Positions 1 to 64,000 of a DNA stretch of 64,000 bases are shown piece after piece. The notes under the pieces are model-generated. The model was given only the letters and a program-made list of their open reading frames with translations. It searched no databases and was not told the DNA's origin. The translations under genes and the position numbers were made by a program. Every line of letters begins with the position of its first letter. Position 1 is the stretch's first letter. The DNA is taken from assembly GCF_004010195.1 (NCBI RefSeq), contig NC_057719.1, positions 20,795,753-20,859,752 of the forward strand, read 5' to 3'. Source of the DNA: Chiloscyllium plagiosum. Its lineage: Eukaryota.

Positions 1-1359
1 GAAATCCCTGGGAATTACAGACCAGTCAGTCTTACATCTATGGTAAGCAAGGTACTGGAAGGATTCTGAGAGATAGGATTTATAACTATTTGGAAAAACA
101 TAGCTTGATTAAAGATAGCGTAGCTTTGTGAGGGGTCAGTCATGCCTCACAAGCTTATTGAGTTCCTGAGGATGTGATGAGACAAGTCAATGAAAGTCGA
201 GCAGTGGATGTGGTGCATATGGATTTCAGTAAGGCATTTGATAAGGTTCCCCCGGTAGGCTCATTCAGAAAATTAGGAGGCGTGGGATACAGGGAAATTT
301 GGATGTCTGGATACAGAATTAGCTGGCTGAAAGAAGACAGCGAGTGGTACTGGATGGCAAGTATTCTGCCTGAAGATCGGTGACCAGTGGTGCCCGCAGG
401 GATCTGTACTTGAGCCTCTGCTCTTAGTAGTTTTTATGAATGACTTGGATGAAGGATTGGAAGGGTGGCTTAGTAAGTTTGCCAATGACACAAAGGTCAG
501 TAGTGTTGTAGATAGTGTTGAGGACTGTTGAAGGTTAGAACAGGACATTGACAGGATGCAGAGTTGGACTGAGAAGTGGCAGATGGAGTTCAACCACAAT
601 AAATGCAAAGTGATTCATTTTAGAAAGTCAAATGTGAATGCTGAATACAGGATTAAAGATAGGATTCTTGGCGGTGAAGAGGAACAGTGGGATCTTGAGA
701 TCCACATACACAGATCCCTCAAAGTTGCCACCCAAGTTGAGAGGTTGCTAAGAAGGTGTACGGTGTGTTGGCTTTCATTAACAGGGGGATTGAGTTTAAG
801 AACCATGAGGTTTTGCTGCAGCTCTATAAAACCCTGATTAGACCACACTCTGAATATTGTGTCCAGTTCTGGTTGTCTCATTATAGAAAGGATGCAGATG
901 CTTTAGAGAGGGTGCAGAGAGGATTTACTAGGATGCTGCCTGGATTGGAATATTTGTCTTATGAAGAGAGGTTGAGTGACAATGGTTTTTCACACTGGAG
1001 AGAAAGAGGAAGAGAGGTGACTTGATAGAGGTGTACAAGGTAATGAGAGGCATAGATAGAATAGAGAGCCAGAGACTTTTCCCCAGGGCAGAAATGGCTG
1101 TCATAAGGGGGTCATAATTTTAAGGTGATTGGAGGAAGGTATAGGGGAGATGTCAGAGGTAGGTTCTTTACACTGAGAGTGGTGGGTGCGTGGAATGCAC
1201 TGCCAGCGGCGATAGTAGAGTCAGAGACATTAGGGACATTTAAGCGACTGCTGGATAAGAATATGGATGGCAGTAAATTAGATTAAGATAAATGCTTAGC
1301 ACAACATTGTGGACTGAAGGGCCTGTACTGTGCTGTACTGTTCTATGTTCTATGTTCTA
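1..1359 (+). mobile_element. CR1-clade LINE (HER1-like), decayed 3' part of ORF2 (RT) plus 3' UTR
   Basis: Fragmented RT motifs PGNYRPVSLTS, DFSKAFDKVP, GVPQGS-like, KFANDTK and LYKTLIRPHSEYCVQFW; ends in a (ttctatg)n tail; frameshifts and stops. Confidence 0.93.
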
Positions 1360-1771
1360 ATCCTTTGAACGAATGAAACAGTTTCTATTACCTTTTGTAA
1401 CTCCAGGAAGTAGAGTATCTTGTAGTGGACAGTGATTTCCGGGACATTGAGTTGTCTTCGGTGTTTTCAGTATATATGAACTGAAGAATATTTGAAGCTA
1501 CACAGAAAATCTGTCTAATAAATAAATATAATATTTAGTATTAATATACAAGTTTAAGTGATTTGTTTTGCATTGGGGAAAAATGTAGCATGAATCTTCC
1601 ACTCTGATTTTATACAATTTATTCTGCGGTGTTGAATGGAGGATGATCTGAGAATAATTGACCTACGTCAGTCTCTGAAAGAATTAACACATTGATGTCT
1701 GTACACAATTTTTTTCATTTCTTGCCATTAATCATGATATCTGCATTGCAGTTTCATCTTCTCACTCTATA

Positions 1772-2045
1772 CAATGAAATAATCTAAAATTTGGCTATGG
1801 GTCTGTCAAATCCCCCAAGAATCATTAATTCTGCCCTTTCCATGTTCTGAACTACTTGAACATCTGCAGATTGTAGTGGTCTTTGCTCAATTTTCTGTGC
1901 TGCTGCTGTAGCTGTGATATAGTCCCAATCTTGGTACTCACAACTCTTGACAAAATGGTCTGGGAAATGTTCCTGCTAGTGGTTTTCCACAATGACATTA
2001 ATAGTGTTCTGTTCCTTCTGCATTTGCTGTTGGTGAATTTTCTGA
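1772..2045 (+). repeat. ~275 bp non-TE-annotated segment, duplicated at 3589-3863
   Basis: Direct comparison: caatgaaataatctaaaatttgg...gaattttctga occurs at both places with scattered substitutions. Confidence 0.95.
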
Positions 2046-2310
2046 GTGCATTCTTATTTCCTATGTCTATAAATTCTCTGATCTATGATACTAATTTACT
2101 CACTAAGGCTAATTAATTTCCTCATTGCCTGCCCCTTGCTCCATGGTGGGTCTTTTTACCTACTTATTATTCAGCTTTTATGTGGGCCTTCCCACTCTGG
2201 GGTTTCATGACTAGATATATGTGGCATGTTGCTTCCTTCAAGGTTTGGTTTGCTGGGCTGGCCTCAGCCATCACCCGTAACATTCTACAGCAAAAAGACT
2301 ATAATTCAGA

Positions 2311-2411
2311 TCAGAGCTGAAAATGTGTTGCTGGAAAAGCGCAGCAGGTCAGGCAGCATCCAAGGAACAGGAGAATCGACGTTTCGGGCATAAGCCCTTC
2401 TTCAGGAATGA
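2311..2411 (-). mobile_element. Short PLE-derived terminal unit with hammerhead core (family A)
   Basis: Reverse complement reads cattcCTGAAGAagggcttatgcccGAAAcgTCgattctcctg...; matches the termini of the PLE at 53618-56469. Confidence 0.88.
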
Positions 2412-3588
2412 GAATTCAGATACGCATAATTCAGATAATACGTATAATTCAGATACGCATGCTATTACCCTTTGCTTGGGTCTGATCATCATCATCAAAC
2501 ATGTGGTCGGATGGACTCTACACTCATCTGAGCAAATGTTCGCAGGTTTAATTAAATGTGACGACTTACAAAGCATGGTCAGAGAGAACATCCTCTGGAA
2601 TACCACAGAGTTAGACTTTTGTTCCATGTAATCTGACATTACTGTGACAAAAACGGCTCTGCAACTACTCTTAGAATGCAGATATAATTTATCATTTACT
2701 CCACACTACAGAGTTGTTCTAAGTGTGAAGGCCAAAATGTATCTCACAACCAATGTTACAATGAAAACATTCATACATAACCAAATTATTTGTGGGAGCT
2801 TGCTGTGCACAAATTGGTTGCCCTATATTTCCTGTATTATAATAGCGACTACATTGAAGCATATTTCCAGCCAATGAAGTATTTCAGAAGACCTCCTGAT
2901 GTTTGAAAGAAATACCACTGACCCAGGGGCTTTGAAATCCAACAGGGAAGCAGGGCTTGAAGCAGTGTGTGTATTTTGTGGTGCTAATTGTGTGTATATG
3001 CAGAATCAGCTGGCGATGATAAACAGCATGCTGTTAACCTCAGAGGAACCCGTAGGAGAAATAAATAGTGTGTAGAATGCCTGCATTCCTAACAGCGAGT
3101 GCACACACTCAGCAGGCAGTTGCTGTGCAGTTGCTAAAATATTATGTCTACATCTAATTTTTCTGTAGCTTATCTGCAGAAAAACTTAAAAATCATATGA
3201 TTGTTGAAATGTGGCAATAATAAAAGACAAGAAGTGGGAATGGCAGCTATGGGGGTATCAACTTTTTAACTAGAACTAACAAATGATGGAAGAGTGAAGT
3301 TGGCTCCATTCAAAGCCATTAAAGATGGGAGAAAAAATTATTGGAGATGACTGATATTTAAGTGCCTTTGAAGCATAGCACATCAAACATTCAGACAATG
3401 TATTTTTAGCTTTGCTATCACATCGCCACCAGATCTGGGCCATTCACACAGCCTCACGCACAATCGGAAGTTCACTTCATAGCTCATTTGTGCTGGTAGC
3501 TGCAAACTGCTGTATGCCAGATTTCCCATCTCAATCTCGTTCTGAATTTGTGAAGGTGTTGCCTAGCTGCTGGACCTAATGCAGATTC

Positions 3589-3947
3589 CAATGAAATAAT
3601 CTAAAATTTGGCCATGGGTCTGTCAAATCCCCCAAGAATCATTAATTCTGCCCTTTCCATGTTCTGATCTACTTGAACATCTGCAGATTTTTGTGGTCTT
3701 TGCTCAATTTTCTGTGCTACTGCTGTAGCTGTGATATAGTCCCAATCTTGGTACTCACAACTCTTGACAAAACAGTCTGGGTAATGTTCCTGCTAGTGGT
3801 TTTCCACAATGACATTAATAGTGTTCTGTTCCTTTCTGCATTTACTGTTGGCGAATTTTCTGAAGAAGGGCTTATTCCCGAAACGTAAATTCTTCTGCTC
3901 CTCGGATACTGCCTGGCCTGCTATGTTTTCCAGCACCACATTTTCAA
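3589..3947 (+). mobile_element. Chimeric insertion: copy of 1772-2045 fused to a family-A PLE terminal unit (3860-3947)
   Basis: Flanked by the direct repeat ctaatgcagatt (3576-3587 and 3948-3959); junction at shared ctga. Confidence 0.75.
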
Positions 3948-3961
3948 CTAATGCAGATTGT

Positions 3962-4150
3962 AGACAAGCGGGAGTCTGGAAGAACACAGCAAGCCAGGCA
4001 GTATCAGGAGGCAGAGAAATTGACGTCCTGAAGAAGGGTTACACCCAAAATATTAACTTCCCCATTTCCTGATGCTGCCTGGCTTGCTGTGTTCTTCAAG
4101 CCTACTGCTTGTCTACCTTGGATCCAGCATCTGCAGTTTTTATTTTGTCT
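3962..4150. mobile_element. Palindromic PLE-derived element, degenerate hammerhead core at ~4027-4056
   Basis: Inverted arms gaagaacacagcaagccaggcag / ctgcctggcttgctgtgttcttc; ctgaagaagggttacaccc; imperfect TSD ctaatgcagattgt / ctaaagcaggttgt. Confidence 0.75.
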
Positions 4151-4261
4151 CTAAAGCAGGTTGTGGTCAGCTTCGGATTTGAAAGTCAAATGAGAGGAAT
4201 GTGAAAATTTTAAAAGACATTCTCAGCAGACGAGTCAGTGAAATAAATGAGAAAATAATAC

Positions 4262-4560
4262 CCTGCACTTTTCCCTGTCTTTATGATTTGCCAAAGTGTT
4301 TCACATCCATTTAAGTACATTTGAAGTTGAAGATGAATTAAAGGCATCTTTGTAATACAGGTAACACACAGCTGCTACTTTGCAAACAGTGAGCTGATGA
4401 TGTTGATTGAGGGATAAAGCTTGACTAAGTAATTGAAAGAAGTCTCCTGGTATTCTTCAAAAAATACCATAAAATATTTCATATCCAAGGGACTTGACAT
4501 CATATCTGAATGAGACACATCTGACAGTGCAGCACTCCTCCAGAGTTGTGCAGGAATCTG
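4262..4560 (-). mobile_element. Old Deu-domain SINE (SacSINE1/AmnSINE1-like), decayed
   Basis: gacagtgcagcactcc Deu-core motif; similar to 11915-12450 and 12780-13182. Confidence 0.55.
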
Positions 4561-4947
4561 GCATTTTAAATGTAATCCTTCACCAAACTGAAACCTTTTC
4601 CAAAGTCATGTTCTACCGGAAAACTGACAACAAAGACACAAACCTGCTTTTGTTTGTTAATCTATCAAATGCTTTCACCAATTCCTGCTTCCAATTCAGA
4701 ACTGTCTCGGTGGCTTGCTTCTGAATTTTGGAGATACAAGTATCTTTGAAATTGTTGTCCAATGTTTCCAATTTGATTTACACCCTGCAGTCTGTCCGCA
4801 CGCAATGAAGTAGTCAATACAATTGCAAATAAAGAACTTTTCTCAAGGGAAACGCGAGTACTCCTGAAAAAAGAGTTTGTGAAGATAATCAATAGAGCTG
4901 AAATTCTTTTCTTGTAGTTTATTTGCACATTCTATTCTAGACACAGG

Positions 4948-5268
4948 ATTCACAGGAAGTGGGCATCGCTGGCTAGGTGAGCATTTATTGCCCATTCCTA
5001 ATTGCCCAGAGAGAAGTTAAGAGTCAGTCATATTGCTGTGGGTCATATGTAAGCCAGACCAGGTAAAGATGACAGATTTCCTTCCAGTTGAGTTTTTCCC
5101 AACAATCGACAATGGTATCATGATCATTATTAGAATCTTAATTCCCGATTTTTTATTGAACTCAAATTCCACATTTGTCAAAGCTGGATTTGAACCCAGG
5201 TCCCCAGAACATTACCTGGGTCTCTGGATTTAGGTCTATCAATAATACCACTGGTCCATTGCCTTACC
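4948..5268 (-). mobile_element. tRNA-headed SINE sharing its tail with the LINE at 33470-35992
   Basis: Minus strand has A-box-like tggaccagtgg and B-box ggttcaaatcc; tail gggcaattaggaatgggcaataaatgct...gatgcccac resembles 35920-35990. Confidence 0.7.
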
Positions 5269-5328
5269 TAAATGTGAAACTCATAAACATTTGGCAAGCC
5301 CCAAGTTGGGTGATACGCTAGTTTTAGT

Positions 5329-5651
5329 GGGCAGCATGGTGGCACAGTGGTTAGCACTGCTGCCTCACATTGCCAGAGACTTGGGTTCAATCCCCACCTC
5401 AGGCAACTGTCTGTGTGGAGTTTGCACATTCTCCCCGTGTCTGCATGAGTTTCCTCCAGGTGCTCTGGTTTCCTCCCACAATCCAAAGATGTACAGGTTA
5501 GGTGAATTGGCCATGCTAAATTGCCCATAGTGTTAGGTGAAGGGGTAAATGTAGGGGAATGGGTCTGGGTGGGTTGCTGTTTGGAGGGTCGGTGTGCACT
5601 TGTTGGGCCGAAGGGCCTGTTTCCACACTGTCGGTAATCTAATCTAATCTA
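5329..5651 (+). mobile_element. HE1-type V-SINE, full length
   Basis: tRNA head (ggtggcacagtggttagc, ggttcaatccc), V-domain tgtctgtgtggagtttgcacattctccccgtg, CR1-like tail gggccgaagggcctgtttcc, (taatc)n end. Confidence 0.92.
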
Positions 5652-8639
5652 GTTGGAACATCCAGGTTCTCCTAATGTCAGTCAAATTGAGCAGGTTGCA
5701 AGTGAAGTACCTCCCTACTCATAGACTCATTAGTGCCAGAGTTAGATCACAGAGCTGGATACACTCACCATCATAGAGCTCCAGCTTTAGAGCATTTGCA
5801 AGATGTGCCATAATTGCAAGCACAGTTGTAAGATAAAAGTTGTCAGTGATCAAAAAAAACTTCAGAGAAACAGAATTATTTTAAGCCATCTTTTCATCAA
5901 TTAAAAGTGGACTGAATACTAGCAAGAAGATTACATTAATTGCTGCCCCTATGTCTCGTCTATCACACTGTTTAACTCTTCTCCCTGTCTTTCTCTTGCT
6001 TTCTTTCTTCCTTGCATGGTGGTGCTGTTGCGGTCTGCCTATCCATATGTTCTCTTCATTCATCCATGGGATATAGACATCGCTTAGCTGGCCCAGTATT
6101 TATTACCATCCCTAATTGCCCTTCAAAGATGGCTGTCAGCTGAGCCACTAGAGTCCAGCTTAAATCTAATTTATTTCTACTTCACCACCATGGTGAGTGC
6201 TGACAACTTTACTAATTTTCTTGACACCAAATCTGGACCATTCACAGATTTAGATTTAGATTTAAGTTTTATTGTCATGTGTCACAAAGAATCCATGCAG
6301 AAATTTATCCATACACGCACACACATGTTGTCATAGACAGGCAGGCATGAGCACATGTACACATTATTATATACTCACACACTTACTTTCGGGCACACAA
6401 GTGCATATACATACAACTAGGGCTCTCTTAGATAAACTGAACATTTTGAGAGTGCAAAAAGATGACTGCATAATCAGACATGTAAACCTGAAACGAAAGC
6501 ACAAAGTAAGACAATCATTGTTGAAAAGTGGAAGATTTGTGCTTGTTTAATATCCAGCTAAATGAAGTATTTAATTTTACCTCATGTTTCTTTTCTTTGT
6601 TCTATTTTCACGGTTTTTGACAGTTATTGTGTTGATTTTGTTCTGTATTTGTGGTTAATTATTTAAACAGTACTCCAAACATCCTGTTCAATGTGATCTG
6701 GATGTTTCTTTTTCTTTTGGCTGTTTCTTCTATTTCTGCTTCTGTTTTTAATCCTGTCTTTTGTACACGAAGATGGCTATGGAGAATGGAGACTTTGTAC
6801 ACTTTTCACTATATTCTTGTACTCAAGTACACGTGACAATAAAAATCTAGATCTAAATGTAAAAATCTAAAATCTAAATCTAAATTTTGCCAGGTGCTAT
6901 AGTAAGAAACATAAAGTGGCATAACACGATATTAATAACAGATACATCAACATGTTTGTGTAAAAATCTTTGTCTTCCTATAACACATATCAATTCTGAT
7001 TATTCTCCCCCAGATGTGATCGACAAAATTTCAAGCAAAACATGAAACTAATACTAAACAAGGAGCGAACTCCTTTTGTTTATTTTCACTTTAATCTTTC
7101 AAAGACCAAGCATGATATTGTGACTTTTCTAGCTGAATATGATGTATAATCTACTTAAACCATGTCCTTGTAAAAGAGTGTAGTGTTTGAAATTCTTAAC
7201 AACTGTTCCATACTTGATGGCAGCAAATTAATATTATTTGAGTATTCCATCCATATTCCTGGAAGATATAAAATCCTGACACTGAGCCAAGGTTGGCACT
7301 TGAATATTTCTGAAATATTAAAAACCTTGCCTGATTTCCAACTCGTGTTCGGATCCTGAAATCAGATCCCCACGATGTCCTGAGCCTGTCCATGTTGTCA
7401 TTACACTTGCCAACACCACTATCTGGGAGGCAGCCTTCCAAATGACCAACTCCACACTCAGCATCTTGTTCAGGACAATGGACATCCTTTCCAGGCTGGA
7501 GGGTCATTGAGAGGGTATGCAGAGATATGGGGACAACAGCTCAATGTGGGTGGGTGCTGCAAGTGTGGGATAGCAAGTGCAATGCTTAATGGAATAAAGA
7601 AGGCAAAATCAGAAGGCAATCAGAAGGGATATTCTTCCACAAGGAGTAATAATGGAAGGAGCTGTGGTCTTTCATATCCTTGTTGTATTGCCGAGTAATG
7701 GAGCCCCTGGATCCAATAGCATTCTAACATTTTGCCAGGAGATTGTCTAACTGAGCTGTTGCTTCCATAATTGGCAGAGTAGGCCCTCCAATATTGGCAA
7801 GAAATTTAAGACTTGGACACAAAATATCCTGAAATTGGACCTTCATTGCAGGAATTAGATGCCCACCCCCATGGCTCAAAGTTGCCAAGAGACAGGAATA
7901 TGATGGAGCCTGTGGTTTCCTCCTTTTATCCTGGATCTCCTCAACCCTCAACCTAACTCCAAAGGGTTTGAAAATCAAGCTCCTTATGTCCTGTTATGTT
8001 TCCTGTTAACTGCGTCTATTATAAGTACCTCTCTCAGCACTTATCATCTAAACATGGCGCTCAATAATTGCACATTCTACTATCGCAGCTTGGATTTGCA
8101 ATCTGAGTTCATTATTCAACTCTGCAGCATATCCCGATGCTTCAATGAACCACTTCCCAAACTGCCTTTCAATTTTCTAACTAAATATAAATTGCCTTGA
8201 AACAAAATCATGAAATATTGTGAAGAATGGACCTGAAATGTTAACTCTGATTTCTTTCAGCAGATGTTGCCAGACCTGCTGAGCTTCTTCAGCAATTCCT
8301 GATTTACCACATCCACAGTTCTTTTAATTTTATGAAATGTTCAAAGTTATACGAACTAACTAATACTTGAACGAGTTACGTGACATCTGCCCATTGGGAT
8401 GAAAAGGACCATTCTGAGAAGGAACGAGCCAGTGTGAGATTTAAGGTAGGATTTTCAGGTCCAGAATAATACCTGTTCAATTGTCCTTATGTGGTGACCA
8501 AAATGTTTCAGTAACTGTAGTGTGTGTACTTTTAAGGTGAGCCTGATATCTGTTGAGTTTCTTATTGCTTGTTAGCTAGTCACATGGCATGAATGTGATA
8601 AATCTTCACTAAATGTCAAGATCAAACTAACCTCCTCAA

Positions 8640-9660
8640 AGAGTCAGAGTTATACAGCAAGGAAACAGGCCCCTCAGCCCTACTCATCCATGCTGACCAT
8701 GTTTCCTAAACTGAACTAGTCCCATTTCCCTGCATTTGACCCATTTCCCTCTGAACTTTTCCTATCCATGTATCTGGCTAAGTGTCTTTTAAATGTTGTT
8801 ATTTTCACTTATCTCTACTACTTCCTCCAGTAGGTTGTACTATATACATCCTCTATGTGAAAAAGTTGTCCCTCAGGTCCATTTCAAATATTTTCCCTCC
8901 CACCATTAAGCCAATGGCATTTAGTTTTAGACCCCTTACTCTTGGAAAAAGACCTTGGATATTCATCTTTTTCTATCTAAAGAGATTTTAAAAATCTCTT
9001 TAAAGGTAACCGTCAGCCTGCTAAGGTCCAGGGGAAAAAGTCCCAGCCTATCCGGCCCCTCCTTATAACTCAAATCTTTCAGTCTCAGTAACATCCTTGT
9101 AAATCTTTTTTGCACTCTGTCCAATTTAATAATTTCCATCCTACAGCAGGGTGACCAGAATTGTACGCAGTACTCCAAATGTGGCCTTATCAATGTCTCA
9201 TACAGCTGTAACATGACATCCCAACTCCTGTACTGAATGCTTTGACTGATGAAGGTAAGTGTGTCATCTTCACCACCCTCTCTGCCTGTGATGCCACTTT
9301 CAAGGAGCTATGTATGGAAACTTCCAGGTCTCTGTGTTTGACAACACTCTCCAGGGCCCTGCCATTAACTATAGAAGTCCTGCCCTAGTTTATCTTACCA
9401 AAATACAACACCTAGCATTTATCTGAATTAAACACCATCTGCCATTCTTCGACCCAGTGACCCAGTTGATCAAGATCCCAATGTACTTGTAAAAATCTTC
9501 ACCGTCCACTATACCATCAACTTTGGTGTCATCCGTAAACTGACAAACCATTCTCATTCAAATTATTTGTATAAATGTTGAACAGTGGATCTAGAACTGA
9601 TCCTTGAAGCAGACCGCTGGTCACAGGCTTCCAGTCTGAACAATAGCCTTCTACCATGAA
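8640..9660 (-). mobile_element. CR1 LINE 3' fragment
   Basis: Minus-strand MLQLYETLIRPHLEYCVQFWSP...RVQKRFTRML; KFTDDTK-like motif; 3' UTR at left end. Confidence 0.9.
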
Positions 9661-9961
9661 CCAGCTTTGTCTATTTAACCTCTTGGGTGGGTCAAGACAA
9701 AGCTTTCAGTTGTTTTTGCAGGCATATACAACCTTGCCAATTCAGAATGTTAACCAAGGTTAGCTGTGAGCAATAAGGCACCAAGCAATAAAGTTTTCTT
9801 GAGCCAAAGCCAAAACAACATGATTTTTAAAAATTAATTCATGGATTTGGGTGGCATCAGCTAAACCAGCATTAATTGCCCATGTCTATTGCTCTTGCAT
9901 TGAGTGGCTTGTGTTCAAATGGATCTAGAGGCATCACTCATTGTTAGAGTATCATAATATG

Positions 9962-10108
9962 ACAAAGAACTGTGAATGCTGAAGGTTTGAAACAGATTGC
10001 TGGAAAAACTCAGCAGGTCTAGCAGCATCTGTGGAGAGAAAGAAGGGTTAACACTTTGGATCCAGTGACCCTTCTCCAGAACGTGATGCTACCAGACCTG
10101 TTGACCTC
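9962..10108. mobile_element. Old PLE-derived terminal/fold-back unit (related fragments at ~8229-8325, ~11640-11810, ~13745-13830)
   Basis: gctggaaaaactcagcaggtctagcagcatc followed by a degenerate minus-strand core (ctggagaagggtcactggatcc) and a short inverted arm gatgctaccagacctg. Confidence 0.55.
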
Positions 10109-11914
10109 ATTTATGACCCAAATTGTGTGCCTGGATCTTGCAGAAATGTAAATATGGGACAGGCAATACCTTTCCTATCCAGAACTCTCTAATAAAGTCT
10201 TCAGCTGAGTTAGACACTTTAGAGAGTTTGATTTACATACTTGAACAGTTCCCTGGGAAACGTTTGACAGAGGAATCCTTGCCTAACTCCTGAATAACTA
10301 CATAATTGACCCAATATGACTCACTTGTTGACCCCACAGTGGACCCTGACACAATGTTCTCAAGGGCAATGAAAGATGGACAATAAATGATGCTCACAAG
10401 TGAATATAAAAAGAAAACTGACTAGCTTCTAACACTGAAAACCCGTCCTGACTCAACCTGACTACCCATTGACCAACCTACACACTCACCCACCACAACC
10501 AAATGCCACCCTGTCATGCTCATGGCCTGCTATCCGACAACATCACCCATCTGTCGATCTGACACCTTACCCATCTTTCAACCTACCCAGTTGCCACCTA
10601 TCCAGATGGAACTCTCCCCACTTACCCACTTCCCTCACCCACATACAACCCGAAAGATTCATTCATTCTCTAGCCCATTTAATCTCACACCAATTCAGTA
10701 ACACAAAGAAAAATATATTCCGATCTTTACCAGAATACAACTGTGAAAATTCTCTCTGCTGCTTCCTGCAAGGATTCCTGCACTGAGGGTGAGCCACAGC
10801 TTCCCCCATTTGCAGTTTGTCCAGAAGATCATATCTAGGTAAGAAGGTAGTTTTCTCTCTCATCACTGTTGGAAACTGTGATTTGGATTCCAAGTGGAAG
10901 GTTTGATTGTGGTGTATATCTTTTGACCTTGTCTTCATTTGTTTGTGTTTCTGTGCGTATCTGTGGACAGGATATGTATATGTGGAAATGTGCAGCCATA
11001 ATTCTCAGCACGTAACATTAATACTGCTAGCTGACAATACATCCCAACTGTTTCTCCACAATTCAATATTGCCTAAAGTAATAGGAATGTAGAGATCTGG
11101 TAAAATCTAATTGAATGGTGGAACAGGCTCAACAGGCTTAATGGACTACTTCTGTTCCTTTGTTTCTGAGTTCCTTCCTACTCTGTGTGCAATTATATTC
11201 TCATTTATGACTAATCATCACAATGATGTTGTTTACTGTTGTTTCAGACTTCAAATGTAGATGAGGCACAAATAATTTTGTGCAATGCACTCACCTGATA
11301 AAGCATGAGTGCTACAATTATTGTTTCAGCAGGTTTAGGGTCTGACAGGACTTCACTGTGATAGTCATAGGCCTGATTATAATCGATCCCATGTGGCAAT
11401 AATGAAACAGGTTTGGGTCAAATGGGGAGTAAAATTATGCAGAGTACAAAGCCAAGAATCCCATCCTTATCATCTCTGTTCCATTTCAAGGTGTTACTTG
11501 TGATTTATTTCACTGCTATTATTCAAGGGAAAGTCATATACAAATTCTACAGATTATGACTATAGAAATATAAAATGCCCTCCCTTTCCCAACCGGTATG
11601 TTTGTTTAAACCCAGTTACATCTCCTAATGTTTTTTCAGCTTTGTTGAGAGGTCATCAACCTGTAACATTTTCAACTCTGTGGGTGAATGGGTTTTGAGT
11701 GAGTTATAATCTGGCCTGCTAACTCTGTTACTCTTTTTACAGATGTTGCATGAGAGGAGGATTTCCAGCTTTTTCTGATATTATATTTGTTTTTCAGTGC
11801 CTGAAGTATTTTACTGATCTGAAGAATGTAAGAATTTGTATAATATAAATAAGGGTTTACACTTTTATATCAATGGATATACACTTAAAAACCTCAAAAG
11901 TGCTAAAGTTAAAA

Positions 11915-12450
11915 AAGGAAAGCTGGTATTTATATTGTGCTTTTTGTAATAACTGAACATTAAAAGCTTCACAGCCAACAAAATACTTTTTGAAGTAATC
12001 ACTGATATAATTTAGGAAATATAATAGCTCATTTGCTCTTAACAAACCTCTACAAACAAACATGCAGTAATGAGCAGGGAGAATCTGTTTTTTGATGACG
12101 TTGATTGAGGGAGAAACATTGGCCAGGACACTCATTCCTGATGAAGAGCTTATGCCCAAAACGTCGACTCTCCTGCTACTCAGATGCTGCCTGACCGGCT
12201 GTGCTTTTCCAGCTCCACACTCTTTCACCTGTGTTAATGCCCCTATCTTTCTTTGAAATAGTGTAATAGGATTGTTTATATTAGCCCAAGTAGGAGATGG
12301 GGCCTTGGTTCATATCTGATCTGATAGACGGTACCCCGAACAATTCAACATTCCCTCAGCGGAGGTTATTTCTGCAATCAAAACCTATGACTTGAACCCA
12401 ATATCTTGATTTTAGCATTAAGCATACTACCAGTTGAATTATAGCTCGCA
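11915..12450 (-). mobile_element. Deu-domain SINE interrupted by a PLE unit
   Basis: gatgacgttgattgagggagaaacattggccaggacac body; reverse-complement similarity to 12780-13182. Confidence 0.65.
12133..12227 (+). mobile_element. Family-A PLE terminal unit, hammerhead core with G12>A
   Basis: cattcCTGATGAagagcttatgcccAAAAcgTCgactctcctgc. Confidence 0.85.
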
Positions 12451-12779
12451 CAAGTACATTGTGGATCTTTGCATTTTAACAGTACACCAAGGAATCTTAT
12501 AAAAACTCATTCTTCCAGTTAATGTGTACCCTAGGAAGAGCTTTGCAAAACAACTAGCAAAGAATCAAGTTGAGTCAGACATTCTCATACTCTATAAAAT
12601 TAAGTCACAATCCTTCAAAAAGCTACAAAATATATACTTCTACTCTGTAAACCCATTATTCTGCAAAATCATTTCCAAGTCTAAAAATAAGTTCACATTG
12701 AGTAATTTTAAGCTAAAAGTACATTGGATAAATTGACTATACCTCAATTTAATAGAATTCTGGGAGATCGGATTATGTG

Positions 12780-13182
12780 CTGGCTGTGGCTCAGTGGGTC
12801 ATATGCTTTCTTGTGAGGAAAAGATTCAACGTTGACACTCCAGCCCTGTCCTGAGGGGAGTGCTGCACTGTCAGTGGAACTGTCACTTGAAAAATATTTT
12901 AAACCAAGCCTCCATTTACTTTATCATATGGATATGAAAGATTGTATGACATTATTTTGAAGAAGCAGTGGGGAGATATTATTAATATCCAATCCAGCAC
13001 TTGACTCTCAACCTACATAGCAGATGCAGATTACCTGGTTTTTAAAATCATTTTGCTGTGCATAACCTGGCTGTCACATTTCTTATATTAGAACACTTCA
13101 CAAGTACTTAATTGACAACAAAGTGTGTTGGGATTTTCTATGATTGTGAAAGTTACTGTATAAATAAAAGTCTTTTTTTCTT
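12780..13182 (+). mobile_element. Deu-domain SINE (SacSINE1/AmnSINE1-like)
   Basis: tRNA-like head tggctcagtggg, Deu core ctgaggggagtgctgcactgtc, tail tataaataaaagtcttttttt. Confidence 0.7.
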
Positions 13183-15852
13183 CTTATTTACACAATTAAA
13201 TATTTTATGCAACACATTTCTAAAACTAACCATTCTACCTCTATTCTCAAGATACTAAGAAATAGTGTAATTGAGATTGTAATTACTTTTCTTGAAATAA
13301 AAAAAATATTACTTTGAGCAACTAATCGATTTGAATCTCATCAATTATTCAATGTACTTGAAATCTCTGTGACAGTCTCTTGGTGTTCAATATCATCTGA
13401 GTGTCTGATTCTATTGAATAACATAATGTACAAGTGAACAAAACTCATCAGTGAGGTTTGGTATCCCTGAGTTAATTCACAGTTGTTTATGAGATTGAAG
13501 CTCATAAGAAGAATTGATGATCATTTTTATCTCACATTTATTTGTCATTTAATAGTAACTCTCATAATCAACTTAAATAGCAGTATTGAATTGTAAGCCA
13601 TGTTTCTGTTTCTTTTCAAATGTGAACTGTCCAACCACAATTAGTCAGTGCTAGCAGAAAGGGAACCATTTCATTCTTCACCTTTGTGTTGGCTTCTAGC
13701 ATATTCCCACAAATTGTTTCAAAGTTTTGAATTAAATGTAAAAACACAAGCAAGTGCTGGAAACCAGAAGCTAAAACAGAAACTTTCGGAGCTAGTCAGC
13801 AATGTTATCAACATCTGTCGAGAAAACAAGTGAGCAAACAGTACAGAATCATCAAAATTGGGAAAAGTTAACAGAATTTAAACACTACAAAAACAACAAT
13901 TTACATTTATCTAGAATATTTGAATGCCTAAGGTTCTTTTCAAGTGTTAGCTAATCAAAATTTGATGCTGAGCTACATAAAGAGGCATTAACTCACAAGA
14001 CAAAAATCTGGGTAAACAAGCTAATGTTTAAGTAGAAAGACCAATATAATGCTTCACATTGTTCCATAATAATATAATTTTAACCAATTATCAATCTCCT
14101 GTTTTGAATTTCAGCACTTCATAGGTCATTTTGCTTCCTCTTCCTCGAATATTGGAAAAACAATATTAACAACAATATGTAATTTAATGAGAAAAATTAC
14201 TCTGGTGGACATAACTAAGGTCAAGATTTTCAAAGGTCTGTGGGAAGGGGACCCAATGCATGTGTGATTGGAAAATCATAGTCCCAGGAATTGCCTTGGG
14301 AATGTTTGAATTTTCAAGGGGCTGGCTGCTGAGAGGGAACAGGAAACATACTCTCCACCAGTTAATTGCCCTTTAATCACCATAAGAAGCTTGTTAAGGG
14401 GGTTTAAAAGTATCAATCTTGAATTCAGGAAATCTGAATCATTTGGTGCATGTTTGTGCACAGCTGCTGTGCTTGCTATGGACAAAAAAAAATTGTCTCC
14501 ATGTAATTTAAATGAACCTTTACAGCATAACAATAAATGTTATACTGCCATTCCCAGCTCCATCAATGTTGCTGGCCCACGACCAAGCAATAATTCAATT
14601 GACCAATTGTTAGATTTCTTAGGCTAGACAATGGCAGACTCTAATTTGGCTGTTGCCACTCTTAGGCACTGGCATGGCTCAGGTAGTTCAAACCTGTTGC
14701 TAAGCTCACCTCCTGCCCAATTAGTGTATTTGAATTCGAAGAGCATGTCACAGGAATGATGTTGCTCAGGCATAGGGGTCAGTCAGGACCCAGCAATCAT
14801 CTGACTGTTCGGATTTTTACCCTTATATAACAATCTGGCTGAACCTGACATTATTGTCTGTATTTGATTCAGAGTATTGCCTACATTGGGATACCTCAAT
14901 TGAAAATATAGGCAAATACAATGACATAGCACTGCAGACAAATTATTTATCTTCTTCACAAGACAAAGGACTGAAAGGTAATTGCGTTTGGACTAGACTT
15001 CAGTTTTTGAGGTACCTTGTGCCACCACTAATGACTAATACCAACTAGCTTTGTGGTAGAGAATTGGAAAGAGAGTGACTACTGGAAACTAAATTTCAAA
15101 AACAGCTGAGAGAAATAAAAAGGTGTTTGATCTATCAAATGGGACATCTGACGAGCTATTGAAAATGCCTGTCTCAGTCTTGCTATTAAAACCTATCACT
15201 TATCATTTTATATCTTGAAGACAAATAATCAGGCATAGTGTTGAAAGTTGAGAAGAAATATCCAGTTATTTACAAATGGCAGTTCGATAAAACTGCCTGC
15301 ATTGTCATATAAAACCATTAGAAGGTACATCACACACTTTAAGGTGTGGGATAGAAAAATTACATACAAATCCAGAGAACTCACTGGAAGTGTTCAAAGT
15401 ATTGGTGTGCATCTAAACCTATAGTTTTAGCCTTTTTATTTTGTTTATGATCATACTTAAATAGTACTTAAATAAATACAGTACATGGTCTGAACTCATT
15501 TCTGTCAGTTAACAAATTCACAGTAAAACAATTGATATGACTGCAAGGAATCTTCAGAGAGCCAAGCTTAGGAGCAGCATTTCAAAAAAAAGTTGGGGCA
15601 CAATTCTTCTTCACATCATGTCAAGTGTAAACACTTTAATAGAACTTGGAACATCTGCACTTAATCATTTGAGATGTTGATGCATATTCAAGAAGGTGAC
15701 GTTGAAGAAACCGGAATGGCTAGGTGCCACAGTTTCACTGCAAGTCTTCCAAACGGTTTCAGGCATTTTATTTCAGACAAAGAATTAAAAGGCAGTTTTG
15801 ATGTCCATAAACCATAAGACAAGATCATCACAGGAACTGTAGAAACAAAGAT

Positions 15853-15906
15853 TGTGTGTGTGTTTGAGAGAGAGAGGGTGTTGTGTGTATGAGTGTAGTG
15901 TGTGTG
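15853..15906. repeat. Imperfect (TG)n/(GA)n microsatellite
   Basis: tgtgtgtgtgtttgagagagagagggtgttgtgtgtatgagtgtagtgtgtgtg. Confidence 0.7.
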
Positions 15907-16754
15907 GAGGCTGCGAGTTCAATTTCAATCATCCTGGACATCTGCAGACAATTTATTTCAAAGCAAGGAATGTTGCTCATTAGCTCTTGTGTTAAGGCAA
16001 GATTTTGAAAAGTGATTCAACACAATATTATTCTTCGTCGATTGATCTATTACATGCTTTTCCTTCCATATTTCCCGTTTGTTTCTCACTATCCTGTTGG
16101 GGCCTGTATAGGATCAAATATCTACTAGTTATCCAGTAGAATGGATGGGAAAAGAAACACAAGTGTTGAGTAAACTGAGGAAACAGAAAACATATGAATG
16201 GTATGTAATAGGATTGAAGAAGTAAAAATAAAATTTGCCTGAGCAAATTTATATTCTGTCTATATTCACACAACATTGGTAGATAGCAATACGTTTAATG
16301 ATTCAATATTCTCAGATAATTCAATTTTTCTTGAGTTGCTATTCTTTATTTATTAAAATTAATATCTTTAGTTATCATCTAATATGAATAATATACACTT
16401 TCTGTCGGTTTCCTCTATTCTCCATAAATTCACCAAAATAATGAAAGTTAGTGAGTATTCAATTTTATTTTTCTTGTCAGTGTTGAAATGGTTCTTTGGT
16501 ATACCCAAATGTGTTAATTGTCAAACTTACGTTAGTATCAGAACGTAATGAGCAGATTCTGTTGTCAAAATAAAAGTGAGGTTCATGAGGTTCATTGATC
16601 TTTGAAGCTTTAAAGTCAGGAGCAGGCAATTAAATGTTCTAGCATTTTATGTGATCATGGCTGATCGGTAGGCCAACTCCTAAGATTTTTTGCCCATATC
16701 CCTTAATACTTTTGCTCAATGAAAAAAGCTATTTCAGATTTAAAGTTCATAATT

Positions 16755-18610
16755 AGAGTCATAGAGTCATGGAGATGTAAAGCATGGAAACAAACCTTCG
16801 GTCCAACTCGTCCATGCCGACCAGATATCCCAACCTAATCTAGTCCCATTTGCGAGCACTTGGTCAATATCCCTCTAAACCCTTCCTATTCATATACCTA
16901 TCCCAGATGCCTTGAAAATGTTGCAATTGCACCAGCCTCCACCACTTCCTCTGCAGTTCATTCCATACACATACCACCCACTGCATGAAAAAGTTGCCCC
17001 TTAGGTTCCTTTTATGTCTTTCCTCTCTCATCCTAAACTTATGTCCTCTAGTTCTGGACTCCCCCATTCCAGGGAAAAGATTTGTGTCTATTTACCCTAT
17101 CTATGTCCCTCGTGATTTTGTAAACCTCTATAAGGTCACCCCTCAGCCTCCGACACTCCACGGAAAACAGCCCCAACCTAATCAGCCTCTCCCTCTAGCT
17201 CAAATTTCACAACATCCTTCCAATAGGAAGGAGAACAGAATTGCACACAATATTCCAACAGTGGCCGAAACAGTGTCCAGTACAGGTGCAATATGACCTC
17301 CCAACTCCTGTACTCAATGCTCTAACCAATAAAGGAAAGCATACCAAACGCCTTCTTCACTGTCCTATCTACCTGCAACTCCACTTTCAAGGAGCTATGA
17401 ACCTGCACTCCAGGATCTCTTTGTTCAGCAACACTCCTTAGAACCTTACCATTAAGTGTATAGGTCCTGCTAAGATTTGCTTTCCCAAAATGCAGCACCT
17501 CGTATTTATCTAAATTAAACTCCATCTGCCACCCCTCAGCCCATTGGCCCACCTGATAAAGATCCTGTTGTAATCTAAGGTAACTTTCTTCGCTGTCTAC
17601 CACACCTCCAATTTTGGTGTCATCTGCAAACTTACTGACTGTACCTATGTTCATATTCAAATCATTTATATAAATGATGGAAACTAGTGGACCCAGCACC
17701 GATCCTGTGGCACCTCACTGGTCACAGGCTTCCAGTCTGAAAAACAATCCTCCACTACCACCCTCTGTATTCTACCTTTGAGACAGTTCTGTATCCAAAT
17801 GGTTAGTTCTCCCTGTATTCCAGAGATCTAACCTTGCTAACCAGTCTCCCATGGGGAACCTTGTCGAACGTCTTACTGAAGTCCACATAGATCACATCAA
17901 CCTCTCTGCCCTCATCAATCCTGTTTGTTACTTTTTCAAAAAACTCAATTAAGTTTGTGAGACATGATTTACCATGCACAAAGCCATATTGACTATCCCT
18001 AATCAGTCCTTGCCTTTCCAAATACGTGTAAATCCTGTTCCTCAGGATTCTCTCCAACAACTTGCCCACCACCAATGTCAGGCTCATTGACCTATAGTTC
18101 CTTGGCCTGTCCTTACTACCTTTCTTAGATTGTGGCATCACGTTAGCCAACCTCCAGTCTTATGGCACCTCACCTGTGACTATCGATGATACAAATATCT
18201 CAGCAAGGGGCCCAGCATCACTTCCCTAGCTTCCCACAGTGTTCTAGGGTACACTTGATCAAGTCCTGGGGATTTATCCACTTTTATGAGTTTCATAACA
18301 TCCAGTACTTCCTCCTCTGTAATTTGGACATGTCACCATCTATGTCCCTACATCCTATACCCTCCATGTCCTTTTCCACAGTAAATATTGATACAAAATA
18401 CTCGTTTAGTACCTCCCCCATCAACTGTGGCTCCACACAAAGGATGCCTTGCTGATCTTTGAGGGGCCCTATTCTCTACCTTTTTGTCCTTAATGTATTT
18501 ATCAAATCCCTTTGGATTCTCCTTAACCCTATTTGCCAAAGCTATCTCATATCCCCTTTTTGCCCTCCTGATTTTCCTCTTTAGTATACTCCTACTGCCT
18601 TTACATTCTT
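16755..18610 (-). mobile_element. CR1 LINE, 5'-truncated, decayed RT
   Basis: Minus-strand ORFs with SKFADDTKIGG, GKSCLTNLIEFFE, DFSKTFDKVPHGRL and RVKENPK; (tagagtca)n tail at left end. Confidence 0.94.
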
Positions 18611-18611
18611 C

Positions 18612-19160
18612 GGTTGTGGTTCTGTTCGCCGAGCTGGGAATTTGTGTTGCAGACGTTTCGTCCCCTGTCTAGGTGACATCCTCAGTGCTTGGGAGCCTCC
18701 TGTGAAGCGCTTCTGTGATGTTTCCTCCGGCATTTATAGTGATTTGTACCTGCCGCTTCCGGTTGTCAGTTCCAGCTGTCCACTGCAGTGGCCGGTATAT
18801 TGGGTCCAGGTTGATGTGCTTATTGATTGAATTTGTGGATACGAAAGCAACCACATGTGCTTATTGATTGAATTTGTGGATACGAAAGCAACCACCCCAA
18901 CACACACAAAAGAAGTTGCATCAAGGCACTGTGCAAAAGGGCCACAACAAACTGCAGTACACCAGAACTGCAAAAAGAGGAAGAAGAACACCTATACAAT
19001 GTATTCGCCAAAAAGGATACCCCCGCAATTTCATCAATAGATGCCTAAGGGAAAGACAACGGAATGAGGACATGCCACATCCCAAAGGACTAGCCACATT
19101 ACCATACATCAAAAACATTTCTGAACTGACAGCCAGATTACTGCAACCACTAGGACTCAT
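18612..19160. mobile_element. Penelope (Poseidon-type) partial copy: inverted terminal repeat plus RT-EN linker, truncated
   Basis: Near-identical to 19742-~20248; LPYIKNISELTARLL; internal 41-bp tandem duplication at 18814-18895. Confidence 0.88.
18649..18688 (-). ncRNA. Predicted minimal type-I hammerhead ribozyme (family B)
   Basis: Minus strand: GCA CUGAGGA U GUCaCCU-agac-AGGgGAC GAAA CG UC UGC; stem I GCA/UGC; intact core. Confidence 0.75.
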
Positions 19161-19741
19161 CCAGCATCCACTGCCTTTTATGGAAGAGAGTTCCAAATAT
19201 CTACCAGCCTTTGTGTATAGAAATGCTTCCTAACATCTCTCCTGAACAGTCTGGTTCTATTTCTCAAACTATGGCCCAGTTCTATAATCCTTAACCAGTG
19301 GAATTAGTTTATCTTTCTCTACCCTGTCTTTTCCTGTTAATTACTTGAAGAATTTGAATGATAAGATCACCCCTTAATCTTCTAAATTCAAGAGAAAGCA
19401 GCCCTAGTTTGCCTAATCTCTCCTTCTAACTTAACCCCTCAAGTCCGAGTATCATTAATGTAAACTCTTGTTATACTCTCTCAAAAGCCAATATATCTTT
19501 CCTAAGCTGTGCCCAGATCTGCTTACAGTACTCCGAGAGGGGTCTAACCAGGGTTTTGTATAACTGCAGCATAACCTCTGCATCCTTGGACTCCAGTTCT
19601 CTCGATATAACGGATAGCATTTCATTAACTTTCTGGCATCTGTTTGTGACATTTTAAAGATCAATGCACCTGAAACCCCAAGTCTCTTTTGACATCCACT
19701 GTATTTAACTTCATATCATCTAGAAAATACTCTGAGCTATC

Positions 19742-20829
19742 GTTGTGGTTCTGTTCGCCGAGCTGGGTATTTGTGTTATAGACGTTTCGTCCCCTGTCTA
19801 GGTGACATCCTCAGTGCTTGGGAGCCTCCTGTGAAGCGCTTCTGTGATGTTTCCTCCGGCATTTATAGTGATTTGTACCTGCCGCTTCCGGTTGTCAGTT
19901 CCAGCTGTCCACTGCAGTGGCCGGTATATTGGGTCCAGGTCGATGTGCTTATTGATTGAATTTGTGGATACGAAAGCAACCACCCCAACACACACAAAAG
20001 AAGTTGCATCAAGGCACTGTGCAAAAGGGCCACAACAAACTGCAGTACACCAGAACTGCAAAAAGAGGAAGAAGAACACCTATACAATGTATTGGCCAAA
20101 AAGGATACCCCCGCAATTTCATCAACAGATGCCTAAGGGAAAGACAACGGAATGAGGACATGCCACATCCCAAAGGACTAGCCACACTACCATACATCAA
20201 AAACATTTCTGAACTGACAGCCAGACTACTGCGACCACTAGGACTCATAACAGCACACAAACCAACAGCCACTCTCAGACAACAACTCACCAGGACAAAG
20301 GACCCGATACCCAGCATGAGCAAAACCAATGTAGTGTACAAAATCCCATGCAAGGACTGCACAAAACACTATATAGGACAAACAGGAAGACAGCTAACGA
20401 TTCGCATCCATGAACACGAAGTAGCCACGAAACGACACGACCAGTTCGCCTTAGTAGACGCACAGGCAGATGACAAACAACATGCGTTCGACTGGGACAA
20501 CATTACTATTATAGGACAAGCCAAACAGAGAACAGCCAGGGAATTCCTAGAGGCATGGCACTCATCCACAGATTCAATCAATAAGCACATCGACCTGGAC
20601 CCAATATACCGGCCACTGCAACGGACAGCTGGAACTGACAACCGGAAGCAGCAGAGACAAACCACTATAAATGCCGGAGGAAACATCACAGAAGCGCTTC
20701 ACAGGAGGCTCCCAAGCACTGAGGATGTCACCTGGACAGGGACAAAACGTCTGCAAAACAAATTCGAAGCTCGGCAAACAGAACCACAACAACGAGCACC
20801 CGAGTTACAAATCTTCTCACAAACTTTGA
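19742..20829 (+). mobile_element. Penelope-like element (Poseidon-type), 5'-truncated with inverted 5' terminal repeat
   Basis: 19742-19969 is the reverse complement of 20564-20790; 13-bp TSD actctgagctatc (19729-19741 and 20830-20842); GIY-YIG ORF inside. Confidence 0.93.
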
Positions 20830-20861
20830 ACTCTGAGCTATCTTTTCTCTGTCCAAAGTAG
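19956..20861 (+). pseudogene. PLE ORF C-terminus with GIY-YIG endonuclease (open frame, RT missing)
   Basis: NVVYKIPCKDCTKHYIGQTGRQLTIRIHEH...REFLEAWHS...SIN: GIY-YIG with the PLE Cys/His motif. Confidence 0.9.
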
Positions 20862-20923
20862 ATAACCTCAGATTTCAAGCTTAAAATTTCACCAACTTCA
20901 CTGGCACAAGAAAGTTGATTTGA

Positions 20924-22835
20924 ACATAAGAACCTGAGAACTTGGAGCAGGAGTCAGTCATCTGGCTGATCCTTTTGTGGACTCAGCCTCATTTACCACT
21001 CACTATAATCTTCAAAAGTCTGTCTATCTTTGCCTTAAAAACAGTCAACTAAGTAGCCTCAACTGCGTCACTGGGCAGGGAATTCCACAGATTCGCAACC
21101 TTTTGGGTGAAGACGTTCCTCCTCATCTGAGTCCTAAATCTGCTCCTCCTTATTTTGAGGCTGTACCGCCTAGTTCTAGTTTCATCTGTCAGTGGTAACA
21201 ATTCCCCTGCTTCTATCTTACCCATTCCTTTCATACTTTTATATGTTTCTGTAAGATCCGCTCTCATTCTTCTGAATTCCAATGAATATAGTCCCAGTTT
21301 ACTCAATCTCTCCTCATAAGCTAACCCTCTCAACTCTGGAATCAACCTGGTGAACCTCCTCTGCATCCCCTCCAGTGCCAATACATCTTTCTCAAGTAAG
21401 GAGACCAAACTATTACATAGTACTCTAGGTGTGGTCTCAACAGCTGCAGAATAACCACCCTATTTTAAAACCCCACATTTCTAGCAATGAAGGACAATTT
21501 TCCATTTTCCTTCTTAATTACCTGCTGCACCTGCAAACCAACTTTTTTGTGATTCATGCACAAGGACACCCAGGTCTCTCTGCACAGCAGCATGCTGCAA
21601 TTTTTCACCATTTAAATTATAGTCCATTTATCTACCAAAATGAATGACCTCACATTTATCAGAATTGTACTCCATCTGCCAGACCATTGCCAACTCACTT
21701 AATCTATCTATATCCCTCTGCAGACTTTCAGTGTCCTCTGCAGACTTGCTCTACCACTCATCTTATTTCATCTACGAATTTTGACACACTACACGTGGTC
21801 CCCAATTCCATATCATATATATAAATTGTAAACAATTGCTGATCCAATTCTAATGCCTGAGGCACGCAACTAGCCAATGATTGCCAAGCAGAAAAACAAC
21901 CATTTCTCCCAACTCTTTGCTTTTTATTAGTTAACTAATCTTCTGTCCGTGTTGATACATTATTCATAATTCTGTGCACCGTTATCTTCTGTTGCAGTAG
22001 TTTGTATGACACCTTGTCAAATGCCTTCTGGAAGTCCAGATACACCACATCCACTGTTCCACTGTTGTTTACCACACTTGTAATCTCCTCAAAGAGTTCC
22101 AGTAAATTAAGCATGACCTGCTTTTCATGACCATGAGACAACTTCTAACCAGATGTCTTGCTATTTCTTCCTTGATTGTAGATTCAAGCATTTTTGCCAT
22201 AACAGAAATTAAGCTCATGGACCTGTAGTTACCCACCTTTTATCTCCTACCATCTTTAGACAGTGGTGTCACAGTTGCTGTTTTCCAATCTGCGGGAGCC
22301 CTCCCAGAGTCCAGCAAATTTTAATAAATTACCACAAGCGTATTTGTTATTTCCCTGCCATCACTTTTAGCATCCTGGGATGCATTCCATCAGGGCCAGC
22401 AGACCTGTCTACCTTTAGCCCCATTCGGCGAAAGTGAGAACTGCAGATACTGGAGATCAGAGACAAGATTAGAGTGGTACTGGAAAAGCACAGCAGGTCA
22501 GGCAGCATCCGAGGAGCAGGAAAATCAATGTTTCAGGCAAAAGCCCTTCATCAGGAATGGCTTTAGCCCCATTAGCATACCTAACACTACTTCTTTAATG
22601 ATAATGATCATTTCTAGGTCCTCACTTGCCATAGCCTCCTTGTCATCAATTACTGGCATATTATTTATCTCTTCCATTGTGAAAACTGATACAAAATACC
22701 TGTTCAACGCCTTGGCCATTTCCTCAATTTTCATTATTCAATCCCCTTTCTCATCCTCTATAAGACTAATGCATACCTTAGCCATTCTTTTTTGTTTTAT
22801 ACATTTGTAGTAACTTTTGCTATCTGCTTTTATAT
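20924..22835 (-). mobile_element. CR1 LINE (second subfamily), decayed
   Basis: DVVYLDFQKAFDKVSY, DVLALEGMQRRFTRLIPELRGL, EEMAKALNRYFVSVFT. Confidence 0.92.
22426..22560 (-). mobile_element. Family-A PLE terminal unit nested in CR1
   Basis: Perfect 13-bp TSD ctttagccccatt (22413-22425 and 22561-22573); minus strand cattcCTGATGAagggcttttgcctGAAAcat. Confidence 0.9.
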
Positions 22836-24974
22836 TCTGTACACATTGAAAACAGCCATTTCAACTCATGAACAATGCTGTTAGATGCTGTGCTGCAGCA
22901 AAGTTTGTAAGTAACATTATACAACCATTACGATCTCTGTATATTTAAGCACAGATATGAATTTATCAGAAAACAATAGAAAGAATTACAGGACAAGATG
23001 TTGAATCTTAAGTATTTTACTGTAACAAAGAAACTAAAAGCAACATACGGCTCGACTTTATGGCCTTATGCTGGCATTTTCAAAAGGGGCTTCTAAAATG
23101 CAGGTCATGGCCTGCCTATTGCCTATCGGTTCACTTCTTTGACCAGTCTCCCACTTTATAGGTAGGGTGGAGGTGCAAGACAAGCTCATCATTGTGCCTC
23201 AATAGATACGTACATGCCTCATCCTGCCTTAGCTGTTATTTTACCAATTACAGGGAGAGTCACATCAAGCAGGTAGCCTGATAGCATTAGTTGTGTGGAC
23301 TGGTGTCAAACAGGGCTATGGTACCTTCTTATGGTGTCCTTATGTCCGTTAGAGGTAGCACTCCTCAAAGGTCAGACCCTCCTTGAACCCATCACATGTC
23401 TCCCAGCTCCAGGATCACAAACCAAGTGTCCAATGGTTTAATTGTTCTGTGTCTGATTATGTGAATCTCTTAACAATTGATGTGCACTGTGCTTGATTTG
23501 TTAAGTCTGACTATGGTAAATTGACTCAGAGAGAACTGAAAAGCTGAGAGCTGGAAGTTGCTAAAAACATAATGCAGACTTTTTGTGGTTGTACTATATA
23601 TCTATATGTATAGAGAGCACTGTAAATAACCTGTTGCACATTAGAAACTGGAGTCTTTTCTGCATTACTTTGGGATGTAAAATAAACAATATATCCATGA
23701 AATGCAACAATGTCCAGCCTCTCTCAATATCTTACACTTGATTTCAGTCTGGACTTTACGTCTCTTTCAGTGAGAACTGTCTGTAATCCCAGTCTTAGCC
23801 AGGTAACATGCTGCAAAATTTTAAATATCAGGGCAACTGGTATCATCAGGGATGCGTTCTTCAATGATCCTTCTCATGGCGCAAAGGGAAGCTCATCCAC
23901 CTGACAATTATGGCCAGTACACAAAACAATGCTTAACAATCAATCGATACACCAAAATAAACAATGATATGGCTTATTTTATAATCAAAACTACTTTATG
24001 ATTATTCTGCACTTTACCCCAGGCAGTCATCCTTGATGATTCATTCTAATATTAATATTAGCTTTTCAGAAAGTTTTTTCACTTGTCACACGAGGATTTG
24101 TCCAGGGCCCTCTGAAGTCATGTGACTAAGTCTTCCAAATATTCCTTAATTGGCATCCAGTAGCAAGGCATTCTCTGATGACTATTTGGTTGCTCAATCT
24201 TGAATATTCCTCCTCTTTGAATGTAGAATCTACTCTTATCAGCATTCTGTTTGATAGTGAATCCAAAACAGTCTTTGTCTCTGTTTTCCACAGCAGAAGC
24301 TTTTTATTTCCTTCTCCGGCTCTCGGTTGGTGGGTCTCTTTATACAGAAAAGAAATACGCTCTTTTTTATCAAAATGTGAAAGCTATCTCTTGATTTTTA
24401 ATAGATTTCAGCCTGGGCCTCTTTCCCCATGGCAACCAAATTGCATGGAGCTGGCTCTTGCAGAGTCTAATATGATCATACCATCTCTCTATTCAGAATA
24501 TTCTGTTTCACTTTAAATTAAAATAGACATTTTATTTCACACTGTCTTATAAAGTCTCCCAGTGGATGACAAATGCTCAAAAAAGCTAATCCTTATGATA
24601 CTGCACATGCATGAGGATTCTTGCTTAAATTTCAGAAACTGAGATACCGAGGATATTTTGTCCTGTTGAAGATGGTTAGGTGTTCACCTGGTAGTTTGTA
24701 CATTGATGACAGTCTTGGAGTGACAGTAGAAAGTCTCCAATTTTTTGACAATCTTGCCACACGCACATAGTCTATGACTGCAGAGAGAATGGAAGAGTTC
24801 AGTTCAAACACAACTGTTTGATGATGCAGAATGTGTTCTTCCTTAAAGCCCTCTGCCCCCACAGCTCTCTGTGGCAAAGAGTTTGAAAGTCTCACAATCC
24901 TCTGAGAGACAAAATTCCACTTTATCTCAGTGTTAAATTTGTGCTCCGTTATGCTGAGACTGTGCTATCTGGTC

Positions 24975-25420
24975 CTCGACTCTCCAATGTTGGAAAACAT
25001 CCTCTCATGTCAAGCCCCTTAAGAATTGAATATGGAAAATGGTGTTGAAGGATCCTTAGTAAATTGTTGCAGTGCATAATACATGTAGTGGTACTGGGAA
25101 AGATTATTGAAGGTGGTGGGTGGGATGCAAATTCAATGGGCTGCTTTGCCCTGGATGTCAAGCCTCTCAAATGTTGTGGAATTACACTCATCTGGGAAAG
25201 TGAAAAATATTTTATCATAGTCTTGACTTGTGCCTTGGATCGTTTTTGGGGGAACAGGAAATGAATTACTCACTGCAGAATTCCTAGTCTCTATCACACT
25301 GTTTTTGCCACAGTGTTTATACGGATGTTGATAGTGAAGGTACAGCAATTGTAATTGAATATCAAGCAATGCTGTTAGATTCTCTAGCATTAGAGATGGT
25401 CATTGCCTGGCAGCAATCTT
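24975..25420 (-). mobile_element. Old LINE 3' fragment, same family as 33470-35992
   Basis: IQGTSQDYDKIF (YKAQVRS.MEY-like) and LDIQGKAAH (LD.IQDKAA-like) motifs. Confidence 0.6.
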
Positions 25421-25524
25421 TACCAGGGGCCATATGTGCATGAAAACATGGCCACCAACATCCCAGCAGTCAGATCAAAGATTTGAGCTATCCACCTCCA
25501 GCATTGCTGAAGCTACAGGAGTTA

Positions 25525-25848
25525 TCATAGAATTCTTACAGTGTGGAAACAGGCCATTTTGGCCCAACAACCAAAACTCTGAAGAGTAACCCACGCAGAC
25601 TCATTCCCCTACCCAATGACTCTATATTACCCCTAATGCACCTAACCTACAAATCCCTGAACACTATGGACAATTCAGCATGGCCAATCCACCTAACCTG
25701 GAATGTGAGACCACCCAGAGGAAACCCTCACAGACACGGGGAGAATGTGCAAACTCCACACAGATAATCTCCAAAGGCTGAAATCAAATCTGGGTCGCTG
25801 GCGCTGTGAGACAGTAGTGCTAATCACTAAGCCACCTGTGCTGCCCAT
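25525..25848 (-). mobile_element. HE1-type V-SINE
   Basis: cagacacgggagaatgtgcaaactccacacaga V-domain (reverse), tRNA head at right end. Confidence 0.88.
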
Positions 25849-28009
25849 AAAATTATGCTATATTGAAGTAAAAGGGTATGTACATGAGTGTTTAAGATAG
25901 TGTTTAAGATAGTTTAAGACTGTTCTGTGTGATTGCATAAAATGCCATACTTCATGTTGCTTCCTTATGTAACTCATTCTTGGCTGCTAGATTGCAATGC
26001 ATGCCTATATTATTGCAATACGAACTCAAAGCTACCAATATCCAAACACTGGTGAAGCAAAATGAACCTCTTGTCCATGCCATGGGATCTTTAAAGTCTC
26101 ATTTGAAAGATAACACTTCAAGCTGTGTACTTCTCTGAAGGTGGCGGTGTAAATTATTTGTTTGAGTTTCTGGAATGAAACTTGAAGCCATGACATCTGT
26201 CTCAAGCAATAGTTGAATCATGTGAGCAAGACCCTTGATACTTAGCTAAAATGGAAATGCTTTAGCATGCTATGAGTAACAATTGTCAGTGTATATATGT
26301 GCCAACAGGTGATTACTGTATATTTTACTTGTTTTCCTGTAGCTCAGTATTTTTTTCTATCATAATCAGGTGATTTCCTCATTGCCTTGTTGTTGATTTT
26401 TCTGCTGCAAGGTTGTATTGGATGCAAAATGGTCTATCCCTTAAGGACACAGGATATAATTGTCAGTAAGAGCAGAAATGTTCCCATTTTGTCTCACTGG
26501 ACGAGTCAACAGGATTGATATGATTGGATTTCTGATTTAAGAATTGAGAGAGAGATAATGAAAAGGTACAGATACAGTTAAAAGCTGTTGGTCCTACGCT
26601 TTTCCATATCGCAAGATCTGTTAAACTACCATGTTTATTTGCAACCCAAATTACTAATGTATTGCATTTACTGCTATAGTAATGACAAAAGTTATCAGCT
26701 AAGCCATTGTTAAGCTCAGGCTAATTTCCATTTCAGTAACACAGAATATTTCCCATATACATACCCATTTCATAGAATTCTGGTTATATTTAACTCCAAG
26801 TTGCCAAAGAATGATTTGGGTCATAATTTTGTTAATATTAATTAACTGAATATTGATTTATTTTGCAGTCAGGCAGCAAATTAAATCATGCAATTTGAGA
26901 CCAGTGTGAGACCACATGTCTACCTAAATGTATGGAAGATCTGGTCATGGGGGAGATGGGCTGGGGGAAGGTTTAGGTCACAATGACAAATGCTAAGAAG
27001 TTCATTATGAACTGAGTTGGAACACTGCCACCTTCAAAGGAAACTTACAAAGCATTAAATGAATGTAAAGTGACTGTGAGACGAAAGTTAGATTCCATTT
27101 AATATTGATAAGTCCTCCCAAGTTCGGCTTGTCTGAAATTGGACCTAAACAATGGAAGAAGGGAGACACAGTGATCAAAATCAAACTGGACATGAAATCC
27201 TTCCTAGTCAGCTGGGAGATGGCCAGCTTAGATGAATAAACCCATCAGCGCTGCTAAGAAATTCTGTGCTTCAAATGGAAAACCTGCAACGGAATGAGAA
27301 ATGGATATGTCAGCCATAGCCCATTGAGGAATGAAAAGAAAATTAAATTTTCTGATGAACAATTGCACCCAAATGCTAACCTAGCTTTTTGTTCCCAGAT
27401 GTAGGGAAATTGCTGCTGTATAATTTCAATTCTTTCATTCCAGGTGTTCAGCATTCACTTACACGTTTGGCTATAATTACAGCAAAAACGGATTTAAAAA
27501 TATTGAACAGAAGCAGTCTATTGTATAAGTCTGACTAAAATGGTGAAGGGGTGATAGTGGGCTCATGAACCTTTCCACCTCACACATATGTCTTTGGCTG
27601 GAATCTGCCCTGTACTGAGATGACCTTGATTAAAGCATTAATGATATCCTCTGAGACTATAATGTATCATCTCACCTCGTTTTCCTCACATTCATTGCAG
27701 AGCTTGATTTATCTATAAATCTTTCTCGTTGGTCATCTCCAAGGGGATGAGTTGAGTATTTCCAGCCTTGCTGATCCATTAATGTCACTCCAGCGCTAGC
27801 TTCATCCAAACAGCAACTTATCCCTAGCTGCCCTGTTAATTTAATCACTCACTGAATTTACACATTCAACATCCACTAAAGTAATCCCATAATGTTAGAA
27901 ATTGTAATTAAATGATATTAAAAATTGTTCACGCCAAAGCGATTCCTCAGATCGAAAAAGAGAACAATCTAGACTGTTCAATTCCACTCTATTATTAAAA
28001 CTTGCTTAT

Positions 28010-28335
28010 AGGAATGCAGCAACAGGTCAGCATTTATAGCCTGGAGTGCAGTTAAAAGTCAACCACATTGCTGTGGGTCTTGAATCACATGAAGGTGAGA
28101 CCAGGTAAGGATGACTGATTGCCTTTCCTAAACAACATTAGTGAACCAGATGGAAAGATAATAGCTATGTGGTTGCTATTAGGCTTCTGCCTTTTTAAAT
28201 TTAAATTCCAGATTTTTATTCAATTTAAATTTTACTATCTACCATAGTGGGATTCCAACTCCTTTCACCACGACATTAACCAGAAACTCTGGAGAACTAG
28301 TCTAGTGACATTACCATTATGTCACCATCATCCCA
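28010..28335 (-). mobile_element. tRNA-headed SINE, family of 4948-5268
   Basis: gtcaaccacattgctgtgggtct...gaccaggtaaggatg...attccagatttttatt shared with 4948-5268. Confidence 0.7.
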
Positions 28336-28362
28336 CAAGCAATATCTCAAGTATGCAACAAA

Positions 28363-28830
28363 TTTTGGATGTAGATTTGCTCGCTGACCTGGAAGGTTCA
28401 TTTCCAGACGTTTCGTTACCTTACTAGGTAACATCCTCAGTGGACCTCATGCGAAGAAATGCTGAAAATTCCTGCTTTCTATTTATTTATTTGGGTTTCT
28501 TTGGCTTGGTGATGTCATTTCATGTGGTGAAGTCACTTCCTGTTCCTTTTCTCAAGGGGTAGTAGATGGGGTCTAATTCGATGTGTTTGTTGATAGAGTT
28601 CCGGTTGGAATGCCATGCTTCTAGGAATTTTCGTGCATGTCTTTGTTTGGCTTGTCCTAGGATGAAGAAACCCAAACAGAAAGCAGGAATTTTCAGCATT
28701 GCTTCACATGAGGTCCACTGAAGATGTTACCTAGTAAGATAACAAACTATCTGGAAATGAACCTTTCAGCTCAGCAAGCAAACCTACATCCAAAACCTCA
28801 ACCTGAGCAACAAATCTTCTCAAAACTTGT
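28363..28830. mobile_element. Fold-back non-autonomous PLE (family C) with a GIY-YIG end remnant
   Basis: Arms ~28363-28502 and ~28664-28794 are inverted; minus strand ILGQAKQRHARKFLEAWHSNRNSINKHIELDP; degenerate TSD tatgcaacaaa / tacgcaaaaaa. Confidence 0.85.
28403..28444 (-). ncRNA. Predicted minimal type-I hammerhead ribozyme (family C), best-formed copy
   Basis: UCCA CUGAGGA U GUUACCU-AGUA-AGGUAAC GAAA CG UC UGGA: 4-bp stem I, 7-bp stem II, GUC triplet. Confidence 0.8.
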
Positions 28831-28863
28831 TACGCAAAAAAGTTCTTATGAGAGATTTTGAAA

Positions 28864-29021
28864 TAGAGTCATAGAGTCATAGAGATGTACAGCACAGAAA
28901 CAGACCCTTCGGTCCAACCTGTCCATGCCGACCAGATATCCCAACCCAATCTAGTCCCACCTGCCAGCACCCGACCCATATCCCTCCAAATCCTTCCTAT
29001 TCATGTAACCATCCAAATGCT
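28864..29021 (-). mobile_element. CR1 3' UTR fragment
   Basis: Near-identical to the 3' ends at 16755-16910 and 50978-51130. Confidence 0.9.
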
Positions 29022-29519
29022 TGTTTAAGCTTTACATATTTTTTTCTTATTTTCTACTTGTTCCAGCTCTTCATTTTTTTTCTTTCTGCTTGCAATTTGG
29101 CTGAGGTGACCTTCCTTCTCTGTCATCACTGATACTTTTACTAAATTCTTAATCAACATTGATTAAGCTGATTGTGTTACCTCCGAATATCTCAAATGCC
29201 CCTTTGCTATTACCAGTTGCACTTCCAACACGATATGGAGAAAAACATGTAAGTCCAGGAAATGGCAGTATTGCAGTAAGATAGCCAACTCCAATTAGAT
29301 TCAGTCCAGTCATGTGTGGTGAGCAAAGATGCAATATTTAGACCCAGGATTCACCTCCACATTGCGCAGCACCTCTCCCCATGCTCGTTCATTTGTCTCT
29401 CCAGGAACAAAGGTGCTTGGTGGCTGAAAGATTTCCTGAATCACTAACTACCATTCTAGTTTGCATTAGAATACTCAATTTGACATCGATTGGCTTTGTA
29501 CAGACAGAACCAGGAGTTC

Positions 29520-30882
29520 CATAACCTTAAGACATAGGAGTGGAAGTAAGGCTGTTTGGCCCATCAAGTCCACTCCGCCATTCGATCATGGCTGATGGGC
29601 ATTTCAACACCACTTATCCGCACTCTCCCCATATCCCTTAATTCCTTGCGTGATTAAGAATTTATCAATCTCTGCCTTGAAGACATTTAACATTCTGGCC
29701 TCCACTGCGCTCTGTAGCAATCAATTCCAAAGGCCCACCACTGTCTGGTTGAAGAAATGTCTCCTCATTTCCATTTTAAATTAACCTCCTTTAGTTCTAA
29801 GCCTGTGCCCACGGATCATACTATCCCTGCCTGACAGAAAGAAACTCCCAGCTTCCACCCTTTCTAAGCCATGTATTATCTTATAAGCTTCTATTAGAGC
29901 GCCCCTCAACCTTCTAAACTCTAATGAATACAATCTCAGGATCCTCAGCCATTCATCGTATGTTAGGCCTACCATTCCAGGGGTCATTTGTGTGAATCTC
30001 CGTTGGACACGCTCCAGTGCCAGTATGTCCTTCCTGAGGTGTGGGGCCCAAAACTGGACACAGTATTCTAAATGGGGCCTAGCTAGAGCTTTATAAAGTC
30101 TCAGTAGCACATCATTGCTTTACATTCCAACCCTCTTGAGATTAATGACAACATTGTATTTGCTTTCTTAACCACGGACTCAACCTGCAAGTCAACCTTT
30201 AGAGAATTCTGGACAAGCACGCCCAGATCCCTTTGTACTTTGGCTTTAAGAATTTTCTCACCTTTTAGAAAATAGTCCATGCCTGTATCCTTTTTTACCA
30301 AAGTTCCAATCCTTGCATTTGCTCACATTGAATTTCATCAGCCATTTCTTGGATCACTCTCCTAACCTGTCTAAATCTTTCTGCAGCCTCCCCACCTCCT
30401 CAGAACTACCTGCCTAACTTTGTATCATCTGCAAACTTTTCCAGAATGCCCCCAGTACCTTCATCCAGATCATTAATACTGAAGTGAACAGCTGCGGCCC
30501 CAACACTGAACCCTGCCATTCTGAAAAAGAACCTTTTATCCCAACTCTCTGCCTTCTGTCAGATAACCAATCCTCAATCCACGCCAGTAGCTCACCTCAA
30601 ACATCATGGGCTCTCATCTTACTCAGCAGCCTCCCATGAGGCACCTTATCGAAGGCCTTTTGGAAGTCTAAATAGATAATATCCACAGGGTTTCATTGGT
30701 CTAACCTACTTGTTACGTCTTCAAAGAATTCTAACAGGTTTGTCAGGCATGACCTCCCCTTACTAAATCCATGCTGACTTGTTCTAATCCGACCCTGCAC
30801 TTCCAAGAATTTAGAAATATCATCCTTAAAGATGGATTCTAGAATTTTACCTACAACCGAGGTTACATTAATCAGCCTAACC
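29520..30882 (-). mobile_element. CR1 LINE, 5'-truncated
   Basis: SQHGFSKGRSCLTNLLEFFE, KFADDTK, LYKALARPHLEYCVQFWAPHLRKD. Confidence 0.93.
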
Positions 30883-30963
30883 ATTGAAGCTTACCTCAAT
30901 TTGAGATCATCTGGTCTCGGAAAGCTACACTAAATCAATCTGGCAACCTATCTGATACACAAC

Positions 30964-31080
30964 ATAGGATTACAGGAATAGGGTAAGGGGGTCTCGGTCT
31001 GGGTGGGATATACTTCAGAGGGTTGGTGTGGACCTGATGGGCTGAATGGCCTGTTTCCATACTGTATGGATTGTATGAAT
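30964..31080 (+). mobile_element. 5'-truncated HE1/HER1 3' tail
   Basis: ggtctgggtggga...gggctgaatggcctgtttccatactgta. Confidence 0.75.
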
Positions 31081-33127
31081 GGTTCCACTGTAAATTCTGC
31101 TGCAAGGAGTTCAGAAGCCAGAGCTATGTCCAGAGATTCACCCTGTTCATCTCTTGGAACTCTTTTTGACAGCTCCCTTTCCATATTGGGCACAGCACCC
31201 TGAGAAGTCCTGTCAACTGATGTGCTTCTTTCTCTGATCACTTCTTTATCAAGCCCCCAGGAAACATTTGAAGAAACGGTAGGAGATAATTAGATTAGTT
31301 TGGCATTGCTCAAACAAAGAACCATAATGTTGAAAATATCGATGATTCTCTCTTTTTTCCATTCTGTCTTCCCTCCTTCTCTCCCTCCTCCTCCTCCTGT
31401 GTGGTATAAAATGTGACATTTTCACATTCACAGATATCTATTGACACCAAACTATACATCATGTGGCAAGATGTTTGTACATTTCAATGAAATCAAAATG
31501 AATGTAGATATCTGTGGTTGCCAGAGCTAAGCTATTAAAGATCATTACATTTATAAGTAAGTTTAATGCAACAAATTTGAACATTTAATATCAAGGCAAA
31601 GGATCTGATGTTCAATTATTCTGTACCATACAGGCACACTTTTAATGGCTCTTGTGAGTTGCTGGTGTATGTGACTTGGAGTCCGGACATCAGCCATAGT
31701 AAGGACATTCAATTATAGTACACAGATTGAGCTATGAAGCTGTAATGATGTCATTACGCTGGGGACAAGTGCAAAACAAGCCTCTGCATTCTCAATCACC
31801 ATCCTCCAATATTACTAAGAAACCTTACTGCTCCTTTCTGCATTGACTCTATGGCTTAAATATTCCCTTTATGCTTGGATGCACAGAACCGAACACAATA
31901 TTCAAGGTATGATCTGAACAGTAATAGTATGACATCTTCCAATTTACACTCAACTGACCGAAGATTGCAAATTACACTCTATTTGTTTTGTTTATTGCTA
32001 TTCCACAATGTTTTGACATGTTTAGAGCAGAAGATAATGTCACTCCAGATCCCTGCTGCTTCAGTTTTAGTCATTTCCACAACATTCATATAATATTTCT
32101 GGCAGCCAGTCTTTCTGCAAATGCACAGCATATTCTACCTGCTTACATCTATGTTTATCTGCAAATCATTTTCTCAACTGCTTATTTAATCTAACTTTTT
32201 TAAAAAATTGATTCATTTATCCATCTCCAGTCTAACTCAATACCCCAATCACCTCCATCTCACCTCATCAACATCCATTCCTAGTTGAGTAGTAAGATAT
32301 TGATGAGGAAATATTGTATCATTGACATTACTTGAATGAGATATTATTCAAGGTTCTGTATGCTTCATTCAGATGGATAGTAAATACTCCATGGCATGAT
32401 TCAAAGAACAATAGTTAATTCCCCAGTGACTTGGACATGTTTGTTTAACTCAATGAAAGCTGCTTTGCCCACTTCAGTCAGTTGGAAGCATTTCTAACTC
32501 AAAGTCAAAGGTCTGTGAGTTAGATACATTTCCACCTTGAGGTAGCTGAGTGGTTAAGCTGATAGGTTACATCTACCTGCTGGATATTGAATAGTTTGTG
32601 CTTCTGTGTGAAGTGGAGCTATGAATTATACGACCAATTTTACATCATCAAACTCCGCTGAACTACTTATTGTGACAGATGATTCCAACCAGGAAACGTT
32701 GTCATACCATCCAAACTCTATAGCATTCCCTCCCCCATGCCATGCCATCCCACACCTGGCATTGATCACCGATGCCAAATTCCTTATTGTCCAGATTGTA
32801 CAGGCTATTGTTAATATTAGAATCAGACAATGGGAACAATACAGAAGGTGGCCATTCAACATGTCATATCCATGCTCGTCTCCTCTGCAGTAATTCACCT
32901 AGTTCTACGCCCTTGCCTTTTCTCTTTGGCCCGGTGCATTTTTCTTCTCAGGTAATGACCCAATGCCCTCTTGATGTTATGACTGAATCTAAATGGTAAA
33001 TTTTAGAGTTGAATCAGTTGTGACACGAAGACATTTTTCCTTTGTTGTTTTGCCAGTCACCTTAAATCTGTGGTTTCTGATTGTTCCACAAAACAAATAA
33101 ATTCATACTGTCTAATCTGTCAATTGT

Positions 33128-33368
33128 GGGCGGCACGGCGGCACAGTGGTTAGCATTGCTGCCTCACAGCGCATGAGACCCGGGTTCAATTCCCGCCTCA
33201 GGCGACTGACTGTGTGTGCAGGTCAGGTGAATTGGCCATGCTAAATTGCCCGTAGTGTTAGGTAATGGGTAAATGTAGGGGTGTGGGTGGGTTGCGCTTC
33301 GGCGGGTCGGTGTGGACTTGTTGGGCCGAAGGGCCTGTTTCCACACTGTAATGTAATCTAATCTAATC
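33128..33368 (+). mobile_element. HE1-type SINE with internal deletion of the V-domain
   Basis: Head and tail match 5329-5651 and 48330-48644; ctgtgtg joins directly to tgcaggtcagg. Confidence 0.9.
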
Positions 33369-33469
33369 ACATAATTTTGAACAATTTTATCAAATTGCCT
33401 CTCAACTTTGTTTTCACTAAAGGGAACACTTCTGGCTTCTCAAGTTCCTCATCCTGGAATGCTTCTTGT

Positions 33470-35992
33470 GAATTTAGAACAGTAATGGGGACTGACATAT
33501 ACTGTCTGATCTCTTCAAGCAGCTGGTCTCTTCATCACTTGAAATGTCTCTGCCATCTCAAAGATTCCTGTCAGGATGGAAACGTTACCATTCACATGGA
33601 TGATCCAACTCCTTCATGTTGAACACCACTTGGAGGAAGTAATAAAGGTGGCAAGGGCATAGACTTAAATCTCGGAGGCACTTCAGTGTCTACCACCATG
33701 AATGGCCTGACAGCATCACTGTGTTCAAGAACATTGCTGCTAGATTGTGTCTGTGCCAGGTGGTGAGGGAACCAACAAGAGGGAAGAACATACTTGATCT
33801 CATCTACATCAACATTCCTGTTATGGATGCATCTGTCTGTCACTGTACTGATAAGAGTAACCTCAACATAGTCCCTGCAGAGATGAAATCTCATCTTCAC
33901 ACCTAGAACATACTCCACTGTGTTGTGTGGCACCATATCTGTGTTAAATGGAATAGACATCAAACACATATAACAAAGATTGGGCATCCATTGGAAAGCA
34001 GCAGCTGAAGCAAACTCAAATGCAATCTCATGGCCCAGTATAATCACCACTTTCCTATTACCATCAGACCTACAGAAAGGCATGCCAGGAACAGCACCAG
34101 GATTACCTAAAAATAAGGACTGCTTCTGACCCATGCTGCAGAAACAGCAAGTGATACACAGAGCTAAGCAATCCCACAACCAATGGTTCAGATCTAAGCT
34201 CAACACATATTACCACATCCACTCATGAATGGTGATTGACAAGTAAACAGCTCACTGGAGGAGAAGGCTCGACAATGTCCTCATACTTGATATTGTGGGA
34301 GCCCAGCACATCAGTACAAAAGATAAGACTGATGTATTCACATCAATTTTCAGACTGAAGTGCCAAGTGGATGATCATCTCAGCCTCCTCCAGGGATCTC
34401 CAGCATCACAGATACTGGTCTTCAGCCAGCTTTTTTCACTCCACATGATGCCAACATATGATTGGAGACACTGGATACTGCAAATGCTATGGGCTCTGGC
34501 AATATTCCAGTAGTAGTACGAAAGACTCCTGCTCCAAAACTTGCAATGTCTCTAGCCAATTTGTTCCAGTACAACTACAACACTAGCACCTACTCAACAT
34601 TGTCCAGATATATTCTGTACACAAAAGCAGAGCAAATCCAACCCAGTCAATTATCATACCATTAGTACTTGATCATCAGTAAAATAATGGGCAGTGTCAG
34701 CAACAGTGCTATCGAACAGCACCTATTCAGCAATAACTTGTTTAGTGATGCCCATCAAGGCCACTTAGGTCCTGACGTCATTGCAGCCATGGTTCAATCA
34801 TGGACAGAGTAACTGATTTCCAGAGATGAGGTGAAAGTGGTAGCCCTTGAAGGCAAGGCTGCATTTGACTGAGCGTGGTATCAAGGAGCCTGAGCAAAAC
34901 TGGAGACAACAGGAGCAAAGTTTTCCCTGGTTGACGTCAAATCTGGCACAAAAGAAAATGTCTGTGGTTTTGGAGGTCAGTCATCTCAGCTCCATGGCAG
35001 GAGCTCCTCAGGTAGTGACCTTGGCCCAATCATCTTCTCTGCTTCATCGGTTACCTTCCCTCCAACATAAGGTCAGATGTGGGGATGTTCGCCAATGATT
35101 ACACAATATTTAGCACTGTTCACAACTCCTCAGATCCTGAAGCAATCCATGCCTAAATGTTGTAAGACTTAAACAATATCCATGCTTGAGCTGAGAAGTG
35201 GCAGATAACATTTGCAGCACACTAATGCCAGGCAATGGCCATCTCCAGTAAGTAACAATCTAACCCTCTCCTCTTGTCATTCAAGGGGATCACCATCAGT
35301 GAATTTCTTACTATCAAAGTCTTTTTAAAGGGGGTTGGGAGAGGTTACCATTGAGCACAAACTGAACTGAACTAGTCATATAAATATTGCTGCTTCAGGA
35401 ATAAGTTAAAAGCTAGGAATCGAGCAGCAAGTATCTCACTTCCTGATTCCCCCAAAGCTGGTCCATCATCTGAAAGGCACAAGTCAGGCCAGCGATGGAT
35501 TACTCACCATTCAAACAACCCTTCTATGTTCTTATTATGATTCTAAGATAAAACTTAATACCATCAAGGATAAAGCAGCCTGTTTGATTGGCACCATAAT
35601 TACAAACATCACCACTGATGCTCAGTAGCGGCAGTGTGTACCAGCTACAAGAAGCACTGCAGAAATTTACCAAGGCTCTTTTTACAGCACCTTCCAAACA
35701 CACAACCACTTCTACATAGCACAAGGACAGCAGATGCATGGGAACACTACCACCTGTAAGTTCCCCTCTCAGTCACTGACCATACTGACTGAGAAATACA
35801 TCAACGTTTCTTCACAGTCGATAGTTCAAAATCCTGGAACTCACTTACTATTGGTTTTGTGGATTTACCTTCAGCACACAGACTGCAGCGGTTCGCGAAG
35901 GCAACTCACCGTAATCTTCTCAAGGGTAACGTAGAATGGACAATAGATGCTAGCCCAGCAGTGATGCCCATGTCATGAATCAATAAATAAAA
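33470..35992 (+). mobile_element. Old non-LTR LINE (CR1/L2 group, clade unresolved): EN end, RT and 3' UTR
   Basis: QVVREPTRGKNILDLI, QGHLGPD, KAAFD.AWYQG, GAPQ.., MFAND, EKWQITFA; ends caataaataaaa. Further 3' fragments at ~36010-36320, ~36420-36660, ~37080-37445 and ~45080-45500. Confidence 0.82.
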
Positions 35993-37445
35993 GCATTATT
36001 AAAGTTTACAAAGGATACTTAGACATCACTCCCACGCTCACTATCTCTATTATTTATAAGGACAAGTGTAGCAGGTATATGTGAACACCCCCACCTGCAA
36101 GTTCCCCTCCAAGCCTCTCCTTGAAAATATGTCACTAATCCTTCAGTGTCGTGAGGCAAAATCTTGCAAATCCATCCTTAACAGTCACTCTCTGGACCAA
36201 AGTGGATCAAGAAGGCAGCTCATCACCTCCCTTCTTAAGGGCAACTAGGAATGTGGAACAAATACTGGCCCAGTCAGAGGTGCCCACATCCTCTGAGTGA
36301 ATGACTTGAAAAACAACAAGTTTCCAGAAGCTTGGCATAATCTAGGAAAAAAACAATTTACTTAACTGGCATTTCTTCCATTGGAACTAATTTCTATCCA
36401 TTTCACCCTTGTTGCTGCAGTATTTACTTTGCAATGCAGCAACTCACCAAGCATACTTCCAAGGTGCCACTCAAAGAAGGGTGTGTGATAATATTATGGG
36501 AATGTCATCACTTCCATCCTGGCTTGCAAAACTGACTCTTACTTATCAGTGGGTAAGAATCATGGAATTCCCTACCTAACATGATAATGAGAACTCTATC
36601 AGCACAAATATAGCATCACGGCAATGAGAAGGCCCATCACCATTTTCCAAAGCATACATCTCAATGCAACACTTTTATGTAATAAAATGCATCGTTGAGA
36701 ATTGCAACGTATACTGTTTTCATGTCCATTCCCAGGAGAACAGGTCGTAGAAAATGAAAAGTTAATGTCTGACATTTCACTAAGGGACCACAATTCCTAT
36801 CTCTGCTAATTTCAAATAAAAGATAGTCTTGTGTGATAAAGTAAAATATCATCAATAATTAATTCTTATGGGCTATTTCCTTTGAACATCCGTATCACTA
36901 TCAAAACAGATTCATGAATCTGATTAAAAAGACAACTCAATTTGTGCTTGATAATGTCATTAATGATATATCCAGCACCATGCTACATATAACAGTAACT
37001 CCATTTTAACCACACTTTCTTGGCTATTAGGTGCTTTGGGAATTTTTGATAATGAAAGAATGCATAATGATGTTGGTGAAGAAGGATCTTGGCTCAAAAG
37101 GATCGACAAGATGCACTGTAGTAGCTCACTAAGGTAACTTCAAAAGCATCTTCCAAATCCACGATTTCTATCACCCAGAAGACAAGAATTTCAGATGTAT
37201 GGGAATACCATCGCATAAAAGTTCCCTTTTTAGTTACACACCATACTGACTGGAAATTTCTTGACATTTTTTCACTGTTGTACATTTAAAATCCTAAAAC
37301 TACCTCCATAACAGCACTGTGGCTGTCTCTAAACCCAAAGTACAGCAGCGCTACAACAAGGCAGCACATCATTACCTTCTTCTGAAAGATTAGGATGAGT
37401 GATAAATGCTGACCCAGTCAGAGAAACTCGCATCCCATGAACAGT

Positions 37446-37886
37446 TTATAGCTATGAAAAGAGGCTAAATAAGCTCAGGTCATTGTCTTTGGAGCACAGA
37501 GGGTTGTGCGGTTACCTGGTCAAGGTGTAGAAGATTATGAGGGGTATAGACAGGGCAGATAGAAAGCAGATATTCTTCTTAGTCGGAGGATCAATAACAA
37601 GGGGACATAATTTTAAAGTGAAAGACATGAGATTTAGAGGGGATTTGAGAAAACCCTTTCACCCAGAGGATTGTTGGCGTATGGAATACACTGCTTGGGA
37701 GGGTAGTTGGGTAGGATCCCTCACAAACTTTAGATTTGGATGAGCACTTGAAGTGTCATAACATTCTAGGTTGTGGACCAAGTGCAGGAAAATGGGATGA
37801 GTGTAGGTAAAAGTGTATTGATGGGTGGTACAGGCTGAATTGGCTGAAGGATCTCTGCTGTACTGTATGAATCTAGGATTCTATGA
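37446..37886 (+). mobile_element. CR1 3' fragment
   Basis: SYEKRLNKL...KIMRGIDRADR...TRGHNFKV; tail ctgtactgtatgaatctaggattctatga. Confidence 0.85.
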
Positions 37887-38700
37887 CTTCTGCCTTGATG
37901 TCATCAGGTTGCCTCTCAAGTCATTTGGGCCATATACTAAAGAAATATATTATCATCATCCATTAAACAGATATTAGGTTAAAATGATCAGGCACACAAA
38001 TTCCTACTTTCGGAAGATTATTACCAATGCTTCCACTATATCTGCAGCCTCTTCTTTGAGACTCTAGGATGCAGGCCATCGGGCCTATGGGGCTTATCAC
38101 CCTAAAATCACATTGGGATTATCATTCCCTTTTGGAAAGTGATAGTTCTCAGTTACTCTTTCCAACTTGTCCATTGATTTTCACCAATTTTGTTTCTTCT
38201 GCTTTGAAGGCAGACCCAAAATATGCATTCAAAGCCTTTACCTTTTTTTTTGTTTTCTATTGTTAATTCCAAAATCTCACCCTTTATGGGACAAGTGCTT
38301 TTCTTATCGATAAACGTACAGATGTAATTTATTTTCTGCTCAGTTTTCATGCAGGTTCCTCATTCTACACTCTTCGAAACCTCAACAGCACCCTGACACA
38401 GCACAGCACAGACACACCCTTAAAGACAAGACGTGTCCAGCCATGCTGCACCGGGTACAGTTACCACACAGGGTCTGGGCCCGTCTGCCTATCATGCTTA
38501 TTGCCTTATTCACCTGGTGCCTACTGGCATGCTGCAGCATGGATGGCTCATCTTTTCAGTGCCAGTTGGCGCAGTTACCAGGCAGTTGGCCACACCATAT
38601 AGGCCTGTACCATGAGGCAGTAGCATTTGCACCAAACACACGGCACCTGCAGCAAACAGTCGATCATGTTCCAAAGTCCTAGGGTTTTTGCAACAATTAG

Positions 38701-38925
38701 AGCTGAAAATGTGTTGCTGGAAAAGCGCAGCAGGTCAGGCAGCATCCAAGGAGCAGGAGAATCGAAGTTTCGGGCATGAGCCCTTCTTCAGGAATCATTC
38801 CTGAAGAAGGGCTCATGCCCGAAACGTCAATTCTCCTGCTCCTTGGATGCTGCCTGACCTGCTGTGCTTTTCCAGCAACACATTTTCAGATCTGATCTCC
38901 AGCATCTACTGTCCCCACTTTCTCC
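38701..38925. mobile_element. Fold-back (head-to-head) family-A PLE element, one hammerhead core per strand
   Basis: Arms 38701-38795 and 38797-38891 inverted around 1 nt; perfect 15-bp TSD ttttgcaacaattag (38686-38700 and 38926-38940). Confidence 0.93.
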
Positions 38926-39524
38926 TTTTGCAACAATTAGTCAAGGGCAGGCTCTCATACCAGCTCTGGGCACGGTCATGGTCAGCTATTTGGTTAGGGT
39001 GGCTTCATTCAAGGGGTCTGTACCTCTGCATGTCAGGGAATGAGTCAGTGGCAGTCCTATGTCTTCATAGGGACCAGTCCAGGGAGGAGAGGAAGGACTA
39101 TCAAAATCACATGTAGCCACCAGCCAGGGCTCTGAAAGCTCTCGGCTCCTCAGGTCACTTGAGAAGGCAGGCCACTGTTGGCCAGACCCACAGAAAATAG
39201 GGGGAGGTGAGCTGGGAGGTAGAGGTTAACAGATGTGGGTGCACGTGGCCAATTTCGATGGGGCCTTGAGAAAGTTGAAATCTGTGGATTTGACAAGATG
39301 AGCATTAGGAAGGGGATGGTAATGTTTGGTGCTCACTGACATGTTTACACTGAGGCTGTAAGCTATGGGCTGAGGACCCTACACTGTCGTCTTCCATTGT
39401 GAAGCAAATGGACAATCAGCACTGGCTGAGAAGATGGCTCCTACCACATTCAGAACGAGCAGGGTAAGTGAGCCAATGTGTGAAGGATGTGGCTACAACA
39501 GCCACAGGTCACTGGGCTTTCACA

Positions 39525-39740
39525 AGGGACTAACACTGCAGCCCAATCCTTCACAGACTGGAGATGCCTCCTACCCAGGTGGCAATCCCTGACCAGGCTG
39601 GTGTGATCTGATGTTGTGCCCTCCTCTGACGGTTCTGCAGGAAGAAGACATCCCTACTCTGGGCTACTTTCTCCATCAGGACCTTCACAATCCAGTCAGA
39701 GAAATGCAGTGCCAACGTCTCCATATCAGGCATCTCCCAA
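39525..39740 (-). mobile_element. PIF/Harbinger Myb/SANT-like ORF remnant
   Basis: LHFSDWIVKVLMEKVAQSRDVFF...AWSGIATWV...RIGLQC resembles the F-S-x-E-L...W-x-x-I/V-A...QC Myb/SANT pattern. Confidence 0.5.
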
Positions 39741-41232
39741 CTCAGTCTCATAAAATTAACAGGGCAGCATCCAGATGCCAGCACTTCTCCAGGTGCATAG
39801 TGGGTTTTCAAAGATGGCGCTGAAGCAAAGGATGCTGATTTTTGGGCTGATATCCTGTGAGTGACCAGTCATTCCAGGAATGAAATGTTCCAGGAATCGT
39901 AATTCACTCACATTAATATTTATTTTGCATATATCTTCCCAAATATTCAATGCTCTCTGCCACTTTCAAAAATTCAATGAACTGTTGGCCTATGGGTAGG
40001 TAAGTGGTAGAAAGCTGTTCTATATCAATCTCTCCCTTATTCTTCTGAACGCCAGTACAAAACACTTGGCAACAAAAGAAAAGAAAAAGGCTGGGTCCTA
40101 AATGTGTCATTTTGCATTGTACTTATAAGTGTATTTTGCCCGGTATCGGATTTTAACTGTGTTGTTCCAACACTTGATTAAGAAGCCTTGAATAACACAG
40201 AAAACATTAAAACCATTGGGAACACCATTGGAAGGGACTATTCGTTTATCTATATTTTTGATCTATTCTGGTAATCTCCTTATTACTTCTATGTTAAAGG
40301 TTTCTCTTATTTCAGACAACTAATTAAAAATAATCAAATGTGACCATTTGTTTGAAAGGTTGATGATGCCTCAGTAGAGTAGGATCAGAAATTGATGTTA
40401 CTTTGGTAGGTTCAGCTTGTATTTTATTGCTAGCTATATCCAAAGACACATTGTAATCAGGAATTTGAGGTGCCTAGAATGGCATAACCAAAAGTACTTA
40501 AGATACAAGTCAACACAAAAAGATCTGAACATTTAATGTTATTATCACTCCTGCCTTTCACCTTAAACAGCAAAAATAGGATGAAATGAATTCACTCCAG
40601 TGTTATCAGTTATGATCTAATCTTGTCACTTAACTATCTGCATCATCCTGTTCCAACTCATACATGAAGTAATCTAGTCTGCGCTTCCTTGAATTTCCTC
40701 CGCTATTCCTTGTACATCCAATACAGTAAAGTAAAGGTATTAACATCAGAAGCTTGCATAATGATTTTGATGATGACACGGTAATGCTTTCAGTCACATG
40801 ATTGCAGTGGAAGAGAGCAGAGCTTTAACATTGCGTGAAGGTAATGGGCAGAATTTTCACTTGCCTGGTGTGACGTGGGCAATAGTGAGGAAGTTGGAAA
40901 AATACGATGAGAATAACAAAGTCAGAATCTTGATAATCAGGAAAATGTTTTGCAATATTCCCTTTTAACTTTAGTTGGCAACTTAATTGTATTTACATGT
41001 CATGAATTGTCCAACTTGTTTGATTTTTACACCAATTAAAATTCTTCTCTCCGTCCCTGAAAAACAAAATTCCTGACACGCAAGTCAGATTAGGCACTTG
41101 GCAGCTTTATGATTTATCCTGGCCATTATCCAACTGTGCCTTCACCACAATGTCCCTGTATGGTACATAGGCACTACCCTCATCCACATTTTGTCCATGC
41201 AACTTGGCAACAGCAGATACCCAGCCTCGGCT

Positions 41233-41508
41233 GATTAGATTTGATTCCCTACAATGTGGAAACATGCCCCTTGGCCCAACAAGTCCACACCGACCCTCCG
41301 AAGAGCAACCCACCTAGACCTATGGTGACTAATGCACCTAACACTATGGGCAATTTAGCACATCTTTGGACTGTGGGAGGAAACCTCAGTTGTTAACGAA
41401 ACCAACACATATAAAACCATGCAGACACAGACAGTCTGAGGTGGGAATTGAACGCGGGTCTCTGGTGGCGTGAGGCAGTAGGGCTAACCACTGAGCCACT
41501 GTGCCCCC
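41233..41508 (-). mobile_element. HE1-type SINE, rearranged interior
   Basis: (gatta)n tail, cccaacaagtccacaccgaccctc, tRNA head ctaaccactgagccactgtgccc. Confidence 0.85.
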
Positions 41509-41739
41509 TAAAGCAATCCAGGCTTGTTGTGTTGAGCATAAATGCTTAACACACCGAAGCGCATCCAGCGACTCGAACGTATGGCAGCGGTGGGATAATG
41601 AGATGCATGCGTAGTGGCAGATTGAGAGCGCATGGTGGTCCTGTGAGAGTAAGCTGGCATTTATCCTGTAGAGCACAGAAGATCATTTGAACAATCCTGC
41701 ATGTTGAGAGTTCCTTTTAACCCAGATCATAGGACTGCC

Positions 41740-41880
41740 CTGGGTTCAGGTTGGCGATGACTGGCGATGCTGCCATCCTGCGGGTGTCAGCTGGAAAAGG
41801 AACTGCACTCCTCTTCACTATCCTACTGAGCAACACCTCGAGATCCCTTTTCATAGAATGTGAGATTTTCTCTATGGACT
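41740..41880 (-). mobile_element. Second Harbinger-like Myb/SANT remnant
   Basis: Minus strand RDLEVLLSRIVKRSAVPFPADTRR resembles the pattern at 39525-39740. Confidence 0.35.
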
Positions 41881-42959
41881 GTGCCGTCACTGATACGGAA
41901 TGAATGCAACCATGTGATTCGCAGTTTCTGAAGCATGCTTAAACTATGTTGCCCATCGGGTGAGTGCCAGAATGTCTGAGCAGTCAGAAGCACTTCTATC
42001 TCTCCTGCTGTGGTTCCATGTGAGCTTGAATGCCTAATAAATGACGCTAAGAGTGGATGATTGGGTGAGTGATGTCACTGTGGGATATGGTGGACATTCA
42101 TGAATCGTATCTCAACAAACATTGAAATGAAAATGAAAACGTTCTGTCAAATGTGTTGATAGCTCAACCTGTAAGTAAAGAGTTCTTCCAGAAAATTCCA
42201 CAGACTCAGGAAGCATTACTTTGTGAGGCCAAACAGAGTTGGACTCAGCAAACCATGACAACAGCAGAAAAGAAAAAAATACCTTAAAATCAGCTACTGA
42301 AGCAAACCGCCTGATCAAGGATTTGTTTTCTTTCTTGAACTCTCACATGATGCCAGGGGTCATTCTGATAACAGCAGAAAGCTGGGAAAGATAAACTAGA
42401 AATGATCCAAAGCCACAATAAGCAAGTGGACGTGATAGACAGTGAAACAGTTCCAGGACTCAAGAGAAGCACAAAAACTAACCTAGAAACATTGCAGGCC
42501 AATGAGAGACCATATTAGGCCCAGAGATGGGAAGAAAAGATTCACCAGCTATGGAACTGCTTGCGGATTAGAGGGTCAGAGTTCAGGTCAGTCAATTACA
42601 CTGCAGGAACCATTGTTATTGATATATGAGCAAAATAGTGCTTTGGTGGGGACAGAGCATAGCAAGAAAAGTTATTCTGGCTGTAATTGATGTTGACACT
42701 TCAACATGTGATGTTGAAATTTAATTATTGAAGGGGTGACATTTAATAGGAGAAACAGAGGCCATGGTAAAGCATGGAATCACTCATTAATGATTTTTTA
42801 AGGTTGACAGAGAATCACTCTTGTGAAGGGTTGCTGGTAGAATTGATTTGCAAATAGATCTTTGGAGGACCAGACATGGCCAGTCAAACCACCATCTGCA
42901 AGCCAGAGAAGGTAATAATATCAAAGGTAGCAATGCAGATTCTTCAACTGCTGGAAAGG

Positions 42960-43375
42960 AACTCCAGAAACGGTTGTTTCAAGCCCAAAGGTGGCCCACT
43001 AGGGAAAAAAAAAATGACTGATGGAATTCAAATCCAAGGCTGCATTGGAAAAAAAACATTTGCAAAAGCCACCACTCTGAAATGAAAATAAATGCATCAG
43101 TCACTATTATAATGTGCCAAATGGAAGGAATGTCTGCGGGTCTGACATAAAATAGATCATCGTATCGCAGCCTGTAGTTTCAAAACATAGACAACTGGAA
43201 AACGAAAGGAAAGGTCCTGACAGCTTCACTATGAGCAAAAGGTTGGAAAATATCAAGATCATAAAAAAAACCTTTTGAGGAAATCAATGATTCTGAAAAC
43301 ATTTAATAGATGTTAATTTGGAAATAATGGGGACCCTACAGGGTTTAAATTAGATACTTTAGTTGGAGGTATTCT
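42960..43375 (+). mobile_element. Possible Gypsy gag-protease remnant
   Basis: VNLEIMG...FKLDT (FKLDTGA-like) preceded by a weak C..GKK.FAK knuckle-like stretch; frameshifted. Confidence 0.3.
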
Positions 43376-43383
43376 CATTATGA

Positions 43384-43722
43384 TAGAATCATAGAATTGC
43401 TACAGTGTGGAAGCAGGCTATTCAGCGCATCGAGTCCATACTAACCCTCCAAACAGCATCCTACCCAATCTCTGTAGCCTTGCCTTTCCCATGGCTAATC
43501 CAGCAAGTGTACACATCCCTGAACACGATGGGCAATTTAGCATGGTCAATCCATTTAACCTGCACTCCTCGGTCTGTGGGAGGAAACCAGAGCACTTGGA
43601 GGAAACCCACGCAGACACGGGGGGAATGTACAAACTCCACACTAACAAACCCACGGGTAATTCAAACTTGGGTCCCTAGTGCTGTGAGGCAGCAGTGTGA
43701 ACTACTGAGCCACCGAGTCACC
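43384..43722 (-). mobile_element. HE1-type V-SINE
   Basis: gggaggaaaccagagcacttggaggaaacccacgcagacacggggggaatg V-domain (reverse). Confidence 0.9.
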
Positions 43723-43944
43723 CCTGTCACTGGGGGGCACTCGTAACATCACTGGCAGGAGTGGCGGGAGGGAGGAGGAGTAAGTAATAGGTGGAGATGA
43801 CACCCAAACAGCAAGAGCAACAGTTGGACAGATAAAAGAATGGATAATGGTAGCCTGGGGGAGATCAATAGCTGTTTATTGGGAGAATTGGTAGCTGGCA
43901 ATGTGATGACATGACCTGGTATGTGGATGCTGGGGTAAGGACAT

Positions 43945-44432
43945 GGGAGAAGTTGCTTGGTCCAAAAGCCCATTCTAATGCTGTGGGGCATGGGTTTAAA
44001 TCCCATCATGGCAGCTACTGGAATTGAAATTCAATTAATAAATCTACAATGAGTGTCAGGAATGGTGACCATGTAATTATTGCCATAAAACCCCAGCTGG
44101 TTCACAATTTTCCTTAAAGGAAGAGAATCAGCCTTCCTTACCTAATGGGAGAAAATGAGGACTGCAGATGCTGGAGAGTCAGAGTCAAAAAGGGTGGCAC
44201 TGGAAAAGCAGATCCGGCAGCATCCAAGGAGCAGGAGATCCTGCCTCATCCTCAGGTGCTGCCTGACTTGTTCTGCTTTTCCAGTGCCACACTTTTCGAC
44301 TCATCCTTACTTAATCTCTGATCTGGCCTACATGTGCCTCTAGGCCGACAGCAATATGGTTAACTCTAACCAGCCTTTGGAGAAAGTCTAGAAAGCCATT
44401 CTGGTCAAAGAACAATTAGGAATGGGCGATGT
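43945..44432 (+). mobile_element. tRNA-headed SINE (family of 4948-5268) interrupted by a PLE palindrome
   Basis: gggtttaaatccc B-box, aattcaattaataaatct, tail caattaggaatgggc. Confidence 0.65.
44147..44303. mobile_element. Fold-back family-A PLE element with the central ribozyme region deleted
   Basis: Inverted arms gtggcactggaaaagca / tgcttttccagtgccac; TSD tccttacctaat / tccttacttaat. Confidence 0.8.
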
Positions 44433-45557
44433 TTGGTTTGTTCTAAACCAGCACATCTATGCAAGCACTGCAGTATTCATTTAAGCGCATAGTAAACAAA
44501 CAAAAATATTTCAGCGCTCCTTTGCACATTAAATGGCTGCCACAGTTTGCAAATTACTGACCGCTCAGAATCAAAGCACTTGAAGGACATCATTTATCAA
44601 TCGTAATGAATGTCTGGCAGTGGGATGCAGAGCAGTAATTGAATCAGGGAGTTCTAATGATATAATTACACAAACAATCACTCTCATGGTTTACCAATTT
44701 GCCAGAGTGTTGAAATTCAGTGAATGCTTCTTACCTATAAATCCTATTTTTTTTATAATATGATGTGCAAACAATGAATCCAAAAAGAGATGTCTCAACA
44801 TTAAAGTAGCAATTGATTCACTATGATATCAAGGAATCCGAGACAAACTGAGCTTACTGGCAGCCAAAGAGAAAATACAGTGGCTGGAGTCATAGACATA
44901 ACAAAAGACTGCAATAGATGTCAGAGGCCATCAGAGCTCCTCAATACTATTAAACAATGTGACAACTCATTTCACCTATTTCACCAATTATCCTCCTTGG
45001 ATCAAATGTTCAGACATTACTCATTTATTATGTCAGCACTGACTGATATCTCCTTTGATAATACAGCAACCCAGACCAGGTTATGGCAGGCCAAGACAAA
45101 TTCAAACTATAGCAGAAACTTAACAAAGTAATATGACAGCACATAAGTAACTGCAAATGACCATTCTGGCAAGGAAAAGTTGAACTGCTGACCTTAATCT
45201 TTAACATCAGTAATATTGTTGTTCGAATCGATATCTTGTGGGACTCAACAATTACCAGAAGCTTAGATGGACCAGCCATATCAACACAGTTAGCAAAACA
45301 ATTGCAAAAGCTAGAAACTCAGTGGTGATATGGTTCCTCCTGACTCCTCCACCATTTGCCAGGCTGAAGTCAGGGTAATAATGCAATATTCATGCGTTTC
45401 TTACGTACGTGCAGCTGAAACATCAAGGAGTTTGGCACCATCTCGAGCAAAGTAATTTAATTCATTGGTGGACTGTACATTGTGGCAGTGTAACAAACTG
45501 AAAACAATACAATGATTTTTGTGTTACATCAATTGTGACAGGATTAATTATAAAATC

Positions 45558-45815
45558 CTGACAGCATGGAAAGACACCATTCAGTCTACCCCAATGCTCT
45601 GAACAGCAACCCACAGAATCAAACCTGCCCCCACACTCATTATGGCTGATTCATTTAACCTGATTATCTTTGTACTGTGGGAGGAAACCAGAGCACCCAG
45701 CAGAAACAGAGAGAACATGCAAACTCCACACAGACAGTCACCCAAGGCTGGGATTGAACCCAGGTTCCTGGCACTATGAAGCAGCAGTGCTAATCACTGA
45801 GCCACCATGCCACCT
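45558..45815 (-). mobile_element. HE1-type V-SINE, decayed
   Basis: tgtgggaggaaaccagagcaccc...aaactccacacagacagtcaccc. Confidence 0.8.
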
Positions 45816-46230
45816 GTTAATGCAGCAGAAGTTGGAAACAAAACATGGGACTCACTATTCTATATGATAGTATCAGTATACAGGAGATTGAGAGTGGTAA
45901 GGTCAGAAATAAGGTTTCAAGGTCGCAAGAGGGCACCGGCATGCAAGAAGTTGATTTGAAGTGTGTCTACTTCAACACCATGAGCATCCAGAATAAGGTG
46001 GATAAACTTGCCGAATGGGTTGGTACATGGGACTTCGATGTTGTGGTTGTTTCAGAGACAGGGATAGAGTAGGGACAGGAATGGTTGTTGCAGGTTCCAG
46101 GATTTAGATGTTTCAGTAAGAACAGAGAAGATGGTAAAAAAAGGGTGGTGTGTGGCATTGTTAATCAAGGACAGTGTTACGGTGGCAGAAAGGATGTTTG
46201 AAGACTCGTCTACTGAGGTAGTATGGGCTT

Positions 46231-46362
46231 GGTATTCCTGATGAAGGGCTTTTGCCCGAAACATCGATTTTACTTCTCCTCGGATACTGCCTGAACTGCT
46301 GTGCTTTTCCAGCACCTCTAATCCAGAATCGGGTTTCCAGCATCTGCAGTCATTGTTTTTAC
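46231..46362 (+). mobile_element. Family-A PLE terminal unit nested in CR1
   Basis: attcCTGATGAagggcttttgcccGAAAcaTCgat...ccagcatctgcagtc. Confidence 0.85.
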
Positions 46363-46464
46363 CTTACTTTACAAACAGGAAAGGAGAGGTCACCCTGTTG
46401 GGAGTTTTCTTTAGGCCTCTAAATAGTTCCAGAGCTGTAGAGGAAAGGATAGCAAAGATGATTC

Positions 46465-46767
46465 AATAGCCAGAGAGACTTTTCCCCAGGGCAGGATTGA
46501 AGACATTAGGAGGAAGGTATAAAGGAGACATCAGAGGTAGGTTCGTTATGCAGAGAGTTGAGAATGCATGGAATGCATTGCCAGCTGAGGTGGTGGAAGC
46601 GAAGTCACTGGGGACATTTAAGCGACTGCTGGACATGCACATGGATAGCAGTGAGTTGAGGGGTGCGTAGGTTAAGTTACTATATATTACATTAGGATTA
46701 AGTCTCGGCACAATATCGTGGGCCTAAGGGCCTGTTCTGTGCTGTACTTTTCTATGTTCAATGTTCT
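46465..46767 (+). mobile_element. CR1 3' fragment nested in CR1
   Basis: Matches 1065-1359; 7-bp TSD atgattc (46458-46464 and 46768-46774). Confidence 0.9.
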
Positions 46768-47503
46768 ATGATTCTGGATAGGAGCGAGAATAACAGAGTA
46801 GTTGTTATGGGGGATTTAGCTTTCCAAATATTGACTGGAAATACTATAGGTCAAGTACTTTAGATGGGTCAGTTTTTGTCCAATGTGTGTAGGAGGATTT
46901 CCTGGCACAAAATGTAGACAGGCCAACATTGGGCAAGGCCACATTGGATTTGGTACTGGGTAATGAACCCGGCCAGGTGGTAGATTCGCAGGTAGGTGAG
47001 CACTTTGGTGATAGTGACCACAATTTGGTTATGTTTACTTTAGTGATGGAAAGGGATAGGCATATACCGAAGGGCAAGAGTTATAGCTGGGGAAAAGGCA
47101 ATTATGATGCAATTAGGCAAGATTTAGGATGCAAAGGATGGGGAGGAAAACTATAGAGGATGGGAACAATTGAAATGTGGAGCTTATTCAAGGAACAGCT
47201 CCTGCATGTCCTTGATAAGTATGTACCTGTCAGGCAGGGAGAAAGTTGTTGAGCGAGGGAGCCGTGGTTTACTAAAGAAGTTGAAGCTCTTGTTAAGAGG
47301 AAGAAGAAGGCTTATTTTTGGATGAGTGGTGAAGACTCAGTTAGGATGCTTGAGAGTTACAAGTTAGCTAGAAAAGACCTAAAGAGAGAGCTAAGAAGAG
47401 CCAGGAGGGGACATGCTAAGTCGTTGGTAGATAGGATCAAGGAAAACCCTAGGGTTTTCTACAGGTATATCAGGAACAAACAAATGACTAGAGTAAGATT
47501 AGG

Positions 47504-47629
47504 AGGAGAACGTGAGGTCTGCAGATGCTGGAGATCAGAGCTGAAAATGTGTTGCTGGAACAGCGCAGCAGGTCAGGCAGCATCCAGGGAACAGGAGAAT
47601 CGATGTTTCGGGCATAAGCCCTTCTTCAG
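47504..47629 (-). mobile_element. Family-A PLE terminal unit nested in CR1
   Basis: TSD gattagg (47497-47503 and 47630-47636); minus strand CTGAAGAagggcttatgcccGAAAcaTC. Confidence 0.9.
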
Positions 47630-48329
47630 GATTAGGGCCAATCAAGGATATTAGGGGGAAGTTGTGTGTGGAGTCAGAGGAGATAGGGGAAGCAATAAAT
47701 GAACACTTCATCAGTATTCACACTGGAAAAAGATAATGTTGTTGAGGAGAATACTGAGATACAAGCTACTAGTCTAGATGGGATTGAGGTTCACAAGCAA
47801 TAGGTGTTAGCAGTTCTAGTAAGTGTGAAAATAGATAAGTCCCCTGGGCTGGATGCAATTTATCCTAGGATTCTCTGGGAAGCTAGGGAGGAGATTGCAG
47901 AGCCTTTGGCTTTGATCTTTATATCATCATTATCTACAGGAATAGTGCCGGAAGACTGGAGGATATCAAATGTTGTCCCCTTGTTCAAGAAGGGGAGTAG
48001 AGACAACTCTGGTAATTATAGACCAGTGAGCCTTACTTCGGTTATGGGTAAAGTGTTGGAAAAGGTTATAAGAGATAGGACTTATAATCATTTAGAGAGG
48101 AATAAGTTGATTAGGGATAGTCAACACAGTTTTGTGAACGGTTGGCCATGTGTCACAAACCTTATTGAATTCTTTGAGAAGGTGACCAAACAGGTAGATG
48201 AGGGTAAAGCAGTTGATGTGTTGTATAGGAATTTCAGTAAGCCATTTGACAAGGTTCCCCATGGTAGGCAATTACACAAAATACGGAGGCATGGGACTGA
48301 GGGTGATTTAGCAATATTAATCAGAAATT

Positions 48330-48644
48330 GGGGCGGCACGGTGGCTCAGTGGTTAGCACTGCTTCTCACAGCGCCAGTGACCTGGTTTCAATTCCAACCT
48401 CGGGCGACTGTCTGTGTGGAGTTTGTATATTCTCCCCGTGTCTGCGTGGGTTTCCTCTGGGTGCTCCGGTTTCCTCCCACAGTCCAAAGATGTGCAGGTC
48501 AGGTGAATTGGCCATACTAAGTTGCCCGTAGTGTTAGGTGCATTAGTCAGAGGGAAATGTGTCTAGATGGGTAACTCTTCAGAGAGTCGGTGTGGACTTG
48601 TTGGGCTGAAGGGCCTGTTTCCCTACTGTAGGTAATCTAATCTA
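48330..48644 (+). mobile_element. HE1-type V-SINE nested in CR1
   Basis: tRNA head, full V-domain, (taatc)n tail. Confidence 0.92.
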
Positions 48645-50120
48645 AAAAAAGTCAGAAGGTGGAGGTTGATGGGAAATATTTATCCTGGAGTTCAGTCATG
48701 AGTGGTGTACCACAAGGATCTGTTTTGGGTCCACTACTGTTAGTAATTTTTAATAAATGACCTGGATGAGGGCGTAGAAGGATGGGTTTGTAAATTTGCA
48801 GATGACAGTAAGGTAATTGGAGTTGTGGATAGTGCTGAAGAATGTTGTAGGTTATAGAGGGATATAGCTTCAGAGTTGGCTGAGAGGTGACAAATAGAAT
48901 TTATTGTGGAAAAACGTGAGGTGATTCACTTTGGAAGGAGCAACAGGAATAAGAGTACTGGGTTAATGGTAAGATTCTTGGTAGTGTAGATGAACAGAGA
49001 GATCTCGGTGTCCAAGTACATAGAATCTTGAAAGTTGCGATCTAGATTGGTAGGGTTGTTAAGAAGGCATATGGTGTCTTAGCTTTTATTAGTAGAGGGA
49101 TTGAGTTTTAGAGCCATGAGGTCATGTTGCATCTGTACAAAGCTCTGGTGTAGTCGCACTTGGAGTATTGGTTCTGGTCACTACATTATAGGAAGTACGT
49201 GGAAGCTTTGGAAAGGGTTCAGAGGAGATTTACTAAGATGTTGCCTGGTATGAAGGGAAGGACTTATGAGGAAAGGCTGAGGAACATGAGACTGTTTTCA
49301 TTAGAGAGAAAAAAGGTTGAATAGTGACTTAATTGAGACACATAAGATAATCAGAGGGTGAGATAGAGTGGACACTGAGAGCCTTTTTTCTTGGATGATG
49401 ATGGCTGGCACGAGGAAACATAGCTTTAAATTGAGGGGTGATAGATATAGGACAGATGTCAGAGGTAATTTCTTTACTTAGAGAATAGTAGGAGCGTGGA
49501 ACAGCCTGCCTGCAACAGTAATAGACTCACCGACTTTAAGGGCATTTAAATGATCATTATTAGATATATGGATGAGAATGGAATAGTGTAGGTTAGATAG
49601 GCTTCAGATTAGTTTCACAAGTCGGCATAACGTCGAGGGCCAAAGGGCCTGTGCTGCGCTGTAATGTTTGATATTCTGTGTTCTATCTATCTATTAATCT
49701 GTCAATGAGGCAAATGTACTCTCCTTTTACCAAGGGGAAATTGGTAAAATCTTGTGTTTTTTCAACAAGCCATAAAAAAGGCAGCATTTAGATTCCTTTC
49801 TATCTAAATACAATTGACACAAGGTGGAAGATGACAATACATGTGAGTACAGATGGTACTGTGAGGTCAATGTCAAACAATTTTCAATTAATCTGCTCAT
49901 GCTTGGTAAGTGGTTGGCTTCTCTCAGAAATAATGACAGACATTGAGGTTTGTCTGTGTTTGTTTTTAATATGGCACCTCATAGAATGTGAGGCTGCAGA
50001 AATCTCAACGTGAACAATGATAGGCAGCAAATGGGACTGTGGGCCATCCAAATATTTCCACCCAATTTTGAAATACATTGTGGCTTTCTACTCCACCTGA
50101 GCAGAGCAGCAGCATAATGG

Positions 50121-50534
50121 ATTGGTTCTTGGTCAATTTGCCCAAGCTGGTTGATTTTCTTGCAAGCGTTTCGTCTCTCTCCTGGGTGACATCTTCAGTG
50201 CTGTCATGTCTGCAGATGGGGTCGGTTTTGACATTTTTGTTTATGGAACCAATGGGTGAATACGGGTCTCCAGTAATTCATGGAGGAAATAGACCCTCAT
50301 CTACAGACCACTCCAGCACAAAACTGGAAACAAGAACCACCTGCCACAACTGACAGAACCAGATAAATTCAGGACAAAAACCATATCAACAACATTTCTT
50401 CTGGATGCTACACAGCACTGAAGATGTCACCAAGGAGGGAGACAAAATGTTTGCAACAAAATCAACCAGCTCAGCAAACCACCAAGGACTTCAACCATAA
50501 CCTGAGCTACAGGTCTTCACTAAAATCTTAAAGA
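50121..50534. mobile_element. Fold-back non-autonomous PLE (family D), two degenerate hammerhead cores
   Basis: Cores at 50162-50201 (-) and 50415-50454 (+), GCA CTGAAGA T GTC...GAC; 10-bp TSD agcataatgg (50111-50120 and 50535-50544). Confidence 0.82.
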
Positions 50535-50562
50535 AGCATAATGGCAACATTAATGGTACAGA

Positions 50563-50762
50563 GTTAAAAACCACACAACACGAGGTTATAGTCCAACAGG
50601 TTTATTCGGAAGCACTAGCATTCGAAGCTCTGCTTCTTCACCATCTGATGAATAAGCAGTGCTCTGAAAGCTAGTGCTTCCAAATAAACTTGTTGGACTA
50701 TAACCTGGTGTTGTGTGATTTTTAACTTTGTCCACCTCAGTCCAACACTGGCTCCTCCAATT
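50563..50762. mobile_element. Fold-back PLE-derived element (family E)
   Basis: Arms ggttatagtccaacaggtttatt / aataaacttgttggactataacc; core cat CTGATGA...GAAA GC TA gtg at 50642-50676; TSD cattaatggta(c/t)aga. Confidence 0.85.
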
Positions 50763-50977
50763 CATTAATGGTATAGAAATCCAAACATGAAAACTAATCT
50801 GCCAGGAAAGTAAGTTTGAATCCAAACATCAATTAATCAAGTAAAGTTGATATAAAAAGCTAGGCTCAGTAATGGTGATCATGAAACCAACAGATGTCCT
50901 AAAATCTAGGCACAGAAATCTTCAGCCAGAAGATCCAGATCCTAATTACAAATTGATCATACATTGCATAATGTGTT

Positions 50978-51500
50978 ATAGAGTCATAGAGATGTACACC
51001 ACGGAAACAGACCCTTCGATCCAACTCGTCCATGCCAACCAGATATCCCAATCCAATCTAGTCTCACCTGCCAGCACCTGGCCCATATCCCTCCAAATCC
51101 TTCCTATTCATATATCCATCCAAATGCCTCTTAAATGTTGCAATTGTACCAGCCTCCACCACATCCTCTGGCAACTCATTCCATACACGTACCACCCTCT
51201 GCATGAAAAAGTTGCCTCTTAGGTCTCTTTTATATCTTTCCCCTCTCAACCTAAACCTATGAGAGTAGTTTGTAGTAGAAGTGGCAGATGGAGTTTAATT
51301 TAGAAAAATGTGAGGTGCTGCATTTTGGGAAAACAAATCTTAGCAGGACTTCTACACTTAGTGGTAACATCCTCAGGAATGTTGCTGAATAAAGAGACCT
51401 TGGAGTGCAGGTTCATAGCTCCTTAGAAGTGGAGTTGCAGGTAGATAGGATAGTGAAGAAGGTGTTTGGTATGCTTTCCTTTATTGGTCAAAGTATTGAG
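50978..51500. mobile_element. CR1 insertion with inverted 5' segment
   Basis: 50978-51260 is a CR1 3' end on the minus strand; ~51270-51500 is an upstream RT segment (KWQMEFN..KCEVLHFGK) on the plus strand. Confidence 0.85.
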
Positions 51501-53093
51501 TTGGCTGAAACCATTTTCTCAAATGGCCCAGTTGTATCAAACTGATGTGGAAAAGTCAAAACAGAACAAAACTAGATGGACAATGAACTACGCATGGGAT
51601 ATGACAATAGCATTACAAATTCCAGGCAACCTTTTGAGGTTTCCCCCTGAAATTGACAGAACTTTCCCACAGACTGCATTCAAGCAACAGAAATAGTTAG
51701 TCAAACTCTTGGAGTTATACCTTGCAATCAATATTCCAGGCATGTTCAAAACTGACACAGGTATGTCTTGTCCAGTCTGTAGAGATGCTGAAACAGTCAG
51801 GAGGGAGTAGATCTGGGAGTGAGTGGACCTGGGATTCCACAATTCTGAAGCAGGCATCTTGCATCAAAATCAAATATGAGCGAAGAAACCTCCTGCTGAT
51901 ATTCAAGAAATGCTGTCTCAATTCCCCTCCATGTTGGACTCCACTTTGAAGAAGTACTAAGTGTAACAAGTGCACAGGGTGCTGGATGGGATACTTTAAT
52001 GTTCACTAACAAGTGTAGCTCAGCAGCACCACTACTGATCAAACTAGCTGAATCCTGAAGGACACAACTGTTAGACTAGACCTGTAACAGACAGTGAGGG
52101 GATTAACCTTATACCCACCAACCTACCTGTCACAGATGCAGCCATCCAAACCACCACTTGCAGAAGTGACCACTGCATTGTGTCTTTGGTGATAGAAGGT
52201 CTTCATGCGAAGCACATCCAATACTGAGTCGAATGGCGCTAAAACCTGCTAAGGGTAATGGATTCTAGACCAAAACTAGCAATCATAAAGCTTTACACAG
52301 CAGTAGAATTGTATTCAACAATGATGTGTATATCAAGGCCTGGCATATCCTTCAGCCTATTATTGCCATCAAGTCAGGAGACCAACTGAGAGAAATATAT
52401 AAGAACATACAACAAGCAGCGTCAGTCATAAAAACAAATGAAGGGCCAATTGGTGAAGGCACAACAGAAGACATCATGCATACTAAACATCAGTCACAGC
52501 TTGTGTGGAGCTAGCACACCAGTGCAAAAGGCAGAAGCATTTTCAACCATCTTACATGAGAAATGAAAAGTGGATGATCCATCTTGACCTCATCTTGAGG
52601 TCCCCGTTGTCATATGTGCCAGTGTCAGGGAATGTGATTCCCCTCACATAATACCAAGAAATAGCTAAATGCACTGTTACAACAAAGTCAATGGCAACTC
52701 TGATTGCATCCAGGCAATGGTCTCGAAGATTTGTTTTCCAGACTTAGTTGCACTCTACTTAGGTTTCTCCAGTATGGCTACAACGTTTGGCAGCTATCTG
52801 ACAAAGTGAAAAACTGTCTAATATATCTCCTATCCAGAAAATGCAGTACATTCCATTTGGGATAGATGTTGCCCAATCAGTATTGACTTAATCATCAGCA
52901 AAATGATGGAAGGGTCAGAAATTGTGTTTATTAACTGCACTTACACAGCCACAACCTACGCACTAATGCTCAATTTGTTTTTTGTCAGCTTCTTACATCA
53001 CTACAGTCTTAATGCAAATGTGGACAAAATAGCTGAATGCCAGGGATGAGGTGAGAATGATATCAAGGCTGAGTATGGAATCGTGGAATCAAT

Positions 53094-53211
53094 GCCGAGA
53101 GTATGGTGCTGAAAAAGCACAGCAGGTCAGGCAGCACTGGGCAGCTTATGCCCAAAACATCAATTCTCCTGTTCCTTGGATGCTGCACCTTCTGCAGTCC
53201 TCACTTTCTCC
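53094..53211. mobile_element. Internally deleted fold-back family-A PLE element
   Basis: Perfect 14-bp TSD atcgtggaatcaat (53080-53093 and 53212-53225). Confidence 0.85.
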
Positions 53212-54904
53212 ATCGTGGAATCAATACTTGTCTTGGAGTGGGTCCACAGGGGGATTACAAGAATAAAGACACTGTTACATGAGGAGTGGTTGAGGACTCC
53301 ATGTCTTAAGGCATTGACCTAGATCCAACCATCTTCAACTGCTTAATCATGAACCACTCTACCCCAAAAAGTCAGTTTTGTGGTCATTCTACAATTAGTA
53401 ATTTTGAGCACTCAACCATCCACATCCTGATCATAAACTTAAATTGGCTTCAAAACTAGATCTGAGTTAGAAAGTCTGCTGTAAGTAACTAATTTTCTGA
53501 CTCCTCAAAGCTTTTGTGAGGTACAAACCAGTGCCTGCTAAATACTGCTACTTAGGACTGCTGTGATTATTTAAAAAAACTCTTTATTTAAATTAAAGTA
53601 GGTACACTTATTTTCTAGGAGAAAGTGAGGACTGCAGATGCTGGAGACCAGAGTTGAAAAATGTGGTGCTGGAAAACACAGCAGGACAGGCAGCATCGAG
53701 GAGCAGGAGATTCGACATTTCGGGCATAAGCCCTTCTTCAGGAATGAGGCTGGTGTGCCAAGCGGGCTGAGATAAAAGGTAGGGGGGAGGGAATTTGGGG
53801 GAGGGGCACTGGGAATACGATAGGTGGAAGGAGCTGTCGGTTCCGTAGGCAGGTGCTGAGAAAAGAGATGCGGCTGTAGTAGCGAGTTTGTCTCAGGACG
53901 TGGCTGAAGAGCTTCAGGGCAGGACTAAGACAAGGTGGGAGGAGGGGAAATGAGGAAGCTGGAGAAATCTACCTTCATCCTGTGTGGTTGGAGGGTTCCT
54001 AGGCGGAAGATGAGGCGCTCTTCCTCCAGGCGTCATGTGGTCAGGGTCTGGCGATGGAGGAGGCCAAGGACCTGCATGTTTTTACAGGGAGCAGGGTGGG
54101 AGGAGGTGTAATCTAGGTAGCTGTGGGAGTCGGTCGGTTTGTAGTAAATGTGTTGAATCGGTCACCTGAGATAGAAATGGAGAGGTCTAGGAAGGGGAGG
54201 GAAGAGTCTGAGACGGTCCAGTTAAATTTGAGGTCGGGGTGGAAAGTGTTAGTAAAGTGGATGAACTGTTCAACCTCCTCGTGGGAGCACGAGGTAGCGC
54301 CGATTCAGTCATCGATGTAGCGGGGGAAAAGGTAGGTGGTGGTGCCAGTGTAGGTGCGGAAGATGGACTGTTCCACATATCCGACGAAGAGACAGGCATA
54401 GCTGGGGCCCATGCGGGTGCCCACGGCTACTCCTTTGGTTTGGAGGAAGTGGGAGGATTGGAAGAAGAAGTTGTTAAGAGTGAGGACCAGTTCAGTCAGT
54501 CAAAGGAGGGTGTCAGTGGAAGGGTACTGGTTGGGTCGACGGGAGAGGAATAAGCAAAGGGCTTGGAGGCCTTCGTGATGGGGGTTGGAAGTGTATAGGG
54601 ACTGGATGTGTGGGCCAGTGAGGGAGGCGCAGTTGTAGTTTGTCGCACTGATCTTTACACCCCGTGCTGGCCTCTTACCCGCCCTCGATCTCTTCATATC
54701 TAACTGACGCCGCGGACATTGACCACCTCAACCTGTCCATCTCTCTCACCCACTCCAACCTCTCACCCTCACAACGCGCAGCCCTCCACTCCCTCCGTTC
54801 CAACCCCAACCTCACCATCAAACCGGCAGACAAGGGAGGCACAGTGGTAGTTTGGTGCACCGATATTTACACCGCTGAAGCTAGACGCCAACTCGCGGAC
54901 ACCA

Positions 54905-55029
54905 NNNNNNNNNNNNNNNNNNNNNNNNNNNNNNNNNNNNNNNNNNNNNNNNNNNNNNNNNNNNNNNNNNNNNNNNNNNNNNNNNNNNNNNNNNNNNNNN
55001 NNNNNNNNNNNNNNNNNNNNNNNNNNNNN
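54905..55029. other. Assembly gap (N run)
   Basis: Run of n. Confidence 1.
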
Positions 55030-56071
55030 CGAACTCATCTCTGCATACCTTGACACTGTCCTGTCCCCCTTAGTCCAAGAACTCCCCACCTATGTTCGGG
55101 ACACCACCCACGCCCTCCACCTACTCCATGATTTTCGCTTCCCCGGCCCCTAACACCTTATCTTCATGATGGACATCCAGTCCCTATACACTTCCATCCC
55201 CCAACACGAAGGCTTCCAAGCCCTCCGCTTCTTCCTCTCCCGCAGTCCCAACCAGTACCCTTCCACTGACACCCTCCTTCTACTGACTGAACTGGTCCTC
55301 ACTTTTCACAACTTCTCCTTCCAATCCTCCCACTTCCTCCAAACCAAAGGGTTATCCATGAGCACCCGCATGGGCCACAGCTATGCCTGCCTCTTCGTCG
55401 GATATGTGGAACAGTCTGTCTTCCGCAGCTACACTGGCACCAACCCCACCTTTTCCTCTGCTACATCCATGATTGTATTGGTGCTACCTCATGCTCCCAC
55501 GAGGAGGTTGAACAGTTCATCCACTTTACTGACACCTTCAACCCGACCTCAAATTTACCTGGACAGTCTCAGACTCCTTCCTCCCCTTCCTAGACCTCTC
55601 CATTTCTATCTCGGGCGACTGACTCAATACAGACATTTACTACAAACCGACCGACTCCCACAGCTGTCTAGATTACACCTCCTCCCACCCTGCCCCCTGT
55701 AAAATCACCATCCCATATTCCCAATTCCTTTGCCTCCGTCGCATCTGCTCTCAGGAGGACAAACTCCACTACTTAACAACCCAAATGGCCTCCTTTTTCA
55801 AAGACGCAATTTCCCCTCCGACGTGGTCGACGATGCTCTCCACCGCATCTCCTCCACTTCCCGCACCTCCGCCTTTGAACCCTGCCCCTCCAATCGCCAC
55901 CAGGACAGAACCCCACTGGTCCTCACCTTCCACCCCACCAATCTCCAGATACATCATATCATCCTTCGTCATTTCCGCCACCTCCAAACAGACCCCATTA
56001 CCAAGGATATATTTCCCTCCCCACCCCTATCAGTGTTCCGGAGAGACCACTCCCTCCACGACTCCCTCGTC

Positions 56072-56277
56072 NNNNNNNNNNNNNNNNNNNNNNNNNNNNN
56101 NNNNNNNNNNNNNNNNNNNNNNNNNNNNNNNNNNNNNNNNNNNNNNNNNNNNNNNNNNNNNNNNNNNNNNNNNNNNNNNNNNNNNNNNNNNNNNNNNNNN
56201 NNNNNNNNNNNNNNNNNNNNNNNNNNNNNNNNNNNNNNNNNNNNNNNNNNNNNNNNNNNNNNNNNNNNNNNNNNNNN
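56072..56277. other. Assembly gap (N run) where the GIY-YIG domain would be expected
   Basis: Run of n. Confidence 1.
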
Positions 56278-56376
56278 CTCATCCTCACCTCCTTCCACCT
56301 ATCGTATTCCCAGTGCCCCTCCCCCAAATTTCCTCCCCACTACCTTTTATCTCAGCCCGCTTGGCACACCAGCATC

Positions 56377-56412
56377 ATTCCTGAAGAAGGGCTTATGTCC
56401 GAAACGTCGAAT
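56377..56412 (+). ncRNA. Predicted minimal type-I hammerhead ribozyme (family A) in the PLE terminal repeat
   Basis: AUUC CUGAAGA A GGGC-UUAU-GUCC GAAA CG UC GAAU; stem I AUUC/GAAU; predicted cut after 56408. Confidence 0.78.
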
Positions 56413-56699
56413 CTCCTGCTGCTCGGATGCTGCCTGAACTGCTGTGTTTTCCAGCACCACATTTTCCAACACTCATTTTCTATACTCCAGCAGATTACCT
56501 GCCTCCTCCTCTATATTACCATGTGATAATCGAATCAAATTACATCATTATATACCAACATCACTACAAATTGTTGTCTTAAGACTCTACATTTCCCCCA
56601 AAATCCTTACTGCCACTATCCTGTGAACATCTTCAGTTCAAATTATCCTATTTCATAAAGTTTGTTCATCATGGTGTTTTGACCAACCTCCCTGATTTA

Positions 56700-58326
56700 G
56701 TTCTGATCTAATTTTTATGTCTTTGATACTCTTCACTCTTCTTCAGCCTGTGTACTTCTCTCTCGGGTGGTTGCACCTTTTCTTCCACTCATTCTGGTAA
56801 CTTTTTCCACATTTCTGTTGATTTCTTATTCAACAATGCTAATGCATTTTATTTCTTCTGATTATCCTGTGATCTGTTGCAACCCTATATGATCGTAGTT
56901 GCTGGATTATTTTGTTGATCTCTTATACATTCTCTCTCCTGAGGCTGTAGCTCTGGTAAATCTTGCATTCTGCATGTTTTGTTAAAGTTTCTAGCCTGGT
57001 GGTCCTTTTGCATTTTCACACTACAATGGTCATTCTCATTGATGAATGACTGTAGCTTCTGAGACAGAGATAAAAGTTATGCTCTCAATCTTCTGTATAT
57101 CAATAACTCTGATGGTAATAATCCTTCCTATGGTTGTGATGACCTGTAAGACTTAAATCTTCATTCTTTTCAATATTGTTTTCATTGTACAAAAGCTTTG
57201 TTCATCTTATCCACTTACTTGTGAATAGTGTGGTGAACATGTGACATGAAAAACGTTGCATTCACATGGAAACCTTTTGAACAGTTCAGTTTCAAATTGC
57301 AGACCATTGTCTGTGACTTCAATATTCAGAATGCCATGTGTTCAGATTTCATTGTGTGTTTCTACTATTGCTTCTGCATTGATCCTGTGTAGATAGTTTA
57401 CCTGAATCACCTCAAGTAGTAGTTTATGGCAATAAAGAAAATCTTGTCTTTGTACAATTCTGCTCCCAAGTGCTGGCAAGACTTTGATGAAAAAGATGAT
57501 GGTAATAGTGGTTCTCTCTTCTCTTGATTGTTCACCACATAAAAAATGCAGTTGTTGATAGTTTCTTCTGTGGAGTTTGAAACAGCTGGCCACTACACTG
57601 CCCACTGCATATTCACACAACACTTCCAATCCCAAATAACTGATTAATTCACTGAAGAATTTCTAGTCTAATTGCTCTTTACATTATTGAGTGATTGAAG
57701 ATTAGCAAGTCATTGATAACAGAAGGAAATCTACACTCCCAAAGTAGTTGTGTTGTATGGGATTATTCAGTACATAGTCTAGCCAACCTTCCAAACAACA
57801 TTTCCTTTTCTTGTTACATTTGTGTTTTTCAGGTTTCTTGAAGTTTTTCACTGCATCTGCTAAATGTTTACCAACTTCTGACATGTTTTCAACCTCTTCT
57901 ATGAAGTCTAACTCTACTTTCTCTGCTGCAGTTACTGGTGTGCTGAACATTGCTTCTGATACTTACCAAGCATGTATTTAGTTTTTCAGTCCTATCTCAT
58001 TAGCCTCAATCTGAACTGTTGTGCTGTGAGCGGCATGTTAGAAATTAATTTTGCATTCAAAAGAATGGTTTATGATCCCTTTCTAATCTAAAGTGTCGTC
58101 GCACTATATATTTTTTGATATTTTCACATGACTATGTTACTGCTATAACCTACTTTTTGAACATTGTTTTGTCTTGATGAATATTCCAAATACATAGTAG
58201 ACTGGGTCTATGCTTTCTGTATTTCTGTACCTGAAAGAGTGCTGTTCCTAACCCTGTTGCAGATGAATTAGATACTAATATAGTCCATTATGATCCATTG
58301 AGCATAATGTGCTAGGATTTCTGCAC
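56700..58326 (-). mobile_element. Gypsy/Ty3 LTR retrotransposon pol remnant (RNase H plus integrase), heavily decayed
   Basis: Minus strand ILAHY, SSATGLGTALFQ, RDHKP, QQFRLRLMR, HGILNIEVTDNGLQF, HVTCSPHYSQVSG, TMKTILKKNED in RH-then-IN order. Confidence 0.8.
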
Positions 58327-59454
58327 ATTTTAGAAAATGGGTTTTATAATGTGCGTGCATATATACATTTTGAAAAGTTCGGTAGTGGGCAACAATGAGA
58401 TGAGTAATTATTTAATGTGTTGGTAAAATCAGGAATTTCTGCTGAATTCCTGCTGAAATCAGGAATTTCTTAATTATGTCAATCACTCTTTCCTGGTCAA
58501 CATTCCAGTACCATTTCTGACGCCCACATTGTAAGCATCTCAAAAATGCCTTTACCTCTACTAAGCAGGCAAAACCTTCATACTTTTAATTCCAGACTTT
58601 TTAAAAATTGGGTTCAAAATCCACCATCTGTCATGATGGGATTTAATCCCAGGTCTCCAGGACATTACAAGTGTTTCTGGATTAATGATTTAGCGATAAT
58701 TCCACTGCAACATTGCCTTCCCTTTACTATTAATATTGTTATTATTATTTGGAAATTTTACTTTTAATATGATCAAAAATGTATAGTTGACTTATATATC
58801 TGTGCTGTTTCTGTTTAGAAGGAAAGGACATAACATTCACTTCATTATCAAGTTTGTATCTGGTATAGATTTGTCTGTAAATTTGTTAATGCATGCATTT
58901 TTAATGAGGACTTCGAGTCGAGCTTGAGGTGAACAGTTCAGTGCATTAGATACAAGAGTAGAAAATAAAATTGTTGTTGCCTGGTGACTGAAGACCAGTA
59001 TCACAGAAAAACTGGAACCATCTAGAAGGTAAAGAATTGTATGTAGGTTCAGTCAGAATGAAAAAAAAACAACCTATTAATATAGCATTCTCTGAAACAG
59101 TCAGAGCTGAAAAAAAAGCTTTGAGTGACTCAGAAGAAAAGTCAAGAAGCAGAAACCTGCTGGAAACTGAGGATATGGATAATGATGCGTCAAGTCGGAA
59201 AATGTTAGAAGTCATAAAATAGAAAACAGCAGAAACCAATTATATTTATGCCAAGATCAAACTGGAGACACGGTGACTCTTCACTGTGTTTAAGTGTCTG
59301 TGAGGTTGTTGTGGGTGGGGAGAAAGGTGGGTTTTTTTATTAAGACTGTCTACTAACACCAGATATCTGATGATAAATTTCACTGAGCATGTCCACTACC
59401 GAACTTTTCAAAATGTATATATGCACGCACATTATAAAACCCATTTTCTAAAAT
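58327..59454. repeat. Perfect 62-bp inverted repeat pair (58327-58388 and 59393-59454)
   Basis: attttagaaaatgggttttataatgtgcgtgcatatatacattttgaaaagttcggtagtgg and its exact reverse complement. Confidence 0.95.
58540..58722 (-). mobile_element. tRNA-headed SINE 5' fragment (family of 4948-5268); another decayed copy at ~60750-61010
   Basis: ttttaattccagact...gggatttaatcccaggtctccaggacattac. Confidence 0.6.
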
Positions 59455-62030
59455 AAAGAAAACTCTACATACCTGTAATTGATAGTATTTTTTTCTCTTC
59501 ATCTATGTATTTTATTTTCATTTTGTAAAATCATTTTTAAGGGTTTGTTCTGTTTTTAACATTCTGTATTTCAATTTAATTCAGAGATTTCACTTATTAT
59601 GCATGTCCTGGGTGTCAGCAAACACAGTTATATGTATTTTTGATAAATGTACGAGACCATTTCAATAATGTTTGTTTAATGAAGAATAATTCCCTTTGTT
59701 TTGTGTGTAAATAAAGTTTAATGTTCATTTACTAAAGTACATTATGGAGCCCTTGTCATTATGTTATGCGATTGACAACAATGGTAAACAAACTGCAAAA
59801 ATGATTCTTGCGCTCTCACTCTGGGATCTGACCCAGCCCTGTATTACCATCAATTGGGATCATAGCAGTTGCTAAATAAGTACTTCCATCACAGCGTTTA
59901 TATTACATGCATTGTGGCTGTGTTGAAGTTGTATTTATTGATTCTATCAGTTTCCTTTCCCATGAGATAAATATCTTCTCTCTCTATCGTTGTCAGTTGC
60001 TTTTCTGTGCATTGGAATCATACCATGCCCTTGCGCAATCTCTTTCTCCGGCCAACATTACCAACACATTAAATAATTACTCATCTCACTGTTGTCTGTG
60101 GGATCTAATTGTAGGTAAAATGGTCATTTCTGAAGCGAGATAGGTACTTACTAAATGCGATGATTTTTAAAATGTTTTTTCATTGTTGGTTAGATGTTCC
60201 ATTAGCTGTGATTTTGAGCTTATAATAGATTACTTTCCAGTGTATTTGTTGCTGATAATAAATAAATAAATCAATTTCTCCCCTCAAAATTTTGAACTGA
60301 GTTGTACCGCAGTTTTTAATTCATCCCTCAGTTCACTCTGTAAACTGGAATTTATCACACAACAGATCATTTACCTATAAACCTAGTTCCATAAGCTCTC
60401 TTCTTTCTGAAATACAAACATCATTATCCTCTCTCAGGCAGTTAATTCCCCAAAGGTGAGAGCTAGATTCAATAACCTCAATATAAACAAACAAAAGACA
60501 CATGCAGTAGTTCATCTTGAGTCTAAGACAGGAGGCATTGTGCATCTAAAGCTCTAACAGATGCACAAAGGAGAATGACAAAGAGAATAAAATGTTCGAA
60601 AGGACGAAGAAGGACAAAAGGAAGACAGAGATGAAAAGACCGAGAGGACAGCAGAATCATCAAACAACAACTTATATTTAGAAAGTGACTTTAAAGCAAT
60701 GGAATATCCCAAGGTGCTTTAAGGTTTGATGCTTCTCATAGGTTTGCAAGGCTGTTTTATATGTCAGTTTAAAGCCTACCAGATTGCTATAGTTCTGGGT
60801 AAATGTGTCGGCCACACCAGGTTATATGGTGGACAAGGACATCAGTGAACCAAAAGATTATTTAGCATAATCCAACATTTTCATGATTATTATTATTTAA
60901 AATAACTTAATATTCAAATGTATTAACTGATACAATCTAAATTCCCACAGCTGCTGCAATGTTATTTGAACTCATTTTATTCTTAGTATTATCCCAGGAA
61001 CAACCAGCACTGTAAAAAGGTCAATGTCCTTCTCCACTCTGCCAGCATGAATGTCACAATCTTCTCACTCCATCTGTTCTGCTATATTCAACTCATACTC
61101 TACCATTCCCACTTTGTCTGCAACATCTTCTCTACTTGCTCACACCCACCCTGACAGCCAACACTGGTCACCCTGCATGACCACTGTGCTGCCTACTCCC
61201 TCACTCCTCCCTGTATGTACCAACAGTAATATCTGAGCTATCTAACTTCATCTCCCATAATACCTGCCTTTGTTCCATTCTATGAGGAAAACAGCATGTA
61301 ATAGTGCAGGAAGTACCAAGGAGGAGGTATGGTGTCACTTCAGCTCTTATGATGAAAATGTCCTGGCTTCGACCACTCTGAGCAGAGTCTGGACTGATAT
61401 TAGATACTGCCCTTGCCTAACTGTACCTGAACTCCTGAGTGATGGCTACCTCATTTAAATTGTCTGAGGCCTGACGACAACTGTGACAAGCTTCCTGACT
61501 TTACATCTGCACTAATTAGCATTGCACGACAGCAATGCTATAAGCCTTGTAAACGGGACAAAGCATAATAACACAAGGCAAACAAACATGCATTCTGTGA
61601 GCGTGCAGGTAGGCTCAATATGATTCAGCACTAAAACAGCAATAGAAACAGCCCAAGATTCAACCTGGTCCAGTACATGGGTTGAGTTTCTGTCTCTGAA
61701 CACAATGCCCTGCCTGCAGCATTACTATAATAATTGCTGGTGTTACCCTAGGTTCACAACTGAATTGCAGAAGTACCCTGTAGGATGTGCCATGAGGTGT
61801 CATAGAGGCTGGCACATGTCAGATGCCAATGTCCATGGATATTGAGTGCATGTGATTAGTGCCCATGAAACCTGTCCTGAACTGTTGATACCCGGTTTCC
61901 AATATGAAGTTACTTGGAGCCAACAGTGAGCTGAAACAGGTACTCACTCTCATTTCCTTGTCAAGTTTTCCCAATGTTAAGCTTTTTTGTCGAGTTTGGT
62001 AAAACGGAGTTTGAACATTAATTGAACAGA

Positions 62031-62122
62031 TTTCCTGAAGAAGGGCTTATGCCCAAAACATCGATTCTCCTGCTCCTTGGATGCTACCTGACCTGCTGCA
62101 CTTTTCCAGCAACACATTTTTC
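62031..62122 (+). mobile_element. Family-A PLE terminal unit, core decayed at CpG sites
   Basis: ttcCTGAAGAagggcttatgcccAAAAcaTCgattctcc; flanking near-direct repeat agtttgaa(c/t)attaat. Confidence 0.85.
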
Positions 62123-63299
62123 AGTTTGAATATTAATGACTTATATTGGGCTGTGAACAAAGTATAAAGGTAACGTGGCCACAGTCCTAACAGACTTTCA
62201 TCAAGAGATAGACGACTGGTCATGGTTCATCCTGGGGGTCATCATACCTCACTGCAAGGGGAGTGATTGAGAAGGAGAGTCCATCATGGTAACCTCAGCC
62301 AGTGCAGGAATTGAACCCACACTATTGGCATCACTCAGCTTTGCAAACCAGCCCTGGTTTCACTGTTGATTAGGAACTCACCACTGCCTCACGAGAATCT
62401 TACCACAGCACTTGTGGAAATCATAAAAGTGAAATGAGATAATCTTGACAACAAGATGGACATGGTTTCAGTAGTTGCCCTGTTCTGCCACACGTTTCGA
62501 GGACTACAGAGATTGGGCTGGAGAGTGGGAGTAGAATGGTAACAGACACAAAGGGTTGAGAGGCCTCCTTCTTCACTGCAAAATTCTATGATTGTATCTA
62601 ACCAGAGCCCACACCACTCAGACCCCTAAAAGATTCCATCATCTGCCCTTAACTGCTATTTCTTAATATTATCTCCTCTATTGCATTCTTTTGTTGTGTT
62701 TTATGCCTACATCCATGAGTTTGGCTTCAAGATTAATTGGTCAAGGAGAAAGCAATATCAAGAATTGTTTCCAGTTTTAGGCTTCTTTATAATACTGTTT
62801 ATTACATACAAAGTTGTATGTATTACAGTACATGATAACATGACATATACAATTTACTGTTGCATTATGGAAAGGCTATTCCATAAACTCTATATGTAAA
62901 CATGTAATACTAGCCGGTCTACTCTAACGTGCTTCTCTACACTTGTTTGTCTCTCCTTTGCTTTCTCTCCCGCAACTCTGCCTACATTGTACTTCTCCTC
63001 ACAGAGCAGTGGAGAGCTGCTCTGTGACATCATCACATGTTTATCCCAAGGTCCGAGACGGCTTAAATAACATTTGTTAATCCTTGTTTCAATCTCTTGG
63101 TGTTAATACAGCGACTAATATACCCCTCAAGATTTGTAGAGTCTAAATTTGCACTTCTTATAATTACATTGGTGAAGAAATCTCAAATCTCAGCACTTGT
63201 ATCTTTTACAAACATATGGGCGTACAAAATAGGAACAGAAGTAGACCATACCTAAAAACTTCAGTTTGTGGTAATGTTAAGCAGATTGACTGCTAGAAC

Positions 63300-63682
63300 A
63301 TTATTGATTTGATTTGCTATTGTCACGTGTACTGAGGTACAGTAAAAGTTTTGTTTTGCATGCAGTACAAGCAGATTATAACATACAAAGGTCATAGGGT
63401 GATTGAACAGAGTGAGGAATACAAATTTACAAAGAAGATGCACAAAAAGCAAGATCAATATTAGATTTGAAATTTGAGAGCTCCATTCAGAAGTCTAATA
63501 ACAGTGGGGAAGAAGCTGTTCTTGAACCTGTTGGTCCATGTATTTATGTCTTTTGCCTGATGGACGAGGTTGGAACAGATCATAACCAGGTTAGGAGGGG
63601 TCATTGATGATGTTGGCTGCCTTTCTGAGGCAGTGAGAAATGTAGATGGAGTCAATGGATGGTTGATTATACTGGCAGTCAA
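63300..63682 (-). mobile_element. Rex1/Babar-like LINE 3' end
   Basis: Minus strand TNRFKNSFFPTVIRLLN C-terminal motif; tail gtacacgtgacaatagcaaatcaaatcaat. Confidence 0.65.
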
Positions 63683-64000
63683 GGAAGGTGTCCCACTTTC
63701 TTCCCATCAGAAACTTTAGGTCATCCAAAGTTGTGCTGTCAATGTTTTAACTTGTCCCATGTCCCATCCCCCAACAGCTCTGACCTACGTTAGCACCCCA
63801 TCAAACAATCCTTGTTTACAAATCTTTTAATCTCATCCCTATCTTCATAAAATATTCTAGCCTCCAAGTTATCTGCATGCCTCTAATTCTGGCCACCAAG
63901 GCTGTGTCTACAGTTGCTGAGGTCTGGAATTTTTTCACTAAGCACTTTCTGTCTCATTTTCCTTCTTTATGGCACTCCTTAAAAGCTAAAATTTTAACCA

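What the first reader, a model, noticed from the sequence alone, without database searches (positions are those of the whole stretch)
28403..28444. Five PLE families carry covarying minimal hammerhead ribozymes
Seen: the same core CTGANGA-N-[stem II]-GAAA-(CG|GC)-TH recurs with different but self-complementary stems. Family A: ATTC/GAAT with GGGC/GTCC (56377-56412; GGGC/GCCC at 2374-2409 and 38797-38832). Family B: GCA/TGC with GTC/GAC (18649-18688). Family C: TCCA/TGGA with GTTACCT/AGGTAAC (this locus). Family D: GCA/TGC (50162-50201, 50415-50454, both damaged). Family E: CAT/GTG (50642-50676). All have one extra nucleotide after A9, and intact copies replace stem III by a 4-nt palindrome (ACGT or AGCT). 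Established: PLE terminal repeats encode minimal type-I hammerheads, some cleaving as dimers (Cervera and De la Pena 2014; Lunse et al. 2017). Inference: about 20 intact or decayed cores in 64 kb suggests a very large genomic ribozyme load, and these particular variants may be uncharacterised.
Basis: partly seen in the sequence, partly recalled or inferred. Interest (0 to 1): 0.72.

Follow-up and report, generated by a model that had tools for sequence, protein, structure and literature searches.

The report
Shark Penelope retroelement minimal hammerheads
These are real copies of the tiny "hammerhead" RNA motif already known from the ends of Penelope-like jumping genes; this likely shark genome holds about 166,000 intact cores, and they are predicted to cut RNA only weakly, in pairs or with protein help.

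Summary
In detail: 22 related copies lie in the window, 13 with the catalytic core intact, 4 passing a strict descriptor (shuffles: 0.02). They sit in the terminal repeats (pLTRs) of Penelope-like elements (PLEs) of a likely carpet shark. The five 'families' are three lineages: B, C and D are one Poseidon-type clade; A and E are Neptune-like. The window's E copy is decayed, and most A copies have a 2-bp stem I. The extra nucleotide after A9, the G10.1-C11.1 pair and the palindrome replacing stem III are all in Cervera and De la Pena 2014, so these are new members of a known kind. Genome-wide, 166,014 exact cores match (control 225), more than the published counts I read (axolotl 126,247; Xenopus about 9,000). 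In the Poseidon clade the extra U makes the ORF's start codon, a layout reported for the Anolis element. Stems covary across subfamilies (3 of 10 pairs), but few lineages underlie this. Cleavage is untested; RNA reads show no cut-site pile-up. This scan has noted the same motifs before in this and other genomes.

The parts
28403..28444 (-). Family C minimal type-I hammerhead (4-bp stem I, extra U, 7-bp stem II, ACGU palindrome); predicted cut 28407/28406
28432..28434 (-). ATG formed by A9-U-G10.1; likely start codon of the Poseidon ORF (MLPSKVTKRLE)
   Evidence: full-length family B copies open from this ATG
28538..28663 (-). 3' end of a Poseidon-type ORF (end of the GIY-YIG region), decayed
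   Evidence: tblastn of P0006 residues 660-702, E 1e-12
28481..28490 (-). AT-rich box (ATAAATAAAT) at the position where relatives carry TATAAA; likely pLTR promoter
   Evidence: function inferred
28714..28755 (+). Inverted, decayed family C copy (G12 lost) of the same insertion
18649..18688 (-). Family B hammerhead, intact
19778..19817 (-). Family B hammerhead, core intact, stem I broken; same strand as 18649, 1129 bp away
20716..20754 (+). Family B hammerhead, core damaged, at the 3' end of the ORF remnant
19912..20732 (+). Poseidon-type RT-thumb/GIY-YIG coding remnant of family B
50162..50201 (-). Family D copy (Poseidon clade), U16.1 lost
50415..50454 (+). Family D copy, G12 lost
50642..50676 (+). 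Family E copy, core letters intact, stem II decayed; inverted partial copy at 50613-50650
56377..56412 (+). Family A hammerhead, intact, 3' of a Neptune-like RT remnant; predicted cut after 56408
54627..56071 (+). Neptune-like PLE RT coding remnant of family A (interrupted by N gaps)
53710..53745 (-). Inverted family A copy of the same insertion (CG read as TG)
2374..2409 (-). Family A stub, core intact, 2-bp stem I
38760..38832 (.). Head-to-head pair of family A stubs (38760-38795 minus, 38797-38832 plus)
3856..3891 (+). Family A stub, decayed stems
12134..12169 (+). Family A stub, core damaged
22523..22558 (-). Family A stub
46234..46269 (+). Family A stub
47598..47633 (-). Family A stub
62031..62066 (+). 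Family A stub, core damaged

Best explanation
The motifs are minimal type-I hammerhead sequences in the terminal repeats of three lineages of Penelope-like retroelements; they likely cut weakly, as dimers or with help from the element's protein, in transcripts of the few full-length parent elements, while the great majority of genomic copies, this one included, are likely inert 5'-truncated insertions. Shown: motif anatomy, same-strand position after the ORF end, paired motifs 2.5 kb apart in full-length copies, the start ATG inside the Poseidon motif, copy numbers. Inferred: two motifs on one transcript pair their ACGU (or AGCU) palindromes to make helix III and cut after nucleotide 17, trimming the transcript to unit length. 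The load is high because reverse transcription likely starts a short way 3' of the motif, so even very short insertions carry it; after insertion the copies decay (CpG loss).
For: Strict descriptor 4 vs 0.02 in shuffles. In 120 stretches of 10 kb, 39 of 39 descriptor hits had the extra nucleotide and 31 of 39 had CG or GC (7 more CA/TG, 1 GG) although neither was required; reversed control 1. Genome counts 166,014 vs 225 control; A 76,851, E 15,013, B/C/D 17,736. PLE coding sequence upstream on the same strand: 25 of 30 family C loci, the window among them, 19 of 20 E-linked RT loci, window A. 4 of 30 long family B loci carry a same-strand motif at both ends (2503, 2503, 2502, 2343 bp apart). 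Poseidon-clade alignment: 92% of 178 cells paired, 3 of 10 pairs change on both sides, slid controls 34-52%. Copies end 3' at about 75-90 nt (A) and 80-90 or 115-124 nt (E) after C3, like the internal RT starts of the Anolis element. Class precedent: monomers inactive, dimers weakly active; Anolis motif cuts only with its protein.
Against: No cleavage was observed. Raw RNA reads laid on family B (1038 reads) and A (1089 reads) show no place where many molecules begin or end, a weak test in a fragmented poly(A) library; the Anolis study also found none. Genomic 5' ends at the cut site: 4 of 212 family A copies vs about 1.4 per position, Poisson p 0.054 uncorrected, with 4 also at a non-cut position. 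The ACGU duplex is only -1.7 kcal/mol. The commonest A form has a 2-bp stem I. This locus has only an inverted partner, so it cannot form a cis dimer within its insertion; inverted pairs were the commonest close neighbours in the sample. Only the 'cells' and 'score' measures beat all shuffles; the pair-count measure did not (76 of 500).
Confidence: 0.8

Rival explanations
1. The motif is kept as a folded RNA signal (for protein binding, RT positioning, promoter or start-codon context) and cleavage is marginal or dispensable for transposition.
For: Catalytic mutants of the Anolis motif did not affect insertion in vitro, and no cut-site reads were found there. Naiad elements spread without canonical hammerheads. 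No cut-site signal in RNA or clear one in DNA here. In the Poseidon clade the motif also encodes the protein start, and in family B the stop.
Against: All three lineages share the full catalytic core although only the Poseidon clade was shown to have the coding overlap; stem partners covary, including a stem I base whose partner is non-coding in the window's family C copy. This rival is compatible with the motif still being a true ribozyme.
Confidence: 0.35
2. The short copies are a separate class of non-autonomous 'retrozyme' or SINE-like elements with hammerheads rather than truncated PLE ends.
For: Most A and E copies are short and carry no coding sequence; tandem retrozymes are reported in one chondrichthyan and derive from PLEs.
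Against: No tandem arrays of these units in the window; 5' ends are heterogeneous and run continuously into pLTR and ORF sequence; motifs are minimal rather than the canonical type I of described retrozymes.
Confidence: 0.07
3. The pattern is chance or a by-product of repeat amplification of one arbitrary sequence.
For: High copy number by itself reflects amplification, not function; copies within a family are not independent.
Against: Three lineages with different stems and flanks share the core, the extra nucleotide, G10.1-C11.1 and a palindrome; controls are near zero.
Confidence: 0.02

Closest known systems
[quoted passage not shown]
   Same: Type I, no helix III, extra nucleotide between 9 and 10.1, G10.1-C11.1, palindromic 15.2-16.2, long helix II, short helix I, mostly dispersed single copies, opposite-strand pairs 100-700 bp apart, reported in Xena, Poseidon and Neptune elements of fishes.
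   Different: No shark named in the parts read; their counts were about 9,000 (Xenopus tropicalis) and 4,000 (coelacanth) with another descriptor, against 166,014 exact cores here.
Poseidon element PAc of Anolis carolinensis, Frangieh et al. 2024 (PMC11167929; parts 1-2 of 4 and passages read)
   Same: [quoted passage not shown]
   Different: PAc was tested in vitro (protein-assisted cutting, dispensable for insertion); nothing was tested here. In shark family B the ORF's stop codon also lies in the motif.
Non-LTR retrozymes of animals (Cervera and De la Pena 2020, PMC7229834, section 15 and passages; bioRxiv 10.64898/2026.07.22.740005, parts 1-2 of 5 and passages)
   Same: Type I hammerheads in very high number (126,247 in axolotl), working better as dimers, traced to PLE pLTRs.
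   Different: Those are tandem repeats of 50-970 bp, often with canonical motifs and circular RNAs; the copies here are dispersed truncated PLE ends.

Membership tests
PLE minimal hammerhead (min-HHR) | Conserved core CUGANGA ... GAAA ... UH | tested here: met
   13 of 22 window copies; 166,014 exact genome matches vs 225 control
PLE minimal hammerhead (min-HHR) | Helix I and helix II present, type I topology | tested here: met
   This locus folds both stems (z -2.16); 39 descriptor hits in 1.2 Mb; commonest A form has only 2 bp of stem I
PLE minimal hammerhead (min-HHR) | Extra nucleotide between A9 and 10.1; G10.1-C11.1; palindromic 15.2-16.2 in place of helix III | tested here: met
   39 of 39 with the extra base, 31 of 39 CG/GC, neither required by the descriptor
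PLE minimal hammerhead (min-HHR) | Located in pLTRs of PLEs, on the sense strand | tested here: met
   family D by DNA similarity only
PLE minimal hammerhead (min-HHR) | Compensatory changes in stems across families | tested here: met
   3 of 10 pairs in the B/C/D alignment; different paired stems in A, B/C/D and E; few independent lineages, no R-scape test
PLE minimal hammerhead (min-HHR) | Self-cleavage as dimer or with protein | not testable with these tools
   Indirect looks inconclusive
Penelope/Poseidon clade (B, C, D) | Single ORF, RT followed by GIY-YIG without a Zn-finger linker; pLTR-ORF-pLTR layout | tested here: met
   L242 spans P0009 residues 1-814 between two motifs; no CxxC linker in P0001 or P0006; GIY-YIG Pfam hits on homologs are below cut-off; no tree built
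Neptune (or Nematis) clade (A, E) | CX2-5CxxC linker between RT and GIY-YIG | tested here: inconclusive
   Linker seen in homologs P0055, P0070, P0033, not read in the window element (N gap); Neptune vs Nematis not separated; no tree built
Non-LTR retrozyme | Tandem array of short units each with a hammerhead | tested here: not met
   No such array in the window; not tested genome-wide
Rfam hammerhead families | Covariance-model match | tested here: not met
   No hammerhead family at E<=10; these models expect helix III (my knowledge)

The most novel reading that the evidence does not exclude
This genome carries the largest hammerhead load I found reported (about 166,000 intact cores, 47 per Mb), and in its Poseidon elements the ribozyme is a translation switch: the extra U makes the start codon, so protein-assisted cutting 28 nt downstream removes the cap and the AUG and turns the mRNA into a copying template or a unit-length circle once enough element protein is bound.
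Probability: 0.15. Interest if true: 0.6.

Novelty: new member of a known kind. Interest (0 to 1): 0.27.

Why it matters
The class is known, so the finding is mostly ordinary. Two things have some value. The genome offers well over 100,000 natural copies in three lineages, a rich set for covariance models and for asking whether PLE hammerheads cut in vivo, which is still open. And the Poseidon motif is dual-coding (start codon, residues 1-11, and in family B the stop codon), which gives a direct test of whether cutting controls translation of the element.

Tried and rejected
Rfam scan: no hammerhead match. Pfam on six window PLE fragments: nothing at E<=0.01; identity came from homolog searches instead. 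U3-A8 core variant: 1 hit in 1.2 Mb, not a family. MAFFT alignment of all families (A1) misaligns stem II, so pair counts were made on the B/C/D clade only (18 rows picked by me as distinct variants). Two-strand cofold gave an extended duplex, not a double hammerhead, so it says nothing on the dimer model. My first B/C/D fuzzy pattern was one base short and was redone. One search used wrong coordinates and was ignored; redone. No RNA holder listed for this locus. Run X22 laid 0 reads, no test. No begin/end pile-up at the cut site in run X21. Cut-site pile-up of genomic 5' ends inconclusive. Search for more Poseidon N-termini gave 2 proteins, one shark and one lacking the start, so the M-x-P-R-x-x-x-K-R-L imprint rests on one trematode protein. 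Literature: searches for hammerhead ribozyme + shark + Penelope, Penelope + Chiloscyllium + transposable elements and Penelope/shark genome/repeat/hammerhead listed no paper on shark PLE hammerheads; subscription papers and supplements (for example the species tables of Cervera 2014 and the 2026 preprint, which sampled one chondrichthyan) were not seen and may hold shark counts. No covariance model or R-scape test was run.

Full report
Observation. The named locus on the minus strand reads TCCA CTGAGGA T GTTACCT AGTA AGGTAAC GAAA CG TC TGGA, and both stems appear in the minimum-energy fold (-13.1 kcal/mol, z -2.16, 5 of 200 shuffles as stable). Similarity searches give 22 copies in the window, 13 with intact core letters. 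A strict descriptor passes 4, against 0.02 on average in 100 shuffles. Rfam has no match to them. Three details need correcting: the E copy is decayed (intact E is CAC/GTG with GGAGC/GCTCC); the A copies at 2374 and 38797 have a broken stem I, and a 2-bp stem I is the commonest A form; B, C and D are related subfamilies (63-71% identity).

What carries the motifs. The best protein homologs are from bamboo, epaulette, zebra and whale sharks and rays, so the genome (3.56 Gb) is likely a carpet shark. Upstream of the named motif, on the same strand, 28663-28538 matches the C-terminal end of an RT plus GIY-YIG protein (E 1e-12), and 25 of 30 family C loci, this one included, have such remnants. 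Family B follows a GIY-YIG ORF remnant. Family A at 56377 follows an RT remnant whose homologs have a CxxC linker before the GIY-YIG domain, the mark of the Neptune and Nematis clades (PMC8557442, passages). Family E follows a similar RT in 19 of 20 loci found with that RT; among 30 E loci picked by the motif alone only one insertion (two loci) showed such an RT. D is assigned by DNA similarity only. The named insertion has the usual PLE shape: a 5'-truncated 3' end plus an adjacent inverted, decayed copy (28714-28755).

Load. Exact whole-genome pattern counts: generic core with G10.1-C11.1 and a G/C dinucleotide 166,014 (reversed control 225); family A 76,851, E 15,013, B/C/D 17,736. An independent sample of 120 stretches of 10 kb at round coordinates of the 40 largest contigs gave 59 generic cores (about 175,000 scaled) and 39 hits that also have both stems (116,000 scaled, bootstrap 80,000-157,000). 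Counting decayed copies (A 124, E 32, B/C/D 29 in 1.2 Mb) scales to about 550,000. Published counts that I read: about 9,000 in Xenopus tropicalis and 4,000 in coelacanth (PMC4209133), 126,247 in axolotl (PMC7229834). Descriptors differ, so the comparison is rough.

Structure and covariation. In the sample, all 39 hits had the extra nucleotide and 31 had CG or GC, with 7 CA or TG (CpG decay) and 1 GG, although the descriptor asked for neither. In 18 B/C/D variants 92% of cells pair; 3 of 10 pairs change on both sides (stem I outer pair GC, CG, UA; stem II pair 3 CG, UG, UA); slid controls pair 34-52%. The pair-count measure was reached by 76 of 500 shuffles, and relatedness inflates the other measures, so this is supportive and not a formal test. 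One stem II pair is a fixed mismatch in family B.

Coding overlap. In 4 of 30 long family B loci a motif stands at both ends of the ORF on the same strand, 2343-2503 bp apart. The match to a full-length trematode homolog begins at its residue 1 exactly on A9-U-G10.1, and the frame runs MSPRQGTKRL against MPPRMVVKRL. So the 'extra nucleotide' is the T of the likely start codon, and GAAA-CGU encodes Lys-Arg. In family B the ORF's stop codon lies in the 3' motif; in the window's family C copy stops come earlier. The third stem I base is the first base of codon 11 (Gln, Glu or Lys) and its partner changes with it. The start-in-motif layout is published for the Anolis element PAc (PMC11167929), and the scan noted it before.

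Promoter and ends. A TATA-like box lies 47-53 nt before C3 in 25 of 41 long B/C/D copies and 38-40 nt before in 19 of 37 long E copies, but not in A (1 of 45). In family A, 79 of 212 copies found by their downstream part begin within 6 nt before C3 (about 11 per position against 1.4 further in); roughly a dozen of these reflect subfamily divergence and are not true ends. This fits a transcript that starts just before the motif, a lead I took from earlier scan notes. Only 4 of 212 begin at the cut site (p 0.054 uncorrected), which is inconclusive.

RNA. One raw single-cell poly(A) run with the same species label laid 1038 reads on a full family B element, with a strand bias of 182 to 20 over the motif, and 1089 reads on family A from both strands; most are 85-95% alike, so they come from other copies. 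No place showed many molecules beginning or ending. The library is fragmented, so this is a weak test.

Mechanism. Most likely two motifs on one transcript pair their palindromes to form helix III and cut after nucleotide 17, slowly and perhaps only with the element's protein, as found for Schistosoma dimers and PAc. The palindrome duplex alone is weak (-1.7 kcal/mol). The named copy lacks a same-strand partner in its insertion and is likely inert; the best cis pair in the window is 18649 and 19778. Whether cutting matters for transposition is open: PAc mutants still inserted in vitro.

Verdict. Real, correctly interpreted, and of a known kind. What is added is the shark sequences, a very high count and the dual-coding detail. 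Three literature searches listed no paper on shark PLE hammerheads, but supplements and subscription papers were not seen. The scan's own notes hold 770 findings with these words in at least 36 genomes.

Noticed in passing
L281-L300 (G000 places): A 654-bp stretch of the family E RT region is 100% identical in 24 of the 40 best matches while their motifs and pLTRs differ, and it matches homologs in two frames; either a very young non-autonomous subfamily or repeat consensus pasted in by the assembly.
   Followed up: partly
window 50600-50689: Family E stub forms a near-perfect fold-back (inverted partial copy then the motif); Rfam scores it as a weak miRNA-like hairpin (39 bits, gathering 81). 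The same fold-back layout recurs in the best genome matches.
   Followed up: partly
L033:1536-1578, L122:4726-4768, L086:5683-5724: Further minimal-hammerhead variants with other stems (GAGTC/GACTC, GGGT/GCCT) not among the five window families.
   Followed up: no
protein hits P0004, P0010, P0027-P0029: Annotated shark and ray host-gene isoforms (MAP3K7, NT5DC1 and others) contain PLE coding sequence; could be exonised elements or annotation errors.
   Followed up: no
window 1-1360, 8636-9655, 16741-18474, 21014-22411, 29656-30863, 47630-49686: Many decayed RT-bearing LINE fragments (RVT_1 hit at 47804-48517), likely CR1/L2 type by recall, and a dispersed 300-bp SINE-like repeat (5319-5649 and copies).
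   Followed up: no
L039 minus strand near 3150: One family E copy with the U3-A8 core variant (TTGACAA), a change described in Schistosoma elements; single copy in 1.2 Mb.
   Followed up: no
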